The notes below the pieces were generated by a model. It worked only from the letters and a program-made list of their open reading frames with translations, did not search any database and was not told the origin of the DNA. A stretch of 64,000 nucleotides of DNA. Origin: Candidatus Poribacteria bacterium. Its GTDB lineage: Bacteria; Poribacteria; WGA-4E; PCPOR2b. Both the position numbers and the translations under genes were made by a program. Below, in pieces: positions 1-64,000 of this stretch. Every line of letters starts with the position of its first letter. Position 1 is the first letter of the stretch. The DNA is taken from NCBI GenBank assembly GCA_965208675.1, contig OZ242351.1, forward strand, positions 3,168,001 to 3,232,000, read 5' to 3'.

Positions 1-16
1 TTCAATGTCCTCCCCC

Positions 17-60
17 AATCATAGCCCATCATTTAATCACAAAAATCACAGTTCAGACAA
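17..60. repeat. Dispersed ~43-bp intergenic repeat (AATC-rich, ends TTCAGACAA)
   Basis: AATCATAGCCCATCATTTAATCACAAAAATCACAGTTCAGACA recurs almost identically at 20127-20169; a related AATC(C)-periodic element ending TTCAGACAA lies at ~41084-41130. Confidence 0.75.
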
Positions 61-110
61 CACACCCGACCCGCGCCTACATTAGCTCCCACAAAGGACT
101 ACGTCGCTAA

Positions 111-764
111 TCAAGACACCCTACAAACCGCTCCCGAACCCGCATCACAATACCAGAAGCAATCATCCCAGCGGGTCATACCGTGCGGCTCTGGATACGG
201 CTCGGGTATTTCAATCCTGTCAACAATCGAACCGTCCTTGAGGCTCAACCGATAAAACGCCCGGTGATTTGTTTCTACGCACCAGAGGTCGTCGCCCTCC
301 CACGCAAGGCCGTGCGGACGGTCTCCCGGCGCCGGGATAGAATGCAGCACGGCAAGATTATTATCCGGATCTAACTGGTAAACCGCCGCAGAAGGCGGCA
401 CCGCCACCCATAACCTGCCGTCTCGCCATTCTAATCCGTGCGCCCCTGACCCCTGCGCGCCTGGTGTCGGATAGGCGGCAAGCGTCCTCCCGCTTGCCGG
501 GTCGGCTTTAAAAATTGCAGGTCCATCGGCTGCTATGCGCGTCGGCGTTAGAGTCGATGCAAGCCAAAGGTTCGTACCGTCCACCGTAATGCCGCTCCCG
601 TGCACGGAATCTGTGTCGATAGCTTTCAAAGCTTCCCCTGCATAGGAGACCAAGACGGCTTGATTCGAGACCTGATCCAGAAACCAAATCCCTCCTTCTG
701 TGGCTTGCATTCCATTTGGTTGGCGTCCCGGAAAGTCAAACATTTTCTCTATTTTAACTTCCAT
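111..764 (-). CDS. Cytoplasmic beta-propeller protein (glutaminyl cyclase/NHL/Vgb-like)
   Basis: 217 aa with repeated P.G.(H)G(L/M).W.G..LW blades (PNGMQ, GSGITVDG, AHGLEW, PHGLAW, PHGMTRW); no signal peptide. Confidence 0.6.
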   Translation of the reverse strand: MEVKIEKMFDFPGRQPNGMQATEGGIWFLDQVSNQAVLVSYAGEALKAIDTDSVHGSGITVDGTNLWLASTLTPTRIAADGPAIFKADPASGRTLAAYPTPGAQGSGAHGLEWRDGRLWVAVPPSAAVYQLDPDNNLAVLHSIPAPGDRPHGLAWEGDDLWCVETNHRAFYRLSLKDGSIVDRIEIPEPYPEPHGMTRWDDCFWYCDAGSGAVCRVS

Positions 765-809
765 AAAAACCCCTCATAACGACGCGCATCTGCCGTGTAA
801 TCTGACGTA

Positions 810-1838
810 CTAATCGAAGAGTTTTGACTTCGCTTCAATGATTTGTATCCGGCGTTGGGCTTCGGCTATCAAATCTTTTAAGGCGGCATTCTCGCTTGCA
901 AGACGGATAAACGACCTGTATTGGGCAATCGCTTCTGCATTGCGCCCCTGCCGCTCATAAATAAATCCAAGATTCGCGTATGTCTCTGCCAAGTTCGGGT
1001 TGATTTGAATCGCCTCCTTGTAGGCAGCAATCGCCTCGTCCCATCTGTTCAAATCCTCATAGGCATATCCGAGATTGTTGTGCGCCTCCGCGTAGTTTGG
1101 GTTGAGGCGGATGGCTGTCTTGTACGCCTCAACCGCGCCCTCGAATCTGCCCTGTTTACGATACACGATTCCCAGATTGGTATATGTTTCTGCGTAGTTC
1201 GGGTCAATCTCGATCGCCTTTTTGTATGCGGAAATAGCGCCGTCGAATTTGCCCTGTTGCTGATACACAATTCCTAGATTGGTGTGCAGCACCGGACTGA
1301 TCGGGTCAATTTGCACTGCCGTTGTGAACGCTGCTATCGCTGCTTCAAAATCGCCCTGTATTCCATACGCTTTTCCGAGGTTGTTATACGCCGCCGAAAA
1401 GTCTGCCTTGATACGGATTGCCGCTTTGAATTCAGGGATAGCCTTGTCAAGCTCCTCCATCTGCTGATAGACAATTCCCAGATTGTAGCGCACCGCTTCA
1501 TCGGTGGGATTGACCTCGACCGCCTTCTGCCATCTGGAGAGGACATCACTCAACGCTTTTTTTGCGTCGGGCGTGTCTATCCCCCCGAGCGCAAAAGCGG
1601 CGCCGCTCCGATTCAACGCCGCCTTATCATTCTGCAGCATATCTGTTAATGCCGGAACAGCCGCGTGAGCGAGTTCGCCCATCCCGCCCAAGGTAATCGC
1701 AGCGCGCCGCCGAACGGACGCATCCGCGGCGTCAAGCTGTTTAATCAGCGACGCTATTCGCGGTTCATCGGCGCCGAACAAGTTTATCGTGGTACCCAAA
1801 AGACATAAAAGCGCAAAAACACTCGTCCTGCGTCTCAC
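810..1838 (-). CDS. Secreted HEAT + TPR repeat protein
   Basis: Signal-like N-terminus, HEAT repeats (VRRRAAITLG, AVPALTDML), then about six TPRs (YxNLGxVY...A...Y..AI.I.P). Confidence 0.85.
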   Translation of the reverse strand: MRRRTSVFALLCLLGTTINLFGADEPRIASLIKQLDAADASVRRRAAITLGGMGELAHAAVPALTDMLQNDKAALNRSGAAFALGGIDTPDAKKALSDVLSRWQKAVEVNPTDEAVRYNLGIVYQQMEELDKAIPEFKAAIRIKADFSAAYNNLGKAYGIQGDFEAAIAAFTTAVQIDPISPVLHTNLGIVYQQQGKFDGAISAYKKAIEIDPNYAETYTNLGIVYRKQGRFEGAVEAYKTAIRLNPNYAEAHNNLGYAYEDLNRWDEAIAAYKEAIQINPNLAETYANLGFIYERQGRNAEAIAQYRSFIRLASENAALKDLIAEAQRRIQIIEAKSKLFD

Positions 1839-1969
1839 TGAAAATTTTTCCTATCAAGTCAGGAACAAATGAAAAGTTTGTATGCTTTAGAATGAATCTG
1901 CACACCCTACGGCAATATAGCCGTCAACCTTATGTTTGGGGTTCTCTACACGGCTATCACGCCAAATCT

Positions 1970-2968
1970 TTACCTAATTTTGTTATTTGCTACGTTCTCC
2001 TGCTTCAGCCAACCCCAAGTCAGTGCGTGCTTGCCGGCAGGTGATACGGAGAAAATCGTCACGAATTCAGGGTCGAACCACGCTGCGGCGCGGTTAAAGT
2101 TGCCTATCGTTGGAAGTTCTGTGCGATTTCCTTTTCCATCAGCATCTTGAATGATAATCTTCGCTACGCCGCCCCCGAACGTAGTCGTAGCAAGTTCTTT
2201 GCCGTCCGGTGACCACTCAGGGTCTCTACAACATCCGATTTTTATCTGGTTTTTGCCATTTGCGCCCATTACAAAGATTTCAGCATGCCCGGAGCGTTCC
2301 GTAATCCAAGCGATTTTTTCATTGTCCGGCGACCATGCAGGGTGCGAGTCCTTGGCGCGGTGATTGGTCAGATTTTGCAGGTTTTCTCCGTTCGCGTCCA
2401 TGAGGTGGAGGTCTCCAATCGTCTTACCCCGTTTCGAAGAGAAGGCAATCTTTCGAGCGTCCCGCGACCACGCGGGTTGGATGTCGGCGGCGGGGTCGTT
2501 AGTAATATTCTCAATGATTTGCCCTGCCGCGTTCATCGTATAGATTTCAAAGTTCCCGTCGCGGTTGGACGTGAAGGCTAGCTTCCCACCCCCAGGATGC
2601 CAGTTCGGCCAACTGTCTTCTGCGGCATCGTCGGTGAGCCGTTTCAACTTCATTCCATCCCCATTCACTACGTAGACATCAATGTTCTTCTTCGATTCAG
2701 TGTGGAATGCCAACCTTGTGCCGTCCGGCGACCACTCCAATCCCAACGGTTGCCCGTTAACCAACAGCAGTGCACGCTGATTGTTGCCGTCGGGGTTCAT
2801 CAACCAGATATTGCCCTCGTCCGCGTTAGTAGAGACCGCGAGGGTTGGATTGTTCGGTGCTTTCGACTCGGCGCGTGACAGGAACATCGCACCCATTAGT
2901 AAAAGCACAACTAAAATAATTCTCAAGATTTCTGTTTTCTGATTTTGGATAGTCCTCACCCCCTGCAA
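1970..2968 (-). CDS. Secreted TolB-like PD40 beta-propeller, paralog 1
   Basis: Signal peptide, WSPDG/PD40 blades (SNRDGNFEIY), C-terminal VSPAGKHALTWGWLK. No TolB N-terminal domain. Confidence 0.85.
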   Translation of the reverse strand: MQGVRTIQNQKTEILRIILVVLLLMGAMFLSRAESKAPNNPTLAVSTNADEGNIWLMNPDGNNQRALLLVNGQPLGLEWSPDGTRLAFHTESKKNIDVYVVNGDGMKLKRLTDDAAEDSWPNWHPGGGKLAFTSNRDGNFEIYTMNAAGQIIENITNDPAADIQPAWSRDARKIAFSSKRGKTIGDLHLMDANGENLQNLTNHRAKDSHPAWSPDNEKIAWITERSGHAEIFVMGANGKNQIKIGCCRDPEWSPDGKELATTTFGGGVAKIIIQDADGKGNRTELPTIGNFNRAAAWFDPEFVTIFSVSPAGKHALTWGWLKQENVANNKIR

Positions 2969-3030
2969 TACCAGAGATAAGATAGTTCTCTCAAATCAAA
3001 TCGGGCGGCAATTGAAAAATTTGGTATAGT

Positions 3031-4008
3031 TTATTGTTCGTTACGCGCCGCCTTCTTCAACCAGCCCCAAGTCAGTGCCTGCTTCTCGGCAGGCGACACT
3101 GAGAATACCGTCACAAAATCAGGGTCAAACCACGCGGGCGCACGGCTGACATTGCTGACCCCCGGTAGTTCCAGCTGAGGTCCTTTTCCGTCCGCATCCC
3201 GGATGAAAATCCTTGAACCGCCCCCAAATGTTGCGCCGGCAATCTTTTCTCCGTCCGGAGACCACTCCGGATCGCGGCAACACGCGATGGGTACCTGATT
3301 TGCACCATCGGCAGCATCCATCGCATAGATGTTGGCAGCACCCGTTCGGTTCGAGATAAACGCAATCTTCCGCTCATCCGGCGACCATGCGGCATGGGTA
3401 TTCGCCGAGCGGTTATTCGTCAGATTTCGCAGGTTCTCCCCGTTCGGGTCCATGACGTAAATGTCCCCAAGCGACCTCCCTCGTTTCGACGTAAACGCCA
3501 TTTTTCGTCCGTCCGGCGACCACGCGGGATCGGTGTCCTTTACCGCGTCGTTCGTAAGGTTCTTCAGCGCCTGGCCCCCATCCGTCATCGTGTAGATTTC
3601 AAAGTTCCCGTCCCGATTGGTCGTGAAGGCAATCGTTTTGCCGCTGGGATGCCAGCTCGGTCGGCTGTCTTCCGCTGCATCGTCGGTGAGCCGTTTAAGG
3701 TTTTTCCCGTTGGCATTCACCACATAGACATCAATGTTCTTCCTCACTTCGGTATGGAACGCAAGCCTCCGCCCGTCTGGCGACCATTCCAGACCCAACG
3801 GCAGTGGATTAGCGTCAATCGCCAACAGCGGGCGGACATCTTCACCTTCCAAATTCATCAACCAGATAATCGCACCCTCGCCTACACTGGAAACCGCAAG
3901 CGTTGGCTTCTTAGGCGCTTGCGCATGGACGTGCGTCAAAAGTACGCCATTGATAAAAAGAAACACGACAACAGACACAACACAACGCCGAATTTTCTGA
4001 ATTTGCAT
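3031..4008 (-). CDS. Secreted TolB-like PD40 beta-propeller, paralog 2
   Basis: Signal peptide ending VHA-Q, PD40 repeats, C-terminal VSPAEKQALTWGWLK. Confidence 0.85.
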   Translation of the reverse strand: MQIQKIRRCVVSVVVFLFINGVLLTHVHAQAPKKPTLAVSSVGEGAIIWLMNLEGEDVRPLLAIDANPLPLGLEWSPDGRRLAFHTEVRKNIDVYVVNANGKNLKRLTDDAAEDSRPSWHPSGKTIAFTTNRDGNFEIYTMTDGGQALKNLTNDAVKDTDPAWSPDGRKMAFTSKRGRSLGDIYVMDPNGENLRNLTNNRSANTHAAWSPDERKIAFISNRTGAANIYAMDAADGANQVPIACCRDPEWSPDGEKIAGATFGGGSRIFIRDADGKGPQLELPGVSNVSRAPAWFDPDFVTVFSVSPAEKQALTWGWLKKAARNEQ

Positions 4009-4075
4009 AAATTGCTACCTCACTGTTTGATATCCGGAATCTGACTGATGGTTAAAACTCCAATACCAAAGCGTA

Positions 4076-5149
4076 TTAGTCATCGCCGCCAACCTGCTTA
4101 ATCCAACCCCACGTCAATACTTGTTTGTCAACAGGTGCAACCGAGAATTCAACCACCAACTTCGGATCGAACCACGCCGGCGAGCGGTTCTGCAAGCCGA
4201 TGTTTGGGAGATCATTCCAGTTCAGATTGCCGGTCGCCGGGTGGATACGGATGTTCGCTTGGCCGCCGCCGAGCGCCGCCGCGGCAATGTGTTTCCCGTC
4301 CGGCGACCAACTCGCCTCCCTGTTGGGGAAACCGCCCGCCTTTGGGTCTTGAAGATCGCTAATCTTCAATAAATTCCCGCCGTCCGCGGCATCCATCGTC
4401 CAAATCTCATCATTGCCGCTTCGACGAGACGTCCAAGCAATCATTTTGTTGTCCCACGACCATGTCGGTTGGATATCTTCGCCTCGAACATCAGTAAGGT
4501 TCTGCAGAATCTCCCCTTCACCATCCATAAGGTAGATGTCTCCAAGGGATTTGCCTCGTTTCGATGCAAAGGCAATCTGCCGCCCGTTTCGCGACCATGC
4601 CGGATACTGGTCCTTGGCTGGATCGTTCGTCAGGTTACCCAAAATGTCACCCCGCATATTCATCGTGTAAATCTCATAATTCCCGTCACGATTAGTTTGG
4701 AATGCCATCCTTAGGCCGCTAGGATGCCAGGTGGGCCAACTGTCTTCCGCCTCGTGGTTGGTAAGTTTTTCGAGATTTTCGCCGTTGGCATCCACCACGT
4801 AGATATCAATGTTGTCTTCCAATTTGGTGAAGAACGCAATTTGGTTGCCGTCCGGAGACCATTGCAAGCCCGAGGGTATCGGGTCTCCGTCAATTTCTAG
4901 AATGAATCGCGGGTTCTTCCCATCGGGGCTGCGCATCCATATACCTACCCCTTCACCCGCATTAGTCGTGAGTGCGATGACTTCCCTCGCGGGCGCTTTT
5001 GCACCCGCCCCCACAACTAATACTGCGTTGCTCAATACCAACATCCCCAAGAACCAGACACACATCAACACTATTCGATTTTGCACCGTAATCACCTCAT
5101 TGATTAAAGGTTTATGCGTAACCGCGTTTAAGAATGTGAGGTCTCGCAT
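4076..5149 (-). CDS. Secreted TolB-like PD40 beta-propeller, paralog 3 (true start probably ~20 codons downstream)
   Basis: PD40 repeats, C-terminal VAPVDKQVLTWGWIK; a GAGGTG SD-like sequence precedes the VQNRIV codons. Confidence 0.85.
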   Translation of the reverse strand: MRDLTFLNAVTHKPLINEVITVQNRIVLMCVWFLGMLVLSNAVLVVGAGAKAPAREVIALTTNAGEGVGIWMRSPDGKNPRFILEIDGDPIPSGLQWSPDGNQIAFFTKLEDNIDIYVVDANGENLEKLTNHEAEDSWPTWHPSGLRMAFQTNRDGNYEIYTMNMRGDILGNLTNDPAKDQYPAWSRNGRQIAFASKRGKSLGDIYLMDGEGEILQNLTDVRGEDIQPTWSWDNKMIAWTSRRSGNDEIWTMDAADGGNLLKISDLQDPKAGGFPNREASWSPDGKHIAAAALGGGQANIRIHPATGNLNWNDLPNIGLQNRSPAWFDPKLVVEFSVAPVDKQVLTWGWIKQVGGDD

Positions 5150-5163
5150 ATCAATCTAGCAAG

Positions 5164-6165
5164 TCAATCATCTTGCACTATTTGCTTTACCCATCCCCAC
5201 GTCATAGGACGTTTCTCAACTGGCGTAACGGAGAACTCAACTACGAATTTCGGATCGAACCACGCTGGGGAACGGTCTTGGGCGCCGATTGCCTGCAGGT
5301 CCATCCAATTCAGGTTGCCCTTTGCCGAATGCACGCGAATAGTCGCGCTGCCGCCCCCAAGTGCCGCCGAAGCGATGAGTTTGCCATCCGGCGACCAAGA
5401 GGGTTCCCGAACTCGAAAGCCTGCCGCTTTAGGATCTTGGAGATCGCTAATCTGCCTGACATTCGCGCCGTCCGCGTCCATCGCCCAAATTTCTGCTGCG
5501 CCATTTCGAGCAGAGGTCCACGCAATCTGCTTGCCGTCCCAAGACCACCTAGGTTGAAAATCTTCACCCCGAACGTTCGTGAGATTTTCCAAAATCTCGC
5601 CATTCTGGCTCATCAGGAATATATCTCCCAGCGTCTTCCCGCGTTTGGAGGCAAACGCTATCCGTCGAGCGTCCGGCGACCACGCCGGATAGTGGTCCTT
5701 GACCGCGTCATTGGTCAGGTTGTCCAGAATATCCCCGCGTGACGTCATTGTGTAAATCTCAAGATTGCCGTCACGGTTGGTGTGGAAAGCTATCTTCTGC
5801 CCGCTGGGGTGCCATGTGGGCCAGCTATCCTCTGACTCGTGTTCCGTGAGCCTACGAAGGTTTTCTCCGTCGCCGTTCACCACGTAAATATCGACGTTTT
5901 TATCTAACTCCGTGTGAAATGCTATCTTTGTTCCGTCCGGAGACCACACCAAACCCGACGGCATAGGATTACCGTCAATCGGCAAAATGAGGCGTGCGCC
6001 ACCTCCGTTATCATTCATCAGCCAGATGCCCACGTCGCCATCACTTGCAACCGCAATGGTCGACCGATTCGGCGCTTGTGCTTCTACGTCCATCGCAAGC
6101 ACCGTGCTGTACAAGAGCGGAAGACAGAAACAAATTACACGTGATAATGTTTTTTGTATTTCCAT
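5164..6165 (-). CDS. Secreted TolB-like PD40 beta-propeller, paralog 4
   Basis: GGAGG SD upstream, signal peptide ending VEA-Q, PD40 repeats, C-terminal VTPVEKRPMTWGWVK. Confidence 0.85.
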   Translation of the reverse strand: MEIQKTLSRVICFCLPLLYSTVLAMDVEAQAPNRSTIAVASDGDVGIWLMNDNGGGARLILPIDGNPMPSGLVWSPDGTKIAFHTELDKNVDIYVVNGDGENLRRLTEHESEDSWPTWHPSGQKIAFHTNRDGNLEIYTMTSRGDILDNLTNDAVKDHYPAWSPDARRIAFASKRGKTLGDIFLMSQNGEILENLTNVRGEDFQPRWSWDGKQIAWTSARNGAAEIWAMDADGANVRQISDLQDPKAAGFRVREPSWSPDGKLIASAALGGGSATIRVHSAKGNLNWMDLQAIGAQDRSPAWFDPKFVVEFSVTPVEKRPMTWGWVKQIVQDD

Positions 6166-6291
6166 AGCTTACAACCTCCCAACGAAAGCGTGCGTGTACG
6201 AAAGAATATGTGATGCCGCTATCTCTACACCGCTGCCCATTATATCCAAATCGGTTTTCAACTGAAAATGAATATAGGTAGTTAGTATTCG

Positions 6292-7362
6292 TTATCGTCC
6301 TGCCAGCTTCAACCAGCCCCAGGTCAAAGGCTGTTTCTCCGCCGCGGAGACGGAAAATGCACCCACGAAGGCCGGATCAAACCAAGCCGGCGACCTATCT
6401 TCACCGCCCACCGCCGGTAAATCTTGCCACTCCAGATTGCCATCCGAAGGATGGATTCGGATGTTAATTACTCCTCCCTGTCCAAACGCCGTCGAGGCAA
6501 TACGTCCGCCGTCAGGCGCCCACGTAACATCCCTATTTCTCACTCCCGGCGCTCTGGGGTCCTGGAGGTCGCTAATCTTCATCGGATTCGCTCCATCCGC
6601 CTCCATTGACCAAATCTCCCCAGCACCGTTACGGCGAGAGGTCCACGCAATTCGATTCCCGTCCCGCGACCACTTGGGTTGAATATCTTCGCCGCGAACG
6701 TTGGTGAGATTTCGTACGTTCTCACCGCTCGAATCCATCACAAAGATGTCCCCAAGAGTCTTCCCCCGTTTGGAAGCGAAGGCTATCGTTCTACCATCTG
6801 GCGACCACGAGGGGTACTGGTCTTGCACCGAGTCGTTCGTGATATTTTCCAATGCCTCTCCCGCCGATGTCATTGCATAGATTTCAAGGTTCCCATCGCG
6901 TTTCGTGGAAAAGGCAAGCCTTTCCCCTTCCGGGTGCCAAGCCGCCCAGCTATCTTCTCCCGGATGGTCCGTCAGTCTCTTGAGATTTTCCCCGCCGGCG
7001 TCTACAACGTAGACATCAATGTTCCCTTCTAATTCGGCATGGAACGCAATCTGTTTCCCGTTGAATGACCAAGTTAAGCCCGACGGCAGCGAGTCCTCTC
7101 CAACCTCTAAAACCAACCGAGGATTCTCTCCTTCGGGGGTCATAAACCAGATGCCTACCCCTTTCCTCACGTCCGTAGCAAACGCAATTGTCGGCTCGTC
7201 CGGCACCTCAGCCGGCGCGTTCCCGATGAGTATCGCACTCAGTAGTAGTAACAGCCAGACCGAATACACCGCACACATCAAAAATTTCTGAATGCACATC
7301 CTGTGGTCCCTTTTGTGGTATTGAAAATTCGCGGTGTGTGTCAGCGCGTCATTCCGCCGCAC
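6292..7362 (-). CDS. Secreted TolB-like PD40 beta-propeller, paralog 5 (start likely at MCIQKF)
   Basis: PD40 repeats, C-terminal VSAAEKQPLTWGWLK. Confidence 0.85.
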   Translation of the reverse strand: MRRNDALTHTANFQYHKRDHRMCIQKFLMCAVYSVWLLLLLSAILIGNAPAEVPDEPTIAFATDVRKGVGIWFMTPEGENPRLVLEVGEDSLPSGLTWSFNGKQIAFHAELEGNIDVYVVDAGGENLKRLTDHPGEDSWAAWHPEGERLAFSTKRDGNLEIYAMTSAGEALENITNDSVQDQYPSWSPDGRTIAFASKRGKTLGDIFVMDSSGENVRNLTNVRGEDIQPKWSRDGNRIAWTSRRNGAGEIWSMEADGANPMKISDLQDPRAPGVRNRDVTWAPDGGRIASTAFGQGGVINIRIHPSDGNLEWQDLPAVGGEDRSPAWFDPAFVGAFSVSAAEKQPLTWGWLKLAGR

Positions 7363-7375
7363 ACACAGTCCATTG

Positions 7376-8404
7376 TTAATTGTCCAATCGCACCTGTTTC
7401 ACCCATCCCCAACTCAAGAGCCGCGCCTTGATAGGCGTCACGGAAAACTCCGGAATAAACCCAGGGTCGAACCAAGCTGGAGACCGATTCGGGAAACCGA
7501 TGTCCGGTATCTCTTTCCAGTCGCCTTCTCCGTTGGGGTTGCTAGTAAAAACTACAGCCCTGCCGCCGCCAAAACCCACACCCGCGACCCTTCTGCCATC
7601 TGGTGACCACTCAGGATCACGCTTCACTCCCGCATAACCGATTAGCTCGACTATGTTCCCGCCATCCGCAGCATCCATCACGAAGAGTTGACCGTTCCCC
7701 GGCCGAAAAGAGATCCATGCTATCTTCTCATTATCCGGAGACCACGCAGGTTGGCTGTCTTCCGCTTTATGATTGGTGAGATTGGTCAGGTTTTGACCAT
7801 CGACGTCCATGGTGTAGACATCTCCCAGCGTCCGCCCGCGCTTCGAGCTAAACGCAAGCTTACGGCCGTCCCGCGTCCACGCCGGATGGAGATCGTTGGC
7901 AGGGTCATCTACAAGTTTCTTCTGGATAACTCCATTCGGCGTCATCGTGTAGATGTCAAAATTTCCGTCACGGTTTGTTGAAAATGCAATACGTTGACCG
8001 CTAGGATGCCAGTCGGGCCACGCGTCCTCCGCCTCGTGGTCGGTGAGTCTTTTGAGGTTCGCCCCATCGCCGTCGACAATGTAGATATCAGTGTTCAACT
8101 TCAGATGTGTATGAAAAACCAGTTTTTCGCCGTCCGGCGACCAGTTCAAACTCAAGGGAACTGGATCGCCGCCAACTTCAAGGATAGGGCGTTGATTTTC
8201 CCCATCAGTATCCATCACCCAAATATTCCCGCCCGCTGCATCGCTAGAGACCGCAATGGTCGGGTTTTTGGGCGCCTGTGCCTCAACACTCACGATGCAC
8301 CCTATTCCAATCAAAATGAACATACCGATGTACAGGACATATAGCTTCCGTAATTGCATAGCCGATAACCCCCTTCCGGTACGATTACGGATTATTCTTC
8401 GCAT
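7376..8404 (-). CDS. Secreted TolB-like PD40 beta-propeller, paralog 6 (start likely at MQLRKL)
   Basis: PD40 repeats, C-terminal VTPIKARLLSWGWVK. Confidence 0.85.
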   Translation of the reverse strand: MRRIIRNRTGRGLSAMQLRKLYVLYIGMFILIGIGCIVSVEAQAPKNPTIAVSSDAAGGNIWVMDTDGENQRPILEVGGDPVPLSLNWSPDGEKLVFHTHLKLNTDIYIVDGDGANLKRLTDHEAEDAWPDWHPSGQRIAFSTNRDGNFDIYTMTPNGVIQKKLVDDPANDLHPAWTRDGRKLAFSSKRGRTLGDVYTMDVDGQNLTNLTNHKAEDSQPAWSPDNEKIAWISFRPGNGQLFVMDAADGGNIVELIGYAGVKRDPEWSPDGRRVAGVGFGGGRAVVFTSNPNGEGDWKEIPDIGFPNRSPAWFDPGFIPEFSVTPIKARLLSWGWVKQVRLDN

Positions 8405-8481
8405 CGTTAATCGAATCGCTCCGTTTGTGGAAAGGTTTCACATACTTACCGTCACACTTTGCTTCAAAATATGCGCCGAAT

Positions 8482-9327
8482 TTATGCAAGCCCCGTCAGT
8501 TTTTCGCTTAGCTCCCAAAGCCCCTTCTGTAGTTGCGTATCTTTAAATTTGGGCGGTATCGCTTTGAGCTTCTTTTTGTCAAAATATCCGCCGGTAACCC
8601 CTTGAACCTCATCGGAACTCGCCAAATAGATACTGGTCTGCGCGGCCTCTTCCGGGGAATGGGTAAACCTTTTCATGATTTTACTCATCAAGGGTTGGTA
8701 CCACTTCTGCGGATGCACATTCCAAATTCCAGTAGAGGCCTGGCCCGGATGCAATGCGTTTGCCGTGACGCGTGTATCTTTCAAACGCTCCGCAATTTCC
8801 ATGGTGAACAGAACAACAGCCAGTTTGGAAGTCGCATACGCCTTGAAACTCTTATACTTCCTTTGGAAATGTGGATCGTCAAAGTCAATTTTGCCCTGAA
8901 CATACGCATTGGACGCAACGTTCACAATGCGCGCTTCGGGTGCTTGTTTGAGCATTGGCAGTAGCAAATTCGTAAGGAGAAATGGACCCAGATAGTTAAC
9001 TCCCATGGTCGCTTCACATCCATCCGGAGTCTCTTCCCTTTCAGGGCGAAAGATGCCCGCATTATTTATTAACACGTGCAAATGGCTATATCTCTGCGAT
9101 AATTCATCGGCGAACTCACGAATGGAAGCGAGCGATGCCAAATCAACCTGCATCATCTCAACCTTCGTGTTCCCGCTTTCCAGTTTAATCGATTGGTACA
9201 CAGGTCGAGCATCGTTTAGATCGATGCATGCCATGACAATGGCCGCACCTTTTTTAGCGAGAGCTTTGGTAATTTCTCTCCCAATTCCGCCGTCAGCGCC
9301 GGTAATCAGTACCGTTTTTCCTTCCAT
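8482..9327 (-). CDS. Short-chain dehydrogenase/reductase (retinol dehydrogenase-like)
   Basis: TGADGGIG Rossmann motif, NNAG, catalytic YATSK, C-terminal LWELSEKL typical of RDH12/WWOX-like SDRs. Confidence 0.9.
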   Translation of the reverse strand: MEGKTVLITGADGGIGREITKALAKKGAAIVMACIDLNDARPVYQSIKLESGNTKVEMMQVDLASLASIREFADELSQRYSHLHVLINNAGIFRPEREETPDGCEATMGVNYLGPFLLTNLLLPMLKQAPEARIVNVASNAYVQGKIDFDDPHFQRKYKSFKAYATSKLAVVLFTMEIAERLKDTRVTANALHPGQASTGIWNVHPQKWYQPLMSKIMKRFTHSPEEAAQTSIYLASSDEVQGVTGGYFDKKKLKAIPPKFKDTQLQKGLWELSEKLTGLA

Positions 9328-9417
9328 CGTTTGCGTGCTTTCTGAAATGAGTTAGTTGAACATCTCCTGCGTAATGCTGTCGATCAACGCGCGCATCGTT
9401 TATCATACGGCAAATTG

Positions 9418-10491
9418 TCAATTACCATGAACTACCCGCTTTATCCAGCTCCAAGTTAAAATGCGCTTAGCCGCAGGGGAAACGGCGAACGCGCCGATGA
9501 AATCAGGGTCGAACCATGCAGGTGACCGAGTTCGTGTACCAATCTGCAACCGCCCTTGCTCTGCTTCATCAGCCCCGGCGATAGCCAAGATAATGAAACT
9601 ATCCCCGCCCCCAGCCGTCACGTAAGCAACCATCTCCCCATCGGGAGACCAAGTAGGCTCAAGTTCCTCCCAATGGTCACGAGGCGCGGCAAAGGCATTG
9701 AGTTTCGCAGCATTCCCGCCGTCGGCGTCCATTAGAAAAATATCACCCGTTCCATCGCGGTGAGATGTCCAGAGAATTTGCGAGCCATCCGGCGACCACT
9801 TGGGTTGCGTATCTAGAGCGCGATGATTGGTGAGATTACGCAAGTCTTCACCATTGGCATCCATCACGAAAAGATCGCCGAGGGTTTTCCCTCGCTTAGA
9901 AGAGAAGACAATGCTTCGGCCATCCGGCGACCAAGCGGGGTCAATGTCGATGACAGGGTCATTTGTTAGGTTTTCGATGCCTTCACCCTCCGCCGTCATC
10001 ACGTAAATTTCAAAATTGCCGTCCCGGTCAGACGTGAAGATAATTCGCTGGTTGCCGGGGTGCCATTGAGGCCAACTGTCTTCTGCAGGCGCTTCGGTGA
10101 GCTGTTTGAGATTCCGCCCATCGGCGTTCATCACATAGATGTCAACATTTCCATTTACTTCGGTGTGAAACGCCAGTTTTCGGCCATCCGGCGACCACGC
10201 CAATCCTAGCGGCAACGGGTTTCCACTTATATCTAGAATGGCGCGTTGGTCCGCTCCATCAGGGGCAATCAACCAAATCGTGCCTCCCTCGCGCGGGTCA
10301 GCGGAAACCGCGATAGTCGGTTTGTCGGGCGCTTTCTGTGCTAGCGCAATCGCCGGCAGGATGATGGTCGCCAAGAAAACCAGACCGGCGCATACTTTCC
10401 GCATGGTCGAATTTCGGAGGTCTTGCATCTGCGCATTCCCTATCTCGCCCGCGCTAGCCCAACGCCAAAAAGCCTCACCTTCCCGCCGCAC
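9418..10491 (-). CDS. Secreted TolB-like PD40 beta-propeller, paralog 7 (start likely at MQDLR or MRKVC)
   Basis: PD40 repeats, C-terminal VSPAAKRILTWSWIK. Confidence 0.85.
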   Translation of the reverse strand: MRREGEAFWRWASAGEIGNAQMQDLRNSTMRKVCAGLVFLATIILPAIALAQKAPDKPTIAVSADPREGGTIWLIAPDGADQRAILDISGNPLPLGLAWSPDGRKLAFHTEVNGNVDIYVMNADGRNLKQLTEAPAEDSWPQWHPGNQRIIFTSDRDGNFEIYVMTAEGEGIENLTNDPVIDIDPAWSPDGRSIVFSSKRGKTLGDLFVMDANGEDLRNLTNHRALDTQPKWSPDGSQILWTSHRDGTGDIFLMDADGGNAAKLNAFAAPRDHWEELEPTWSPDGEMVAYVTAGGGDSFIILAIAGADEAEQGRLQIGTRTRSPAWFDPDFIGAFAVSPAAKRILTWSWIKRVVHGN

Positions 10492-10540
10492 GCCGCGGGG
10501 AAGTTTCCCCAGTGCCCTTGCACGCTAGCACCAGCGGTCA

Positions 10541-11572
10541 TCAATTGCCTCGTCTTAACTGTTTAAGCCACCCCCACGCCAACGGTCGTTTCTCAACCGG
10601 TGAAACGGAAAACGCTCGGACAAAATCAGGATCAAACCAAGCTGGAGAGCCGTGGATTACCCCGATGTCCGGCAACATCGGGTGTGCGACTAGCTCATCA
10701 TCTTTGTCTACCTCCGCGATAAAGATGGGACTGCGGCTGATGTAGACTACCTTTTTACTGTCAGGCGACCACGAAACCTCGCGGTCATCCCATTGTCCAA
10801 TAGCGTCTTTCCGAACCCCGGAAATCTGCCTGAGATTCTCGCCCTGGGGATCCATCACGAAGATATCGCCGTTTCCATTCCTTTGCGAGGACCAAACAAT
10901 CCACTTGCCGTCCGGTGACCACTTCGGTTGGATTTCCTTCCCGCGAGTGTTCGTCAGATTCCGCGGCTCATCTCCATTCGCTTCCATCGCCCAGATGTCA
11001 CCAAGCGATTTACCCCGCTTGGTAGCAAACGCTATCTGCCGGCCGTCCGGTGACCAGGTGGGTTGAGTGTCCGGGGCGGGGTCGTTTGTGAGGTTTTCCA
11101 AAACCTTACCCACTAGATTCATCACCTGGATTTCAAGGTTTCCATCCCTGTCGGACGCGAACGCAAGCCGCTTGCCGCTAGGGTGCCACGTCGGCCAGCT
11201 ATCTTCCCCCTCATGGTCAGTTAGTCTTTTGAGTTTTTCGCCGTCGCCGTCCATCACGTAGACATCCACATTCTTTCCCACTTGGGTGTGGAACGCAATC
11301 TGGCTGCCGTCCGGCGACCACTCCATCCCCCAAGACAGCGGAGCGCCTTCGATTTTCAGAATTGAGCGCGGGTCGCCGCCATCGGGGTCTATATACCATA
11401 TTGCATTATTGCCTCCTGAATCGCTGGAGACTGCGATGGTCGGTTTTTCAGGTGCCTGCGCTTCGGTACCCGCCGCGAGCACGGCGTGAATCAACAACAG
11501 TATGCTGAAGTACACAGTCGGCATTGACGCTTCTCGGGACAGCATTTTTATCACCTCATTACAGATTTTCAA
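10541..11572 (-). CDS. Secreted TolB-like PD40 beta-propeller, paralog 8 (first gene of the array)
   Basis: PD40 repeats, C-terminal VSPVEKRPLAWGWLK. Confidence 0.85.
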   Translation of the reverse strand: MKICNEVIKMLSREASMPTVYFSILLLIHAVLAAGTEAQAPEKPTIAVSSDSGGNNAIWYIDPDGGDPRSILKIEGAPLSWGMEWSPDGSQIAFHTQVGKNVDVYVMDGDGEKLKRLTDHEGEDSWPTWHPSGKRLAFASDRDGNLEIQVMNLVGKVLENLTNDPAPDTQPTWSPDGRQIAFATKRGKSLGDIWAMEANGDEPRNLTNTRGKEIQPKWSPDGKWIVWSSQRNGNGDIFVMDPQGENLRQISGVRKDAIGQWDDREVSWSPDSKKVVYISRSPIFIAEVDKDDELVAHPMLPDIGVIHGSPAWFDPDFVRAFSVSPVEKRPLAWGWLKQLRRGN

Positions 11573-11705
11573 TACGCGGCTTTTAATTTCCTAGCCTTTG
11601 ACCTTACCGGTTGTGGACATTCGGCCTCTTGAGTTCAATTTGTCAGCAGAAATGTTGTCAGGTTTGGCGCTGCACGCGCCTACTCAAGACTCAAAGTGAG
11701 CGCCC

Positions 11706-12146
11706 CTAGCTCACCTCGTTATCATCCACCACACAACCAATTACCGCCGCCACCAGCGGTTCATCACCTATCGCGGTGATGTCGTGTTCGACCTTCGCCG
11801 GCATGTATGCGGAACTGCCCGGCCCCACAATCTTTTTCTCATCACCCACAGTAATTTCCGCCTTGCCCGCGAAAACGTAATAGCACTGTTCCCATTTGGG
11901 ATGGTGGTGACTGCCGTGTGTCTTGCCCGGCGGCCATGTATGAATGCCAATCATCAATCGATTTGTCGAAAGCTGATTCAATTCCTGCCCGTATAATTCA
12001 TCAGGCCCCGCGATAATTACCGAATACCCCGCCTCTTCATGAGCAATCCCCGGGACCGTGTCATCGCCAAATCCCGTGAAAGTGCCTTTTGAATCCTCTG
12101 GAGTGCGAATGTATTTCATCTTGATTCTCCCCCTTGTATACAGCAA
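11706..12146 (-). CDS. Cupin domain protein
   Basis: HxHxxxEQxYYVxxG...G.S.Y.P..VEH cupin metal-binding motifs; start probably at MKYIR. Confidence 0.85.
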   Translation of the reverse strand: MLYTRGRIKMKYIRTPEDSKGTFTGFGDDTVPGIAHEEAGYSVIIAGPDELYGQELNQLSTNRLMIGIHTWPPGKTHGSHHHPKWEQCYYVFAGKAEITVGDEKKIVGPGSSAYMPAKVEHDITAIGDEPLVAAVIGCVVDDNEVS

Positions 12147-12378
12147 AATCCATCACCACAACCAACCCACTGTAGAAGCAATCTCCGAATCGAGACAGCT
12201 CCGCTCATAAAAACCTCGCAGCCGCCGCTCGGCACTTGGAAATGTCAAGCATACAATTTAAACGAATCAACCGTGTAAATAACAAGGGATCAAGCGAACG
12301 AATAGTGAGTGCGATAGATTTCCACAACCTTAACTGCCAGTAATTACTATCACGCTCACCATCCATTCGTTTAATTGG

Positions 12379-14379
12379 TTAATCCCGGTTCTGTTCCTGT
12401 CGTGCCTTTTGAATCGCTTTAAGACCCTCTTGATAGGTTCGGTTTTCCGGCTGCAAGGAGAGCGCTTGTTGAATGGCGTCCTCCGCATTCGCATAGTCGT
12501 CGTTCCGGTAATGCAACCACGACAGCGTATTTAAATAACGGGCTGAATCCGGTTGAAGTTCGATAGCCTTTTCCGCAAGTGCTAACGCCTTTTCGAGGTG
12601 CGCGTCCCGGGACCCGTATAAATGCGCCAACCGTTCATATGCAGGGTCAAAAGCAGGGTTCAGTTCAATCGCACGCTGATATGCCTGTTCTGCCAAGCCA
12701 ACCCGGTTCTGCCCTGAATGGACTAGACCGAGGTAATAGTGCGCCTCAAACATGTCCGGTTGCAGCGCTACCGCAGTATTCAGGCGTTCCGCCGCCGCAT
12801 CAATCTGATTTTGACTCAAAAAAATTCTACCGAGGAAATAGTGCGCCTCAATCATTTCCGGCTGTAACCTCACCGCGGCCTCGAAGCTGTTCACCGCTGC
12901 ATCAAATTGACTCTTATCCAGCGCGATGAGACCTAGTCTATAGTATGGCTCCGCGAGACTTGGGTCTTGCTTGATAACTTCCCGGTAATGACCTGCAGCG
13001 AGCTGAAAATCCCCCTGTTTAAAATAAGCATGCGCCAGTCTTAAGCGAATCTGTAATCGATCTGGTTCAAGAGTCAGAAGTTTTTCGTAAGCCGCTTGAG
13101 ACTCTTCGAATAGTTCAAGTTGAAATGCGATACTACCAATATTCAGCCACGTCTGCGGGCTGTCCGGCTTCAACCCGGCCGCCTTGCGATAGGAAGAAAT
13201 CGCCTTTTCATAGTCTTCCCGCCGGTCTGAGCTTTGCGCCTTTTTTAGCCAAACCAGCCCCAACCCACTGTGCACGGAAGCCATATCGGGCTTCAACTCG
13301 ACCGCGCGCTGCTGCGCCTTAAGCGCCTCTTCCAGTTGTCCTCGGGTAGAATAGATATAACCTAGCCCGTTATGCACTGCTGCGATATCCGGATCGTGCC
13401 AAAGTGCTTGTTCAAATTGCTGCAGCGCCGCATCGAGTTTTTTTTCGTGAATGTATTTCCAGCCCAGATTCGACAACGCGGCGGCTTTTTCCCTCCCTTG
13501 AGATGCACGCAGAACCGCGAGTTCATCTACCTGATCGTCCCGCAATTGCCGGAACTTCTTCATCTCCGCTTCTGCTTCCGCTTTTTTGCCCTGCTTAAAA
13601 TGCAGCAGCGCAAGCCGGTAGTATGCGCTAGTCAATTGAGAGTCAAGACGAATTGCCTCCTGAAACGCACGCTCCGCTTCACTGCCCTCCTCCTTCCGGA
13701 TGTGGACCAGTCCAAGCCGGAAATGCGCTTCCGCCAAAGAAGGTTCCAAGCGAATCGATTGCCGGTAGTATGCAGCCGCCTGATCAACCCGCCCATACTC
13801 AAATGCGACTCGGCCTAGAAAGTAACTCACCATGCCCGCGGTCAGCGGACTCATCCGAGATTGCCGCTGGATAACTGAGGACGGTTCAAGCCGATAGTTT
13901 CGAGATTTCGACGTCGTCATCAGGTTAAACGCCTTTTTCCATGCGGTTTCCGCTTCATCATATTCGTGCTGCCGAAACCAAGCCATCCCCAACTGTGCAT
14001 AGGCTTGAGCCCAATCAGGAAAGTACCGAATGGCTTGTTCAAATACATCTATGGCTTTTTCGTAGTGCCGCTGCCGCAAATGGGTTCCCCCCAAGCAGTA
14101 GTAAGCAGCCGTGTCATTCGGATCCAATCGCAGCGCGCCTTTGAACGTTTCTGCCGCTTCGTCCATAGCGCCCAACGACACATACGCTAGGCCCAGGTTC
14201 AGGTGGGCATCAATAGATCCTGGATTCGCATCGCGTATTTGCTGATATTGAGCAACTGCCTTGTCAAAACGAGATTTACCCTGGGCTGCCGCCATCTTGC
14301 CAAAATTCAGCAAGATAACTGTAAAAAAAGCGCCGATGATGAAATAGGTACAATTTCTTGAAGGCGAGTGATAATTCAA
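12379..14379 (-). CDS. Secreted multi-TPR repeat protein
   Basis: Signal-like N-terminus followed by many tandem TPRs over 666 aa. Confidence 0.88.
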   Translation of the reverse strand: MNYHSPSRNCTYFIIGAFFTVILLNFGKMAAAQGKSRFDKAVAQYQQIRDANPGSIDAHLNLGLAYVSLGAMDEAAETFKGALRLDPNDTAAYYCLGGTHLRQRHYEKAIDVFEQAIRYFPDWAQAYAQLGMAWFRQHEYDEAETAWKKAFNLMTTSKSRNYRLEPSSVIQRQSRMSPLTAGMVSYFLGRVAFEYGRVDQAAAYYRQSIRLEPSLAEAHFRLGLVHIRKEEGSEAERAFQEAIRLDSQLTSAYYRLALLHFKQGKKAEAEAEMKKFRQLRDDQVDELAVLRASQGREKAAALSNLGWKYIHEKKLDAALQQFEQALWHDPDIAAVHNGLGYIYSTRGQLEEALKAQQRAVELKPDMASVHSGLGLVWLKKAQSSDRREDYEKAISSYRKAAGLKPDSPQTWLNIGSIAFQLELFEESQAAYEKLLTLEPDRLQIRLRLAHAYFKQGDFQLAAGHYREVIKQDPSLAEPYYRLGLIALDKSQFDAAVNSFEAAVRLQPEMIEAHYFLGRIFLSQNQIDAAAERLNTAVALQPDMFEAHYYLGLVHSGQNRVGLAEQAYQRAIELNPAFDPAYERLAHLYGSRDAHLEKALALAEKAIELQPDSARYLNTLSWLHYRNDDYANAEDAIQQALSLQPENRTYQEGLKAIQKARQEQNRD

Positions 14380-14540
14380 GGCCGTCCCTCAACTCCGCAC
14401 CTGAACACGGTGCACGTTTCGCATCTCAGAGTGGCAAAAAACACCCCTCCAAATCCATGTGCGCTTGAACGCATTGCACTATCCGTTTCTTATTCTCTAG
14501 CAACGCTTATCCGGGGTAATATTGAGGTGCTAAACTATGC

Positions 14541-15383
14541 CTATCCGGTTGACGCGGGAACTTGTCTATGAAATCCTTTGGGTTTCCACATGATTGGATA
14601 ACCCGGCGGCCAACCTTCGCCGCCCAAAACCGCTTTGAATTCATCAGTTAATCCGCAGAGCCAGTAAAACATCTCCGCAGCGTCATACCAATCGCGAAAC
14701 TGCTGCCGAAAGTTGGGACCGTCTAGACTGTATATAGGGGTGTGATCGTGCCCGAAGTCAAAGTCGGGTTCGATAATCCAATCCCGCTGCGGCGGCGTCG
14801 TTCGCCAGTAGCAGTATTTCAGCATATTACGAATACCGCTTGCTGTGGACGCCGAACGGCGATGCCATATCGAATAAACCGTGAGAAAAATCGATCCTGC
14901 GGGCGCGGCGGTTTTAACCCTGCCTTGAATCCCCCCGTAGTGCGACATCCAACTCTGTAAGCAAAAGAAAAAATGGGAACCCGGCACCACTTCCGTGGGT
15001 CCCATCTCCACCGGTGCATCCTGCGGGTAATAGAATACCTGCAAATGATTCAGTTCCGGCGCATAACGTGAGCCGCCGTCGCGGTGCCAATTCTGATTTG
15101 GAGCCGGGCATTCCATTCGATGGTTAGCCATCCCCTTGGGTAGCGCAAAGTTCTTGCCCAGCAATGAACGCACCGCACCCGCTGCCTGGTGATTGAGCAG
15201 CACCTCGTCCACAAACCACTCCTCCTGCAGAAGGGGGCCGTGGCCATGGTTTTCAATGAATTCAAACGTTTTCCGGTTAATCTCATCTGGAACAACGGCC
15301 TCCAACATTACATAGCCGTTCTTGCAGAATTCCAATACCTGCGTATCGGTCAAGGTTGGTTCACAGTCGTTCGTACTTTTCAA
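14541..15383 (-). CDS. Phytanoyl-CoA dioxygenase (PhyH) family Fe(II)/2OG oxygenase
   Basis: WHRD (HxD), GPTEVVPGSH and IWHR motifs; GGAGG SD before the TTG start. Confidence 0.85.
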   Translation of the reverse strand: MKSTNDCEPTLTDTQVLEFCKNGYVMLEAVVPDEINRKTFEFIENHGHGPLLQEEWFVDEVLLNHQAAGAVRSLLGKNFALPKGMANHRMECPAPNQNWHRDGGSRYAPELNHLQVFYYPQDAPVEMGPTEVVPGSHFFFCLQSWMSHYGGIQGRVKTAAPAGSIFLTVYSIWHRRSASTASGIRNMLKYCYWRTTPPQRDWIIEPDFDFGHDHTPIYSLDGPNFRQQFRDWYDAAEMFYWLCGLTDEFKAVLGGEGWPPGYPIMWKPKGFHRQVPASTG

Positions 15384-15404
15384 AGTAAGCCTCCTCCAAA
15401 CAAA

Positions 15405-15433
15405 ATTTTACACGAATTTCAGCTTTTTGTCAA
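15405..15433 (-). promoter_or_regulatory. Sigma70-type promoter for the PhyH gene
   Basis: Minus strand TTGACA-N17-TAAAAT just upstream of the SD. Confidence 0.7.
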
Positions 15434-15811
15434 GATCAGCAAACTACATCAATACACTGAAGGATTTTTTTTGAAATTTCTAGCGGCATACACTTCAATT
15501 GCCATGGCATCTAAAATGATAAAATTCCCTTATCGGTTTGAGGGAGAGGCTTCCTAGCCTCGATTCTTAATCACTTCTCGTGTAAATATCCACCCAGAAG
15601 ATTCCAATTCAGCACTAACTCCGAATTTTGCTCAGAATGGCAAAACCGAATTTCTATTGCAATAGGAAGCCGTTCCACGTATAATATTTCGCTTAAAGAC
15701 TGTAGGAGCGATCTCCGAATCGCGACTTCTTCATTCGCAAGAACTACGTCCAAATCGCAGCATCTTAATACCTAGAAACTTTCCCCGAACCGCGGCATTT
15801 ATTTTAAACTC

Positions 15812-17572
15812 ATGCAAATCTCGCTCCAATGTTTTCCCTCCCAAATGCCAGCCAATAACCGCAGTTGGTTCACAAAACTCGGCACACGCGTTCAATTCAA
15901 CGACTACAGCTTCTTGTTCACAATCTATTGCTTAACGTTTTTTCTTGCCAGCACATTCGCCACGGCGGATGCCGACGTTCAATTCGTCGATGTTACGCAA
16001 TCTGCAGGCATCCATTTTACCCATGTCGATGGGCGAAGCGGACAAAAATTTTTCATGGAAACCATTGGTTCCGGCGCTGCATTTTTTGACTATGACAATG
16101 ATGGATACCCGGACCTGTATTTCGTAAACGGCGCCCCTTTACCGGGATATCAGAGCACAGAAGCGCCAATCAACCAACTCTACCGAAACAACGGAGATGG
16201 AACCTTTACTGATGTAACCGAAAAGGCAGGCGTAGGCGACACCGGCTACGGGCACGGTTGCGCTGTCGGCGATTACAATGGTGACGGTTATCCCGACCTC
16301 TACGTTACAAACTACGGCGAAAATGTCCTCTTTCGAAACAACGGCGATGGTACTTTCACCGACGTAACAGAGGACGCCCGTGTGGGAGAACCGAAATGGA
16401 GCAGCAGTTGTGCATTCGCCGACTATGACCGCGATGGCGACCTCGACCTCTATGTTGTCAATTATATCGAGTTTAGTATTGAAAACAACCCATGGTGCGG
16501 TCGAAAGGATAAGGGAATCAGGGGCTACTGCCAACCTGACGATTTTCCAGGGCTGCCCGATACACTCTATCAGAATAATGGCGATGGCACATTCACCGAT
16601 GTAACCCGGAATTCTGAAATTTACAATCCGGTCGGGAAAGGCTTGGGGGTGGTGTGGGGCGATTACGACAATGATGGGTATCCGGACATCTACATCGCCA
16701 ATGACTCCACAGAGAACTTCTTATTCAAGAACAAAGGGAACGGCAAATTTGAAGAAGTCGGCTTCTTCATCGGCGTCGCGTTCAGCGACATTGGTGTCGC
16801 CGAGAACGGTATGGGCACAGCTTTTGGCGACTGGGACAACGACGGGTGGCTGGATTTGACTGTCACAAACTACGCAGATCAGGCAAACACGCTCTATCGT
16901 AATGACCAAGCTAGCTTTTTCACCGACGTGTCGTCCGCGTCGAAAACGGCGATCGTTAGCTATCCGTACCTCGGTTGGGCGACAGAATTTATCGACCACG
17001 ACAATGATGGTTACTTAGACCTGTTTGTCGCCAACGGGCACCTCCACGATAATCTCGAAGAGATGGGACAAGACGGCACCTATGTGCAGCGAAACTTCAT
17101 GTTCCGAAATAATCGCGACGGCACTTTCGTTGAAATCTCCAACCAACTAGGTCCCGGCATGCGGCTGGAGGATGTCAGTCGCGGCGCGGCGTTTGCCGAC
17201 TACGATTTGGACGGAGACATTGATATTCTGGTAACCAACTCCAACAGCCGCCCCCGCCTCTTGCGCAATGACGGGGCAAACAAGAACAATTGGTTGGCTG
17301 TCAAGTTAATTGGAACAAATGGAGTCACAGACGCAATCGGTGCGCGTGTGACGCTCGATATGGGTGAATTTTCCCAAATGAAAGAGGTCCGTAGCGGTTC
17401 GGGTTATTTGTCGCAAAACGAACTTAAACTCTTGTTTGGTCTCGGTAAAGCCGCCACTGTCTCGCACATAGAAGTCCAATGGCCAAACGGAGAAAAGCAA
17501 CACCTAAAAAACATCGGCGCGAACCAGTGTATCATTATTACCCAAGGCTGCGGCTGGAAACGAAAAAGATAA
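15812..17572 (+). CDS. CRTAC1/ASPIC-UnbV family FG-GAP repeat protein
   Basis: Many DYDNDGxxDL FG-GAP repeats, NNGDGTFTDVT, and a C-terminal ASPIC/UnbV domain (AIGARV...GSGYLSQ...FGLG...WPNG). Confidence 0.92.
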   Translation: MQISLQCFPSQMPANNRSWFTKLGTRVQFNDYSFLFTIYCLTFFLASTFATADADVQFVDVTQSAGIHFTHVDGRSGQKFFMETIGSGAAFFDYDNDGYPDLYFVNGAPLPGYQSTEAPINQLYRNNGDGTFTDVTEKAGVGDTGYGHGCAVGDYNGDGYPDLYVTNYGENVLFRNNGDGTFTDVTEDARVGEPKWSSSCAFADYDRDGDLDLYVVNYIEFSIENNPWCGRKDKGIRGYCQPDDFPGLPDTLYQNNGDGTFTDVTRNSEIYNPVGKGLGVVWGDYDNDGYPDIYIANDSTENFLFKNKGNGKFEEVGFFIGVAFSDIGVAENGMGTAFGDWDNDGWLDLTVTNYADQANTLYRNDQASFFTDVSSASKTAIVSYPYLGWATEFIDHDNDGYLDLFVANGHLHDNLEEMGQDGTYVQRNFMFRNNRDGTFVEISNQLGPGMRLEDVSRGAAFADYDLDGDIDILVTNSNSRPRLLRNDGANKNNWLAVKLIGTNGVTDAIGARVTLDMGEFSQMKEVRSGSGYLSQNELKLLFGLGKAATVSHIEVQWPNGEKQHLKNIGANQCIIITQGCGWKRKR

Positions 17573-17635
17573 CTCATAGCTCAATCCAAATCTATCTTAT
17601 CTCCCGTAGCCAGCATTCCAGAGCGTAAACCCCCT

Positions 17636-17956
17636 TCATTCCGGCACATCGATTTCCATACTCAACAACAGAAACGAATACGACTTCCCGTGCATATCGA
17701 GCGCTAACGATTTGGTCACCCCGCCGCCCAAGCAATTTTCGAGTACAAAATTCAGCGCTGAAACGTTCGGCACTTCATAGCGTACAATCTCGCCGTGGCA
17801 AATGTCTTTGAACAATGCTCGAACCCGTTCCACCGTGACTTCACGGCACACAAGGTCATAATCTTCCTCCCGGTACGGGATGACCGACAGATTCACCGCA
17901 TCTCCCTTATCGCCCGATCGGCTGTGCGCTATTTCACGTAGTTGGACTCTTTTCAT
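17636..17956 (-). CDS. AtuA-related small protein (C-terminal-like domain of acyclic terpene utilisation AtuA)
   Basis: L..IAHSRSGDKGD...ALNFVL...LGGGVT.SL..D.HGKS signature. Confidence 0.8.
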   Translation of the reverse strand: MKRVQLREIAHSRSGDKGDAVNLSVIPYREEDYDLVCREVTVERVRALFKDICHGEIVRYEVPNVSALNFVLENCLGGGVTKSLALDMHGKSYSFLLLSMEIDVPE

Positions 17957-18094
17957 CCGCCGCCTCTATATTCAATTCCATTCATATTTACACATGTTTC
18001 GGCAGGTAAGGTTGGAAACCGAACCTACCGCAGTGTATAGGTAATTATTGGTTTTACTTTATTATTGGGAATTAATACCTTCCCCGGACAATCC

Positions 18095-19678
18095 TTACTT
18101 CAAACCGTTTGGATTAATCGGATCTGCGGGTCGCCCATTCACCAATAGACGTACCGCAAGCCCAAACGTATGCGTGAACAGACGCCCTTTTTCTTGAAGA
18201 TGCCAGTTTTCCAAAAGGCATGCGTCGAGAGATTGCGCATCAATCTCAATGGCAGCCTCGCGGATATTGACTTTCACGCCCTGAACAACCGATTTGTGTT
18301 GATGGTCTAGTGCATCCGCAATCCGCAAAATGGCAGCCAGCTTCTTTACCCGTCCCTTGTCAGCACACGAAAGCGCCTGAAAATGAGCGTGTTTCTGTTC
18401 GTTGGGGAACGCTTTGCGATGATAACGCGCGATATTGGCGATGAGTTCAAGTTGCTGTGGGTGAAGCCCAACAACCTCCGAATTTGATATCAAGTAATAC
18501 GAGTGTTTATGGTGGGTGCTTGAGTTGATATATCCGCCAATTTCATGCAGTGTCGCAGCTACACGTAGAAGCATTCGAGATTCCCGTGACAACTGATGCA
18601 GAGGTTGCAACTGATCAAATAGTAACTCCGCCAAATAACGCACCTGTTGTGCATGCCCCACATGAAACTGGTACTTGTGCCCAAGTGCTGTCGCCGCTTT
18701 CAAGATTTCCCCTTCTTCCAATGTCGTGTCCCACGAATTTCGGAAGCGGTCGACCATCTCTGCAAGCACGCCATCCTTGAGCCCGACATTCGCGGCATAG
18801 AGCCCACGTGCACCTACAACATTACTCAGAACTTCGGTGAGCACTAGGCTTGCCGGCAGAATGACATCCGCCCGATCTGCGCGCATGTCGTACCGCTTTA
18901 TACGTTCACCCACACTCTGTTTGGAAATTTCTTTGACGAAACGCCGAAAATCACGCAATGGAATAAAACGGATATCTTCCGGAAAACCGTTCCCTTCCAT
19001 TTCAGCCAACCCGATTTGTCTGCCAATCTCTTCAACATTGCCGCCGGTGCCCAGCACCAAATCAATTTTGTAAGTGTTGATTGCATCCAACGTCGTTTCA
19101 AGCAGTTGCTCCATGTAAGCCTTTAGCAGTAATACCTGCAGGTCAGAGATGGAATCAGTTCGCAAAAAGGTCTCGCACAACCGCACCGTTCCTAGACGCA
19201 GGCTGTTAGAATAGACAATCGAACCGTGGTCGATGACATCGAACTCAACACTCCCGCCTCCAATGTCGATGACCAGAGCAATTTTGTCGCGCAAATTGAT
19301 TTTACGGGTTACCGCGATTTGCACGAGGCGGGCTTCCTCACCGCCGGAAATTCGCTCCAATTGGATGCCCGAACTACTGTAAATCCGTTTTACAAAATTA
19401 TCGCCGTTGATAGCTTCACGCGCCGCGCTAGTCGCAATGGCGCGGGTGGAATGGACTTTCGACCGCTTGAGGGCATCTCGGAATTCTCCAAACGCCTCAA
19501 TCGCTTTCTGGATTGCCTCTTCCGCTAAAAAACCCGTCAAGAAAACTTCATGCCCTAAACGCACAGGGGCGCGGCATTGGTAAATCGGTGCAACGGATCC
19601 ATCTCCCCGCACTTGTACAATTTTCAGCCGCATTGCGTTGGATCCAACGTCAATGGCGGCAAACGATGCACTTTCCAT
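18095..19678 (-). CDS. ppx: Exopolyphosphatase / pppGpp phosphohydrolase (Ppx/GppA) with HD-like C-terminal domain
   Basis: AAIDVGSN, ATSAAREA, DIGGGSVE, RADVI, LHEIG...HHKHS, ARYHR, RIADALD. Confidence 0.9.
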   Translation of the reverse strand: MESASFAAIDVGSNAMRLKIVQVRGDGSVAPIYQCRAPVRLGHEVFLTGFLAEEAIQKAIEAFGEFRDALKRSKVHSTRAIATSAAREAINGDNFVKRIYSSSGIQLERISGGEEARLVQIAVTRKINLRDKIALVIDIGGGSVEFDVIDHGSIVYSNSLRLGTVRLCETFLRTDSISDLQVLLLKAYMEQLLETTLDAINTYKIDLVLGTGGNVEEIGRQIGLAEMEGNGFPEDIRFIPLRDFRRFVKEISKQSVGERIKRYDMRADRADVILPASLVLTEVLSNVVGARGLYAANVGLKDGVLAEMVDRFRNSWDTTLEEGEILKAATALGHKYQFHVGHAQQVRYLAELLFDQLQPLHQLSRESRMLLRVAATLHEIGGYINSSTHHKHSYYLISNSEVVGLHPQQLELIANIARYHRKAFPNEQKHAHFQALSCADKGRVKKLAAILRIADALDHQHKSVVQGVKVNIREAAIEIDAQSLDACLLENWHLQEKGRLFTHTFGLAVRLLVNGRPADPINPNGLK

Positions 19679-19763
19679 TTTTTTCCCTCAACTCCCAACA
19701 AATTTACACGCCGTGAGTTTAGCATATCCCACTCGCCAGGTCAATTCAATCGCACGCTCACTT

Positions 19764-19794
19764 GAAACCGAGTTTCTCTTTAAAACTCGGTTTC
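19764..19794. repeat. Palindromic repeat GAAACCGAGTTT-N-AAAACTCGGTTTC
   Basis: Hairpin with further copies at ~20220-20247, 46967-47000 and 47874-47905. Confidence 0.8.
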
Positions 19795-19827
19795 TTAAAC
19801 GCAGCAAAAACCTGCAATTTAGCTCCT

Positions 19828-20118
19828 GTAGGTTGGGTTGATCGGATTTCACTAATGATGCACAATTTTACCTTTCGCTCCGGTAGCCTAACGCCGTCCA
19901 AGATTGAATGTGCAGAGCGTAACCCAACGCTTTTCGTCTTGCCGCACCGCCACCGATAACCTGAACGCCTCGCAAATAAGACAAGACTATCGCCTTCCCT
20001 ATTCGGTCAGTTGATCGTTGGGTTCGCTACACCTTATCAAAATTTAAAACGCATTCTAACCTCGAAACGTACACAACGTATATACTTTCTTTCGTCATCA
20101 CCGCTTAACCCAACCTAC
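19828..20118. repeat. GTAG-type REP/BIME-like composite element
   Basis: Terminal inverted repeats GTAGGTTGGGTT...AACCCAACCTAC, internal AACCCAACG / CGTTGGGTT, and the shared motif GACTATCGCCTTCCCTATTCGGTCAGTTGATCG. Confidence 0.75.
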
Positions 20119-20298
20119 AAGAACTGAATCATAGCCCATCATTCAATCACAAAAATCACAGTTCATACAGCTCCCATATCCCGCAGGATTAATCTCCGAA
20201 TCGCGACCTTTATTCGAATCCGAGTTTTTTTCTTCAAAACTCGGTACTTTAAACGGGCAATACATGGAAGCTACCTCGCCATTAATCCGCCAGACCGA

Positions 20299-20327
20299 TT
20301 GACATCAATCCAAAATTCGTGTAAAAT
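20299..20327 (+). promoter_or_regulatory. Sigma70-type promoter for the EutN/CcmL pair
   Basis: TTGACA-N17-TAAAAT, 45 bp upstream of the ATG. Confidence 0.75.
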
Positions 20328-20372
20328 GATAGCGCTAAACATCAAATAGTATACCCTTCCACAGCAAGTACC

Positions 20373-20654
20373 ATGGATATTGGAAAAATCATCGGAACTG
20401 TTGTTGCCACTCGAAAAGACCCGAGCTTAACTGGGACGCGGCTGCTAGTTGTACAACCTCTCGATGCGAACGGCAAATCTGTGGCATCCCCCCTTATCGC
20501 CGTTGACCCGCACGGCGCCGCCGGCTATGGCGATACCATCTATATGGTCACGGGCGGTGACGCCATTGGCGTAATGTCGGGGCGTGAAATGCCCGTCGAC
20601 GTTGCTGTTGTCGGAATCGTGGATTCCATGACCGTAGCAAAAGCAGAGGACTAA
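20373..20654 (+). CDS. Bacterial microcompartment vertex protein (EutN/CcmL, BMC-P)
   Basis: GKIIGTVVATRK..L.G.RLL.VQP...AVD..GAG.GD...VDxAVVGIVD. Confidence 0.93.
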   Translation: MDIGKIIGTVVATRKDPSLTGTRLLVVQPLDANGKSVASPLIAVDPHGAAGYGDTIYMVTGGDAIGVMSGREMPVDVAVVGIVDSMTVAKAED

Positions 20655-20656
20655 AG

Positions 20657-20953
20657 ATGTATATCGCAGAAGTAATCGGTAAGATTGTCTCGGTGATTAA
20701 ACACTCTGCTTACGACAATCGAACCCTATTACTCATCCAACCTTTGAATTTAGAATCCAAGCCCGTCAAAACCCCGACAATCGCTGTCGATTACGTCGGA
20801 GCCGGCGAAGGTGACATCGTCCTCGTTGGGGCAGGGCCGGGCGTGGCTCAGGAGGTCTTTGGCGTCCAAGATGCACCGATTAGAGAACTTGTAATGGGCA
20901 TTATTGATCGATTTGACGTTGATACATTTGACGCAACCGGGTACAAAAGTTAG
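20657..20953 (+). CDS. Bacterial microcompartment vertex protein (EutN/CcmL, BMC-P)
   Basis: A.VIG..VS..KH......LL..QP...AVDYVGAGEGDIVLV...P......GIID. Confidence 0.92.
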   Translation: MYIAEVIGKIVSVIKHSAYDNRTLLLIQPLNLESKPVKTPTIAVDYVGAGEGDIVLVGAGPGVAQEVFGVQDAPIRELVMGIIDRFDVDTFDATGYKS

Positions 20954-21083
20954 CAAAATGTGAAAACATCTAACACCTTTCTACGTTGTATACTTGCGCA
21001 CAACATATAAATCGTTTGAATCCGGGCGTTAACTGATTATTCTAATCGTCAACTTGCATCAATCGACATAAGGAAACCGTACC

Positions 21084-21851
21084 TTGTTAATTCCATTGCC
21101 CAGTCCGCCTCGGGCGGAAAAATCTTCTAAACTCCCTAGCGCAGTGCAGTTGTTAATTGTTGCCAATATCCTTGTTTTTGCGTGTCAGCTCTATTATTGG
21201 CATTATCGCGGCTTGAATCTCTCGTTACATTTCGGCGCAATACCCCAAAGGATTAGCGAATTTATCTTCTTTTTTCCGCAACTTCCGGACCTATCGCGTC
21301 CAACCCTAATTACCTCTCTTTTTCTGCACGATACATATAACCTCCATGGGGGTTTTGTCCATCTCATAGGTAATTTGCTGTATCTATCAGCGTTCGGCCC
21401 CAATCTTGAGAATGCAATTGGACGGATGAAATTCTTCTTGTTTTATCTGCTATGCGGGGTGTCAGCCACCCTCTTGTACGTCGTGTTTCACTACAACTCC
21501 GATGTGCCTCTGATCGGCGCAAGCGGCGCAATTGCCGGGGTGATGGGCGCCCACCTTTTCGCACGTCCCAAATCCCGTATTCGATGTCTGTTTCTAATTT
21601 ATATCGTCTCTTTGCCAGCTATTGTTGTGCTTGTCCCTTGGATACTAGTGCAATTGTTCAATTTTGTTTATCTTTCATCTCAAGATGCTGCAGTAGCTTG
21701 GTTGGCACACATCGGCGGTTTTTTAGCAGGGATCTTTTTGATAGGCAAATTCCAAATTTCTTGGTGGCCTCCTCGAAAACATGAGACCGCCAATAGCCTA
21801 AACCATACATATTCAAATCCCAATGTCCCTTTAATGAAGATTGGACGCTGA
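21084..21851 (+). CDS. Rhomboid family intramembrane serine protease
   Basis: HLIGNLLYL, catalytic GASG, AHIGGF motif, multiple TM helices. Confidence 0.92.
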   Translation: MLIPLPSPPRAEKSSKLPSAVQLLIVANILVFACQLYYWHYRGLNLSLHFGAIPQRISEFIFFFPQLPDLSRPTLITSLFLHDTYNLHGGFVHLIGNLLYLSAFGPNLENAIGRMKFFLFYLLCGVSATLLYVVFHYNSDVPLIGASGAIAGVMGAHLFARPKSRIRCLFLIYIVSLPAIVVLVPWILVQLFNFVYLSSQDAAVAWLAHIGGFLAGIFLIGKFQISWWPPRKHETANSLNHTYSNPNVPLMKIGR

Positions 21852-21974
21852 CCGCTCAAACCGTTCATAATCTCTGCACTGCAACAGAAAACAACACCAT
21901 CGGACATTGCATCGTTCCAACCGCATGGCGCGATTGGAAAAACCGTAACTTACAAAATATAGGAGACCGATGAA

Positions 21975-23168
21975 TTGACAAGTAATTATCGACATCTGCT
22001 TTTGGGGCTGTCGCTTTGTGTATTATTGACATCTTTTACCGCGCTTGATAGTGCAGCCCGCCCGGAGTTCGCAGCGCGGGAAGATAAGGATTGTGTTTTC
22101 TGCCATATCGATCCCGCTGGCGGCGGCCCGCGCAACGCTGTCGGACAAGTTTTTGAAGAAAACTACTTTGAGTTCCCCCAAGATTTCGACCCCGAGTCGC
22201 TAATGGCTGAGGCGAAAGAAATCGCGCAAAGGTTAACAAGCGCAGTGGACATTCGCACCGCTTACATCAAGACGACCGACGTCGTTCACGAAGAGGAAAC
22301 ACTCGCCAACTGTGCCTCATGCCACTCATCCGTTGACAGCTTCTTGATGATGCAGGGGGAACTAACCGTCAACGCCGAAGCGTCTGATAAACTTAGACTG
22401 ACCCTGTCCAACAATTTAGGCGCAATGCTCAACGCTTTTGCCACAGTTGATGCAATTCCCGAACACCTCTACGTTAAAGTCGGCCAATTCCGGATTCCGT
22501 TCGGCCTCAAACAAAAAGACCATAACATTCTCGTTAAAGGTGGATACAATCTGGGATCAAACAAACGGGACGTTGGGGTTGAAGTGGGCGGATCATATGG
22601 CGGTTTATTCTATAACGCAGCCGTATTCAACGGTGGAAATGCGACAATCTTCTCCGGCGGCCGCTCAGCCGATGTGGATGAAAACCACCACAAGGCTTGG
22701 GTTGCGACTGCGGGCAGCAACGTGGGTCCGCTGCGCGCGGGTGTTTCCTATCTGCGCAATAAATCGCAGGATCAGCGCAGCATGACCGTTGGGACGTTTC
22801 TGACCGCGGTTCACAAAGACTTGGTTCTCGAAGGAGAATTCAATTTTGGCGGAAACTTCCGGGACGGTGAGAGTATCAGTTTCGGGGATGAGGACATTGA
22901 CTCCAAAGGCTACTATGTCGGTGCCAAATATCATTTGAGGCGGGGGATCGTATTGTCGGGCCGCTACGGCCTGTTTGATTCAAATCGAAAGATATTGGGA
23001 GATGCCCAACAGCGTGTAACAATCGCCGCACAATACACGTTTATGAAGAGTGGTTCCCTTGAGTTGCTTTATTGGCTCAACATTGAGAATGAGAACCGGA
23101 CCGATAATAATTCACGGCAACTTCGAGGCGTAGATCAGCTAATTTTAATGTCCCACTTCTGGTTCTAA
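21975..23168 (+). CDS. Cyc2-like cytochrome c-porin fusion (outer-membrane beta-barrel) with two CxxCH motifs
   Basis: AGGAG SD; signal peptide; PEFAAREDKDCVFCH..P.GGG.RN..G..F; second motif CASCH; KVGQFRIPFG and alternating beta-strands; C-terminal HFWF. Confidence 0.7.
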   Translation: MTSNYRHLLLGLSLCVLLTSFTALDSAARPEFAAREDKDCVFCHIDPAGGGPRNAVGQVFEENYFEFPQDFDPESLMAEAKEIAQRLTSAVDIRTAYIKTTDVVHEEETLANCASCHSSVDSFLMMQGELTVNAEASDKLRLTLSNNLGAMLNAFATVDAIPEHLYVKVGQFRIPFGLKQKDHNILVKGGYNLGSNKRDVGVEVGGSYGGLFYNAAVFNGGNATIFSGGRSADVDENHHKAWVATAGSNVGPLRAGVSYLRNKSQDQRSMTVGTFLTAVHKDLVLEGEFNFGGNFRDGESISFGDEDIDSKGYYVGAKYHLRRGIVLSGRYGLFDSNRKILGDAQQRVTIAAQYTFMKSGSLELLYWLNIENENRTDNNSRQLRGVDQLILMSHFWF

Positions 23169-23247
23169 AGTAGCATCCACACGCCGTATGCCGTAAACTG
23201 CATTACGTAACTATTTTCATCATTCCAAATAAAAGAAAGGATTAATT

Positions 23248-23580
23248 ATGTCTGTTGCGCTACGTATTCACAATCGCCGGTTAAAACTTAAGATGACGCA
23301 GACCCAGCTTGCGCAGAAAGCGAATCTGACACCTGCGGCAATATCCCAGTTTGAATCCGGCACACGTAAGCCGTCATTCGACACACTTTCAAGTTTAGCC
23401 GATGCCCTGAAAATTACTACCGACTATCTACTCGGCAAAAAGGAACAAGGCTACGACGACCTTTTAGCCGATCCGAAAGTCAGCATCATGTTTCGCGGCA
23501 TCATGGAATTCCCTGAGAAAGACAAAGAAACGATGTTTGAATTTTATGAATTTCTCAAAGCTAAAAATGAAAGTGAGTGA
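23248..23580 (+). CDS. XRE-family HTH transcriptional regulator
   Basis: MTQTQLA...AISQFESG.RKPS..TL..LADAL.IT.DYLLG. Confidence 0.92.
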   Translation: MSVALRIHNRRLKLKMTQTQLAQKANLTPAAISQFESGTRKPSFDTLSSLADALKITTDYLLGKKEQGYDDLLADPKVSIMFRGIMEFPEKDKETMFEFYEFLKAKNESE

Positions 23581-24437
23581 AGCAAAGTATTTGCGGACTG
23601 AAGATGGCTGGACGAAATTCCCTTAACTGGTCTAACGTTGCACACGGGCTGTCACACAATTCTCGTCATCCCGCTGAATGTGCACGTCGTTTGCTGCAAG
23701 AGTTAAACATTCATGCCCTACCGATTCAGCCCCAAAATATTGCCAAACAACTTGAGATCGTCATCTGGGAACGGGACATGGAAAGCCAATATGACGGCTG
23801 CCTGATGCGGGTCGGAGATACCTGGGGCATACTCATCAACAGCCAGATTCAGTCTCAATCCAGAAAAAGGTTCACTATCGCTCACGAATTGGGACACTAT
23901 CACCTGGATCGGGAGGCAACCGGAGATCGGCGCTGCCGCGGAGGCGAACTAGGCTTCTTTAACGCACGCGGTCCGGAAGAGCAGCGCGCAAACCAGTTTG
24001 CCGTTGAGTTATTGATGCCATCCCCATTTTTTCAGGAAGACGCCGAGAATCTGCCCAACGTCGGCCTAGCCGCAATCGACGCGCTCTCCGCCCGTTATGC
24101 CACTTCCCTTACAAGCACGGCAATTCGCTACACCCGACTGAGCCGGCATATTTGCGCTATCGTGTTCTCCGAGAATCGACAAATTAAGTATTTCGCCTAT
24201 TCAGATGACTTTCGCCGAAATAGCGACTGTTACCTTGTTAAAGACAAACCGCTTCACCCGGAGGCGTTGGCATCGTCCCTGGCTGATACCGCACTTAATG
24301 AAACTAGGGACAAACGGGGGAAGGTGCCCCTGTCATGCTGGTGTCCCGCAAAATCAGACCGGCTCATTATCGAGCATTCACGCTTCCTGCCCCGAATTAA
24401 TAAGGTGGTCTCCTTCCTTTGGATCCCGCAGGAGTGA
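23577..24437 (+). CDS. ImmA/IrrE family metallo-endopeptidase
   Basis: RKRFTIAHELGH (HExxH) and EQRANQFAVELLMP, plus a C-terminal extension; overlaps the XRE stop. Confidence 0.9.
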   Translation: MKQSICGLKMAGRNSLNWSNVAHGLSHNSRHPAECARRLLQELNIHALPIQPQNIAKQLEIVIWERDMESQYDGCLMRVGDTWGILINSQIQSQSRKRFTIAHELGHYHLDREATGDRRCRGGELGFFNARGPEEQRANQFAVELLMPSPFFQEDAENLPNVGLAAIDALSARYATSLTSTAIRYTRLSRHICAIVFSENRQIKYFAYSDDFRRNSDCYLVKDKPLHPEALASSLADTALNETRDKRGKVPLSCWCPAKSDRLIIEHSRFLPRINKVVSFLWIPQE

Positions 24438-24584
24438 GCACATCGTTTTGTGGGAGAAGCTCCCTAACCTCGACTTTCAGAAATTATTCGTTTTCTCGCC
24501 GGTTTGTGGGAGAGGATTCCCAGCCTCGATTTACAATCAACCAATCACCCATTGGTTGAATTTGAACCGATAATGACAATAACC

Positions 24585-25424
24585 TCAGCCGCACTGAGAA
24601 ATCGCTAGTTTCAATGTGTTTTCTAGCAATATCGCGCGTGTCATGGGTCCAACCCCGCCCGGCACCGGCGTAATGAACCCCGCCGTACCCTTGACATTTT
24701 CATAGTCCACATCCCCAACAAGCCGACCTTCAAGCCGATTAATTCCGACATCAATCACGATTGCTCCCTCTCTAACCATATCTGCCTTAATCATTTCGGG
24801 TTTACCCGCCGCGACAATCAATATATCCGCGCTTCGCGTCTGTTCCGCCAGATCCCGTGTACGGGAATGGCAGTATGTTACCGTCGCATTGCGGTTGAGC
24901 AAAATCAACCCAATCGGTTTCCCGACAAGGCTGCTGCGCCCCACGCAAACCGCATGTTTGCCTTCGATTTCCTCGCCGGTTGATTCGATGAGCCGAACAA
25001 TCCCCGCCGGCGTGCACGGCAGTACGCACTCGCGGTTTATCATCAAATTTCCCAAGTTCGCCGCGCCCAAACCGTCAGTATCTTTTTCCGGTGCGATCGC
25101 GTCAATTACCGCCTGCCCATCAATCTGGTCGGGGACTGGCATTTGCGCCAGAATCGCGTGTATCTCCTTGCGCCCGTTCAACGTCTGTATTTGGTCAATT
25201 ACCTCGTCCTGGGTCGCCCCTTCGCTCATTCGGTAAACTTCCGAATGAAAACGAACGCGCTCGCAGTCCTTCTGTTTGTAATCTACGTAAATCGTTGAAG
25301 CCGGATCGTCGCCGACCTGCACTACTGCAATACCGGGCGTAAACTTCAGCTTTTTCACTGCGCGCCGCGTGTCGCTGCGTATCGATTTTGCGAGCCGGTT
25401 CCCGTCAATTATCTCTGCTGGCAT
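24585..25424 (-). CDS. folD: Bifunctional methylene-THF dehydrogenase/cyclohydrolase
   Basis: IIDG, PCTPAG, GRS.LVGKP, IDVGIN, ITPVPGGVGPMT. Confidence 0.97.
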   Translation of the reverse strand: MPAEIIDGNRLAKSIRSDTRRAVKKLKFTPGIAVVQVGDDPASTIYVDYKQKDCERVRFHSEVYRMSEGATQDEVIDQIQTLNGRKEIHAILAQMPVPDQIDGQAVIDAIAPEKDTDGLGAANLGNLMINRECVLPCTPAGIVRLIESTGEEIEGKHAVCVGRSSLVGKPIGLILLNRNATVTYCHSRTRDLAEQTRSADILIVAAGKPEMIKADMVREGAIVIDVGINRLEGRLVGDVDYENVKGTAGFITPVPGGVGPMTRAILLENTLKLAISQCG

Positions 25425-25873
25425 TTATTGATGTCTCTCTCCTCATTCAACTGTATAACATAGGTCAAATCCCATAATCCTAAATGCTTGTACTCATACG
25501 AACACATCTACAATTATACCATACTCAATATCCTTCCATCTATACTCAATACGATTCATACTTTCCCATGTTTCGGTAGGTGCGATTGTCGCTCTCGCAA
25601 AACTATAGTTATGATATATAAACCCAGTGCAGAAACTTAGCAGGGCTGCATACCTGAAAACTTTGAACCTCTTGCTGAGAAGGAAAAAAGGCAGTTCTCA
25701 AAAATTTAGGTCGTCCGAATCTGGAAGTTGTCAATGCCAATATGCCAGTTCTGAAAACACGTTCATTGAACCATGAGTCGCTTATACGATTCATGGCATC
25801 TTTTTTATTTTCATTGTGTATATTTCATAATTTCACCTATTTAGCAACATTATGCTAAAATTTGTTTTATGTC

Positions 25874-25902
25874 TTGACAAACATTTATAGCTGTAGTATA
25901 TT
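25874..25902 (+). promoter_or_regulatory. Sigma70-type promoter
   Basis: TTGACA-N17-TATATT upstream of the DUF4252/DUF4097 gene. Confidence 0.6.
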
Positions 25903-26077
25903 TTATTCAAAGTCGTTCATTAAATCATTACAATCTAATCAGGGGATGGAGGTGTCGTGCGCATCGCTGCTGTTTACACCGTATGCGATTTACGCCGCTG
26001 CGAATAATCGTGTTTCGCAGTCGAAACGTAAAGACCTCACGATTCAATAAACTCAATTGTAAGGAGATGTACAACTC

Positions 26078-27439
26078 ATGAATCGCTATAGAAACCTTAA
26101 CTGGCGCGTCGTACTTTTGTCAGGCATTCTTATAATAATTAGAGGCGGCGTTGCTCAAGCACAAAAGGAAACGAATATCGATGGGCGCATTGCTTTCGAT
26201 TACCCCCAAACCCCGAAAGACAAAATCGAGTTCAATTTGACCGGGAAACTGATTGGGCTTGTTGCCAAAGATGCAACAACTGATTTGCTTGATATGCTGG
26301 AAGGGGTACATGTGCGCGGTTACCATCTCGGCGATGCACATCTCGGCGAAGTCAAACGTTATTACGAAAATAAGCTGACGAAAGAGGGTTGGGATATCAT
26401 CGCCAAAGTCAAAGAAGCCGATGAAATCATTGAGGTGCGTATCCTTTCCCATCAAGATGAGGTAAACGGACTATTCATCATGGCTGAAGGCGGCGGGGGA
26501 ATCATGTTCATTAATATCTTCGGGCGCATTAATCCGCAAATGATTGGTGAATTATTTGATAGTTTAGATATCAACGACCTTGGCAATTTTGATATAGATC
26601 TGGCAGACATGGGTATGGAGTTCGAGTTTAATCTGCCAGAGTTCGATGCAGATTTCAAACCAAAGCGGAAAAGAGTTCCATCGGGAAATCGGGAATTCTC
26701 CGAACAATTGGACTGGACGCTTGATGGCGCGGGCATCTCGGTCATCTCAGCGGAAACCAAAAACGGCGTTATCACGCTTGAAGACTCGGACCAAGATAAA
26801 GTCATTGTCCGTGCCTTCATACGAGTCCGTGCACGCAACACAGCAAAAGCAGAGGAATTTGCGAAAAAAGTTCAAGTTCACGTCGAGCGGCGCGGAAACG
26901 AGATAAAGATATACAAAAATCACCCCAAATCGCCATTGGGCATCGGCGTCAGTGTCAACTATGAAATTCAATGCCCGTCCGCTGTTAGTGTGAATCTGCA
27001 TTCAACCAACGGCAAGATCGAAATCAACGGTGTAGAAGGCACGGTTGATGCCAAGACGACCAACGGAGGCATTCAATTGCACGGCGGCGCCGGGCGGATT
27101 CACGCTGTCACCACTAACGGGAATATCGAAGCATCGGTCAGTCGATTAACGGACGAAGGGATGTTTGTCTCCACCAATGGCTCTTTGACTTTAGCGATCC
27201 GCCAAGGCGTTGCCCCGGTGACGGCAAGCACGACCAACGGTTCAATCAATTTGAAGCTTCCGGGAGATTTCTCCGGACATCTCGACGCTAAAACCAGTAA
27301 TGGACGGGTGCATTCGGATTTCGACGTTCCCTTCACGGACAAATCGAAAAAGCGCCTATCCGGCAAAATTGGCGAGGGCGGGCAAGCAAATGTCCAACTG
27401 CGAACCACAAATGGAGGTATCCATCTAAGAAAGTGGTAG
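26078..27439 (+). CDS. Secreted DUF4252-like + DUF4097 (beta-strand repeat, adhesin-like) fusion
   Basis: AAGGAG SD; signal peptide; N-domain with GW..I.KV.E...FINIFG.I.P (DUF4252-like); C-domain with (T/S)TNG.I repeats (DUF4097). Confidence 0.75.
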   Translation: MNRYRNLNWRVVLLSGILIIIRGGVAQAQKETNIDGRIAFDYPQTPKDKIEFNLTGKLIGLVAKDATTDLLDMLEGVHVRGYHLGDAHLGEVKRYYENKLTKEGWDIIAKVKEADEIIEVRILSHQDEVNGLFIMAEGGGGIMFINIFGRINPQMIGELFDSLDINDLGNFDIDLADMGMEFEFNLPEFDADFKPKRKRVPSGNREFSEQLDWTLDGAGISVISAETKNGVITLEDSDQDKVIVRAFIRVRARNTAKAEEFAKKVQVHVERRGNEIKIYKNHPKSPLGIGVSVNYEIQCPSAVSVNLHSTNGKIEINGVEGTVDAKTTNGGIQLHGGAGRIHAVTTNGNIEASVSRLTDEGMFVSTNGSLTLAIRQGVAPVTASTTNGSINLKLPGDFSGHLDAKTSNGRVHSDFDVPFTDKSKKRLSGKIGEGGQANVQLRTTNGGIHLRKW

Positions 27440-27532
27440 CATTTCCTCGGATGAACAGTGGCACATTCCATCACCTCTGTGCTCGGACAGCCAAATCCAA
27501 ACTAACTTATCCTCAACGAAGGAGAGTCAATT

Positions 27533-29485
27533 TTGGAATATATGGACAGCGTGGAGCAATTGATACGCGTACTAGATGATGAAGATGAATCTGTCCGCAT
27601 AAACGCGGCGATTGATTTGGCGAAACGAGGCAACCCCGCCGCGATACCTGTTCTGATAGAGACGTTGGGACATGAGAGTCAAGCCATTCGTTTTCGATGG
27701 GTACGGCAGGCGTTTGAGAAACTGGGCATACAGGCTGTGCCTCCGTTGATGGACGCCCTTACGGAGAGGGAAAGTCTAGTCCGGGTCAGTGCCGCCTATG
27801 TACTATATTGCCTTGATGACACCAAGATTGATGCTGTTGTTCCGGTTTTGGCGAATGCGCTATCTGATGCGAACGAAGCCGTTCGATGCGAAGCAGCGCA
27901 GACGCTGGGAGAGATTGGTAATCCCGCTCGGGCGGCTGTCCCGGCGTTGATTCGGATGCTAAACAATAGGTGTGAATCGGCTGAAGATTCGCGTCCCATT
28001 TGGTTTACAAGCAGCGACTGCAGCGCAGCTGCCTTTGCGTTAGCGGCGATCGGTGAACCGGTTTCCGACGTTGTATCGGCATTGGTCGGCGTCTTAGGGC
28101 GCAGCAATGTCACCAGTGATCGCCTTCAATGGAGTATAGCTGGAGCACTGCGCATCATCGGCGTACCGGCTGGCGTTGCGGTGCCTCTGTTGATGAAGGT
28201 ATTCCGGGATAACCGAAAATCTGCTCATGTTCGCGTCCAGGCAGCCTATACGCTGGCTGCAATCGGTGAGATAGACAGTGATATTGCGCCTCTTTTAATA
28301 GAGAGGCTACAGGACAGGGATTGGTGGATTCGACTCTGTAGCGCCAGATTGTTAGGAGAATTGGCTGAATCGCCTAAACCTCCCGTGCCGGAATGGCTAG
28401 AGAATGCCTGGGGGGAATGGGTGCTGCGCCCCTATTTTACTCAGGAATTGGGTACGCTGACTAATCCCACAAAAACGGCGGTCCCCGCACTGATGCAAGC
28501 CTTAGCTGATGATAGCCATCATGTGCGCCGAATGGCTGCCTACGCCTTAGCAAAAGTGGGCAATCAGGCTGAAGCAGCGGTGCCCGCCTTGATCAAAACT
28601 ATGAAAACAGAAGATGTGGGTGGCGTTGCCGCAGAAGCACTAGTTAAAATCGGTCAACCGGCATTGTCCGCGTTGATATACGCAGCCAGTGATGCGGATG
28701 AGATACTCCGTCGCCATGCGCTTTACGCGCTGAAAAAGATGGATTCCCCGGAAGCCCAAAAAGCGATAGCAGAAACGGAAACAGAGTCGCCGATTCCGTC
28801 GTTTCCAACCGCATCCGATTTCAAGCCAGCGCAACTCGACCTGTACTTAGATGATGAAAAGGTCCAGGCATTTGAATATATGTACCAATCAACTCTCGAC
28901 CGCGGCATTGGGAGCGCTATCGACTACAACCTCGTCTACCCGAAACATGAATTTCTGACTTACCTCGTCGAGCATAAGAACGTCGTGTTGCACGGGTCGA
29001 GCCAAGCCGATATTGAGGATTTCCTGCCAATACGAAAGGGGTTCGAGACAGAGGAGGACAAAGACACCAATTTTGTGTATGCAGCCCCTGATGCCATCCT
29101 CACCACTTACTTCGCTAGTTGTGACCGCGCTAAAATCGCAATTACAAATAATGGGTACTCCACGGAGAAGGACGCTTCCGGTAGAAATCGCCGATTTTAC
29201 CTTCTGGCGATAGGTATCGATTCGGACCGCCAAAACCCTTGGTCAGATGGCACGGTTTATATTCTTCCCCGCGATTCTTTTGTAAAAATATATGAATGGG
29301 AATGGGTGAGCAAAGTTCCCGTCCAACCTCTGGCGAGATTGCCGGTCTGCCGCGAAGATATCCCTTTCGCCGTTTGGAGAAAGGAATGGCGGCAACCTCA
29401 GTTATCTATGCGTGAAACTGATTTCCCTTTCCTTGAGGCAGTGCAAATTTATCCAATCCGCCCAAGACATTTTCATTCGGAGTAA
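27533..29485 (+). CDS. HEAT-repeat protein with C-terminal putative ADP-ribosyltransferase-fold domain
   Basis: PBS-lyase/HEAT repeats (VR..AA..L...AVPAL) over ~aa 1-410; the C-domain has LHGS...VYAA...GTVYIL...EWVS..PV.P. Confidence 0.7.
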   Translation: MEYMDSVEQLIRVLDDEDESVRINAAIDLAKRGNPAAIPVLIETLGHESQAIRFRWVRQAFEKLGIQAVPPLMDALTERESLVRVSAAYVLYCLDDTKIDAVVPVLANALSDANEAVRCEAAQTLGEIGNPARAAVPALIRMLNNRCESAEDSRPIWFTSSDCSAAAFALAAIGEPVSDVVSALVGVLGRSNVTSDRLQWSIAGALRIIGVPAGVAVPLLMKVFRDNRKSAHVRVQAAYTLAAIGEIDSDIAPLLIERLQDRDWWIRLCSARLLGELAESPKPPVPEWLENAWGEWVLRPYFTQELGTLTNPTKTAVPALMQALADDSHHVRRMAAYALAKVGNQAEAAVPALIKTMKTEDVGGVAAEALVKIGQPALSALIYAASDADEILRRHALYALKKMDSPEAQKAIAETETESPIPSFPTASDFKPAQLDLYLDDEKVQAFEYMYQSTLDRGIGSAIDYNLVYPKHEFLTYLVEHKNVVLHGSSQADIEDFLPIRKGFETEEDKDTNFVYAAPDAILTTYFASCDRAKIAITNNGYSTEKDASGRNRRFYLLAIGIDSDRQNPWSDGTVYILPRDSFVKIYEWEWVSKVPVQPLARLPVCREDIPFAVWRKEWRQPQLSMRETDFPFLEAVQIYPIRPRHFHSE

Positions 29486-29784
29486 AGTCGAGTGTCTATT
29501 GCGTTTTCAATGAATTTTGACGGAACTTTGTTCTCTCGTACGCTAATGGGTAGCGTCAAAAAAAGGAGATGTTCCTTTATTTGGTTGATTGCAAAGAAGG
29601 AAATTTATAGGAACTGGCAAACCCACAAAATCAAGCAAGCATTCGTGCTGTACTCCCTTTCGCTGACGATGAGTCGCTGATTTTGGCTGCAAAGGCGGCA
29701 CAAATCGTGCAACACCCGGCATAACCGTTTCATATAGCTACTGCAATACAGCGATAAACTCAACTGGAAGGAGTTAGAAAAATC

Positions 29785-30540
29785 ATGAACGAATTCTCGG
29801 AACAATTGGATTGGACGCTTGACGGTACGGACACCTCGGTCGTCTCTGCGGAAACCACGAACGGCGCAATCACGCTTGAATGTTCGGCGCGGGATAAAGT
29901 GATTGTTCGTGCATTCAAAAAAGTGCGTGCGTGGCCCACATTAAGCGCAAAGAGATTTGCGCAGAGAGTTCAGGTTCAGGTTGAGCAATGCGGACAAGAA
30001 ATAAAGATTTACAAAAAACACCCCAAACCGCCATGGGGCATCAGCGTCAGTGTCACCTATGAAATTCAATGCCCGTCCGCTGTTGATGTGAACGCGCATA
30101 CGAAGAACGGCAAAATCGAATTGCATGGTGATGCGAAACGTGTTCACGCGTCTAGCAAAAACGGCAAAATCAATTTGTATGGTGTCGCGGAACGCATTTA
30201 CGCTACTAACAAAAATGGCAAAATTGAAGCATCAGTTAAGCGATTAACGGATGAAGGAAAATTTGTCATTAAGAATGGCTCTATAGACGTCGAGATACGC
30301 GAAGGTGCCGCCCCCGTGACGGCAAGCTCGAAAAACGGTTCAATCAACTTGAAGCTCCCTAGTGATTGGTCCGGACAGCTAGATGCGGAAACCAGCAACG
30401 GACAGGTGCGCTCGGATTTCCCTATTCCCTTCACGTACAAATCCAAAAAGCGGTTATCTGGAAAAATTGGCGAGGGCGGGTCGGCAAATGTCAATCTGCG
30501 AACCAAAAATGGAGGCATCAACCTGAGAAAGCTTTTGTAA
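29785..30540 (+). CDS. Stand-alone DUF4097 beta-strand repeat protein (paralog of the 26078 C-domain)
   Basis: GGAGG-like SD; begins EFSEQLDWTLDG as in the 26078 gene; xKNG repeats; no signal peptide. Confidence 0.8.
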   Translation: MNEFSEQLDWTLDGTDTSVVSAETTNGAITLECSARDKVIVRAFKKVRAWPTLSAKRFAQRVQVQVEQCGQEIKIYKKHPKPPWGISVSVTYEIQCPSAVDVNAHTKNGKIELHGDAKRVHASSKNGKINLYGVAERIYATNKNGKIEASVKRLTDEGKFVIKNGSIDVEIREGAAPVTASSKNGSINLKLPSDWSGQLDAETSNGQVRSDFPIPFTYKSKKRLSGKIGEGGSANVNLRTKNGGINLRKLL

Positions 30541-30623
30541 GTTGGGCAAAGCAGTAAACTGAACGAATAGTGATGGTCTTCCATAGTCATCTCTAGTAAA
30601 ATCCTCCCCCTTGATAAGTTTTT

Positions 30624-31136
30624 GTAGGTTGGGTAGACCGATCAACTGAGCGAATAGCGAAGGCGATAGTTTTCTCTAAATTCCTACACCGTCACTCCGC
30701 CCGAACTTCGCCCCATTTTCGTTACGATGACCTTGACAAAACTCGCACAGCCATACCCAACGATCAACTGACCGAATAGGGAAGGCGATAGTCTTCTCCA
30801 AATTCCTACACCGTCACTCCGCCCGAACTTCGCCCCATTTTCGTTACGATGACCTTGACAAAACTCGCACAGCCATACCCAACGATCAACTGACCGAATA
30901 GGGAAGGCGATAGTCTTCTCCAAATTCCTACACCGTCACTCCGCCCGAACTTCGCCCCATTTTCGTTACGATGACCTTGACAAAACTCGCACAGCCATAC
31001 CCAACGCTTTTCGGTGTTCCGTAAGTTTCAAATGCGTTGGGTTTCATTCCGCGAACCCTGCAAAGCTAATCAAAGGGGATTCGGAGCGGTTATCTCCGCA
31101 AGAACGGTTTTGGAATTGTCGCTCTACCCAACCTAC
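30624..31136. repeat. REP/MITE-like element with 14-bp TIRs enclosing 3 x 122-bp tandem repeats
   Basis: GTAGGTTGGGTAGA (30624-30637) / TCTACCCAACCTAC (31123-31136); repeat units start at 30639, 30761 and 30883 and end at 31004. Confidence 0.85.
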
Positions 31137-31360
31137 GAATACTGGGCCGAAATTGAGGAAATTGGGGTATCAGACATCTGAACTCCTCCTTAAGATTTTG
31201 CACAAGCATAACCTAATTTCCTCTCATGTCAAATCCCAAATTCAGATGTGTTTCACTTGGATTCCGTTTTTTCAAAAATGCTCCATGAGAAACCTACAGA
31301 AAAATGCCTTTCCAATGAACAATTCCCTGTTTTCTCCGTATTATTGGTAGAGAGGGGGAA

Positions 31361-31963
31361 TTGGTGTCAGACAGTGGAGCACATGAACTTTTTGAGAAAG
31401 CTAAAACGGGGAATAACGCAGCATTCGATCGATTGCAAGAAACACTGGATGCCTCGGTTAGGCGTTTTGTCCGTAGACTAGTTGGGATCAGCGATGCGGA
31501 AGATGATATTGTGCAGGACGCATTTCTGGCACTCTACATGAACCTTGAGCGACTCGAATCGAGTGGGCACCTGCGTCCTTTCCTCTTCCGTGTCGTCCGT
31601 AACTGCTGTTACGACACGCTTCGACATCAGGGACGTTTTCAGTTTGTCCCTCTAGACGTAGACTCCAAAGATTCGGCTGTCGACCTCTCGTTCCTCGCCG
31701 ATCTCCGCAAACAACCCGACGAGGAATTGCACTGGAAACTACTCCACGCTGAGGTACAGAAAGCGATTGACCGCCTGCCGGAAGTTCAACGCCAGGCAAT
31801 GATTCTTTACTGTGAAGAAGATTTGACTTATACACAAATTGCGGAAGCGATGGCAACCGATATCGGTACCGTCAAATCCAGAATTTTCTACGGCAGGAAA
31901 AACCTGCGAAAACTGCTCAAGCCTGAAATCCTTGAGGCGTTAGGCATTGAAAAGGAGACTTAA
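31361..31963 (+). CDS. ECF sigma-70 factor
   Basis: AEDDIVQDAFL (region 2), FLFRVVRNCCYD, LPEVQRQA..L...EDLTY.QIA....IGTVKSRI (region 4). Confidence 0.92.
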   Translation: MVSDSGAHELFEKAKTGNNAAFDRLQETLDASVRRFVRRLVGISDAEDDIVQDAFLALYMNLERLESSGHLRPFLFRVVRNCCYDTLRHQGRFQFVPLDVDSKDSAVDLSFLADLRKQPDEELHWKLLHAEVQKAIDRLPEVQRQAMILYCEEDLTYTQIAEAMATDIGTVKSRIFYGRKNLRKLLKPEILEALGIEKET

Positions 31964-31965
31964 AA

Positions 31966-32424
31966 ATGGCTGAAACGGTAGATCTCCGCGCTCTAATCTC
32001 GTTGATTCCGCCGGCGCGGGCTCTGAAAAATGATCTGGAGGCAAGTATCCACACGGAACTTTATGAAGGCACCGGCGATTTGGCGGTGAAAAGTTATAAT
32101 AATCTGCATACCAGCGTTAGTAGATTAATAGACCATCCGTATGTGGAATCACTTGCTTTAGAAGCACCTGAAAAGTCAAATGACAGAGAAAAGGTAATGC
32201 TCGCTCGCTTAGCAACTAGCCAGCTTGTAGCTTTTCTTGAAGGGCAAACCGGATTAGTAGGTCAAGGGGGAGGTAGCAGCGGTTACGCATATCACGTCGG
32301 TCCTATCATCAATGGACCTATAAACAGTATGAGCGATGAAACCCTTGAAAAACTGATTGGTATCGTAAAGGCTCCAAAACCAGAAGACGAGAAGAAAGAA
32401 CAGGATGAGAACGAGCAAGAGTAG
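31966..32424 (+). CDS. Hypothetical soluble protein coupled to the ECF sigma gene
   Basis: AAGGAG SD inside the sigma 3' end and ATG 2 nt after its stop; helical 152 aa with an acidic tail; followed by a terminator. Confidence 0.75.
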   Translation: MAETVDLRALISLIPPARALKNDLEASIHTELYEGTGDLAVKSYNNLHTSVSRLIDHPYVESLALEAPEKSNDREKVMLARLATSQLVAFLEGQTGLVGQGGGSSGYAYHVGPIINGPINSMSDETLEKLIGIVKAPKPEDEKKEQDENEQE

Positions 32425-32449
32425 AGCCGCTCAGCCTGTACAAGATTAG

Positions 32450-32484
32450 GGTGGCTGGATTTAATCCAGCCGCCTTTTTTATTT
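32450..32484 (+). terminator. Rho-independent terminator
   Basis: GGTGGCTGGAT-TTA-ATCCAGCCGCC stem followed by TTTTTTATTT. Confidence 0.85.
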
Positions 32485-32489
32485 TAATC

Positions 32490-32660
32490 ATGCTTCTATT
32501 GATGTAGCGATTCGCCAAGATGTCGCTCCCGTGTCGGCGAGCACAACCAACGGTTCAATCAGTTTGAAGTTACTAGGGGATTTTTTTGGGTATCTTGGCG
32601 CGAAAACCAGTTACGGACGGGAGCGTTCAGATTTCCCTATCCCCCTCACGGACAAATCCA
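32490..32660 (+). pseudogene. DUF4097 gene fragment (third copy)
   Basis: Encodes AIRQDVAPVSASTTNGSISLKL.GDF.G.L.AKTS.GR..SDFPIP.TDKS, matching 27190-27345 and 30280-30445; truncated at both ends. Confidence 0.8.
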
Positions 32661-33613
32661 ATTCCGTCCCGCCCAGAATACACCGCAACATACTCCATAC
32701 GATAAACCGAGTTCATGTTAACGATGTCAGACGATAGGAATCCCTCTCCTTACCAAGGAGGAAGGAGGTTGTCCTTGTAGTCTGAGTTAAAATCAATCAA
32801 TCATCTGACAGTTTTTGTAGGTTGGGTAGAGCAATCAACTTTGTGAATACCGAAGACAGACAGTAGTCTTCCTATAGTCCTCACCAATCCTCTCCCGGCT
32901 TCACTAATTCCCGCCGACACCCATTATCATTGCCGCAAAATCAAATTATCGATTCCCCCACATCGCATTCTTCCAAAGACCCAAAATCGACATTTCGGTG
33001 TCGAGAGGTGAATATAGACCTATTCCCTTCCGATGACACCGATGAATCCGGACATTCTCTTGGATTTTTTTGTGATTTCACCGCTTAATTGAAAAAAAAC
33101 CTTTCACCTGCCAAGAAAAACAGTTACGCATAAACGCCCCCGCCGCCTCAAACCCTTATTTGCTGTCTCAAAATGGGACTAATTCCCAATTTGGGAAAAC
33201 ACCCGAATCCCGCTCCATTACTGGATTTGCGCCGCTTTTCTTCCATTTTACCCTTATTAAAGATTCTCATTTTGGGACACCTGCCCCCATCCACCATCGC
33301 ACATCTCTGCCCGACCGAACCCGCCGTACCCTATAAAGATCAGTCTATGACAGGGTTTATCCGTCTGTAAGCCTTAACACTCGCCTTCGACTACGCGTTG
33401 GCATGGTTTTTGCCTAGTAATAAAGCGTCTGAAGACCATGGTGTAAATAGATTTCACTTACTTGATACGAAACCGCATCAAATGACTTTTCAAACAATTT
33501 CTAACGAATAAACCAATCATGAATTCGTATCTCCTTTTTCTTTTTCGCAACAATTTATCGGATTTGTAACGAAAGAAATTAACCCCATACCGAATGAACC
33601 ACAAACAATTGAT

Positions 33614-36600
33614 TTGGACCTGCTCCAGCCCGGCACATGTCTGGTTGATAGGAATCAAAGCACGGAGAGAGTCATTCGTCGGGTTGAGAGGTACGATTCG
33701 TTTGTCCGGCTCTACTTTCAAAGTGAGGATGAACCGTTTACCTATTCCATCGCGGAACTGGAATTGCGTTTCGATGTGGTATCGGGTGCGTTTCGGGCGG
33801 ATGCAAACGTCGTCAGACTTGTTGCTGAAGCCCATCGCCTTCGACATGCCTACCTGTTCAATCCAATCTTCTCCACAGAAACATCGCTTATCGATCCGCT
33901 TCCCCACCAGTTCATCGCGGTATACGACCATCTGCTAAAACACTTCCCGTTGCGATTCCTGTTGGCGGACGATGCCGGCGCCGGAAAAACCATCATGACA
34001 GGGCTTTATATCCAAGAAGTGTTACTGCGGCGGCAGGTGGAACGGGTATTGATTGTGCCGCCCGCAGGACTAATCGGAAACTGGGAGCGCGAATTGCGCC
34101 TGTTTTTTCGACTCAGTTTCCGTATTCTATCTAGCGCCGATGCCGCAGACGCCAACCCCTTCCTTAACCCGCAATACGACTTAGCCATTGTCAGTCTCGA
34201 TACGCTGCGCCAAGAACGGATGCAGGAGTTCCTTTTCGAAGCGCCGCCTTACGACCTGATTGTCTTTGATGAAGCCCACAAGTTATCGGCAAGGTTTGAG
34301 TCGGACGGAACAGTCACGAAATCAAAGCGATACCAGCTTGCCGAGTGGATCGCCGCGGGAGGAAGAAGTCTGTTACTGTTGACCGCAACGCCTCACATGG
34401 GCAAAAACGATGCCTACTACTTTCTCTGGCGGCTTCTGATGCCAGATTTACTTGCCGCACAAGAGGCATTTAATCGGTTGCCTGAGTCGGAGAAGTCAAA
34501 GCATTTACTCCGCCGCATGAAGGAGGAGATGATTACTTTTGACGAAAAACTCATTTACCCGCCTCGAATGAGCCGAACCATTGCTTACCCCTTGAAACAC
34601 GGCGAAATCAGTGAACAGTCGCTGTACGAAAAAGTCACCGACTATTGTGAGACCTACTTCGATCTTGCCGGACAGTACAACCGGTCGGCGGCGAAGATGG
34701 CGATGATGGTGCTTCAGCGGCGCCTCGCTAGTTCAACTTACGCGTTACTGCAAAGCCTGATTCGACGCGAAGAAAAACTTCGTGCAACGCTTCGCGATCT
34801 CCGCGACGGACAATTGACTTTAGAGACATTAAAAGAGCAGCAAGACAAACTCCCCGGATTTGACATCAGAGAAGACAAAACAGGTGATGAGGAGGAGACT
34901 ATTGACGGCCGAGAGGAAGCGGAACAGCTTGATGATGAACTTGCTGAGGCAACGAGCGCTAGATCAATCGAGGATTTAGAAGAGGAAATCGTCCGTGTTC
35001 AATCCCTTACCATTTTGGCGAGGAAGGTTTACGACCTGAAAGATGAAAGTAAGTTCAAGAAACTGCGGGAGGCATTAAAGGCATATCCGGACGAAAAGGT
35101 GCTCATTTTCACCGAGCATCGGGACACAATGGAATTTGTCATCGGACGGCTGGAAGCCCTAGGTTTCGCCGGAAAGGTCGCTCAAATCCACGGCGGCATG
35201 AAATACGACGCGCGTGAGAAGCAAGTTGAGTTCTTTCGCGACGCCGACGGGGCGCGTTATCTCGTCGCAACCGATGCTGCTGGTGAAGGCATCAACCTTC
35301 AATTCTGTCGGCTAATGGTGAACTACGACATTCCGTGGAACCCGGCCCGGCTTGAACAGCGGATGGGGCGAATCCACCGATACAAGCAAACGCGCACGGT
35401 GGTTCTGTTAAACCTCGTTGCCCAAGACACGCGCGAGGGCAGAGTGTTGAAGGTACTGCTGGAAAAGTTGGAACAGATGCGCAACGAATTGAGTGACGAC
35501 AAGGTTTTTGATGTGGTCGGTCAGCAATTCAGCGGCGCATCACTGTCGAAACTCATTGAACAAGCCATCACGGGTAATCAAGTTGACGCCTCAATCCAAA
35601 CCATCAATAACCAATTTACGGCGGGCAATGTCAAAAAGCAACTGGAAGCGCAGCAGAAATTGGTCGCCTGTAGCGAAGTCAGGCGTTTACTGAGCGGTAT
35701 AGAGAAGCGGAGGGAAGCCGCCGAAACGTTGCGAATGATGCCGGCGTATGTCCGCGGCTTCTTTCATGAAGCTGCATCGCTAGTCGGGTATGAAATTGAG
35801 GGTGATGTCGAGGACGTTTTCAAGCTGTCCCGCTGCCCGCCATCGGTGCAAAGTGCAATTGAGAAATATCCGTTGCATCTGAGAGACCGATTGACATTCT
35901 CCAAAGAGATTGCCCTGCCCGATGGATTCAATCAGCCGCAGGCGATTTACCTCCACCCGGGTGAACCCATCTTTGAGTCGGTTTTGTCCCTTTTCTTGGG
36001 AGAATTTGACGATGAAGGATATCGCGGGGCGGTGTATGCCGATTCTCAGACGGATGAACCGTATCTGTTCTATTTGGTAGGAGTGCCGGTGCTGCGGCAG
36101 GATGATACAGAACCCCGTGTCCTCGACGCAGTCCTTGCCGGTGTTAAACATTTTTCAGACGGGCGGTGTGAAAAAACTCCTGCCCATCTGTTGTTGACAC
36201 TAACCCCGCCGGAGAGAGACAACTCACCAATTTCCCGCGAATGGATTAATCTTGCTGACGATGCCGAATTCGTGAAAGGTTTCGTCGCTGAGAAATTAGG
36301 GAATCCAAGCGTTTCTGACATCCGCAGCGAACTTCAATCTCAATTGGAGAATAAGAAAAGACAGATTCAAATCTCATTTAACCTGAGGAAAGGCGAGCTG
36401 CTCGAACAGCGGGGTAAACTTAAAGACGCCGTTGCCAGAGCGGTTCCAGCGGCGCGGACGAAACTCAACGACTGCGAACGAGAACTCGCCGAACTTCCTA
36501 CAAAACGTTCCGCGCTTGAAGCTAGTCTCATTGACGAAATCAAAAGCACCCAATTGGGGCATGTGACCATTTACCTACGCGCCCTTGTCGTACCACCTGC

Positions 36601-36997
36601 ACAGGACGAAACCGAGACCCAGCCAACACATGACGCCGAGATAATCGCTCTCAAAACTGTCATCGAATATGAACGGGAACATGGCGGCCGGATTCAGGAT
36701 GTCTCCGATCCACGCCTCATGAAAGGATTTGACCTAGAGTCCAGACGCCCCAACGGCGAGGTTCGGTTTATTGAGGTCAAGGGGCGGACGGGAGTTACAA
36801 ACATCGAATTGACACCGAATGAATGGCGCCAAGCCGCTAATCATCAAGACCGCTACTGGCTCTACACGGTTTATCACTGTGAGTCAGGCAGTCCGAAGTT
36901 GTACCGTTGCCAAAATCCCCATGCAAAAGGAATTGGTAAACCTGAGGAGAGCGTGGTTGTCAACGCCAATGACATTATCAGTAACAGCGAGGAATGA
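33614..36997 (+). CDS. SNF2-family helicase with C-terminal DUF3883 (PD-(D/E)XK) nuclease-like domain
   Basis: PLPHQ, LLADDAGAGKT, DEAHK, LTATPH, ATDAAGEGINLQ, PWNPARLEQRMGRIHRY; C-terminal GFDLES....RFIEVKGR..LTPNEW. The start codon (TTG) is uncertain. Confidence 0.92.
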   Translation: MDLLQPGTCLVDRNQSTERVIRRVERYDSFVRLYFQSEDEPFTYSIAELELRFDVVSGAFRADANVVRLVAEAHRLRHAYLFNPIFSTETSLIDPLPHQFIAVYDHLLKHFPLRFLLADDAGAGKTIMTGLYIQEVLLRRQVERVLIVPPAGLIGNWERELRLFFRLSFRILSSADAADANPFLNPQYDLAIVSLDTLRQERMQEFLFEAPPYDLIVFDEAHKLSARFESDGTVTKSKRYQLAEWIAAGGRSLLLLTATPHMGKNDAYYFLWRLLMPDLLAAQEAFNRLPESEKSKHLLRRMKEEMITFDEKLIYPPRMSRTIAYPLKHGEISEQSLYEKVTDYCETYFDLAGQYNRSAAKMAMMVLQRRLASSTYALLQSLIRREEKLRATLRDLRDGQLTLETLKEQQDKLPGFDIREDKTGDEEETIDGREEAEQLDDELAEATSARSIEDLEEEIVRVQSLTILARKVYDLKDESKFKKLREALKAYPDEKVLIFTEHRDTMEFVIGRLEALGFAGKVAQIHGGMKYDAREKQVEFFRDADGARYLVATDAAGEGINLQFCRLMVNYDIPWNPARLEQRMGRIHRYKQTRTVVLLNLVAQDTREGRVLKVLLEKLEQMRNELSDDKVFDVVGQQFSGASLSKLIEQAITGNQVDASIQTINNQFTAGNVKKQLEAQQKLVACSEVRRLLSGIEKRREAAETLRMMPAYVRGFFHEAASLVGYEIEGDVEDVFKLSRCPPSVQSAIEKYPLHLRDRLTFSKEIALPDGFNQPQAIYLHPGEPIFESVLSLFLGEFDDEGYRGAVYADSQTDEPYLFYLVGVPVLRQDDTEPRVLDAVLAGVKHFSDGRCEKTPAHLLLTLTPPERDNSPISREWINLADDAEFVKGFVAEKLGNPSVSDIRSELQSQLENKKRQIQISFNLRKGELLEQRGKLKDAVARAVPAARTKLNDCERELAELPTKRSALEASLIDEIKSTQLGHVTIYLRALVVPPAQDETETQPTHDAEIIALKTVIEYEREHGGRIQDVSDPRLMKGFDLESRRPNGEVRFIEVKGRTGVTNIELTPNEWRQAANHQDRYWLYTVYHCESGSPKLYRCQNPHAKGIGKPEESVVVNANDIISNSEE

Positions 36998-37854
36998 AAG
37001 TGTCAATTCCGATAATTCCCATTGATCAAGAACGATTGGCTAGAGTCCTAGAATCAGAATTTGAGTTCTGGGTTCATAATTTCGGGAAGAGGCCGGTTAC
37101 ACGGGCACAGGAACTACGTGCATTTTTTGTGCAATGGTTCGCCGCATTCGCGCCTGAGTGTGTTAAGCATCCGTTTGTTAAGGAAATCTCGAGCTTCGCC
37201 AATGAAATGAGACAGCAAGAAAATTACAACGCACGTTATTGGTATGAGGCGCTGCCGATTGAAAATGCGTTGTACGCAATTACGCTAGATGACTTTTGGA
37301 TAAGCACTTCGCGGGTAAATCTGAATCATCATAACTCGTCACTTCGGATGTTCGTCTTGGAATCCCTTCTTCTCGTGGTTGACAAACTCCGATTTGACGA
37401 CCCTCACTTGCTTGACTGTGTTACTGATAACCTGAAGTCATGGCATGTTGACAGCGATGAATCCGTACTTTTCCTCATTATGGCGCAAGGCAGTCCGAAG
37501 GCAAAAAAGAGCCAAATCAAACAGTGGTTAGATGAGGTGAAGATGAGCCCTCATGATCGCGATAAACTTCTAGCGTTATCCAATGGAGAGTTCATATCTA
37601 ATCCATTTTTGCATTATGTTACTAAATTCGCGTGCTATGTCTTGCTACGATTGGCATCTGAAGAAACTCGCCTCCAGCAGCTAACTCTCTTTCCTGAATT
37701 GCCGGACAAGAAGTTTACAACAGATGTTGATGAACACCAGTTGAATCTCCCAAACGTACCTGTAGATACCGAACCCGATCCCGGAACTGTCATTTGGCAA
37801 CGAATGAACTGCCATCCAGTGTTTCAATCGCATTTCCATATTTGCGAAGACTAG
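36994..37854 (+). CDS. Hypothetical protein embedded in the defence operon
   Basis: ATGA overlap with the helicase stop, GAGG SD, 286-aa ORF ending just before the methylase SD (AGGAG). Confidence 0.7.
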   Translation: MKVSIPIIPIDQERLARVLESEFEFWVHNFGKRPVTRAQELRAFFVQWFAAFAPECVKHPFVKEISSFANEMRQQENYNARYWYEALPIENALYAITLDDFWISTSRVNLNHHNSSLRMFVLESLLLVVDKLRFDDPHLLDCVTDNLKSWHVDSDESVLFLIMAQGSPKAKKSQIKQWLDEVKMSPHDRDKLLALSNGEFISNPFLHYVTKFACYVLLRLASEETRLQQLTLFPELPDKKFTTDVDEHQLNLPNVPVDTEPDPGTVIWQRMNCHPVFQSHFHICED

Positions 37855-37866
37855 GAGAATCCCCCA

Positions 37867-40761
37867 ATGCCACGTAGACTCATTGAGGAAGCCTTTCCGT
37901 TGCAGAAGGTTTCCAAGGATTCAATAGATGAACAGGAGGTGAACCACGGAAGACCGAATGGCTTACACTATTGGCCCGCGCGCCGTCCTCTCGCCGCATG
38001 CCGCGCCGTAACAATAGCAACTTTGCTGCCCGATCCCGGCGATGCCCCTGAAATAATGAAAAGGGAGTACACACGACTTTCCGGGTCGCCGTTGCCTGAC
38101 AAACAGCGTGACTACGTTTGCGACCTCATTTCTTCGCTGACCCGTTGGGGCGATGAAAATGGACAGGCGAATTGGGACGAAAAAGACCAGAAAGGACGCT
38201 GGCTCAATAAGCTACGAATCGCCAGAGAACTCGTACAGAAGGCGTACGACGGGCGTCCGCCGAAAGTGATGGATATGTTTGCTGGGGGAGGTGCCATTCC
38301 GCTTGAGGCAATGCGGCTCGGTTGTTCGGTGACAGCCAACGACTATAACCCGGTGGCGTGGTTCCTACTCAAGTGCACACTTGAATATCCTCAACGGTTT
38401 GCCGGAAAGACCTATGAACTTCCTGACTTGAATCTTAATGAACACCCCGATTTAAGAAATGGAGATCTCGCTAATCATGTCCGCTTGTGGGGGCAGTGGA
38501 TTTTGGAAAAAGCCCGCGATGATCTCGTGCAATACTATCCCCTAATTAATGACAAACCCACGGTCGCCTATCTCTGGGCGAGAACGATTCCGTGCCAAGA
38601 TCCAAGATGCGATGGGACGATTCCACTGCTCAAGACCCTCTGGGTTTGTAAAAAAGCTGAGAAAACACTTACGGACACCCCTGACAATCGAAAACGTCCT
38701 GACTTTCTCCGACTAAAAAAAACAAAAAGTCGGACCAAAGTCATCATAAATGGAAAGCGTGCACTTAAGTTCAGGCCTGACTTCGAGACGAAGCGTGTCC
38801 ACTTTGAGATTTTCACACCTAAAGACTCAGGGGATGTTGGGGAACCTACAATGTCCGGGTCGACAGCAACCTGTCCGTTTTGCTGCTCACAACAGCCTGG
38901 GGACTACATCAAGCAGTGTGGACATGAGGGCAAACTTAAGGCGCAGATGACTACAGTTGTCTATCAAGAGAAACATGGCAAAGAATATCGTCCCCCCACT
39001 CAGGCGGAGATTGCCGCCGCGGACGTGTCAACAGAAGCGTTGGCTGCAATTACCGATGCAATTCCACATGGGATTCCTGATGAACCAATGCCTGGACCTG
39101 CAACGCTCGGATTTCGTGTTCCACTCTACGGCTTTAAGAAATGGTCGGATCTCTTCACACCCCGGCAGTTGTTGGCGTTGATGACATTCGTGAAATGGAC
39201 GCGAGCGGCTAGGATAGAGATGGAAAATTTCAGTTATTCATCTGAGTGGATCGAAGCAGTATCAGCTTACCTCGCGCTGCTGATTAGCAAGATCGCAGAC
39301 TACAACTGCACCAGTGCAACTTGGGGTTTGAATCAGGAAGCGGTTGGGCGTTTGTTTGTTGCCGCACGGATTCCGATTACTTGGGATTACGGAGAGGCAA
39401 ACATGATTGGTGGGTCGAGCGGTTCGTATCAGCTCCATCAAATAGTCCAGGGACGAGTGTTATCCCGCTTATTTGGCTGGCCCCATATCCAAGACCCCTC
39501 ACCGTCGGTAACCTGTGGGGATGTGCTTCAGACGGCGTTTCCGTCCGACGTGGATCTGATTGTGACGGATCCACCGTACTACGATGCAGTTCCGTATGCG
39601 GATGCCTCCGATTTCTTCTTTGTGTGGAACAAAAGAAATGGATTCATTCCAGAGACACTTGGTGTTCAAACCGATGATTCCGTCGTGCCGAAAGCGGCGG
39701 AACTAATTCAGCATACCGCTCGGTTCGGTGGGGCTAAGGATGAGGCGAGGGAATATTACACACAGGGTATGAAAAAGGCGTTCGCGCGGGCACATCGCAC
39801 CCTATCTGATGATGCACTTATAGTTATCGTTTTTGCTCACAAAGATCCAGAGGCGTGGGAGACGTTGCTAACAGCAATCATTGGTGCGGGCTTCACTGTG
39901 ACCGCATCGTGGCCAATTGATACAGAAAAAGCAAGCCGAATGCGCGGGAAGAACTCCGCCGCGCTCGCGACTTCGCTGTGGCTGGTCTGCCGAAAGCGAC
40001 TAGAGAACGCAAAAGTGGGGCATTACAGCAAAGTCAAAGAAACAATGCAGCAACGGATTACCGAACGCCTGCGGTATTTCTGGGATGCCGGAATTCAAGG
40101 ACCGGACTTCGTCTGGACGGCGATAGGCCCTGCGTTGGAAAGCTATTCCAGCTATAAAGAGGTCCGGCGGATGGATGGAGGGGCGTTTACGGTGGCAGAG
40201 TTTCTCACAGAGGTACGGCGTATCGTGACAGACTTTGCATTGGGACAAATTCTGCACGGCGCAAGCACGGAAGCGCTAGACGAATGGACACGCTACTACC
40301 TGATGCACATGAATCACTTCGGAGCGGGGGATGCGCCGGTGGGCGAGTGCATTCTATTGGCGCAAGGGTATGGACTGCCGCTTGACGATTTGACGGAACG
40401 CCGAATCGGTATTTTGACGAAAGCCTCGTCAGGTAACGCGCTCCGTCTGTTGGATCATACCGACCGGCGTTCGGATCGAGTGGGACAGACTCACCCCTCC
40501 GGTGGACTGCCAATGGTAGACATGCTCCATAGGGTCATGAATCTCTGGAAGGCTGGTGACCAAAAGCTGATTAGCACCTATCTCACCGAGCAGGGTTTGC
40601 GAGAAAACAACCTCTTTAAGTCGGTCGTTCAAGCCCTCATCGAAATGAGTCCGCAGGGTTCCGATGAAAGATCGCTTTTGGAGACAATCATCAATTACAC
40701 CCCAAATCTATCGGGGGAGGACACCGAACAACAACTCACTTTTCGAGAGATTACCCCATGA
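37867..40761 (+). CDS. DUF1156-family adenine-specific DNA methyltransferase
   Basis: RLIE..FP...S, H.WPARRPLAACRA, DMFAGGGAIPLE (SAM binding), CxxxC/CPFC Zn-ribbon, TDPPYYD (catalytic motif IV). Confidence 0.92.
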   Translation: MPRRLIEEAFPLQKVSKDSIDEQEVNHGRPNGLHYWPARRPLAACRAVTIATLLPDPGDAPEIMKREYTRLSGSPLPDKQRDYVCDLISSLTRWGDENGQANWDEKDQKGRWLNKLRIARELVQKAYDGRPPKVMDMFAGGGAIPLEAMRLGCSVTANDYNPVAWFLLKCTLEYPQRFAGKTYELPDLNLNEHPDLRNGDLANHVRLWGQWILEKARDDLVQYYPLINDKPTVAYLWARTIPCQDPRCDGTIPLLKTLWVCKKAEKTLTDTPDNRKRPDFLRLKKTKSRTKVIINGKRALKFRPDFETKRVHFEIFTPKDSGDVGEPTMSGSTATCPFCCSQQPGDYIKQCGHEGKLKAQMTTVVYQEKHGKEYRPPTQAEIAAADVSTEALAAITDAIPHGIPDEPMPGPATLGFRVPLYGFKKWSDLFTPRQLLALMTFVKWTRAARIEMENFSYSSEWIEAVSAYLALLISKIADYNCTSATWGLNQEAVGRLFVAARIPITWDYGEANMIGGSSGSYQLHQIVQGRVLSRLFGWPHIQDPSPSVTCGDVLQTAFPSDVDLIVTDPPYYDAVPYADASDFFFVWNKRNGFIPETLGVQTDDSVVPKAAELIQHTARFGGAKDEAREYYTQGMKKAFARAHRTLSDDALIVIVFAHKDPEAWETLLTAIIGAGFTVTASWPIDTEKASRMRGKNSAALATSLWLVCRKRLENAKVGHYSKVKETMQQRITERLRYFWDAGIQGPDFVWTAIGPALESYSSYKEVRRMDGGAFTVAEFLTEVRRIVTDFALGQILHGASTEALDEWTRYYLMHMNHFGAGDAPVGECILLAQGYGLPLDDLTERRIGILTKASSGNALRLLDHTDRRSDRVGQTHPSGGLPMVDMLHRVMNLWKAGDQKLISTYLTEQGLRENNLFKSVVQALIEMSPQGSDERSLLETIINYTPNLSGEDTEQQLTFREITP

Positions 40762-40799
40762 TTGCTGAGATTCAAAGCACAATCATAGCGGAGTATGTT

Positions 40800-41130
40800 T
40801 TGTGGGAGGGGCATCCTTGCCCCGATAAGCAAACGAAATGATGAGTTTATGCGAAACCAAGAAGAATGGATGGAAGGGACAAAACTGGAAGGTTGGAAGG
40901 ATAGGTACAAGTTGCTTTGAATCCCGATCCCATCGAGGACCTACCCCTAAATTCTTTCCAAAGATTCGCGCTCCAGTGGCTCAGTTTGTAGTAACGCGTT
41001 CATTGCGCGTTCTTCCTTCCCCCTGCTTGCGGGGGGATAGAGGGGGGACGGGCGATAAATCGTCCTACGACAAACCATCGGTCAAAAATCCGTGCAATCC
41101 CTTAATCCGTTTAATCCGCGATTCAGACAA
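40800..41130. repeat. Mosaic of several REP-like repeat families in the MTase-ATPase gap
   Basis: GTGGAGGGGCATCCTTGCCCC hairpin, GGAAG-periodic run, GTAGTAACGCGTTCATTGCGCG (cf. 44959), CCCCTGCTTGCGGGGGG and an AATCC-periodic element. Confidence 0.6.
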
Positions 41131-41178
41131 TTATTATGTCCCCCTACAGATACTTACAGTCTTTGAAAAGGAGATAAC

Positions 41179-44100
41179 ATGAACAACATCGCATGGCATG
41201 AACATTGTGTGTTGAGAGATGATGTTCGCCAAGGTACACTCACACTCGCAGAATTTGCGGCGGATCTGTATGGAGTGCGAACAGATGATGCGCCGAATGT
41301 TTATCGATTGCCCGATCGATTTTTTGACCGCACCTACCCAACCTACAACCTGAAAACATTGGTGCGAGATGTATTTCAGCGGTTATCGGGGCGCGGCGGA
41401 AAGCCTGTGATTCGGGTTCAAGTCGCTTACGGCGGCGGTAAAACTCACGCACTGATTGCTCTGTTACATTTGGCAGAGCAGGGCAATCAATTGAAAACCC
41501 ATCGAACCGTGCAGGAGTTTATAGGATTCAGTGGGATCGATCCACTGCCGCGGGCGAGAGTTGCCCTACTGCCGTTCGATAAATTTGACGTGAGAGCGGG
41601 ACTTTCGGTATTCAGTCCTGAAGGGACGCCGCGGCAAGTCAAAACACCGTGGGGTGCGTTGGCTTATCAGTTGGCAGGTAATGATGGGCTGGAAAAGGTC
41701 GCTGAACATGAAGCCGGTTATGTCACACCCGCTGAACCCCTCCTTGTTGAACTCCTGAAAACACCGCACGCCGCGGGGTTATCCACGCTCGTCCTAATTG
41801 ATGAAACCCTCATGTACATGCGCGGTGCGGCAAACGATGATCCGAGGCGATTGGGAATTCTTCAAGATTTTTTCCAAATACTTACACAAGCGGTTAGCAG
41901 GACGGACGGCACCGCAATTGTTGCTAGCCTCATTACGTCGGAGGTTGTGTCTGGCGATTCAACCGGTGCCCAAGTTTTAAGTGCGGTGGAGAGTGTGTTC
42001 CGTCGCGTCGAAGAAACGGTTGAACCGGTGTCGCGTGACGACATCTCAGAATTGCTTAGACGGCGGTTATTTGAATCTATCCCGTCTGAGACAACACGTC
42101 GTACTATTGTAGACAGCCTTACTGGAGCGATGCAAAGACTGCCCCTGCGGGATTCGCAGAAGGATCGGGCTGCATACGATCAACTCTTGGAATCTTATCC
42201 ATTTCACCCGGAATTGCTCAATGTTTTCTATCAGAAGTGGACGCAATTGAGTAAATTCCAACGCACGCGCGGCGTCCTTCGGACATTTGCAACCGCCTTG
42301 AGAGCGTCCGACGGGAAAGATCTCGCTCCGTTTGTCGGACCGAGCGCGTTACTCGGAACGGAGGATAAACTCTCTGATGCGGTGGGTGAACTGATTGAAG
42401 CGTGCGAAGAGGGCAATCAGTGGACGCCAATTCTCGCTGGCGAACTTCAAAAAGCCCGCGAGATTCAGAGAGGTTTCCCGCTGCTCAAATCCCGAGAAAT
42501 AGAAGCATCCGTGCTCTCTACCTTTCTGCATTCACAGCCGCTTGGGCAGAAAGCGGATCTGACAGACCTCTATCCACTGCTCGCACACCCGGATATCGAC
42601 AAGATGTCGGTGGAGGATGGGCTTTCTGGGTGGCGCGACGTTTCCTGGTTTCTCAAAGAGGACGAAAGCATTTGGAGTCTAGGGATAACACCCAATCTCA
42701 CCAGCATGCACGCACGGGCAATGGCGCGGCTGACAGAAGACCGAATCAACGACGATTTGATACAGCGGATAAGAAAAACCAGACTCGGTGAGAATACCGC
42801 TGAGGTGGTCGTTCACGTCTTGCCCGATTCATCCGCCGATGTTTCCGACAATCCCGATCTCCACTTCGTGGTTGTTGGTCCCGAGTCTTCCGCAGTGCCC
42901 GGCGCGGATGTCCCCGAATCCCTCAAAGTCTTTTTCGATAGGACCTACCGTAACAACATCATCATACTTGCTCCTGATAACGCGCGGTTGGCAGGATTGC
43001 GCCAGCGAATTCGTAAGATTCTTGGTTGGGTGGGAATCGAAAGCGGCGATGAGTTAAACCTCTTGAGCGAACCGCAAAAAGCCCTGCTGCTGCAACGCAA
43101 ACGGGATGATGAAGCCGGCATCGCAGATTCCATCAAATTGACATATAGTGTACTGATTGCGATTGACGAGGCGGGTAAAATTAAAGCACATCTGTTGCCG
43201 CCGGGACCTGCATCACCCTTTGATCGGATAACAACCTTTCTGGTGGAAGCAGAACGCCTTCTGACGACCTCACTGGATCCGGACCTGCTAACACCCGACA
43301 GCATTTTTGAACTGTGGGGCGCCGATGAAACCTCAAAGCCTATCCAAGGACTATATCGCATGTTTGCCAGCCTTCCCCGGCTGCCTAGATTGTTGGGACG
43401 GACGGTATTCGTCGAAACACTTCAACGCGGCATTACAGCAGGACGAATAGTCCTGCGTGACGTTCGATCGGACGGCTCTCAGCGCACATTCTGGCGCGAA
43501 TCGCCATCCGCTGAAGAGCTCGCAAAACGAGATTTGGAAATTGTTCCGGTTGAACACGCAGAACTCCACAATCTTAGCCCCGAGTTGTTGCGTCCTGGGG
43601 TATTACCGGAACTGTGGCAAAACGATAATGTTCCGATAACGGTGGGTGGAATTCGGGAATACTTCGAACGAGACGACGTTCCGACACTCGCGTCCGACGC
43701 GATTCTGTTCGGTGCAATCAGGGCTGCAGTTGACGCAGGTATGCTGATGGGACGCAGCCGGAGCAAAGCTTATTATAAGGAAGCGTTGCCTGAATCCGAA
43801 TTTCATGATGACTTGGAGCTACTCGCCCCGCCCGAACCCCTTCGTGGCGGGGAAATTACGCAGCACACGCTGCCCGAGGCGTGGGAAGGGAACAAATCCT
43901 CTGTCGGTAAGGTGATGGCTGAACTCGTCAAACGTCGAGGAGGTCCGATGCCGTGGACCTTCATAGTTGACGCTGTCAACGACGGTTTGGACAAAAAACT
44001 CTTTGAAATCGGCGAAAGCAGCCGCGCTTGGCCCTGTGATGCCGACAATGCGGACAAGATTGGTTTAAAAGTTTCGGAAGCGCCTATGACGCTATCTCCC

Positions 44101-44541
44101 GCCGAGATTGTGGCGGTGATGCAAAATCCACCCGATAGTTCGGGTTATGTCACACTTGAATGGATAAAACACGCGCTCGAATCCAAGAAAGGCTTTCCCA
44201 TTTCCGATGGTGTCTTTCGCTATGCGGTCGATCAAGCATTAAAAAACAAACTGATCATTGCTGAGGATCCGCCGGTCAGCGACTTTTATCAAACGCCGGT
44301 ACGGCTCCCATTATGGGTAGGTCATACTGAATCGCACCTCACTGAAACTCAAATCCAGGATTTCGCAGAAACCGTTAGCGACTTTTCCGAAATTGCACCT
44401 GAGCTTGAGTTTGAATTTCGAATCGTGGTTACTGCGGAGGGAGAATCCCCGTCAAGGGAGGTGTTGGAAAAGATAAACAACAAATTTCGCACGGTGACAG
44501 ACAAGCTGGAGTTTCCTGTGGAATCGAACTCCGAAAGCTAA
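41179..44541 (+). CDS. DUF499-family AAA+ ATPase
   Basis: W......R.DV..G......FAADL, FF.RTY.T, Walker A AYGGGKTH, TPWG.LAYQL, Walker B LIDE, YPFHPEL, FQRTRGVLR; AAGGAG SD. Confidence 0.9.
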   Translation: MNNIAWHEHCVLRDDVRQGTLTLAEFAADLYGVRTDDAPNVYRLPDRFFDRTYPTYNLKTLVRDVFQRLSGRGGKPVIRVQVAYGGGKTHALIALLHLAEQGNQLKTHRTVQEFIGFSGIDPLPRARVALLPFDKFDVRAGLSVFSPEGTPRQVKTPWGALAYQLAGNDGLEKVAEHEAGYVTPAEPLLVELLKTPHAAGLSTLVLIDETLMYMRGAANDDPRRLGILQDFFQILTQAVSRTDGTAIVASLITSEVVSGDSTGAQVLSAVESVFRRVEETVEPVSRDDISELLRRRLFESIPSETTRRTIVDSLTGAMQRLPLRDSQKDRAAYDQLLESYPFHPELLNVFYQKWTQLSKFQRTRGVLRTFATALRASDGKDLAPFVGPSALLGTEDKLSDAVGELIEACEEGNQWTPILAGELQKAREIQRGFPLLKSREIEASVLSTFLHSQPLGQKADLTDLYPLLAHPDIDKMSVEDGLSGWRDVSWFLKEDESIWSLGITPNLTSMHARAMARLTEDRINDDLIQRIRKTRLGENTAEVVVHVLPDSSADVSDNPDLHFVVVGPESSAVPGADVPESLKVFFDRTYRNNIIILAPDNARLAGLRQRIRKILGWVGIESGDELNLLSEPQKALLLQRKRDDEAGIADSIKLTYSVLIAIDEAGKIKAHLLPPGPASPFDRITTFLVEAERLLTTSLDPDLLTPDSIFELWGADETSKPIQGLYRMFASLPRLPRLLGRTVFVETLQRGITAGRIVLRDVRSDGSQRTFWRESPSAEELAKRDLEIVPVEHAELHNLSPELLRPGVLPELWQNDNVPITVGGIREYFERDDVPTLASDAILFGAIRAAVDAGMLMGRSRSKAYYKEALPESEFHDDLELLAPPEPLRGGEITQHTLPEAWEGNKSSVGKVMAELVKRRGGPMPWTFIVDAVNDGLDKKLFEIGESSRAWPCDADNADKIGLKVSEAPMTLSPAEIVAVMQNPPDSSGYVTLEWIKHALESKKGFPISDGVFRYAVDQALKNKLIIAEDPPVSDFYQTPVRLPLWVGHTESHLTETQIQDFAETVSDFSEIAPELEFEFRIVVTAEGESPSREVLEKINNKFRTVTDKLEFPVESNSES

Positions 44542-44778
44542 GCGTAATGCGCGGATTTTTGGTTGATGCCGTTCAACTCAAACTACTCTATTCAGATGTT
44601 TCAGACGGAAACCCAAAATATGTGAGGTTTTGTGACATCCGTAGATATTTTACAAAACCGAAACGCCTCCGAATCCGCATCACAAGCGGGCTTCAGCGAA
44701 TCTCACAAGTCCGTTTTCCACATCACACCATACCTCACAAAATGTGACACGGTGTGAGGTTTTGTGGCATCCTGTAGT

Positions 44779-44814
44779 GTAGGTTGGGTTTTGCCGTTGA
44801 CTCAACCCAACCTA
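44779..44814. repeat. Minimal GTAG REP hairpin
   Basis: GTAGGTTGGGTT-TTGCCGTTGACTC-AACCCAACCTAC; same termini as the 19828 and 30624 elements, with further termini at 32817 and ~45580. Confidence 0.75.
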
Positions 44815-45642
44815 CAACCTCCTTCCTCCTTGGTAAGGAGGGGAATGAACATTGAATGAACCGAAAAAGATCTCCCACCGTGAGAGAGAACTATCACCCT
44901 CCCTATTCAGTCGGTTGATAGCTCAATCCTACCTACAGAACCTTACGCAATTCAGTTTGTAGTGGCGCAATTTATTGCGCGTCCGGCAGGCCGTTCTCTT
45001 CCTCCATCTGACATGTTGTTTTATGTAGAAACGGGCAATGAAGAGGAATCACTATCGCCTTCACTATTCGCTCAGTTGATCCCTACTACATACCTTCGGG
45101 CGTTCAACTGCAAAACTCCTATTTTAGCAAAATTTTAATTTTTCACAGTTTTTCATAGTGTGGTGTCACGCCGCGCCCGATGAAACCCGCCTAAAGATCT
45201 GTCCACGACTGGATTACCGACCGTTTTCTCTGCAATTCGGAACTACATCAGAACTGCGCCAAACTATGAAAACTATGAAATTTTGAATTATCTGTAAAGT
45301 TGCAATATCCCTATTGTTAAAATTCGCCATTGCAATACCCGCTTTCGCAACCCTTTTTTCATTTGATTTTTGAGTACGGTTTCAACAATCCACCAAAATC
45401 TGGTTAGCGACCGAACAAGGAACGCTATAGTTTTCGTGTCGGTGAAGACTATCGCCTTCGCTATTCACTCAGTTGATCGTTGGGTTTCGCTGCAGGCTAA
45501 CAACTTTCAAACTGTTGCCTCCCCTGAAACCCTTCCTAAATATGAAACAACCCCTACCGAATCCGCTCTACCCAACCTACAAATACTTTCCATCAAGTTG
45601 AACGTAAACGATGCGCCCAGAATCCCGCCCAAATTTTACATC

Positions 45643-45671
45643 TTGACATATCAACCATATTCTGGAATAAT
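45643..45671 (+). promoter_or_regulatory. Sigma70-type promoter for the glycosyltransferase
   Basis: TTGACA-N17-AATAAT upstream of ATG 45706. Confidence 0.55.
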
Positions 45672-45705
45672 CAAAACAGCCATTTCCGCCAGAAAGCAAT
45701 GGAGC

Positions 45706-46929
45706 ATGAATATTCTTTTCCTATCTATCACGGTTCCGTTCCCGCCCAACGATGGCGGACGCATCCGCATATTGAACTTGCTCAAACAGATTGCCTCCAA
45801 AAACCGGATTTCCCTGCTAGCGCTGGAAACTGCACCGACGGATAGTGAAGGAATTGCCTACCTCCGCGAATTGGGGATTGACGCCCATCTGGTGCAACGA
45901 GCCCCGAATTTGCCGCCGCTGCGCCCGAACACGGCTTTACGCGCCCTTATAATGAGGCAGCCCATTACCGTGGCTCGTTACTATTTCCCGGCATTCAAAC
46001 AAAAATTGCACGCGCTGTTGACGCAAAACACCTTTGATTTGATTGACCACGAATACCTGCATACGGCGCCATATCGCGTAAAGGCGAATCTGCCCGCATT
46101 GCTCACCGCGCATAATGTCGATTCTCACATTTGGCGCCGCCTGTGTCAACAGACAAATAATCCCGCGCGCAAATTCCTATTCTGGTCACAGAAATACCTC
46201 TTTGAACGCTACGAACGCCGGACACTGCCAAAATTCGATGCGATTGCGTGCACCTCCGAAACCGATCGCGCCGTACTCCAGAGCATCGCTCCCAATGCCG
46301 CCGTTGACGTGATTCCCAATGGGGTAGACTTGGAGTTGTATCAACCAAACCACACGTGTGAGGACGAAGCCGCCCTCGTCTTCACCGGTAGTATGGATTG
46401 GTATCCAAACGAGGACGCCGTCATCTATTTCGCGGATGAGATTTTTCCAATAATTAAAGCCAGGCGGGCAGATGCAAAATTTTACATTGTCGGGCAGCAT
46501 CCCACGAATCGAGTGCAAAAACTAGGGGAGCGTCCGGGGATTATCGTTACCGGGAGAGTCGAAGATACCAAGCCGTACATCGCGCGCGCAACGGTTTACG
46601 TCGTACCCCTGCGGATTGGCAGCGGTACGCGCCTCAAAATTCTTGAAGCGCTCGCCATGGAAAAAGCTGTTGTTTCAACAACGGTAGGAGAAGAGGGTTT
46701 AAATCTAATTGGCGGCGAAGAAATTATCATCGCTGACGAACCGGCGCGCTTTGCCGATGCCGTCGTTCAACTCATTGGAGATAAACAGATGCGCCGGCAG
46801 ATCGGGGAAAAAGGCTGGCAGCGCGTCGAGGCTGATTACGACTGGCGCCGAATCGGCGAGAAATTACATCAGCTTTACGAATCAGTTGTAACCAATCACT
46901 CACGGAAAAGCAGTGCCAGTGGTCAGTGA
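45706..46929 (+). CDS. Glycosyltransferase family 4
   Basis: MNILFLS...PFPP..GG.IR, HNVDS, PNGVD, F.GSMDWYPN, GSGTRLKILEALAM..AVVST.VG.EG. The longer ORF start at 45370 runs through repeat DNA. Confidence 0.9.
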   Translation: MNILFLSITVPFPPNDGGRIRILNLLKQIASKNRISLLALETAPTDSEGIAYLRELGIDAHLVQRAPNLPPLRPNTALRALIMRQPITVARYYFPAFKQKLHALLTQNTFDLIDHEYLHTAPYRVKANLPALLTAHNVDSHIWRRLCQQTNNPARKFLFWSQKYLFERYERRTLPKFDAIACTSETDRAVLQSIAPNAAVDVIPNGVDLELYQPNHTCEDEAALVFTGSMDWYPNEDAVIYFADEIFPIIKARRADAKFYIVGQHPTNRVQKLGERPGIIVTGRVEDTKPYIARATVYVVPLRIGSGTRLKILEALAMEKAVVSTTVGEEGLNLIGGEEIIIADEPARFADAVVQLIGDKQMRRQIGEKGWQRVEADYDWRRIGEKLHQLYESVVTNHSRKSSASGQ

Positions 46930-47003
46930 CCAGTGGCTAGTGATGTGTGGTGTACATTCCGTTACAGAAACCGAGTTTTGAAGGATAAAAACTCGGTTTC
47001 AAA

Positions 47004-47849
47004 CTACTGGTTGTACCAGTTATGGATAACGTAAACCGGGTCAGAACCTTTTGCGAGCTGAATCGAAGCGCTATCTGCATTCGGCGTGAACTCGTTTCGC
47101 AGAGTACTCGGAACATCCGCGTCCATGTCCGGATCGACTCGCAATCCTGATAAACCCCAACGTAGATTCTTGCTGCTTGCCACAATCACATGGGGATGCG
47201 CTGCAACTAGCGAGATCCGCTGCAACCCCTCGTTTTTTCGTTCTAATGTCAAATCCGAAACTACAAAATGAATCGTTTGGAAAACGTCCCGCATTTCTGC
47301 ACAATAAGCATTACGAGAAACGGAAGGTGATTCGTTAATTCGGCCGCCTTGACTGGTTGGTGAGAGCGGCTGGGTTGAACTAATGGCTTTCACAAGTTTT
47401 TTTGAAAATACGCCAAAACCGAAGCGCATGAGTTTCAGATTCCCAAGGAAATGGTCGGTCTCATAGCCATTCGACTTAGGCAACCCGCCGTAGATAATAA
47501 TCTGGGCGGAGTTGAATTCCTCTATTGCATAGGCTACCGCTAATTGTCCATCTGTATAATCCTTGTCAACCATGCCAACCCACTCGTGGATAATTCGCAT
47601 GCCGCCTGCTCGGAAACCTTCGATACCGCGTATTGTCTGGGCTTCATCCAATGAATCGAGATCGCCGATAAGCACCGTTGGGGCAAACTGAGCGCCATAC
47701 GTCTGATTGACGTTACAAAAACACTGCAACCCTGCATCAGCGCAGATTAATGGGTATCTGTTCTCCAACCCCCATTCAATCTCCTGTCTGTAGAACTCAG
47801 GATTGCCAGAGTCGTAATTGCCGTTTAGGAAGATTAATGCAGGTTTGAT
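47004..47849 (-). CDS. Thiamine pyrophosphokinase-like protein (N-terminus extends upstream of the called TTG at 47768)
   Basis: IKPALIFLNG, ICADAG, IGDLDS, DKDYTDG.LA, GG....DH.LGN, NLRW.L...NEF: the TPK motif order. Confidence 0.75.
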   Translation of the reverse strand: MKPALIFLNGNYDSGNPEFYRQEIEWGLENRYPLICADAGLQCFCNVNQTYGAQFAPTVLIGDLDSLDEAQTIRGIEGFRAGGMRIIHEWVGMVDKDYTDGQLAVAYAIEEFNSAQIIIYGGLPKSNGYETDHFLGNLKLMRFGFGVFSKKLVKAISSTQPLSPTSQGGRINESPSVSRNAYCAEMRDVFQTIHFVVSDLTLERKNEGLQRISLVAAHPHVIVASSKNLRWGLSGLRVDPDMDADVPSTLRNEFTPNADSASIQLAKGSDPVYVIHNWYNQ

Positions 47850-48128
47850 TGGGATTTGCCTCCGTTACAGACAGAAACCGAGTTTTGAATAAAAAACTCG
47901 GTTTCAAATTACACATCTTACACTGTATAAAGGGATTCACGCGGATTAGGTATTAGCCGATTTCAGCTTATGTTACAGAAGAATTGAAAGGCGAGTATAG
48001 TATATCATAAAACCAGTGGCTAGTTGCCAGTGGTCAGTGAAAAAACTGGTCACTAGCCGCAGGCAGCGGTGCACCGCTTTTAGAGCTACTCCCTCTTGGG
48101 GTCGCCCAGACATTGAAAGGAAAAACGG

Positions 48129-49271
48129 TTGTTAACTTGGGGCCGCAATTTTCGGTTGTTGGCATGCGCAGTCTTTGGAACCGGCGTGTTTTTCGGAATC
48201 CAGACAGCGCTCTTTTACAACTTCATTGTGGATCGAATCGGTATCGATTCCGTTGAATTGGGCTATATGGAATCACTGCGGGAAGTGCCCGGATTCCTCA
48301 ACGCATTCTTTACCGCTATTACAATCTATTTTGCGCCGCCCATTCTCAGTGGAATCGCTCTCATCGTCATGGGATGTGGAATGGCGGCATACTCGCAGGC
48401 GAATGCATTCTTAGAGGTGCTCATCTACTCGTTCGTATGGAGCATCGGCTTTCACGCATGGCTGCCCCTGCGCGGTGCAATGACGTTAGCCTACTCCGAG
48501 GGAGACGAGAAGGGAAAATGGCTAGGTCAATTGAGAAGCGTGGAGAGTTTTGCTACGTTAGGGGCAATCTTGCTGTGCCTGCTCGCTGTGAACGCCTTAG
48601 AGTTTGAAGGGCTGTTTCAAATTGGCGGCGCGTTAGTTGCTGTCGGCGGAGTAATTTTGATGTTCGCTTCGCGTCAGTTACAAGCGGAACGCGAGCCTCG
48701 GCTTGTGCTCCGGAAACGCTATTGGCTCTATTATCTATTATCCTTCCTTCAAGGATGCCGCAGGCAAATTTTCATTACTTTTGCGATATTCGCGCTTGTC
48801 AAAGTGTACGGCACCGATAGAAATCTGATTATTAGACTCGTCCTGATTAATCAGGTCGTAGTGCTGGTTGTGGCTCCAATTGCAGGTCAACTTATCGACA
48901 AACTCGGCGAACGCAAGATGTTGAGCGCCAGTTATATCGGCTTATTTTTCGTGTTCATAGGTTATGCGGTGCTGCATAATGCAAACCATTTGTATATCCT
49001 ATACTGTATTGATAATTTCTTGTTTATTGGAGGTATCGCGCTAACCACCTACCTGAACAAAATCGCGCCGAAAAGCGATCTCAAGCCAACGCTCGCGATG
49101 GGCGTAACCATGAACCATGTCGCTGCAGTCGCGGTACCGCTAATCGGCGGACTCGCATGGAAACATTTTGGCTATCAAGTCATCTTCATTAGCGGCGCAG
49201 TTTTCGTGTTAATCTCGTTGATAGTCACACAGTGGATTAAAACGGGAAGAAGCAGTGCCGGTGGAGAGTGA
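48129..49271 (+). CDS. MFS transporter
   Basis: About 12 hydrophobic helices, ESLREVPG, and G.LIDKLGER.ML (motif A-like). Confidence 0.88.
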   Translation: MLTWGRNFRLLACAVFGTGVFFGIQTALFYNFIVDRIGIDSVELGYMESLREVPGFLNAFFTAITIYFAPPILSGIALIVMGCGMAAYSQANAFLEVLIYSFVWSIGFHAWLPLRGAMTLAYSEGDEKGKWLGQLRSVESFATLGAILLCLLAVNALEFEGLFQIGGALVAVGGVILMFASRQLQAEREPRLVLRKRYWLYYLLSFLQGCRRQIFITFAIFALVKVYGTDRNLIIRLVLINQVVVLVVAPIAGQLIDKLGERKMLSASYIGLFFVFIGYAVLHNANHLYILYCIDNFLFIGGIALTTYLNKIAPKSDLKPTLAMGVTMNHVAAVAVPLIGGLAWKHFGYQVIFISGAVFVLISLIVTQWIKTGRSSAGGE

Positions 49272-49350
49272 CGAGTGGGGGAGAAAACGAGAAAACGGAA
49301 AGACGTGAGCCGCCAGTAGCCACTGACCACTGGCTACTGGCACTGTTTTT

Positions 49351-49902
49351 TCAGTCAAGGGTTTTTACTTTCCCGAATTTATCAGTAACGGCGACCGCCC
49401 CGCCGTCTTCACTAATACCAATCGCCACCCCCGATTTCTCGTCCTTACCCAAGACACCGACAAAACCACCGTTTGACCCGTAATCGAGCGACGCCACCGG
49501 TTTCCCGTCTTTGTTCCGGACCTCGACAATCCCGCCGTGTTCACCGATACCAAGCCACGCCATCGATTCCCCGTCCTTACCCTTAGCAGTCACACGCCCG
49601 CTGTCTTCGTCGGATTGGAGAATCACCCGGAATTCCCCGTCCTTGCCCAAGACTCCGACACGCCCGCCGTGTTCATCACCAATGACACTCACCTTTGCGT
49701 CGGTTTCCAGCACGCTTGCGTATGTTCTTGTAGTGAGAAACACCCTCACCTTGCCTGACGCATCAACGACTCTCAAACTTGTGCACTCAATATCCCCGAA
49801 TTTATCGCGTTGCGCTGTCACTGACGACACCGCCAACGCCGTGATGATACTGCCTACAATACCGCCAATGATACCGCTGATAACCTGATGTTTCGTGTGC
49901 AT
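49351..49902 (-). CDS. Secreted hypothetical protein with ~21-aa beta-hairpin repeats
   Basis: AAGGAG SD before ATG 49902; signal peptide ending VTA-Q; repeats of the form (E/D)HGG.V.V.GKDG. Confidence 0.7.
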   Translation of the reverse strand: MHTKHQVISGIIGGIVGSIITALAVSSVTAQRDKFGDIECTSLRVVDASGKVRVFLTTRTYASVLETDAKVSVIGDEHGGRVGVLGKDGEFRVILQSDEDSGRVTAKGKDGESMAWLGIGEHGGIVEVRNKDGKPVASLDYGSNGGFVGVLGKDEKSGVAIGISEDGGAVAVTDKFGKVKTLD

Positions 49903-50106
49903 TGTAATCTCCTTTTGGGTTGGGTTAGCTACGAGAATCAACTTCAGACGCTACACCTTCCGTAGGCGGGGCATCTTGCCCCGCATTCATGTCGCCTGTC
50001 CATTGGAATTTCTACTTTTGAGTCGGGTTAGCTACAAAAATCATCTTAGGTAGTCAATATCGAGGCCAGGAAGCCTCTCCCACAAGCCAAATTCGGTCGG
50101 TTGATC

Positions 50107-53100
50107 TCACTGAAATTCGCCGCGCACCGTCACTGAACTCGCAATTGATAAGAAATCCCGCCCCTCCTCGACATGGTCGTTGTTATAGCTGAGACCGAGA
50201 TTCAAATTCGCAGTCAGGCGCGTGCTTAGGTTGTACCGCGTTCGTAACGTCGTCTCGTAACGTTCCGATCTCTCCTCCCGATTCTTCCCATAGTTCTCCC
50301 GGCGGATAACCGTAGACAACGTATTCGTGAGATCCAAATCGTGCTTGAGAGGGATTCGCCCCAGAATCGGTATCGGAAGTCCTCCCTCTAAACGAAGCTT
50401 GTAGTCAATGCTGAGATTCGGCGTGATTATCAGCGCCGAACTGTCAATCCCGCCGCCGCGAACCTGGTCTCGCATCGTCATGCGAACACCCAGCGCACCC
50501 CGCGTTGATGCCCCCAGCGACTGGGTCCAACTGACGGACGGTTCTTGGGAGACACTCTCGTTTATCGTCGTATTGATGTTACTCTGATCCCGCTGCGTAT
50601 GCCGGTATCTTAACTGCAAGCTCGAACTGGCGTTAAACAACAGTTTGATGTTGCCTTCGTAGCTTATTGTCAGGTTGTCGGACGAAGTGCTTAAGGATTT
50701 CGTAAAACCCTTGCCGCGGGAGACGTTTGTGCCGAGCGACATCCACGACCATGGATCGACCGAAGTCCGAAATCCATACCGGTTTCTCTGCCGAGATTGG
50801 CTGCGCTCCGGTGTGTCGGCTGGAAGTTCCAGAATATCTCGAATTGAGGTTCCCGGTGCGAGCCGCTGAAGGGAGTCTTGCGTATCAAAACTAACATCAG
50901 CGTTTAACGCAAGACTCTCCATACTTCGACGAAGTAGACCGGATTGCCCATCACCCTGTTTGCCCTGCCTCTCCTTCAGCTTGCGCTCTAGTTCAGCTTT
51001 GTCTCGGGAAATCCAATCTCCTCTTTGGCTCTCTGCCTCTTCGAGCATGTCCATATCAACATCCATACGTTCAAGTCGATCCAGCTCGCGCTGCCGTTTC
51101 TCTTCGAGTTTTATCTCTTCTTCAAAGCTGTCGAGTGTCTCTTGGTTTTTTTCATCCAAAACTTTCGCCTTCGCTGTTCGGTTAGAACTATCTTCCTCCC
51201 TATTCGGTCGGTCGATCCCGTCTCCAATCGTTTCAATATTCGCATCTCGGAACAGCCATCCAAACCATACTCTTGGGCGCATACTAAGGCCAAAGCGGAT
51301 ATTCGCGTTGATTCGGGCGTTCTTCTGATCGCGAAACCAGTCTTCACGTAAACTGATACGGTTGCTGATTGTTGGACGAATGCCAAAAAAATCGCGGTTC
51401 AATCGCGGGTTCAAAGACATCCGATGTTCACGTCCGCCAATGGTAAACTCCGATTTGGTTTCGGGTGACTCAGGCTCAGCCGTCATGGATAGGTTGGTTG
51501 TTACCGGCGTTGTTTGGAACGGTGTTCCAAAACTAGTGGCACCGAACCCGCTTGTACGATTGAGATTATCATCGCGCCTTTCAAGCGTACGGCTAACCTC
51601 GTAGGTCGGATTCAGGCTGAAGCTTGCAACCGGACTGATATTGATTGAGATTGAGCCGCTGTCAACTTTCTCGTCTCGGTTACGTCCGTAACCATAACCA
51701 AAGGATGAAAAACTGCTGCCGCCGGACTCTGTTGCCGTAGATGGATCGACCTCAACGTCTTCGTGTCGGTACTGCACATCAAGCCCGAAGATTTGGCCAA
51801 GTCCGTATTGGAAGGTGGATGTATAGAGATTGCTAACCTCGGTCCCCTGGCGTTCGTTCCAGAAATTCTGTCGATTGTAAGCAAAACCCAAGGCGGGCAC
51901 GTATCGGTGCGGATTAAAGCGGGCGGACACATCGCGGTTATGCGTTTTGCTTTTCCCGCTTTGAAACGTGCTAAACGATCCGCGGCGGCTCTCCGTCTCA
52001 GATTCCTGTTCGCGGATGGAGTAGGAAATTGGCAGCCAGCGGAAAAGATGGAGATCGGCATCTATGTTGTAATCGTTGCTGGTTGTGCTAAACCCTAAAT
52101 CCTGCCTGCGTTGCCGCCCTGTTTGTCCGGATGAACTTTCAAAATCCTTGTCTTGTCTTGCAAATCCGCCGCGAACACTGAGAAAAGGACCAAGTTCTAT
52201 AGACATGTTGGCGCGCCGCGCCCAGCCCGACCGCACGAGTGGATCACTCAAGTGGATTTCGTTAACCCAAACTTCCCCGCCAACCTCATGTTCCGTGTCG
52301 TTGCGAATGCCGACCAAGATACCGCCGATGCTCTTAATTGAAAGTTGAGAACTGTTTGTACCACGGATGACTAACCCGTCCGGATGGCCGTCAGTTTCGT
52401 TTGAATCGACCGGCTCCTCAATCTCCCCTTCAATGGTGTCAAGCGATTCTTCCTCCTGTGCCGCAGGCAGGTTTAAATCTGGGTATTCATTCCGTTTCAC
52501 ATCCTCCAGATCGATTTCAATCAGTTCCCAACCTTCAAAATCAATCACGCGCGTATATTCATAAAAGTCGTTAAGATTCTCAAAGATATTCACCCCTTCC
52601 TCCGGTTCCCGACTCGGTTCATCAAAAGAGCCCGAAGAATAAAAGGACGATCGGTAATTGGTGCGAATGCTCGGCGCCAACCGCATCACAAATGTCGAGT
52701 GGCTCTTGTCCCCGTAAATCCACAGCTTGAGTTTATCATGTTTTGAGAAATCTTGGCCCTCGCCCTGGCGAAGACCCCGCAACTTTTGCGAAGTAACTCC
52801 GAATGAACCCGGAAGTAAATTGTAGGTTAAAGTCAGAGTTTGTTCGCGCTGTTCCTGTTGAAAACCAAAAACACTGCTCGATACAAACGGATGGAGTTTC
52901 TTAAATGCCTTGTTGTCTTTAATCTGGTCGTAGGCATCTTGATAATCATCAAAGTTATAGTTGTCTTTCGTGGCAACAGTAAACACTTCTGCCGTCTCAG
53001 TAACGACGTTTCCCTGCTGAGTGACAACGCCCTGTTGCCATTGGTTTCCTACGAGTTCAATCGAAGCCCACTCCATAGTCCCATTAACAGTGCCGGGGCG

Positions 53101-56100
53101 GTTCTTCCGCAGCCAAAAACGGAGATGTTGCACAAACCCTAAGTTTGGGAGACGGCTACCCGCAGACGCCGCTTCCCGCAGCGGAATGCTCAAGAAGGTC
53201 CAACCGCTCTGGTTACGTTTTTTGACCCACTCTTCCGGAATATCGTTCAGCGGGATGGCAATCTCAAGGTAAGCGTCAATTGTGTCCAGAACCCCGTCGC
53301 CGTTCAAATCTTCAGTATCGAACTCTTTATTGTCGGCGCCAACCCGCCTCGGTTGGAGTGAAGCATCATAATCCCATCCTTCATCTTCGCCGGTGTCGAG
53401 CGATCCGTTCGCACTGAATTTTTGGGATGGCGGCAAATTTTCCAAATCTAAGTCTAGCGTATCAACTTTCCCGTCCCCGTTAGTATCTTCCAACTCCTTC
53501 GGAAGATCCTCTGAATCAAGTCGGTTGTCAAAATCGCTGTCCTCGCTGACAACACCGAGATCTAGATATAACGTAACATCATCATCGCCGCGCACACGCA
53601 ACCAAATTTCCAACGCCTCTCGATCTGAAAAATCAGCCCCCGAGGCTGATAGTCCATACGAAAATCCGCCCCACTCTTCAATGACATCCGTGAAATCATA
53701 CCCGACCTCCATCACAAGACGCTGCTCCGTCGATAGTGCGAACGGGTTTATGGAGGATGCCGGTACGTCACGGTTCCGCATGTAATTGCCGACAGCCTTG
53801 GAATCGTCTTTATCTCTTAGCAGGACGCGAAAGAGCGCGCGATTCTCCGGCGTCAATTCTTCTATGAATGGCGGACTGCAAACGCGCCAACTATGCTTAA
53901 ACGTAGACACGCTTGTCGCCTCTCTCGCGCCTTCCATGCTATCAATTAACGCGACCCCCACGCTGTTTGGGTTGTTATGGGAGAATGCCGTCTCGCCGCT
54001 GAAATCAATCGACAGTGGAAAGTGCTTCACGGTAACGAACGGCATTGGATTGAACAGCCATGCGAGGTTGAAGCTACGCCCGAAACTCGTATTGACGTTG
54101 AACGCTTGCAGACGATTAGGCGCATCGTTCACATCAGGAATACGGCTCGGCTTCTGCCCAGTATTCAGAATATAACCCGTTGACAGGCTAAATCCTTTTC
54201 GGAATACCGGGTTAAAATACGAACTTGCGCCCGTGTTAAGCCGCCGCCGGGAACGTCCGCTCAAGCTTGAGTAATCGCTGCCAAAGCCGCCTCCAAAGCC
54301 GCCGCGCCCGAATTGATTGCCAAAACCGCCAAAGGAGGCTCCCTGCCTAAAGCGATTGCTCTCTTCGCGTCTATCAAGACCGCCGCCTAGCCGCTCAAAT
54401 CGATTAGATTGACCTTCTTCGGCAGGTGTCTTCGACTTGGGGACGTAAGCGTATTCCAACCATACGCCAGCGACGGTTTGCTGCAACGCGCTGCCGAAAG
54501 GCGTGCGCTCAAATTCAACCTCGATTTCATCATATTCATCTAGCTTGGTAAAGAAGCGGAGGCTCCCCACCTCATAAATCATTGTGTAATCAATATCACG
54601 CTGTAGTAGGCGATTGTTAAGGCGCACCTTTTCGCTGCCCGGAATCACAAAGAGACCCACGTTGTAAGTTTCGGATTGGTAGGCGTAGTCGCACACTATT
54701 GTGTACACCTGATCACTGGGACGCGGGTTTTCAAGGTAAATCAGTTCGTTGTTCAGTTGTTCACGGAACGGGTAGTACGGGCTGGCCGGTTCTTCGATTA
54801 CAAACGGCCGCAAACTGGGAAAGATTAAGAGGCCGCGGTCAAAATCAATAAACTCCGGATCGACAACCCCGTCCCCGTTAGTATCTAGTCCAAATATTTG
54901 AATATAAGGAATCGGCCCGTCTGGCGTCTCGAACGCTTCACTGCCGCCCTGCTGCCAAATCGCAATCTGATAATCGCGAGGGTTGATATTTCGGTTGCCG
55001 AGGCTGTACACACGGCGCGCTTCAGTGCCGCGCAAACTTTTTTCTTTGAGGACTACGTAACCAACTTCTTCGCCCTCTTCATCAATCGAACCATCGCCGT
55101 TTTCATCTTCAAAGACATTACCCGGTTTCCCTACAACGCCTCCGCCATCCCCGAGATACTCATAGGCAACGACAATTCGGTAACTTGGTGAAATTTGCGT
55201 TAGGAATTCAATCTCTCCAGTTTCATAATCGATGTTATAGTCCTGGCCCGGGAATTGGAGGTTGAAATATCCCTGCACCGTCCGCTGGCCGCCTTGATTG
55301 TTGCCCGCAACGTTATCATCAATGTAAATTTCTTCGCTCCCCTTTTTTATTGGAGGATAGGAGCCGTGGAGTAGGCCGTCTTCACCCAGTGAAATTAAGT
55401 AGAAACGCTCTTTAACGTAGTTTGCATCGGGAATCTGAACGCCGCCGCCATACCCCGAACCCGCACGCCTTGATTGTCCGCTGAAGCGGCGTGTCTCGGA
55501 TATGCCTTTGCTGCGCGAGCCAAACGCCGTCATTTTGACATCACCCAGCGCCGCGACAGCTTCGAGCCCGAATAAATTCCGGTTGACGTTCAGGAAACGA
55601 GTGTTTGGCAAATTCAGTGTAATGTCGCCAAAAGAGAGAGTTTTGAGGATGCTGTCCTGTCCGCCCTGGTACCAAACCCGAATTTTCTGTTCCTTCGCGC
55701 CGCCGAATCCGCCGCTGTAGCCTCCATAGCCGCCATAACCGCCGCCCAATGCATCACCGGAATCGCTATAATCAACCTCGACGTGTGTATGTTCCCCCAC
55801 TCGACCGTGCAGGCCGACTTGGAGGGTTTGTCGGATAGTCGGTCCGGAGGCGCGGGGTACACCCCCAAAACGGGTCGTTCCAAAACCCCCGCCGAACCCA
55901 CTGCCATAGCCGCCGCCGTAACCGGTACTCCCATAGCCTCCGCCGAATCCACCCCCGAAATCGTCATAGCTGTCGTAGCCGTAAGAAGAGGTCAATCCCA
56001 GATCCAGCCCAGAACCGAAACCGCCCTGGTACCCGCCCCCGAAGCGGTTAATGTCGCCCTGACCGAAGTAGTGCGTATGATTCATTTCAACGGTTACCGA

Positions 56101-56643
56101 TTTGTGTCCTGTAATCTGCAGGGTAGAATTCAGAGGCAGTACCAACCCTTTCTCTTCCTTTCCCGGCTCGTTATCGCGCAGTCGGTACAAATCTCGAGGT
56201 TCAATCGCGAAGGGAGAATCCTTCCACCGTCGCAGCGCCTCAAGGTATGGCGTCACCATCTCTAGGGACGGCTCTTCTTCCGGTGTGGACTCGAGTCTTG
56301 CATCCACTTTCCATGGATCGGCCCATGTTTTGCGCGGGGATTTATACCTTCTGAAAAAATCGAGAGCGGGCGCCGTACTTTCCGACGATGATTCATAATT
56401 CTGCTTCACCGACCCATCAGAATCTTCTTCTCCAAAGGTCTGTGTGGTGTCCTCAGATTCTTCCTCATTGTCCTTTGGCGGCACCGTGCGAAGTTCCAAA
56501 TAACGATGGGTTAAGGCGGCATCTTTGCGGACAGGTTCCGCCTGGACGCGGGTGATAGAAGAGATAACCAAAATCACTCCGGAAGCGATAAGCATGAAGC
56601 GTGGAACCGAACGTTCCGTGATGGGATTTGTTTTAGACTTCAT
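50107..56643 (-). CDS. sprA: SprA-like (T9SS translocon / cell surface protein SprA) outer-membrane beta-barrel
   Basis: Signal peptide; SprA-like blocks GRVGEHTHVEVDY, KIRVWYQG..DSIL.....GDI.L.LP......NLFG, PGSEKV......L.RDIDY...YE.G, GE.A....N..GVALIDSMEG, GEVWVNEI.L.....GWA; C-terminal beta-strands ending GEFQ. Confidence 0.8.
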   Translation of the reverse strand: MKSKTNPITERSVPRFMLIASGVILVISSITRVQAEPVRKDAALTHRYLELRTVPPKDNEEESEDTTQTFGEEDSDGSVKQNYESSSESTAPALDFFRRYKSPRKTWADPWKVDARLESTPEEEPSLEMVTPYLEALRRWKDSPFAIEPRDLYRLRDNEPGKEEKGLVLPLNSTLQITGHKSVTVEMNHTHYFGQGDINRFGGGYQGGFGSGLDLGLTSSYGYDSYDDFGGGFGGGYGSTGYGGGYGSGFGGGFGTTRFGGVPRASGPTIRQTLQVGLHGRVGEHTHVEVDYSDSGDALGGGYGGYGGYSGGFGGAKEQKIRVWYQGGQDSILKTLSFGDITLNLPNTRFLNVNRNLFGLEAVAALGDVKMTAFGSRSKGISETRRFSGQSRRAGSGYGGGVQIPDANYVKERFYLISLGEDGLLHGSYPPIKKGSEEIYIDDNVAGNNQGGQRTVQGYFNLQFPGQDYNIDYETGEIEFLTQISPSYRIVVAYEYLGDGGGVVGKPGNVFEDENGDGSIDEEGEEVGYVVLKEKSLRGTEARRVYSLGNRNINPRDYQIAIWQQGGSEAFETPDGPIPYIQIFGLDTNGDGVVDPEFIDFDRGLLIFPSLRPFVIEEPASPYYPFREQLNNELIYLENPRPSDQVYTIVCDYAYQSETYNVGLFVIPGSEKVRLNNRLLQRDIDYTMIYEVGSLRFFTKLDEYDEIEVEFERTPFGSALQQTVAGVWLEYAYVPKSKTPAEEGQSNRFERLGGGLDRREESNRFRQGASFGGFGNQFGRGGFGGGFGSDYSSLSGRSRRRLNTGASSYFNPVFRKGFSLSTGYILNTGQKPSRIPDVNDAPNRLQAFNVNTSFGRSFNLAWLFNPMPFVTVKHFPLSIDFSGETAFSHNNPNSVGVALIDSMEGAREATSVSTFKHSWRVCSPPFIEELTPENRALFRVLLRDKDDSKAVGNYMRNRDVPASSINPFALSTEQRLVMEVGYDFTDVIEEWGGFSYGLSASGADFSDREALEIWLRVRGDDDVTLYLDLGVVSEDSDFDNRLDSEDLPKELEDTNGDGKVDTLDLDLENLPPSQKFSANGSLDTGEDEGWDYDASLQPRRVGADNKEFDTEDLNGDGVLDTIDAYLEIAIPLNDIPEEWVKKRNQSGWTFLSIPLREAASAGSRLPNLGFVQHLRFWLRKNRPGTVNGTMEWASIELVGNQWQQGVVTQQGNVVTETAEVFTVATKDNYNFDDYQDAYDQIKDNKAFKKLHPFVSSSVFGFQQEQREQTLTLTYNLLPGSFGVTSQKLRGLRQGEGQDFSKHDKLKLWIYGDKSHSTFVMRLAPSIRTNYRSSFYSSGSFDEPSREPEEGVNIFENLNDFYEYTRVIDFEGWELIEIDLEDVKRNEYPDLNLPAAQEEESLDTIEGEIEEPVDSNETDGHPDGLVIRGTNSSQLSIKSIGGILVGIRNDTEHEVGGEVWVNEIHLSDPLVRSGWARRANMSIELGPFLSVRGGFARQDKDFESSSGQTGRQRRQDLGFSTTSNDYNIDADLHLFRWLPISYSIREQESETESRRGSFSTFQSGKSKTHNRDVSARFNPHRYVPALGFAYNRQNFWNERQGTEVSNLYTSTFQYGLGQIFGLDVQYRHEDVEVDPSTATESGGSSFSSFGYGYGRNRDEKVDSGSISINISPVASFSLNPTYEVSRTLERRDDNLNRTSGFGATSFGTPFQTTPVTTNLSMTAEPESPETKSEFTIGGREHRMSLNPRLNRDFFGIRPTISNRISLREDWFRDQKNARINANIRFGLSMRPRVWFGWLFRDANIETIGDGIDRPNREEDSSNRTAKAKVLDEKNQETLDSFEEEIKLEEKRQRELDRLERMDVDMDMLEEAESQRGDWISRDKAELERKLKERQGKQGDGQSGLLRRSMESLALNADVSFDTQDSLQRLAPGTSIRDILELPADTPERSQSRQRNRYGFRTSVDPWSWMSLGTNVSRGKGFTKSLSTSSDNLTISYEGNIKLLFNASSSLQLRYRHTQRDQSNINTTINESVSQEPSVSWTQSLGASTRGALGVRMTMRDQVRGGGIDSSALIITPNLSIDYKLRLEGGLPIPILGRIPLKHDLDLTNTLSTVIRRENYGKNREERSERYETTLRTRYNLSTRLTANLNLGLSYNNDHVEEGRDFLSIASSVTVRGEFQ

Positions 56644-56931
56644 AGAATCTGGGAATGGAACACGTCGTTAGTTTGTAACCACGGTTCTAAATGAATTGAT
56701 AACGATAAGGCTAGGGATTAAACGGGAAAACGAAAAGGCTAGTTTACCGCGGGAATGGAAGATTGGGAGGTGAGTGAGGCAATCTTGCCCTTCTTGATGC
56801 CTTTAAGCGATTATGGTAGAATCCTCACGTGGTTTTTGTGTACAGAATCCGAATCAAGACAAAAGAAAATACATAATCAAGCGAACCATTCCCTCTTGAG
56901 ATCCGCCTAATAGCGTGAAGAGATTTTAATA

Positions 56932-58605
56932 ATGAGTCGAATCCCAGACAGAGAACTGATTAAACGGAGTATTGATGGTGACAGCCAAGCTTTCTCGATC
57001 CTGATAAAACGTGTTGAGACGCCGCTGGTGAAGCTTGTCAAATCCAAAATCCCTGACCCTGCATCTGCCGAGGATGTCCTACAAGAAGTACTTTTGGATG
57101 TGTGGCAAGGTTTAAAGGGACTTCGGGACCCGGACCGGTGGGCTGCATGGGTCATGCAGATTGCTCGAAACCGATGTCATGATTTCTTCCGGTTAGCTCA
57201 GCGTCGAGAGGCGCCCATGGCGAATTGCGATCTTGAACCCATCCTCAATAGACAAAGTCAACACGGTAGCTTTCAGACCGATCTGCTTGATACTGTGCTC
57301 CAAACCCTGTCCCAAGCGCCGCCGGATCATGTCGAAGCCGCTCACCTATTCTATCTTGAAGGATTAACCATCAGACAAATTGCAGTGCAGTTGGGAAAGC
57401 CGGAAGGAACGATCAAGCGATGGCTTTCCCACACTCGTAGTTTTGTTAGGAATCGCCTCGGATTGAGGCAGATGAGAATCGAAAGGAGGAAGACCATGAC
57501 TTCCGCTAGCCCTTTAACCGGCAACTACCCTCAACAGAATACCCTCTGTTTACCGCCCGGCGCTGTCGCCAGGTTCGGCAAAGACGGAAAGGATCTACCA
57601 GTTCAAGACTCTCAAGAGATTAACCGCTGGATTGCCACTTTTTCACGCAATGGGGAGCACCTCGTCGGTCTCGACACAGACTACTCTCTGACGCTGTGGG
57701 ATATTGAAAACGGGGAAAAAATCCGGACACTTGAGCAAGTTACAGGGCATAGTTTGCATGTTAATTTATCCCGAGGGGAAACTGTAGCCTGCTCATCCGA
57801 TGGGCGCTTTCTGGTTATCAGTTTTTTTACAACCGGCGGGCAAGAAACAGTCAGATTGTGGAAGGACGGGACTATCGCGGACTTCACACCGGAACAACCT
57901 GTATTTACTGCGGCGGTATCACCGGATGGTCAACTCATGGCAACTGGCGGCTGGGATAGAACAGTCACACTCTGGAGTGTGGAAACCCAAACCGTCTATC
58001 GAACTCTGAAAGGCCATATAGGCGAAATCTACGTGCTTGCGTTTTCGCCCGACGGAAAATTTCTAGTAAGTGGAGGAGCGGACAATTGGATAGAACATCC
58101 AGAGAGTGTAGCTAGAAACACAGACGGTGAACTTGTGTTTATTATGAAAGAGGGTATATCTCATTTTTTTACCCCTGATGAGAACCATATTGACAAGACC
58201 GCCAGAGTTTGGGAAGTCGCCACGGGCAAAAATATTGCCACGCTCGAAAACCCGTCCCAGGTTAGAGCGGTTGCGTTTTCACCCGATGGACATCATGTCG
58301 CCGCCGCTTCAAATGGACATGTTAATCTGTGGCATACAGGGACATGGCAAAAGACGGCGACATTTGATGTCAGAAAGGTTATGTCTATTGCGTTTTCGCC
58401 GGACGGCTCCCGCCTCGCCACCGGCGGAACTTTGCCGGAGCAAACCATTAGGCTGTGGGATGTAGAAACAGGAAACCTCGTTGCTGAATTTTCAGGACAT
58501 AAGAGCCAAGTTGAATCTCTCGCCTTTTCCCCCGATGGTCGTCTGCTCGCAAGCGGCAGTTTTGACCGCACTATCCTGCTGTGGGATGTCACACTGCACT
58601 CCTAA
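56932..58605 (+). CDS. ECF sigma factor fused to a WD40 beta-propeller
   Basis: AEDVLQEV, W...IARNRC.D, GLTIRQIA..LGKPEGTIK (aa 1-188), then WD40 repeats (GH...V..LAFSPDG..LASGS.D.TI.LWD). Confidence 0.9.
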   Translation: MSRIPDRELIKRSIDGDSQAFSILIKRVETPLVKLVKSKIPDPASAEDVLQEVLLDVWQGLKGLRDPDRWAAWVMQIARNRCHDFFRLAQRREAPMANCDLEPILNRQSQHGSFQTDLLDTVLQTLSQAPPDHVEAAHLFYLEGLTIRQIAVQLGKPEGTIKRWLSHTRSFVRNRLGLRQMRIERRKTMTSASPLTGNYPQQNTLCLPPGAVARFGKDGKDLPVQDSQEINRWIATFSRNGEHLVGLDTDYSLTLWDIENGEKIRTLEQVTGHSLHVNLSRGETVACSSDGRFLVISFFTTGGQETVRLWKDGTIADFTPEQPVFTAAVSPDGQLMATGGWDRTVTLWSVETQTVYRTLKGHIGEIYVLAFSPDGKFLVSGGADNWIEHPESVARNTDGELVFIMKEGISHFFTPDENHIDKTARVWEVATGKNIATLENPSQVRAVAFSPDGHHVAAASNGHVNLWHTGTWQKTATFDVRKVMSIAFSPDGSRLATGGTLPEQTIRLWDVETGNLVAEFSGHKSQVESLAFSPDGRLLASGSFDRTILLWDVTLHS

Positions 58606-58704
58606 CATGGTTAACTTCACGCCTGCCCGGCGCCCAGCCGAGATATGCCAATAGGACGCACCCATTTTTTGGAAAACGGTTTTGCGTGGAAAAACAACCT
58701 CATA

Positions 58705-60213
58705 ATGAGTCGAATCCCAGACAGAGAACTGATTAAACAGAGTATTGATGGTGACAGCCAAGCCTTCTCGACACTGATAAAACGCGTTGAGACGCCGCTG
58801 GTGAAGCTTGTCAAATCCAAAATCCCTGACCCTGCATCTGCCGAGGATATCTTACAAGAAGTACTTTTGGATGTGTGGCAAGGTTTAAAGGGACTTCGGG
58901 ACCCGGACAGGTGGGCTGCATGGGTCATGCAGATTGCTCGAAACCGATGTCATGATTTCTTCCGGTCAGTCCAGCGTCGAGAGGCGCCCATGGCGAATAG
59001 TGAACTTGAACCCATCATCAATAGACGAAGTCAACACGATGGCTTCCAGACCGACCTGCTCAATACCGTGCTCCAAACCCTGTCCCAAGCGCCGTCGAAT
59101 CATGTCGAAGCCGCCCATCTATACTATCTCGAAGGTTTAACCATAAGACAAATTGCGGCACAGCTGGGGAAACCGGAAGGAACAATCAAGCGATGGCTTT
59201 CACACGCCCGTAGTTTTGTCAGAAGCCGCCTAGGACTAAGGCAAATCAGAATCGAAAGGAGGAAGATCATGACTTCCGATACGCACGAATCCGAATATTA
59301 CCAACGTCGAGCGCAACGCGATATCGCCGCCTGTCGCGAAGACGGGGCCGCGTCGCTCAACCTGAAAAATCCCGTTGGATCAAAAGAACTCCCCAGTGAG
59401 GTGTGGACGCTGACTCAGTTGAAAGATCTCTCGCTGTGGTGGAACAAGCTTGAGAACATCTCAGAGGATATCGGGAGATTGAAGCACCTGGAAAGTCTTT
59501 ATGTAGAGAGTGACCAACTCAAACAGTTGCCAAACCAGATTGTGTCCCTGTCACGCCTGAGACATCTGGAAGTTATTGGCAGCCAAATGACTGAACTGCC
59601 GGCGGATTTGGGCCGTCTTAGTGCATTACGGACGATTATTTTCCAGCGCACGCAACTCCAGGAATTGCCCGCCAGCTTTGGCGAATTAAACCGACTTGAA
59701 GTCGCTGAGATGGACGATAACCAGTTTAGAAAGTTACCAGACGATTTGAGCGGATTGACCAATCTCCACGTGTTAACGCTGCAAGGCCACCAGCTTTCGG
59801 TGTTACCCAAAACATTAGGTCAACTCTCCGCTATGGAAGAACTGTATCTTGACTACAACCACTTAGATAGCTTACCCGAGGAAATTTGTAATCTTCGAAA
59901 CCTTGAGACGCTGTCAATAGCGAATAACCAAATCCACTCGCTGCCGCCGTGCATAGGCAATTTTTCCAAGCTACAGTATCTTTTCGTCGAGTCAAATCAG
60001 CTCGCGAATATTCCACGAGAAATTGGGAAACTCACCGAATTACGGGAGTTGGCGTTGAGTAGCAATCAGTTAACTTCCTTACCGAAAGCGCTTGCAAACC
60101 TCCCAAACTTGCAAATTTTAAAACTCCACGACAATCCCCTGCCTGACCAGTTGATTCAGGCAGCGAAAAACGGAATTGATGAGTTCCGCGGGGCGCTAGC
60201 GGCGATCGCTTAA
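58705..60213 (+). CDS. ECF sigma factor fused to a leucine-rich repeat domain
   Basis: Near-identical 188-aa sigma module starting MSRIPDRE at 58705, then about 11 LRRs (LxxLxLxxNxLxxLP..IGxL). Confidence 0.9.
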   Translation: MSRIPDRELIKQSIDGDSQAFSTLIKRVETPLVKLVKSKIPDPASAEDILQEVLLDVWQGLKGLRDPDRWAAWVMQIARNRCHDFFRSVQRREAPMANSELEPIINRRSQHDGFQTDLLNTVLQTLSQAPSNHVEAAHLYYLEGLTIRQIAAQLGKPEGTIKRWLSHARSFVRSRLGLRQIRIERRKIMTSDTHESEYYQRRAQRDIAACREDGAASLNLKNPVGSKELPSEVWTLTQLKDLSLWWNKLENISEDIGRLKHLESLYVESDQLKQLPNQIVSLSRLRHLEVIGSQMTELPADLGRLSALRTIIFQRTQLQELPASFGELNRLEVAEMDDNQFRKLPDDLSGLTNLHVLTLQGHQLSVLPKTLGQLSAMEELYLDYNHLDSLPEEICNLRNLETLSIANNQIHSLPPCIGNFSKLQYLFVESNQLANIPREIGKLTELRELALSSNQLTSLPKALANLPNLQILKLHDNPLPDQLIQAAKNGIDEFRGALAAIA

Positions 60214-60369
60214 CAGGTTCATCTGTTAGGTGATAGTAGAGCAACAATTCAATTAGTTTTCACCTGTTGGAATTTACGAATTCGTGGTATAATCTATGAA
60301 TTGTGTGAGTCCTTGTGCAAATGATGTAAGCAGGGAAAAAGTATTGTTCGCCGATAATATCTTCTCCTC

Positions 60370-61350
60370 GTGACGGGAGGTTATTTGAAAGCTGCTCAAA
60401 TTGTTGCGCCGCGCCAACTTGAAATCATCGACATAGGTGTACCCGATATTTCCTCGGAACCTGAAGGCGCAGTGCTTATTAAAGCGCGTCTTAGCGCAAT
60501 TTGCGGAACGGATATGCCGTATTTTGCGATGGAACATCCTGCGGCAGATTATCCATTTGCGACGGGGTTGTCCATCCATGAGTGCATCGGTACGATTGCT
60601 GCAAGTAAGTCCGATCGTTTCAAGGAAGGTGAAACTGTGCTTGCGCTTCCGAACGAGATGCGCGGGCTCGCAGAGTACTTTTTGTCGCATGAAGATGTCA
60701 CAGTCCCACTGCAAACATTCCATCGCGGCGACTGTATTTTGATGTCACAACCGTTAGGCACCGTCATCTGGGCATGTCGGAAGTTTGGCAATTTGCTACA
60801 TCAGAACGTCGTGATTGTAGGGCAAGGACCAATGGGTTTGCTCATGGCGCATATGTTGAGTAATCTCGGTGCGAAGGCGATTATTGGGACAGACTTGTTT
60901 GATTATCGTCTAGCGGTCTCAAAACAGATGCGTGCCACGCACATAATAAACGCAAGCAAAGAAGACGCGGTTGCCCGTGTTGCCGAGCTGACACACGGCG
61001 TGATGGCTGACCTTGTAGTTGAAGCGGTGGGACACCAGACGGAGACAATCAATGACTGCCTAAATCTCGTGAAACCAGGCGGGACAATCCTTGCGTTTGG
61101 TGTGCCTGATGACGATGTATACGATTTTCATTTTGGCGGCTTTTTCCATAAAAACGTGCGTTTCATTGCATCTGTTGGACCGGATGTCCAGAACGACTTC
61201 CCGCTGGCGATGGATATGATCTCGCAAGGACGTATTGATGTGTCGCCAATCATCACTCATAATCTTCCGTTCACTGAAGTACAGCGGGCGTTTGAGCTGT
61301 CCCTTTATAAAAAAGATGGCGCAATCAAGATTACCCTCGAATATGATTAA
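60370..61350 (+). CDS. Zn-dependent (MDR) alcohol/sugar dehydrogenase
   Basis: ICGTD, HECIG, GQGPMG Rossmann motif, EAVG, ITH..P.....AF. Confidence 0.9.
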   Translation: MTGGYLKAAQIVAPRQLEIIDIGVPDISSEPEGAVLIKARLSAICGTDMPYFAMEHPAADYPFATGLSIHECIGTIAASKSDRFKEGETVLALPNEMRGLAEYFLSHEDVTVPLQTFHRGDCILMSQPLGTVIWACRKFGNLLHQNVVIVGQGPMGLLMAHMLSNLGAKAIIGTDLFDYRLAVSKQMRATHIINASKEDAVARVAELTHGVMADLVVEAVGHQTETINDCLNLVKPGGTILAFGVPDDDVYDFHFGGFFHKNVRFIASVGPDVQNDFPLAMDMISQGRIDVSPIITHNLPFTEVQRAFELSLYKKDGAIKITLEYD

Positions 61351-61491
61351 CACAACCGATATGCCCGGAAGGGAGGAAGAATCATGCGGAAGCCGGAGGA
61401 TGGAAGAAATTACAATCTAAAAGCGGGCGGAAGAAGAAATAGACTGATTGCTGAAATTGCATTTTAACCCGAATGATACGAGACTTCAGGT

Positions 61492-62559
61492 CTAAATTAG
61501 TGTTTGTTGTTCCAGCGGCAAGTGGACCATCCGCCCTTCACGGCTGGATTTATAGATGGCAAGGATAATCTCAACTGCTTTTCGCCCCTCGCGCCCATCA
61601 ACAAGGTGAGGCATACCGGTATTGATACTGTGGATAAAATCTGTCATTTGCCGTTGATGGTTAGCATGCTTAATTTCTCGCGGATCAGCCGCACCGCCTC
61701 CTCCTGATTGTCTCCTCGCATATTTGCGGCGTATCTCGGCGTCTTCCGGCAACTCCGGATCAAACTTCCATGTTGTAATATCTTCTTCTTCCAAAATGAC
61801 TGTGCCGTTGCTGCCCGAAATCTCAATACGTTTCAAAAACCCTGGGTATACAGCGGTTGAACCTTCAATGATTCCCAAGGCGCCGTTTGCAAAACGCAGA
61901 GCGGCAACAGCAACATCCTCTACCTCAATACGCTCATGCGCCAATGTATACGTGAATGCCTGTACCGCTTTGACAGGCCCCATGAAGTATTGGATGAGAT
62001 CGACGGCATGGATGGACTGATTCATAAGTGAGCCGCCGCCGTCAAGTTTCCACGTGCCTCGCCATCCGCCGCTGTCGTAATATGCTTGCGAACGGTGCCA
62101 CTTAACGTAAGCGTCGCCCAAAGTAAGTTTCCCGAAACGGCCGGAATGGATTGTCTTCTTTAACAACCGACTCGCTTCGACAAATCGCGAGTTAAAGATT
62201 GCACATAGACGCACCCCGGCTTCGTCACAAGTTTGGATAATTTCATCGCACCGATCCAATGTGATTTCCAACGGCTTTTCTACAATGACATGTTTGCCGG
62301 CTTCCGCAGCCGCGACTGCCGCCTCCAGATGGACACCGCTAGGCGTGCATACACAGACGATGTCGAGGTCATCGCGTTTGAGCATCTCACGGTAGTCCGA
62401 ATAGCCGTCCACATGATATCTATCTGCTAACCGCCTGACATTTTCGTAATGTCGGGAACTGACAGCGGCTAATCGTCCACGGTCTAGCTCGGCGATTGCC
62501 GCGGCGTGGACATCCGCAATCATGCCGCAGCCGACAATTCCGAAACCATAAGTTTTCAT
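61492..62559 (-). CDS. Gfo/Idh/MocA family oxidoreductase
   Basis: GIVGCGMI, TPSG.H, GKHV.VEKP, GGG.LMNQSIH.VD; start at MKTYGFG. Confidence 0.93.
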   Translation of the reverse strand: MKTYGFGIVGCGMIADVHAAAIAELDRGRLAAVSSRHYENVRRLADRYHVDGYSDYREMLKRDDLDIVCVCTPSGVHLEAAVAAAEAGKHVIVEKPLEITLDRCDEIIQTCDEAGVRLCAIFNSRFVEASRLLKKTIHSGRFGKLTLGDAYVKWHRSQAYYDSGGWRGTWKLDGGGSLMNQSIHAVDLIQYFMGPVKAVQAFTYTLAHERIEVEDVAVAALRFANGALGIIEGSTAVYPGFLKRIEISGSNGTVILEEEDITTWKFDPELPEDAEIRRKYARRQSGGGGAADPREIKHANHQRQMTDFIHSINTGMPHLVDGREGRKAVEIILAIYKSSREGRMVHLPLEQQTLI

Positions 62560-62738
62560 GGCAATAGGCGCCCCAATGCAAATAATTCCCACTGCCTACC
62601 ATACGTAAAGTTCATACGGCCTCTCGGTAAAAATAATAAAAATGATACGGTCATTTGAGTCTCCCCAAGCCAAACCCCGTCATTTTTTTCGACAACAAGA
62701 CAATAGTCAAATGTCTTGAGAAACGCAGGATTTTCATC

Positions 62739-63314
62739 ATGAAAAAGCTTATCATGGCGTTCTGCCTCATTGTGACGATTGGATTTATCTGGATCTGGCA
62801 CCATCAAATTCAGTTTAACGATGAGTCGCGCAAAGCCTTTTTTCATCTGAAGAGCGGCGAAGTTGACCAAGCAATCAATGCTTATACTAGCGCCATCAAG
62901 CATAAAAAGCGTACCCTCTTTTTCTCGAAAGCACCATTCCTATATAATAACCTCGGTCAAGCCTATCTGAGTAAGGCACAATATGATGAAGCGATCGCGG
63001 CTTTCAAGCATGCCCTCGAAATCAAGCCGGATGCAGTGGAAGTTTATATCAATCTAGCAACGGCTTACCTGAAGCAGAATTTGCCTCGCCGAGCACTCGA
63101 GGCGTGTCAGCAAGCCATCCGGATTGACCCTCGCTCTCCCTTCGCCCACTACAACTTGGCTTGTGCTTACGCGCTAGCCGACGACGCTGCAAAAGCGATT
63201 GATTCCCTCGAAAGCGCCATTAAACTTGACAAGCAAATAAAAAAGTACGCGCAAGAAGAAAGGGCGTTCGATACACTTCGGTCCCACCCTCTGTTTCCAA
63301 AATCCAATCCCTAG
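62739..63314 (+). CDS. Membrane-anchored TPR protein
   Basis: AGGA SD, N-terminal TM helix, TPRs (YNNLG.AY, YINLA, YNLAC.YA); start at MKKLIM. Confidence 0.85.
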   Translation: MKKLIMAFCLIVTIGFIWIWHHQIQFNDESRKAFFHLKSGEVDQAINAYTSAIKHKKRTLFFSKAPFLYNNLGQAYLSKAQYDEAIAAFKHALEIKPDAVEVYINLATAYLKQNLPRRALEACQQAIRIDPRSPFAHYNLACAYALADDAAKAIDSLESAIKLDKQIKKYAQEERAFDTLRSHPLFPKSNP

Positions 63315-63393
63315 TCGACAACCGCCCCTCCAGAATTATGCCGTAACCGAATGCAGCAGCCGGTGGCGAGCGTTCAGTAAGATGCGCTTCTTG

Positions 63394-64000
63394 CTAACCA
63401 CTGGTCACTGGCTGCCGGTCACTGTTTTTTATCTTGCTTCCATATCGGCGAGACAAATCTCTTAATCCAATTTCACCTTTCACAGCAACAGATTCAATCT
63501 GCCCATTCAGTAGAAAAATGAATCGCGAACCGGCAAGATATCCCAATTCTGTATCGTGGGTGGTAAGTAAAACGCCTTTACCACGTTCACGCTCTTTCTC
63601 AATCAACCTGAGCGCAATCTCTTTCGCTGCCGCATCGAGTCCCGAAAACGGCTCATCAAGAAGGAGGATACTCGAATCATGGATAAGGGCTTTGGCAATC
63701 ATAAACCGTTGCATCATGCCGCGTGAGAAGATTCGGACGGGTTCGTGGGCAAAGGAGGTGAGTTCAACATCGGCGAGGACATCAGAAATCCGCCCTTCCA
63801 AATCATCAATACCGTAAATCCGTCCGAAAAATTTAAGGTTTTCATACGGACTAAATCCGAGATAGGCAAGCGGTTCGTGAAGCACCAGCCCTAATGATTG
63901 ACGAACGCGCTGGGGTTCAGCAAGCGCATCTACATCGCCAATCTGAAGACTGCCAGAGGTGGGTTTGATTAACGTGGAGAGAATTTTGACGAGTGTTGTT
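63394..64000 (-). CDS. ABC transporter ATP-binding protein, CcmA-like (5' end outside the window)
   Basis: The frame stays open to the window edge (TTLVKILSTLIKPTSG, just after Walker A); FSRGM.QR signature, LLLDEP, TTH. Confidence 0.85.
   Translation of the reverse strand, partial: TTLVKILSTLIKPTSGSLQIGDVDALAEPQRVRQSLGLVLHEPLAYLGFSPYENLKFFGRIYGIDDLEGRISDVLADVELTSFAHEPVRIFSRGMMQRFMIAKALIHDSSILLLDEPFSGLDAAAKEIALRLIEKERERGKGVLLTTHDTELGYLAGSRFIFLLNGQIESVAVKGEIGLRDLSRRYGSKIKNSDRQPVTSG

Follow-up and report, generated by a model that had tools for sequence, protein, structure and literature searches.

Two adjoining genes of a sponge-symbiont Candidatus Poribacteria each encode an ECF sigma factor joined in frame to a repeat-protein domain, WD40 in one gene and LRR in the other, and each carries a Shine-Dalgarno (SD) sequence and an in-frame ATG at the join. 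This locus raises the question of whether such a gene yields the fusion protein only, or also a free repeat domain by initiation of translation inside the frame. The genes are located in a window of 64,000 nucleotides of contig OZ242351.1, for which an earlier note, made from the letters of the window, had proposed two proteins from one gene. The features are listed in Table 1.

Table 1. Positions in the window of the two fusion genes, their putative signals and a comparison pair.
Feature	Position	Strand	Remark
ECF-type promoter-like motif AGCGAACC-N16-CGCCTA	56880..56909	+	22 bases upstream of sigma ATG
ECF sigma-WD40 fusion gene	56932..58605	+	557 aa; open frame and translation; Sigma70_r2 and WD40 matches
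Sigma module copy 1 (ECF-WD40)	56932..57495	+	188 codons, regions 2 and 4
Internal Shine-Dalgarno AAGGAGG, ECF-WD40	57483..57489	+	codons Glu-Arg-Arg (AGG AGG); 6 bases before ATG
Nested in-frame ORF from Met189, ECF-WD40	57496..58605	+	369 aa; proposed second product, free WD40
Spacer between fusion genes	58606..58704	+	99 bases
ECF sigma-LRR fusion gene	58705..60213	+	502 aa; open frame, Pfam and TIGR02937 matches
Internal Shine-Dalgarno AAGGAGG, ECF-LRR	59256..59262	+	6 bases before ATG
Nested in-frame ORF from Met189, ECF-LRR	59269..60213	+	314 aa; proposed second product, free LRR
Comparison: unfused ECF sigma gene and partner	31361..32424	+	ECF to 31963; partner, 152-aa ORF of no known family

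Both genes belong to the ECF (group 4) sigma-70 family, with regions 2 and 4 above cut-off. The sigma70-ECF model TIGR02937 matches the ECF-WD40 protein (P0001) with 65.4 bits and the ECF-LRR protein (P0002) with 72.9 bits (cut-off 42.9), Pfam Sigma70_r2 scores 45-46 bits (cut-off 24), and Sigma70_r4_2 scores 35 bits in P0002 (cut-off 25.7). Sigma70_r3 and Sigma70_r1 are absent among all 16 Pfam families listed for P0002 and, less surely, were not found among the best 25 of 52 families for P0001. The TIGR02937 match ends at residue 176 and that of Sigma70_r4_2 near residue 170; matches to WD40 and LRR start after approximately residues 217-236. No hydrophobic segment or membrane helix was found in the extensions of either gene. 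In 23 of the 27 other fused ECF factors of the genome, the sigma part is followed by a membrane helix and an outer domain.

At the join, 12 residues past the end of sigma region 4 in both genes, AGGAGG is followed after a spacer of six bases by an ATG, which is codon 189 of a stop-free frame. The ECF-WD40 junction reads cgAAAGGAGGaagaccATG (AGGAGG 57484-57489, ATG 57496-57498) and the ECF-LRR junction cgAAAGGAGGaagatcATG (AGGAGG 59257-59262, ATG 59269-59271). The earlier note had described AGGAGG-N6-ATG in frame at codon 189, at the domain boundary of both genes, and the coordinates, the open frames and the sigma, WD40 and LRR matches agree with it. Its statement that the upstream sigma ATGs have a weak SD or none is borne out as well, the SD match scoring 0 at both in this genome, as is its description of the unfused ECF gene of the window (31361-31963). 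That gene ends in gaAAAGGAGactTAAaaATG, where an AAGGAG SD (31952-31957) in the last codons is followed by a TAA stop (31961-31963) and by the ATG of the partner at 31966. Initiation at Met189 would give the N-termini (M)TSDTHESEYYQR for LRR and (M)TSASPLTGNY... for WD40; predicted 369-aa proteins from other assemblies (P0069-P0071) begin exactly at MTSA.

The ECF-LRR gene is the older of the two. The sigma copies are 90% identical in protein sequence, and the DNA repeat begins 4 bases before the sigma ATG and ends 12 bases past the internal ATG. The ECF-WD40 gene arose by insertion into the older ECF-LRR gene of a WD40 segment together with a further copy of the sigma module. Its junction is a recent duplicate of the ECF-LRR junction and therefore not an independent case. 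The argument that the SD is preserved despite divergence of nearby synonymous sites has no force for this pair, since 17 of 18 bases agree in a repeat that is itself about 88-91% identical. The suggestion that the fusions arose by stop loss is likewise not borne out, ECF-WD40 being attributable to insertion and sigma duplication, and no unfused orthologue pair of ECF-LRR, with a stop at the joint, was found among the orthologous loci. The view of the sigma module as a portable cassette fits the limits of the repeat, and many types of partner are joined to sigma at the same kind of joint. The ECF-WD40 fusion is also present in genome G002, in which an in-frame deletion of 288 bases removed sigma region 2 of the ECF-LRR gene and left the joint and the LRR part intact. 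Contigs from four DNA runs at the locus are interrupted at the sigma repeats. In a related strain, one contig (X6, record 17) covers 57245-59045 including the junction; no indel is listed for its coding part, and a G>A change at 57489 turns AGGAGG into AGGAGA. A metagenome scan with the WD40 part gave only relatives of at most 40% identity.

The autoregulatory promoters of ECF factors have a consensus of the AAC-N16/17-CGT type. The motif upstream of the ECF-WD40 gene has AGCGAACC and CGCCT without variation in all 15 upstream regions compared (the window and 14 ECF-LRR orthologues), and it is predicted to be the ancestral promoter of ECF-LRR, now placed before ECF-WD40. A pattern search of the whole genome found no further copy of the motif before any gene, and no regulon can be proposed. 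A scan for sigma-70-type promoters, a weak tool, gave one site, at 56794-56822, and none within the sigma modules. Neither a terminator-like hairpin nor a promoter-like site was found in the spacer 58606-58704; ECF-WD40 and ECF-LRR probably form one operon.

The 16S rRNA of the organism has a canonical 3' end (GGATCACCTCCTTTCT), and an SD match of at least five bases is present at 36% of 734 unambiguous gene starts; the organism is therefore able to use SD sequences. A census of the genome with a crude, ORF-based gene set returned 46 ECF matches; after removal of one that was another part of a gene already in the count, 45 modules remained. In 29 of the 45 the frame continues without a stop into an extension of 158-1054 aa; the sigma parts of the ECF families are 25-40% identical. 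Each join was searched in a 65-codon window around the projected sigma end. An in-frame ATG with an SD of at least five bases occurs at 26 of the 29 joins, with an SD of at least six bases at 20 of 29, and one further join has a GTG behind AGGAGGT; the signal is lost in three of the 29 fusions. The background of 693 such sites per 1,033,889 codons would provide about 1.3 of 29 by position. Genome-wide, just 33 of 20,326 in-frame internal ATGs have AGGAGG at a spacing of 4-10, and 14 of these 33 are located at ECF sigma/extension junctions. The site at C1:2536922 (AAGGA, spacing 3) is a marginal member of the 26.

The hexamer appears in all three codon phases, namely AGG AGG (RR), A GGA GG (KGG, SGG, TGG, LGG) and AAG GAG or GAG GAG (KKE, KEE, SEE), and relatives add the junction peptides QEE, RGE and WGG. 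Synonymous resampling with the peptides fixed predicts the signal in 7.5 of 29 windows versus 26 observed, a count reached in none of 200,000 simulations. At the level of sites, 40 of 45 were observed versus 10.8 expected, and for non-redundant peptides 18 of 22 versus 4.65; the p-values are overstated, as the paralogues and orthologues are not independent. Away from the joint, the codon usage of the fused ORFs is that of the genome. The SD and ATG thus appear to be kept by selection beyond the needs of the protein sequence, the sequences compared being related. The mean folding energy between -30 and +30 is -7.1 kcal/mol at the junctions, compared with -8.7 at gene starts and -12.2 in windows elsewhere in these ORFs. 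Position +4 carries an A at 21 of 26 junctions versus 46% of real starts and 26% of internal ATGs.

Among relatives, every one of 20 junctions retains both the AGGAG core and the ATG; these junctions comprise 18 ECF-LRR loci (18 genomes, down to 58% protein identity) and two ECF-WD40 loci. Full-length ECF-LRR orthologues are found in five genera of the same family. All 50 homologous proteins in the alignment have Met189, Arg185 and Arg186, and residues 190-200 vary. Conservation of the AGG codons, proposed in the earlier note as a check, is seen in the ECF-LRR orthologues, where Arg185-Arg186 is AGG-AGG or AGG-AGA throughout; the check has little power, because AGR and CGN codons do not occur together in any of the 10 Arg columns displayed and 11 of the 15 sequences come from one genus. 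Sampling of 22 fusions in other genera and families revealed an ATG with an SD of at least five bases in 14 and a GTG in three more, the signal being weak or absent in five. In a family of 950-aa proteins, 28 of 29 loci have the signal. Of 24 distinct fused frames from other classes of the phylum, 14 have it, nine of them at the canonical place, and in 9 of these 24 deep-branching frames it is weak or absent. The ECF-WD40 fusions of genus g11 keep the SD in one of six cases and the Met in four of six. To judge from these losses, the internal signal is dispensable in some lineages. Beyond the phylum, the 79 loci of the metagenome scan with the WD40 part were searched for sigma modules and gave only two frames with a tail longer than 60 aa, neither of them informative.

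Some relatives of the extensions exist on their own. A sigma-less paralogue (C1:2771711-2772439) has stops upstream and cAGGAGaaattATG, and starts at the homologous Met; sigma-less copies of the 'X' domain in genus g11 have gaaaggag-N9-ATG at the homologous Met. The ECF-X family itself (C1:512873-514258) is represented in family f1 by one fused copy with the SD and ATG kept (6 of 6 genomes), and in genus g11 by a fused copy without both signals together with an adjacent sigma-less copy that has its own SD and ATG (6 of 6 genomes). This complementarity, which constitutes one evolutionary contrast, is what would be expected if a two-product gene had split into two specialised genes.

The signals are present at the joins, enriched there and conserved at the nucleotide level, and standalone relatives start at the homologous Met. 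They might nevertheless be an unused relic or a recombination scar, that is, the old ribosome-binding site of a downstream gene left after fusion, or one regenerated at each new joining to the start codon of a partner. The unfused pair at 31361/31966 displays the ancestral geometry, the joint of ECF-WD40 was copied recently from that of ECF-LRR, several lineages show decay of the signal, and the many partner domains are joined at their own N-termini. However, a relic would hardly be held by codon choice far above what the peptides require in families whose sigma parts are so diverged, nor persist in a single family through different classes of the phylum; both the RNA folding and the base at +4 resemble those of live starts, and in g11 the loss of the signal coincides with a standalone copy. 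This explanation is therefore considered unlikely. A translational pause, in which the SD-like sequence slows ribosomes at the domain border for folding of the sigma part or targeting of a membrane helix, would suit the position of the motif at that border and, in most families, 2-35 residues ahead of a membrane helix. A pause needs no start codon, yet the ATG is kept at the proper spacing (Met189 in 50 of 50 proteins, ATG in 26 of 29 joins), and C1:4160612 keeps the ATG though its SD is lost. Moreover, both window genes have no membrane helix and standalone relatives begin at that very Met, which makes a pause an improbable explanation.

The motif could also be a by-product of the protein, if a charged linker (ERRK, KEE, SGG) and a Met were required at this position. 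Arg185, Arg186 and Met189 are indeed invariant as residues, and family B has a conserved L-K-x-E-M/L-x-x-M peptide, but the peptides are unlike among families that share the nucleotide motif. Given the peptides, an SD would be expected in about a quarter of the joins and is seen in about nine-tenths, and at SGG-type joints the wobble base of the second Gly, which lies outside the SD core, is free (A, G, C, T), whereas the first Gly is always GGA. A constraint on the protein alone is for these reasons very improbable. Since the A that follows the ATG in 21 of 26 junctions creates a TGA in the +1 frame, and the +1 frame of the window joint reads ...AGA CCA TGA, an SD-stimulated +1 frameshift ending at the TGA of ATGA would free the sigma part. 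The +1 shift of prfB works with a short SD spacing, whereas the spacings here are 6-11 bases; no slippery or hungry codon and no in-frame stop was found at the site, and the context of a start codon explains the +4 A equally well. A frameshift can be regarded as extremely improbable.

The earlier proposal of internal initiation is strengthened by comparative evidence, namely enrichment, codon phases, codon choice, folding, the +4 A, conservation and the standalone starts, from which we infer use of the internal site in vivo. A strong ribosome-binding site with a start codon stands at the join, as in most such fusions of the phylum, which argues that each gene probably makes both products. It is reasonably likely that each is a nested two-product gene, in which internal initiation gives the free WD40 or LRR domain beside the full fusion. 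The mRNA would probably start at the conserved ECF-type promoter (56880-56909) and probably span both genes. Ribosomes initiating at the sigma ATG would translate the 188 codons that encode sigma regions 2 and 4 and, meeting no stop, read on into WD40 or LRR; their product would be a sigma factor to which a regulatory or partner domain is fused. A second set of ribosomes would bind AAGGAGG in the last sigma codons and start at Met189 to make free WD40 (369 aa) or free LRR (314 aa). The internal site could be masked by ribosomes that arrive from the sigma start. The target of the free domain may be either the same partner or the sigma part, and its role that of a titrator, a trans-inhibitor or a repeat protein acting independently. 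The full-length sigma fusion had been thought to be scarce. The basis of that claim is the missing SD, which holds for the sigma ATGs of this genome, but the orthologues have an SD of 4-7 bases there.

The joint would be the one-time ribosome-binding site of a downstream gene, retained by selection after the fusion, and the same design would hold for the majority of ECF-fusion genes in Poribacteria, the membrane-tethered sigma/sensor families among them. A wider scenario, which is tentative and on the whole doubtful, is that Poribacteria turned sigma/partner operons wholesale into stop-less nested genes giving a tethered sigma and a free partner, with two ribosome-binding sites fixing their ratio. 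In this scenario the SD-ATG joint would be the standard point at which sigma modules are spliced onto the start codons of new partners (WD40, LRR, X domain, membrane sensors), so that new inputs become connected to transcription; such genes could split again later where this is favoured, as in g11.

ECF factors with fused extensions are currently treated as one-protein signalling devices, and this logic changes if the free extension is also made. The free domain could then set a threshold, compete for a signal or a protease, or inhibit in trans, and the ratio of fusion to free form would become a regulated quantity. The scale is large, one family alone being matched in 141 of the 151 genomes sampled from the phylum and most fusions keeping the signal. 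The matter also bears on the expression of 'eukaryote-like' WD40 and LRR repeat proteins in sponge symbionts, and it illustrates a possible succession from gene fusion through retention of the internal start to later splitting. Because the signals are canonical, the claim is testable in E. coli.

Fused C-terminal regulatory extensions are described for the groups ECF41, 42, 44, 48, 52, 53, 56 and 57, of which ECF57 has WD40-like repeats, and some ECF extensions derive from an old translational fusion with an anti-sigma factor (PMC8999054, available portions). The window genes are alike in having a partner domain, WD40 or LRR, in frame behind sigma regions 2 and 4, and the LRR extension is kept in 18 genomes. 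The available portions of PMC8999054, PMC7826278 and PMC5411451 make no mention of an internal start, and 'LRR' has no occurrence in those of PMC7826278. A literature search, with subscription journals outside its coverage, returned no report of an internal start in ECF fusion genes, nor of ECF factors of Poribacteria. IutY of Pseudomonas putida (ECF243) is a sigma/anti-sigma hybrid released by the proteases Prc and RseP (PMC5411451, in part). It resembles the membrane-tethered families of this genome, which consist of sigma, one membrane helix and an outer domain and have the same junction signal, but differs from both window genes, which have no membrane helix. Moreover, IutY is described as one protein, the terms 'internal', 'start codon' and 'Shine' being absent from the available text of PMC5411451.

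Translationally coupled sigma/anti-sigma pairs, in which the second SD lies in the last codons of the first gene, have a geometry identical to that of 31361-31963/31966-32424 and of C1:1339359 (gaggagTGAtaccATG). In contrast to such pairs, the fusions have no stop, so that the upstream ribosome would read on and the fusion protein would also be made. IF2, ClpB and CheA are known examples of nested in-frame products. Others are the injectisome C-ring protein YscQ/SctQ with its C-terminal fragment (PMC4295842, in part) and the large subunit gene of type I-D CRISPR systems, which also yields the small subunit (bioRxiv 10.1101/2020.04.18.045682, in part). The Poribacteria genes share with them a single ORF with an internal SD and in-frame ATG at a domain border, and their predicted products are likewise a long form and a C-terminal short form identical in sequence to the end of the long one. 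They differ in that the predicted long form is a transcription factor fusion, and in that dozens of fusion genes within one phylum, paralogous as well as unrelated, have the signal.

By family model, both genes of the pair are ECF sigma factors, fusions of the extension type, scoring 65.4 (ECF-WD40) and 72.9 bits (ECF-LRR) against the NCBIfam sigma70-ECF cut-off of 42.9, and their sigma modules are 90% identical. The model match ends at residue 176 in each; 12 residues further on an in-frame ATG forms codon 189, preceded by a Shine-Dalgarno (SD) match, and the sigma ATGs of both genes have no SD match in this genome. The earlier note had reported the SD, its spacing, codon 189, the weak sigma starts and the unfused comparison gene, and each of these details is correct. 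The surrounding genome is a single contig of 4.89 Mb with 49% G+C, its 16S rRNA has the canonical 3' end GGATCACCTCCTTTCT, and its DNA is present in sponge metagenomes. The spacer 5' of the unfused ECF gene holds three head-to-tail units of ~125 bases (…gatcaactgaccgaatagggaaggcgatagtcttctcc…; window 30640-31010). Upstream, the fusion genes adjoin a divergent 2178-aa ORF (50107-56643, minus strand), whose homologue is similarly placed in G003, a genome of the same genus.

Positions of the fusion genes, their junction signals and related loci (bare numbers, window positions; C1, contig coordinates of the same genome)
Feature	Position	Details
ECF sigma-WD40 fusion ORF	56932-58605	557 aa; ECF sigma module, then WD40 repeats
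ECF sigma-LRR fusion ORF	58705-60213	502 aa; sigma module, then leucine-rich repeats
ECF-WD40 internal SD, AAGGAGG	57483-57489	ATG at 57496; 6-base spacer
ECF-LRR internal SD, AAGGAGG	59256-59262	ATG at 59269; 6-base spacer
Unfused ECF gene	31361-31963	3' end AAGGAG, ACT, TAA, 2 bases, then ATG of a 152-aa ORF
AGCGAACC-N16-CGCCTA	56880-56909	22 bases before sigma ATG; invariant in 15/15 upstream regions (L033-L047)
ECF-X fusion	C1:512873-514258	third member of the same sigma family; sigma + 269-aa X domain
ECF-X and sigma-less X loci, genus g11		L089-L094 and L110-L113

The sigma-module search of the genome gave 46 matches, one of which was set aside as a further fragment of a gene that had already been scored; 16 of the remaining 45 end normally, and 29 continue stop-free into extensions of 158-1054 aa. 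Scoring a 65-codon window round each projected sigma end at SD spacings of 3-11, an ATG with an SD of at least 5 bases was found at 26 of the 29 fused junctions (the one at C1:2536922 being marginal) and with at least 6 bases at 20, while one further junction has GTG behind AGGAGGT. Outside the fused ECF ORFs there are 693 ATG+SD sites per 1,033,889 codons, so that about 1.3 of 29 junction windows would be expected to contain one, and SDs of at least 5 bases are commoner at the junctions than at unambiguous gene starts (36%, n=734). In a crude, ORF-based set of 3,676 genes, AGGAGG at a spacing of 4-10 precedes only 33 of 20,326 in-frame internal ATGs, 14 of them at codons 189-211 of ORFs starting with an ECF sigma module. 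Most fused ECFs of this genome carry one membrane helix and outer CarboxypepD_reg, PD40/WD40, AhpC-TSA or Reg_prop domains (examples at C1:4145219-4161169, 2755226-2779214 and 1537227-1551663).

Five genera of the family to which this genome belongs have full-length orthologues of ECF-LRR, at protein identities down to 58%. None of the 20 junctions read (18 ECF-LRR loci in 18 genomes and two ECF-WD40) has lost the AGGAG core or the ATG, and Arg-Arg is encoded there by AGG-AGG or AGG-AGA without exception. Arg185, Arg186 and Met189 are invariant in 50 aligned ECF-LRR proteins, residues 190-200 being variable. Conservation of these codons, proposed as a test in the earlier note, was found, but the test is weak: AGR and CGN codons are never mixed in any of the 10 Arg columns of the examined stretch, and of the 15 sequences 11 come from one genus. 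In a related strain (run X6, contig record 17, another sponge metagenome, ~5% diverged) a G>A change at window 57489 turns AGGAGG into AGGAGA, synonymously (Arg AGG to AGA), a state shared with the genus g5 orthologues. The ECF-LRR orthologue L048 (G020:C2:4968595-4970583) lies in a 671-aa frame with ~420 extra bases, an insertion or partial duplication within region 4, between its sigma match (residues 1-168) and the remainder (153-499).

Broader sampling weighs more heavily. When 22 fused ECF genes were drawn from three families (12 genomes), an ATG with an SD of at least 5 bases was present in 14 and a GTG behind GGAGGT in three. The 950-aa membrane family, which matched 141 of the 151 genomes sampled across the phylum, often at least 19 times in one genome, retains the signal at 28 of 29 loci. 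Five genomes of other classes have it in 14 of 24 distinct fused frames, nine of these at the canonical position, where the L-K/R-K/E-E-M/L/V-x-x-M pattern recurs; the age of at least one joint therefore equals that of the phylum. Genus g11 joins another sigma module to related WD40 domains; there the SD remains in one of six fusions and the Met in four, and the joint is decaying.

Relatives of the extensions also stand alone. One, at C1:2771711-2772439 on the minus strand, is a sigma-less paralogue of the 500-aa membrane family; it has in-frame stops upstream and begins MKFGT... behind cAGGAGaaatt, at a Met homologous to the internal Met of its fused siblings. ECF-X gives the clearest example. 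Its joint reads NKRRISQM, encoded with AAGGAGG-N9-ATG, and its X domain matched no Pfam family. In six genomes of family f1 the single X copy is fused and retains SD and ATG in all six; in G006 the gene is frameshifted elsewhere. In the six g11 genomes the fused copy has lost both, and a second, sigma-less X copy 0.7-1.5 kb downstream has gaaaggag-N9-ATG at the homologous place. Families f2 and f4 carry X as a standalone gene, the nearest 1.5 kb being free of sigma modules. This distribution, a single evolutionary contrast, is what would be expected had an ancestral two-product gene been duplicated, with one product retained per copy. In G002, of the same genus, ECF-LRR (L035, G002:C1:3096602-3100723) has lost sigma region 2 through an in-frame deletion of 288 bases; region 4, the joint with its SD+ATG and the entire LRR part remain, which suggests that the LRR part is useful without a working sigma factor.

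The window genes share a DNA repeat that begins 4 bases ahead of the sigma ATG and ends ~12 bases past the internal ATG, 98% identical in its first half and ~88% in its second. G003 has only the ECF-LRR gene, beside the large minus-strand gene, and the upstream region of ECF-LRR orthologues precedes ECF-WD40, not ECF-LRR, in the window genome. ECF-WD40 thus arose when the joint of the older ECF-LRR gene received an insert made up of a WD40 segment, 99 bases of spacer and another copy of the sigma module, and not by the stop loss proposed in the earlier note. In a metagenomic relative, P0005 (809 aa), the same ERRNTM joint is followed by a pair of beta-propellers, and ECF-WD40 looks like this form minus its first propeller. 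The site scan found no terminator-like or promoter-like site in the 99-base spacer, so the two genes probably form one operon. The upstream motif AGCGAACC-N16-CGCCTA resembles an autoregulated ECF-type promoter; no further copy with a gene behind it was found elsewhere in the genome.

Ribosomes starting at the sigma ATG would make the full fusion protein, and those binding the internal AAGGAGG would start at Met189 and release a free WD40 (369 aa) or LRR (314 aa) domain. In-frame internal starts giving C-terminal fragments are known elsewhere. Production of both proteins in this way, as the earlier note proposed, appears likely from the enrichment, codon retention, conservation and standalone starts, and its view of the sigma module as a portable cassette is plausible. 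The data show the signals, their enrichment, their conservation at the nucleotide level and the homologous Met start of the standalone relatives; that cells use the internal site, in what ratio the two proteins are made and what the free domain does are inferred. A pure constraint on the peptide is very improbable. The hexamer occurs in all three codon phases and in dissimilar peptides: as AGG AGG (Arg-Arg) in both window genes and at C1:513449, as A GGA GG (Lys/Ser/Thr/Leu-Gly-Gly) in two further families, and as AAG GAG or GAG GAG (Lys-Lys-Glu, Lys-Glu-Glu, Ser-Glu-Glu) in the 950-aa family, with Gln-Glu-Glu, Arg-Gly-Glu and Trp-Gly-Gly in relatives; wobble bases just beyond the SD core are free. 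Such a constraint is also contradicted by resampling, in which the junction peptides were fixed and synonymous codons redrawn by genome usage: 7.5 of 29 windows were expected to hold ATG+SD against 26 observed, a number reached in none of 200,000 simulations (maximum 20), and 10.8 of 45 sites against 40. With the set limited to peptides that differ in a minimum of three of their seven positions, 18 of 22 were observed against 4.65 expected. All these figures overstate the case because the sequences are related; even so, the sigma parts of the families are only 25-40% identical. Codon usage away from the joint is that of the genome (GAG 41%, AAG 41%, GGA 25%, AGG 7%).

The junctions also resemble starts in context. 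Mean folding energy in the 60 bases round their ATGs is -7.1 kcal/mol, against -12.2 in other windows of the same ORFs and -8.7 at gene starts, and A follows the ATG at 21 of 26 junctions, compared with 46% of unambiguous starts and 26% of internal ATGs. A translational pause site, which would not need the conserved ATG, is improbable, and an SD-driven +1 shift onto the TGA of ATGA, for which there is no shift site, extremely so. The main rival, an unused relic or a recombination scar at start codons, draws on the decay of the signal in several lineages and on how recent the WD40 joint is; codon-level retention in old, diverged families is hard to reconcile with this rival, which is unlikely, though it keeps some weight. 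Besides the fusion, internal initiation at the joint probably yields the free extension.

The junction signal extends beyond the two window genes, which generalises the observation to fused ECF genes of Poribacteria. In the literature outside subscription journals, no report combining ECF fusions with internal starts was found, nor anything on Poribacteria ECF factors, and the available portions of PMC5411451, PMC8999054 and PMC7826278 contained no mention of internal starts in ECF fusions. C-terminal extensions of ECF sigma factors are an established feature according to sections of PMC8999054: ECF57 carries WD40-like repeats, and old fusions with the anti-sigma factor are seen as the source of some extensions. 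In-frame internal starts yielding a C-terminal fragment are likewise established, as described in parts of PMC4295842 and bioRxiv 10.1101/2020.04.18.045682. IutY (ECF243), as presented in excerpts of PMC5411451, is a membrane-bound sigma/anti-sigma hybrid that is freed by proteolysis, whereas the window genes have no membrane helix and are therefore not hybrids of the IutY type.

Follow-up and report, generated by a model that had tools for sequence, protein, structure and literature searches.

How can one and the same kind of ECF sigma module come to be joined to two different sensor domains in adjacent genes, and what might such a pair do? The question is raised by a locus on the 4.89-Mb chromosome of a sponge-symbiont Candidatus Poribacteria, which lies in a stretch of 64,000 nucleotides that was analysed as a whole (the window). 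The list of open reading frames, a DNA alignment and Pfam all bear out the initial observation that twin genes are present here on the same strand. Gene A (56932..58605, + strand) encodes a soluble ECF sigma-WD40 fusion of 557 aa, as judged from its ORF, its Pfam and TIGR02937 matches and its hydropathy. Gene B (58705..60213, + strand) encodes a soluble ECF sigma-LRR fusion of 502 aa, which its ORF, Pfam and an orthologue alignment identify as the ancestral form found throughout the family.

Two fusion proteins with a common sigma module

Both proteins begin with a sigma module of 188 aa (sigma2, linker and sigma4), encoded at 56932..57495 in A and at 58705..59268 in B (both + strand). In A, Sigma70_r2 matches aa 24-91 and the NCBIfam sigma70-ECF model TIGR02937 aa 20-176; the module of B was delimited by Pfam, by TIGR02937 and by comparison with A. 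Sigma70_r2 scores 45.2 bits in A and 46.2 bits in B (cut-off 24), TIGR02937 scores 65.4 and 72.9 bits respectively (cut-off 42.9), and B also matches Sigma70_r4_2 (35 bits), Sigma70_ECF and LRR_14/LRR_8/LRR_4. At the ECF level this superfamily model alone passes its cut-off for the two modules. Neither Sigma70_r3 nor Sigma70_r1 is among the Pfam matches listed (the best 25 families for A), which leaves a minimal two-domain sigma, and TPR families are equally absent among the matches listed for A and B.

Beyond the module, as the preliminary description of this DNA had proposed and Pfam confirms, one protein continues as WD40 repeats (aa 189-557 of A; 57496..58605, + strand; Pfam WD40, 1.1e-49) and the other as LRRs. 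An AF2 model of B together with the repeat register gives twelve LRRs of 23 residues (aa 214-489; 59344..60171, + strand), preceded by a capping helix (aa 192-213); in this model linker and capping helix, about 25 residues, connect the sigma module to the repeats. The pLDDT exceeds 90 over roughly aa 230-500; since it is 48-67 in sigma2 and the pTM is 0.62, the model is uninformative on domain packing. The top structural matches of the LRR part are Leptospira LRR proteins, SHOC2 and RSU1, and it has a single other match in the genome (30% identity). WD40 matches number 198 in the genome, and the WD40 part of A is at most 53% identical to the others. Orthologues of A are P0001, P0002 and the copy in L069, a second chromosome-level MAG (sigma modules 96-98% identical); P0007 is a longer sigma-WD40 relative of 809 aa, the WD40 part of A being shorter by ~250 aa, or one propeller. 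With respect to cysteines, C82 of the sigma module is invariant in the LRR family; A has both C82 and C99, B has S99, and C210, in the first helix of the extension, is another invariant cysteine of the LRR family.

It had also been claimed that neither protein has a transmembrane segment and that no anti-sigma gene is adjacent, and both claims hold. No hydrophobic segment is found: the highest 19-residue Kyte-Doolittle mean is 0.86 in A and 0.65 in B, against 1.7-2.6 in membrane-tethered paralogues. Such tethering is seen in 25 of the 29 fused ECFs of the genome (24 above a hydropathy of 1.6, with E30 borderline at 1.56). Because A and B lack a membrane helix, regulated intramembrane proteolysis cannot be their release mechanism. 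By Pfam scan, the neighbours at the locus include no anti-sigma gene: one encodes a protein of 2178 aa that matches SprA_N below the threshold, the others a Zn-dependent dehydrogenase and a GFO/IDH/MocA oxidoreductase. Nor is there an anti-sigma gene among the five scanned neighbours of the g2 loci L061 and L064 (M14 peptidase, an unknown 484-aa protein, amidase_3, KsgA and MacB/FtsX).

The similarity between the twins begins ~3 nt before each ATG (ATAATG) and ends at ...CATGACTTCCG (57505 in A, 59278 in B), and the DNA alignment shows no A/B similarity on either flank of this block. An independent repeat search returned a 96% direct repeat, with a spacing of 1773 nt, that corresponds to the first 300 nt of the block. 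The preliminary description was right about the abrupt end, at ATGACTTCCG, but somewhat generous in calling the modules near-identical: there are 51 differences in 573 nt (95.3% identity over nt 1-300, 86.4% over nt 301-573) and 20 in 191 aa. The dN/dS between the modules is 0.17. Their dS is 0.28 overall, 0.11 over nt 1-300 and 0.52 over nt 301-573, as compared with a dS of 0.21-0.30 between species of the genus; a divergence on the scale of that between species does not fit the recent duplication that had been assumed. Sigma residues 50-87 are identical in A and B, and residues 139-172 differ by three conservative substitutions. With the promoter-recognising residues almost identical, a common promoter specificity is plausible, as had been suggested.

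An old gene of one Poribacteria family

The gene pair might trivially have been an assembly artefact or a stop-codon loss confined to a single strain, and these two explanations had been named beforehand. The first is ruled out by L069, which carries the same A-B tandem, and by a contig of 1804 nt, assembled from a sponge metagenome of independent origin (run X6), that bridges 57245-59045, from the sigma module of A through its WD40 part and the spacer into the sigma module of B. The WD40-/LRR-type pairs P0001/P0004 and P0007/P0010 may add two more sources of the twin. The second is ruled out by the relatives. A search for further copies of the module and their partners found LRR domains in 54 of the 66 database relatives with the sigma module, most of these 54 being 500-502 aa long, and of 17 Poribacteria MAG loci recovered, 14, from as many related species, have sigma and LRR parts collinear in one frame. 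The fusions are thus real and conserved.

Eighteen sequences align over 502 columns at 59-83% identity, with gaps of one residue at column 226 (11 rows), of eight residues in P0031 and of the last residue. In a sample of 121 genomes from the phylum, all 13 matches belong to family f1 (12 of the 18 others there) and none of the 102 genomes of other families has one. For the sigma module dN/dS is 0.10 (A against its L069 orthologue) and 0.10-0.23 (B against its orthologues); it is 0.13-0.32 for the LRR part and 0.31 for the WD40 part (present genome, G000, against L069). The sigma-LRR gene is therefore an old single-copy gene of one Poribacteria family, under purifying selection.

A putative autoregulated promoter and proposed control in cis

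Upstream of A, 19 nt before its ATG, lies an ECF-type promoter-like block (56881..56912, + strand) that consists of GCGAACC (56881-56887), N16 and CGCCTAATA (56904-56912). A comparison of upstream regions shows it to be conserved before 14 sigma-LRR orthologues as well as before gene A and the A copy in L069, and did not find it before gene B. The putative family promoter is, by this comparison, lost from B and now stands in front of A. The block is the sole perfect copy in the genome, and its long form occurs exactly once in 17 of 26 family genomes. A GAACC-N16-CGCCT core (GAGAACCTTTT...CGCCTTTATAA) also precedes E2, a paralogue 38% identical. A relaxed motif scan gave 13 matches against 4 in a reversed-genome control, with no convincing candidate for a target gene beyond the operon itself among the extra matches, and across the 26 genomes the strict motif occurs at control frequency. 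We infer that the block is the promoter by which the sigma module positively regulates its own expression. A consensus scan also gave a TG-extended sigma-70-type site, TTGATG-17-TAGAAT (56794..56822, + strand); with 2 such sites found and 3.3 expected, it is weak evidence taken alone.

Between the genes is a spacer of 99 nt (58606..58704, + strand) in which neither the family promoter nor a terminator-like site was found. Its counterpart at the syntenic locus in G005 is a homologous spacer together with the 5' end of a WD40 gene of 651 aa, and the homology reaches to ~8 nt before the ATG of B. No recognisable SD motif was found before this ATG (58705), which matches the start of A. An alternative ATG upstream, at 58645, would make a protein of 522 aa; it is an unlikely start, since the spacers of G000 and L069 differ by many changes, several of them non-synonymous.

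On balance, and with a confidence only a little better than even, we take A and B to be soluble one-component ECF sigma factors that regulate their own expression and are kept under control in cis by their protein-binding repeats; the sensor may also be made separately. Both proteins carry essentially the same sigma2-sigma4 module, which a short flexible linker joins to the repeats (in A a WD40 propeller, in B an LRR solenoid of 12 repeats), and both would act independently of any anti-sigma factor. The module would read the ECF-type block and so exert positive autoregulation. If A and B are co-transcribed from the block upstream of A, either sigma, once active, would raise the level of both. 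Until a protein partner is bound, each repeat domain would keep its own sigma switched off or else be required for its activity, a proposal modelled on the TPR extension of ECF42, and two inputs would converge on one promoter specificity.

The joint between sigma module and sensor

The joint itself suggests that the sensors might have a second life. ATGACTTCCG starts with an in-frame start codon, preceded by an SD-like motif. The alignment places AAGGAGG, 6 nt and ATG (Met189) at 57483..57498 in A (+ strand; motif 57483-57489, ATG 57496-57498) and at 59256..59271 in B (+ strand; motif 59256-59262, ATG 59269-59271). AAGGAG and the ATG are invariant in 17/17 sequences (A, B and L069A along with 14 orthologues). 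Codons 184 and 185 show no third-position variation, R185 being encoded by AGG in 15/15, while nearby AGR codons do vary there; in the protein alignment Met189 and R185/R186/K187 are unchanged in 18/18. In the AF2 model of B residues 184-190 have a pLDDT below 50. At the equivalent place E2 has AAAAGGAGG-N9-ATG, and its Met190 is invariant in 7/7 relatives. Indeed, in 26 of the 29 fused ECF ORFs of the genome an in-frame ATG at aa 159-211 is preceded, at a distance of 4-16 nt, by an SD-like motif. The GGAGG is read in all three frames, giving RR in 3 ORFs, E/K-E in 12 and GG in 11; what is kept is therefore the nucleotide sequence, not a peptide. Of the SD-plus-ATG sites in fused ECF ORFs, 27/35 fall at the joint, against a genome background of 287/13407 (2.1%) for SD-preceded internal ATGs. 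Stand-alone sigma relatives (40-42% identity) stop directly after sigma4, and for at least 7 of the 15 stand-alone ECF genes found here the next gene, at -11 to +31 nt, encodes an anti-sigma-like HxxxCxxC protein with a membrane helix. The position of GGAGG and ATG exactly at the joint suggests that the fusions arose by stop-codon loss from sigma-plus-partner operons.

The sensor domain may thus also be translated alone, and this leads to an alternative that is compatible with control in cis. The genes could be stop-less operons with two products, the full fusion and a free sensor (314-aa LRR or 369-aa WD40) started at the internal SD/ATG. In trans, this free sensor would bind the sigma module in the manner of an anti-sigma factor or compete for the ligand, and would set the switching threshold. 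We regard this as possible though still rather unlikely. The joint signature in the fused ECFs points to a route of fusion and to possible double products, but the paralogues make up only ~7 subfamilies, so that the 26 cases are not independent; an operon fossil or an SD-like pause site would give a similar picture; the basic RRK patch behind sigma4 may be kept for its own sake; and the invariant Arg columns 91 and 163 likewise use a single codon in 15/15. A more far-reaching version is doubtful to a slightly greater degree. Here ribosomes would bind and start internally, at the joint, and a fused ECF would be a stop-less two-gene operon that yields a tethered sigma-sensor and a free sensor to tune or antagonise it. 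The SD-ATG joint would be a standard seam for sensor exchange (LRR, WD40, an unknown beta domain, many membrane sensors), and recurrent gene conversion would keep the twin sigma modules interchangeable. Were it true, the result would be a one-component transcription switch that is modular and self-titrating, such as has not been described for ECF sigma factors.

Alternatively, the repeats could serve as scaffolds, either to position the sigma factor or RNA polymerase at some cellular structure or to recruit other proteins to the promoter, with activity set by transcription of the operon alone. Scaffolding of bound proteins is a general role of LRR and WD40 domains (SHOC2 and RSU1 being cases in point among the structural matches), the promoter-like block implies that transcription is a point of control, and the AF2 model gives no support for docking of the extension on the sigma module. 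We nevertheless consider a mere scaffold improbable: the soluble extensions of ECF41, ECF42 and ECF238 modulate sigma activity, according to the accessible part of PMC8999054, and positive feedback that receives no input would be bistable and lack a trigger.

History of the locus

The preliminary description pictured a swapping of sensors. The two partners are not symmetric, however: the distribution of the genes indicates that the LRR is the ancestral partner across the family and the WD40 domain a later addition, at the level of the genus, from the large pool of WD40 paralogues. L058, of the same genus and with the same neighbours, has the sigma-LRR gene alone, L069 has both genes, and the region upstream of A is orthologous to that upstream of sigma-LRR elsewhere. 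The sigma module was duplicated in one genus, over a stretch that begins 3 nt before the ATG and ends with the third codon beyond the joint Met. The copy was joined in frame to a WD40 gene, and the new gene lies between the putative ancestral promoter and the old gene.

The twins have since not simply diverged. In one relative the sigma modules of P0007 (WD40) and P0010 (LRR) are 100% identical, which argues for gene conversion; they are 81-85% identical to those of A and B, while the WD40 part of P0007 is orthologous to that of A (74% over 341 aa, with the same joint). In a quick tree the WD40-linked sigma modules do not form one clade. These comparisons, and the lower dS over nt 1-300 than over nt 301-573, point to a partial homogenisation of the A and B modules by gene conversion as well, and are evidence that tandem sigma modules evolve in concert.

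No two of four genomes of the genus show the same state of the locus. One has the sigma-LRR gene alone and one has both genes; in a third both are present, but the LRR copy has lost sigma aa ~29-127 by an in-frame deletion; and in the fourth the LRR is gone, leaving a remnant of the sigma and a broken WD40 part. One g2 genome has kept the promoter and lost the gene, and among truncated relatives P0217 (240 aa) is a broken sigma-WD40 and P0216 and P0218 are cut sigma-LRRs. The locus is dispensable and unstable. That the twin is merely a neutral, decaying by-product of rearrangement, with the ancestral sigma-LRR alone of importance, would suit the two states with a deletion or break in one partner, the truncated relatives, the propeller of P0007 that A lacks and the ectopic recombination that 198 WD40 matches could drive, but it is hardly to be expected of two intact frames with dN/dS of 0.10 (sigma) and 0.31 (WD40), of a tandem present in G000, L069, the X6 contig and perhaps the two P0 pairs, and of modules that gene conversion has kept alike. 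With one sigma module carrying two different sensors behind one promoter, the locus amounts to a natural experiment, and swaps and truncations can test directly what the extension does.

Comparison with known systems

Soluble ECFs controlled by an extension are already known as a class; new are the soluble ECF-LRR family, the conserved ECF-type block and the SD-ATG at the sigma/sensor joint. The literature searched yielded no published soluble ECF-LRR family, and a word search of the accessible text of PMC7826278 found neither 'LRR' nor 'leucine'. According to the accessible part of PMC8999054, 15 of the 26 ECF groups with extensions are unstudied.

A close parallel is ECF42 (e.g. Sven_0747 of Streptomyces venezuelae), with a TPR extension of ~200 aa for which control by protein interaction is proposed (PMC8999054). 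Like A and B, these proteins are soluble, have no cognate anti-sigma factor and carry protein-binding solenoid repeats fused C-terminally to sigma4. In A and B, however, the extension is WD40 or LRR (12 x 23 aa) rather than TPR, no YCII-type neighbour was seen at the A/B or g2 loci scanned, and the range is one Poribacteria family, with a sigma module that matches the superfamily model only. ECF57 is rich in Planctomycetes (5.3 copies per planctomycetal genome in the accessible part of PMC7826278) and shares with A the fusion of an ECF module to WD40-type repeats (e.g. WP_015250107.1 of Singulisphaera acidiphila); here, too, control by protein interaction is proposed, and two conserved cysteines are proposed to link sigma2 and sigma4 (PMC8999054). 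By contrast, the WD40 fusion of A is a recent offshoot of an LRR-fused lineage and does not stem from an old WD40 group. Compared by description, the sigma-LRR family has one invariant sigma cysteine (C82), besides C210 in the extension.

ECF41 and ECF238 likewise have a C-terminal extension in place of an anti-sigma factor, SnoaL-like or Cys-rich, with a conformational switch by a small ligand and a contact in cis with sigma2/sigma4 or the linker proposed (PMC8999054); these are compact ligand-binding domains of ~100-150 aa, whereas A and B have protein-binding repeats of 314-369 aa. Some ECF extensions arose by fusion with anti-sigma factors (PMC8999054). The sigma/anti-sigma hybrids that proteolysis activates (IutY of Pseudomonas putida, ECF243; ECF48/52/53) resemble A and B in being a single chain of sigma and sensor, probably a fusion of a sigma with its downstream partner, but unlike IutY-type hybrids A and B have no membrane helix.

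Two comparisons lead beyond the ECFs. The likeness to an intracellular pattern-recognition receptor, drawn in the preliminary description, finds no support: NLR/STAND receptors have a central NACHT/NB-ARC-type NTPase oligomerisation domain next to the repeat sensor, whereas A and B join sigma to repeats by a linker and capping helix of ~25 residues together, and no NTPase or oligomerisation family is among the Pfam/NCBIfam matches listed for them (the best 25 Pfam families for A). The 'eukaryote-like' repeat proteins of sponge symbionts (LRR, WD40, ankyrin, TPR) are usually discussed as host-interaction factors. They include the same domain classes as A and B, in the same host lineage, but the LRR of B is nearly unique in its genome and wired to a cytoplasmic sigma factor; some of these repeats, it would seem, belong to cytoplasmic gene regulators and not necessarily to factors directed at the host.

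Architecture of the tandem sigma-factor genes

Genes A (56932-58605; 557 aa) and B (58705-60213; 502 aa) lie on the same strand of the window (C1:3168001-3232000 of genome G000, a single contig of 4.89 Mb with 49% G+C) and have in common a block of 573 nt that runs from about 3 nt 5' of each ATG to ...CATGACTTCCG. The two copies of this block have 51 differences, with an identity of 95.3% over nt 1-300 and 86.4% over nt 301-573, and at the protein level 20 of 191 residues differ. The block encodes an ECF sigma module (Sigma70_r2 and r4_2 in Pfam), both copies of which pass the TIGR02937 cut-off. Past it, protein A is WD40 (Pfam, 1.1e-49), while protein B has a capping helix and then twelve 23-residue leucine-rich repeats (LRR), to which the nearest structures are Leptospira LRR proteins, SHOC2 and RSU1. 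Alignment of the DNA and Pfam thus bear out in every point the preliminary description, which had twin modules, a WD40 and an LRR continuation and an abrupt end of similarity. It was equally right that neither protein has a transmembrane segment and that no anti-sigma gene is adjacent: hydropathy reveals no hydrophobic segment in protein A or B, and there is no anti-sigma gene among the neighbours, which encode a protein of 2178 aa whose SprA_N match lies below threshold (22.9 bits; cut-off 27), a Zn-dehydrogenase and a GFO/IDH/MocA oxidoreductase. The 2178-aa ORF (50107-56643, minus strand, divergent from gene A) adjoins the locus throughout the genus and contains glycine-rich, low-complexity stretches of the GGYGG type, visible as short direct DNA repeats. 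An alternative start for gene B at the upstream ATG at 58645 was rejected, because the 60 nt concerned differ between G000 and the corresponding locus L069 of genome G021 at many, mostly non-synonymous, positions.

The AF2 model of protein B (18 sequences) has a confident LRR and a sigma2 with pLDDT of 48-67, and consequently we draw no conclusion from it on domain packing. When the sigma module (aa 1-186) and the LRR (aa 189-502) were modelled as a complex (alignment A2), their contact received no support, a result that counts neither for nor against such an interaction. The LRR positions taken as concave are the most variable (entropy 0.93-1.27), the scaffold Leu/Pro positions having 0.07-0.6 and the Asn position 0.79. 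LRR proteins usually vary in this way, and no type of ligand is read from it. Two cysteines of protein B, Cys82 in sigma2 (ARNRC; 59175-59177) and Cys210 in the first extension helix (AACRED; 59332-59334), are invariant in 18/18 sigma-LRR proteins. This pair could provide a redox or metal link between the module and the sensor.

Conservation and selection

Two trivial explanations of the fusions can be set aside, and the finding therefore stands. An assembly artefact is contradicted by the presence of the same tandem in a second chromosome-level MAG (L069) and in an independent sponge metagenome, X6, where a 1804-nt contig piece with 94 differences covers 57245-59045 and takes in the 3' half of A's sigma module, the WD40, the spacer and B's sigma module (the metagenomes checked were contigs of DNA or unknown-type runs). 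A stop-codon loss confined to a single strain is contradicted by the 14 of 17 Poribacteria loci in which sigma and LRR are collinear and in one frame. Moreover, the 18 sigma-LRR proteins align over 502 columns with 59-83% identity and short gaps only (a single missing residue at column 226 in 11 rows, a gap of eight residues in a single row, and the final position). One orthologue (L073, 6001-7995) has an interrupted sigma part, with tblastn pieces at 6001-6528 and 6872-7056, which implies that about 340 nt were inserted or duplicated within sigma4.

With the sigma module as query, 66 relatives were found, of which 54 carry an LRR (mostly 500-502 aa), four a WD40, seven an extension of about 260 aa that matches no assigned family and is of the type found in E2 (see below), and one something else. 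The close relatives are all Candidatus Poribacteria MAGs. Of 121 genomes sampled from the phylum, 13 have a match and all of these belong to family f1 (12 of the 18 others in that family), with none in the 102 genomes of seven other families, absences that are soft because just 12 candidates per genome were scored. Two genomes with no match were inspected: G005 has a decayed locus and G098 an orphan promoter. As a measure of selection, dN/dS is 0.10-0.23 for sigma, 0.13-0.32 for the LRR and 0.31 for the WD40. As to ECF-LRR fusions elsewhere, an exhaustive HMMER search found one full-length representative (P0049), the others being giant LRR proteins, and an ESM Atlas search gave scores of just 0.75-0.76; these two results decide neither the presence nor the absence of such fusions in other phyla.

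History of the locus

The ancestral partner of the sigma module is the LRR. A genome of the same genus (locus L058) has the same flanking genes as the window and the sigma-LRR gene alone. For the region 5' of sigma-LRR in L058, L059 and the other loci, the orthologous sequence in the window is the 160 nt 5' of gene A, not the 99 nt 5' of gene B. The WD40 gene thus lies 3' of the ancestral promoter region and 5' of the old gene. At the syntenic locus of G005, in the same genus, there is a 651-aa WD40 gene whose 5' end, together with the spacer there, is homologous to the A-B spacer up to about 8 nt from B's ATG. The WD40 part of gene A belongs to a very large paralogue family, with 198 matches in the genome, itself included (E up to 1e-10), mostly in ORFs of about 650-830 aa and with several tandem arrays (for example C1:4527000-4538700, 3129600-3150200 and 1211000-1218600). 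Its identity to the other matches is at most 53%, and it is one propeller (about 250 aa) short of its 809-aa relative P0007. B's LRR is nearly unique in the genome, having one other match at 30% identity.

The twin sigma modules evolve in concert. In the WD40 and LRR proteins P0007 and P0010, treated as the pair of one relative, the modules are 100% identical to each other and 81-85% identical to the window's two modules, and the WD40 part of P0007 is orthologous to that of A. A quick tree (SH-aLRT; P0056, P0057 and P0059, with short sigma parts, were left out) does not unite the WD40-linked modules in one clade and groups the window's modules together with 98% support. Between the modules of A and B, dS is 0.11 in the 5' half and 0.52 in the 3' half. 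The duplication had been taken as recent, but it is not a very young one: the overall dS of 0.28 is much like the 0.21-0.30 between species of the genus.

The locus is also unstable: within the genus, each of four genomes has a state of its own. Sigma-LRR alone is found in G038 (L058), and A and B are both intact in G000. G021 (L069) has the pair too, but an in-frame deletion has removed sigma aa ~29-127 from its LRR copy. In G005 there remain sigma aa 1-42 and a broken WD40, with no LRR; here (L112, G005 C1:1849000-1856000, at 1716-4785) the promoter block is followed by sigma aa 1-42 and by gene A's WD40 as ORFs of 139 and 171 aa, and the 651-aa WD40 gene occupies the expected place of sigma-LRR. 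In the sister genus, one genome has kept the promoter block and lost the gene; at locus L113 (G098 C1:5356000-5361000, ~1183) there is an orphan family promoter block with no sigma-LRR gene and the usual downstream neighbours, amidase_3 and KsgA, directly 3' of it.

A putative autoregulated promoter

A conserved block, AGCGAACC(A/T)TT - N - CGCCT(A/T)(A/T)TA, ends about 20 nt 5' of the ATG in 14 sigma-LRR orthologues, in gene A (the block there being 56881-56912) and in A's L069 copy. E2, the closest paralogue, has the core GAACC-N16-CGCCT (GAGAACCTTTT...CGCCTTTATAA) at an equal distance from its start. Promoters of ECF factors usually have a GAAC-type -35 and a CG-rich -10 with about 16-17 nt between them, and ECF genes are usually autoregulated; in view of this resemblance, we infer that the block is the autoregulated promoter of this sigma clade. 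No such block is present 5' of gene B and no terminator-like site in the A-B spacer, and hence A and B are likely co-transcribed. In a single autoregulated operon, the transcript would start about 7 nt past CGCCTAATA and read on across 58606-58704.

The genome contains one perfect copy of the block, that of the locus itself, and in 17 of 26 family genomes the long form occurs exactly once. The strict motif has five matches in the genome, the locus's own promoter among them, and the relaxed motif has 13, against four in a reversed control; across the 26 family genomes the strict motif is at control level. Apart from the operon and the promoter of E2 itself, the regulon search with these two motifs named no target.

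Fused ECF factors and the joint

Fused ECF factors are the rule in this genome. When 45 sigma-module matches were extended to ORFs, 29 lay in ORFs of more than 300 aa, and these make up the fused set; the partners include WD40, PD40, sortilin/BNR, CarboxypepD_reg, C-type lectin, M16 peptidase and Reg_prop domains. A clear single membrane helix directly follows the sigma module in 24 of the 29, E30 is borderline (hydropathy 1.56), and the helix is absent only in A, B, E2 and the Reg_prop fusion (L050, C1:2536904-2539105, 733 aa), named for its two-component regulator propeller repeats. E2 (L031, C1:512882-514258) is a soluble ECF of 458 aa, 38% identical in the sigma module. Its extension of about 270 aa has no Pfam match at E up to 1 and in the AF2 model (seven sequences; pLDDT 58.6) is all-beta at low confidence; its relatives of about 450 aa are P0058 and P0060-P0065.

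The similarity between A and B stops three codons past an in-frame ATG (Met189), with AAGGAGG 6 nt before it. AAGGAG and the ATG are invariant in 17/17 sequences (A, B, L069A and 14 orthologues). The codon of Arg185 is AGG in 15/15 and codon 184 ends in A throughout; at the AGR codons 173, 179 and 186 the third base varies, and AGR accounts for just 31% of the Arg codons in these genes. The joint is a flexible linker, because AF2 pLDDT is below 50 at residues 184-190. In E2 the joint reads AAAAGGAGG-N9-ATG, with the Met invariant in 7/7 relatives.

This signature is widespread among the fused ECF ORFs of G000 C1 (among others 2678130-2680961, 4148400-4151321, 2756928-2758397 and 1547977-1551663): a Shine-Dalgarno (SD)-like motif lies 4-16 nt 5' of an in-frame ATG at aa 159-211 in 26 of 29, a count that overstates independence, since the paralogues form just ~7 subfamilies. 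The exceptions are 4158266-4161154, 888509-891532 and 758830-760590. The joint accounts for 27 of the 35 SD-plus-ATG sites in the 29 ORFs. Of 13407 internal ATGs in ORFs of 400 aa or more, taken as background, 287 (2.1%) have such a motif. In the 26, GGAGG is read as Arg-Arg in 3, Glu/Lys-Glu in 12 and Gly-Gly in 11, and as all three frames occur, it is the nucleotides and not a peptide that have been kept. At least 7 of 15 stand-alone ECF genes here have, at -11 to +31 nt, an HxxxCxxC anti-sigma-like gene with a membrane helix, and stand-alone relatives of the A/B clade (40-42% identity) have a stop codon directly past sigma4. The simplest reading is that the fusions are sigma-plus-partner operons after the loss of a stop codon, and the ribosome-binding site and start retained at the joint may still be in use.

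Proposed mechanism and comparison with known systems

In the promoter-recognising parts, A and B match at every residue of 50-87 and differ by three conservative changes in 139-172; with these parts nearly the same, the two proteins should read the same promoters, that of their own operon included. Each is most likely a cytoplasmic one-component sigma factor, in which the repeat domain would control its own sigma in cis by binding a protein partner. The proposed analogy to an intracellular pattern-recognition receptor is without support, as the proteins have neither an NTPase domain nor a hypervariable surface.

To our knowledge, a twin arrangement with concerted evolution and an SD-ATG seam is undescribed. 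A literature search at the level of titles and abstract openings found nothing relevant on internal translation in ECF fusions. Nor was a description of an ECF-LRR fusion found in the literature, including a word search of PMC7826278, supplements, which perhaps list WD40 or LRR extensions, apart. ECF factors with C-terminal extensions are as such known, comprising 26 groups of which 15 are unstudied, according to the sections consulted of PMC8999054. Among the groups treated in those sections, the closest described mechanism to that of A and B is ECF42, with its TPR extension, and the closest described WD40 case to A is ECF57 (PMC8999054).
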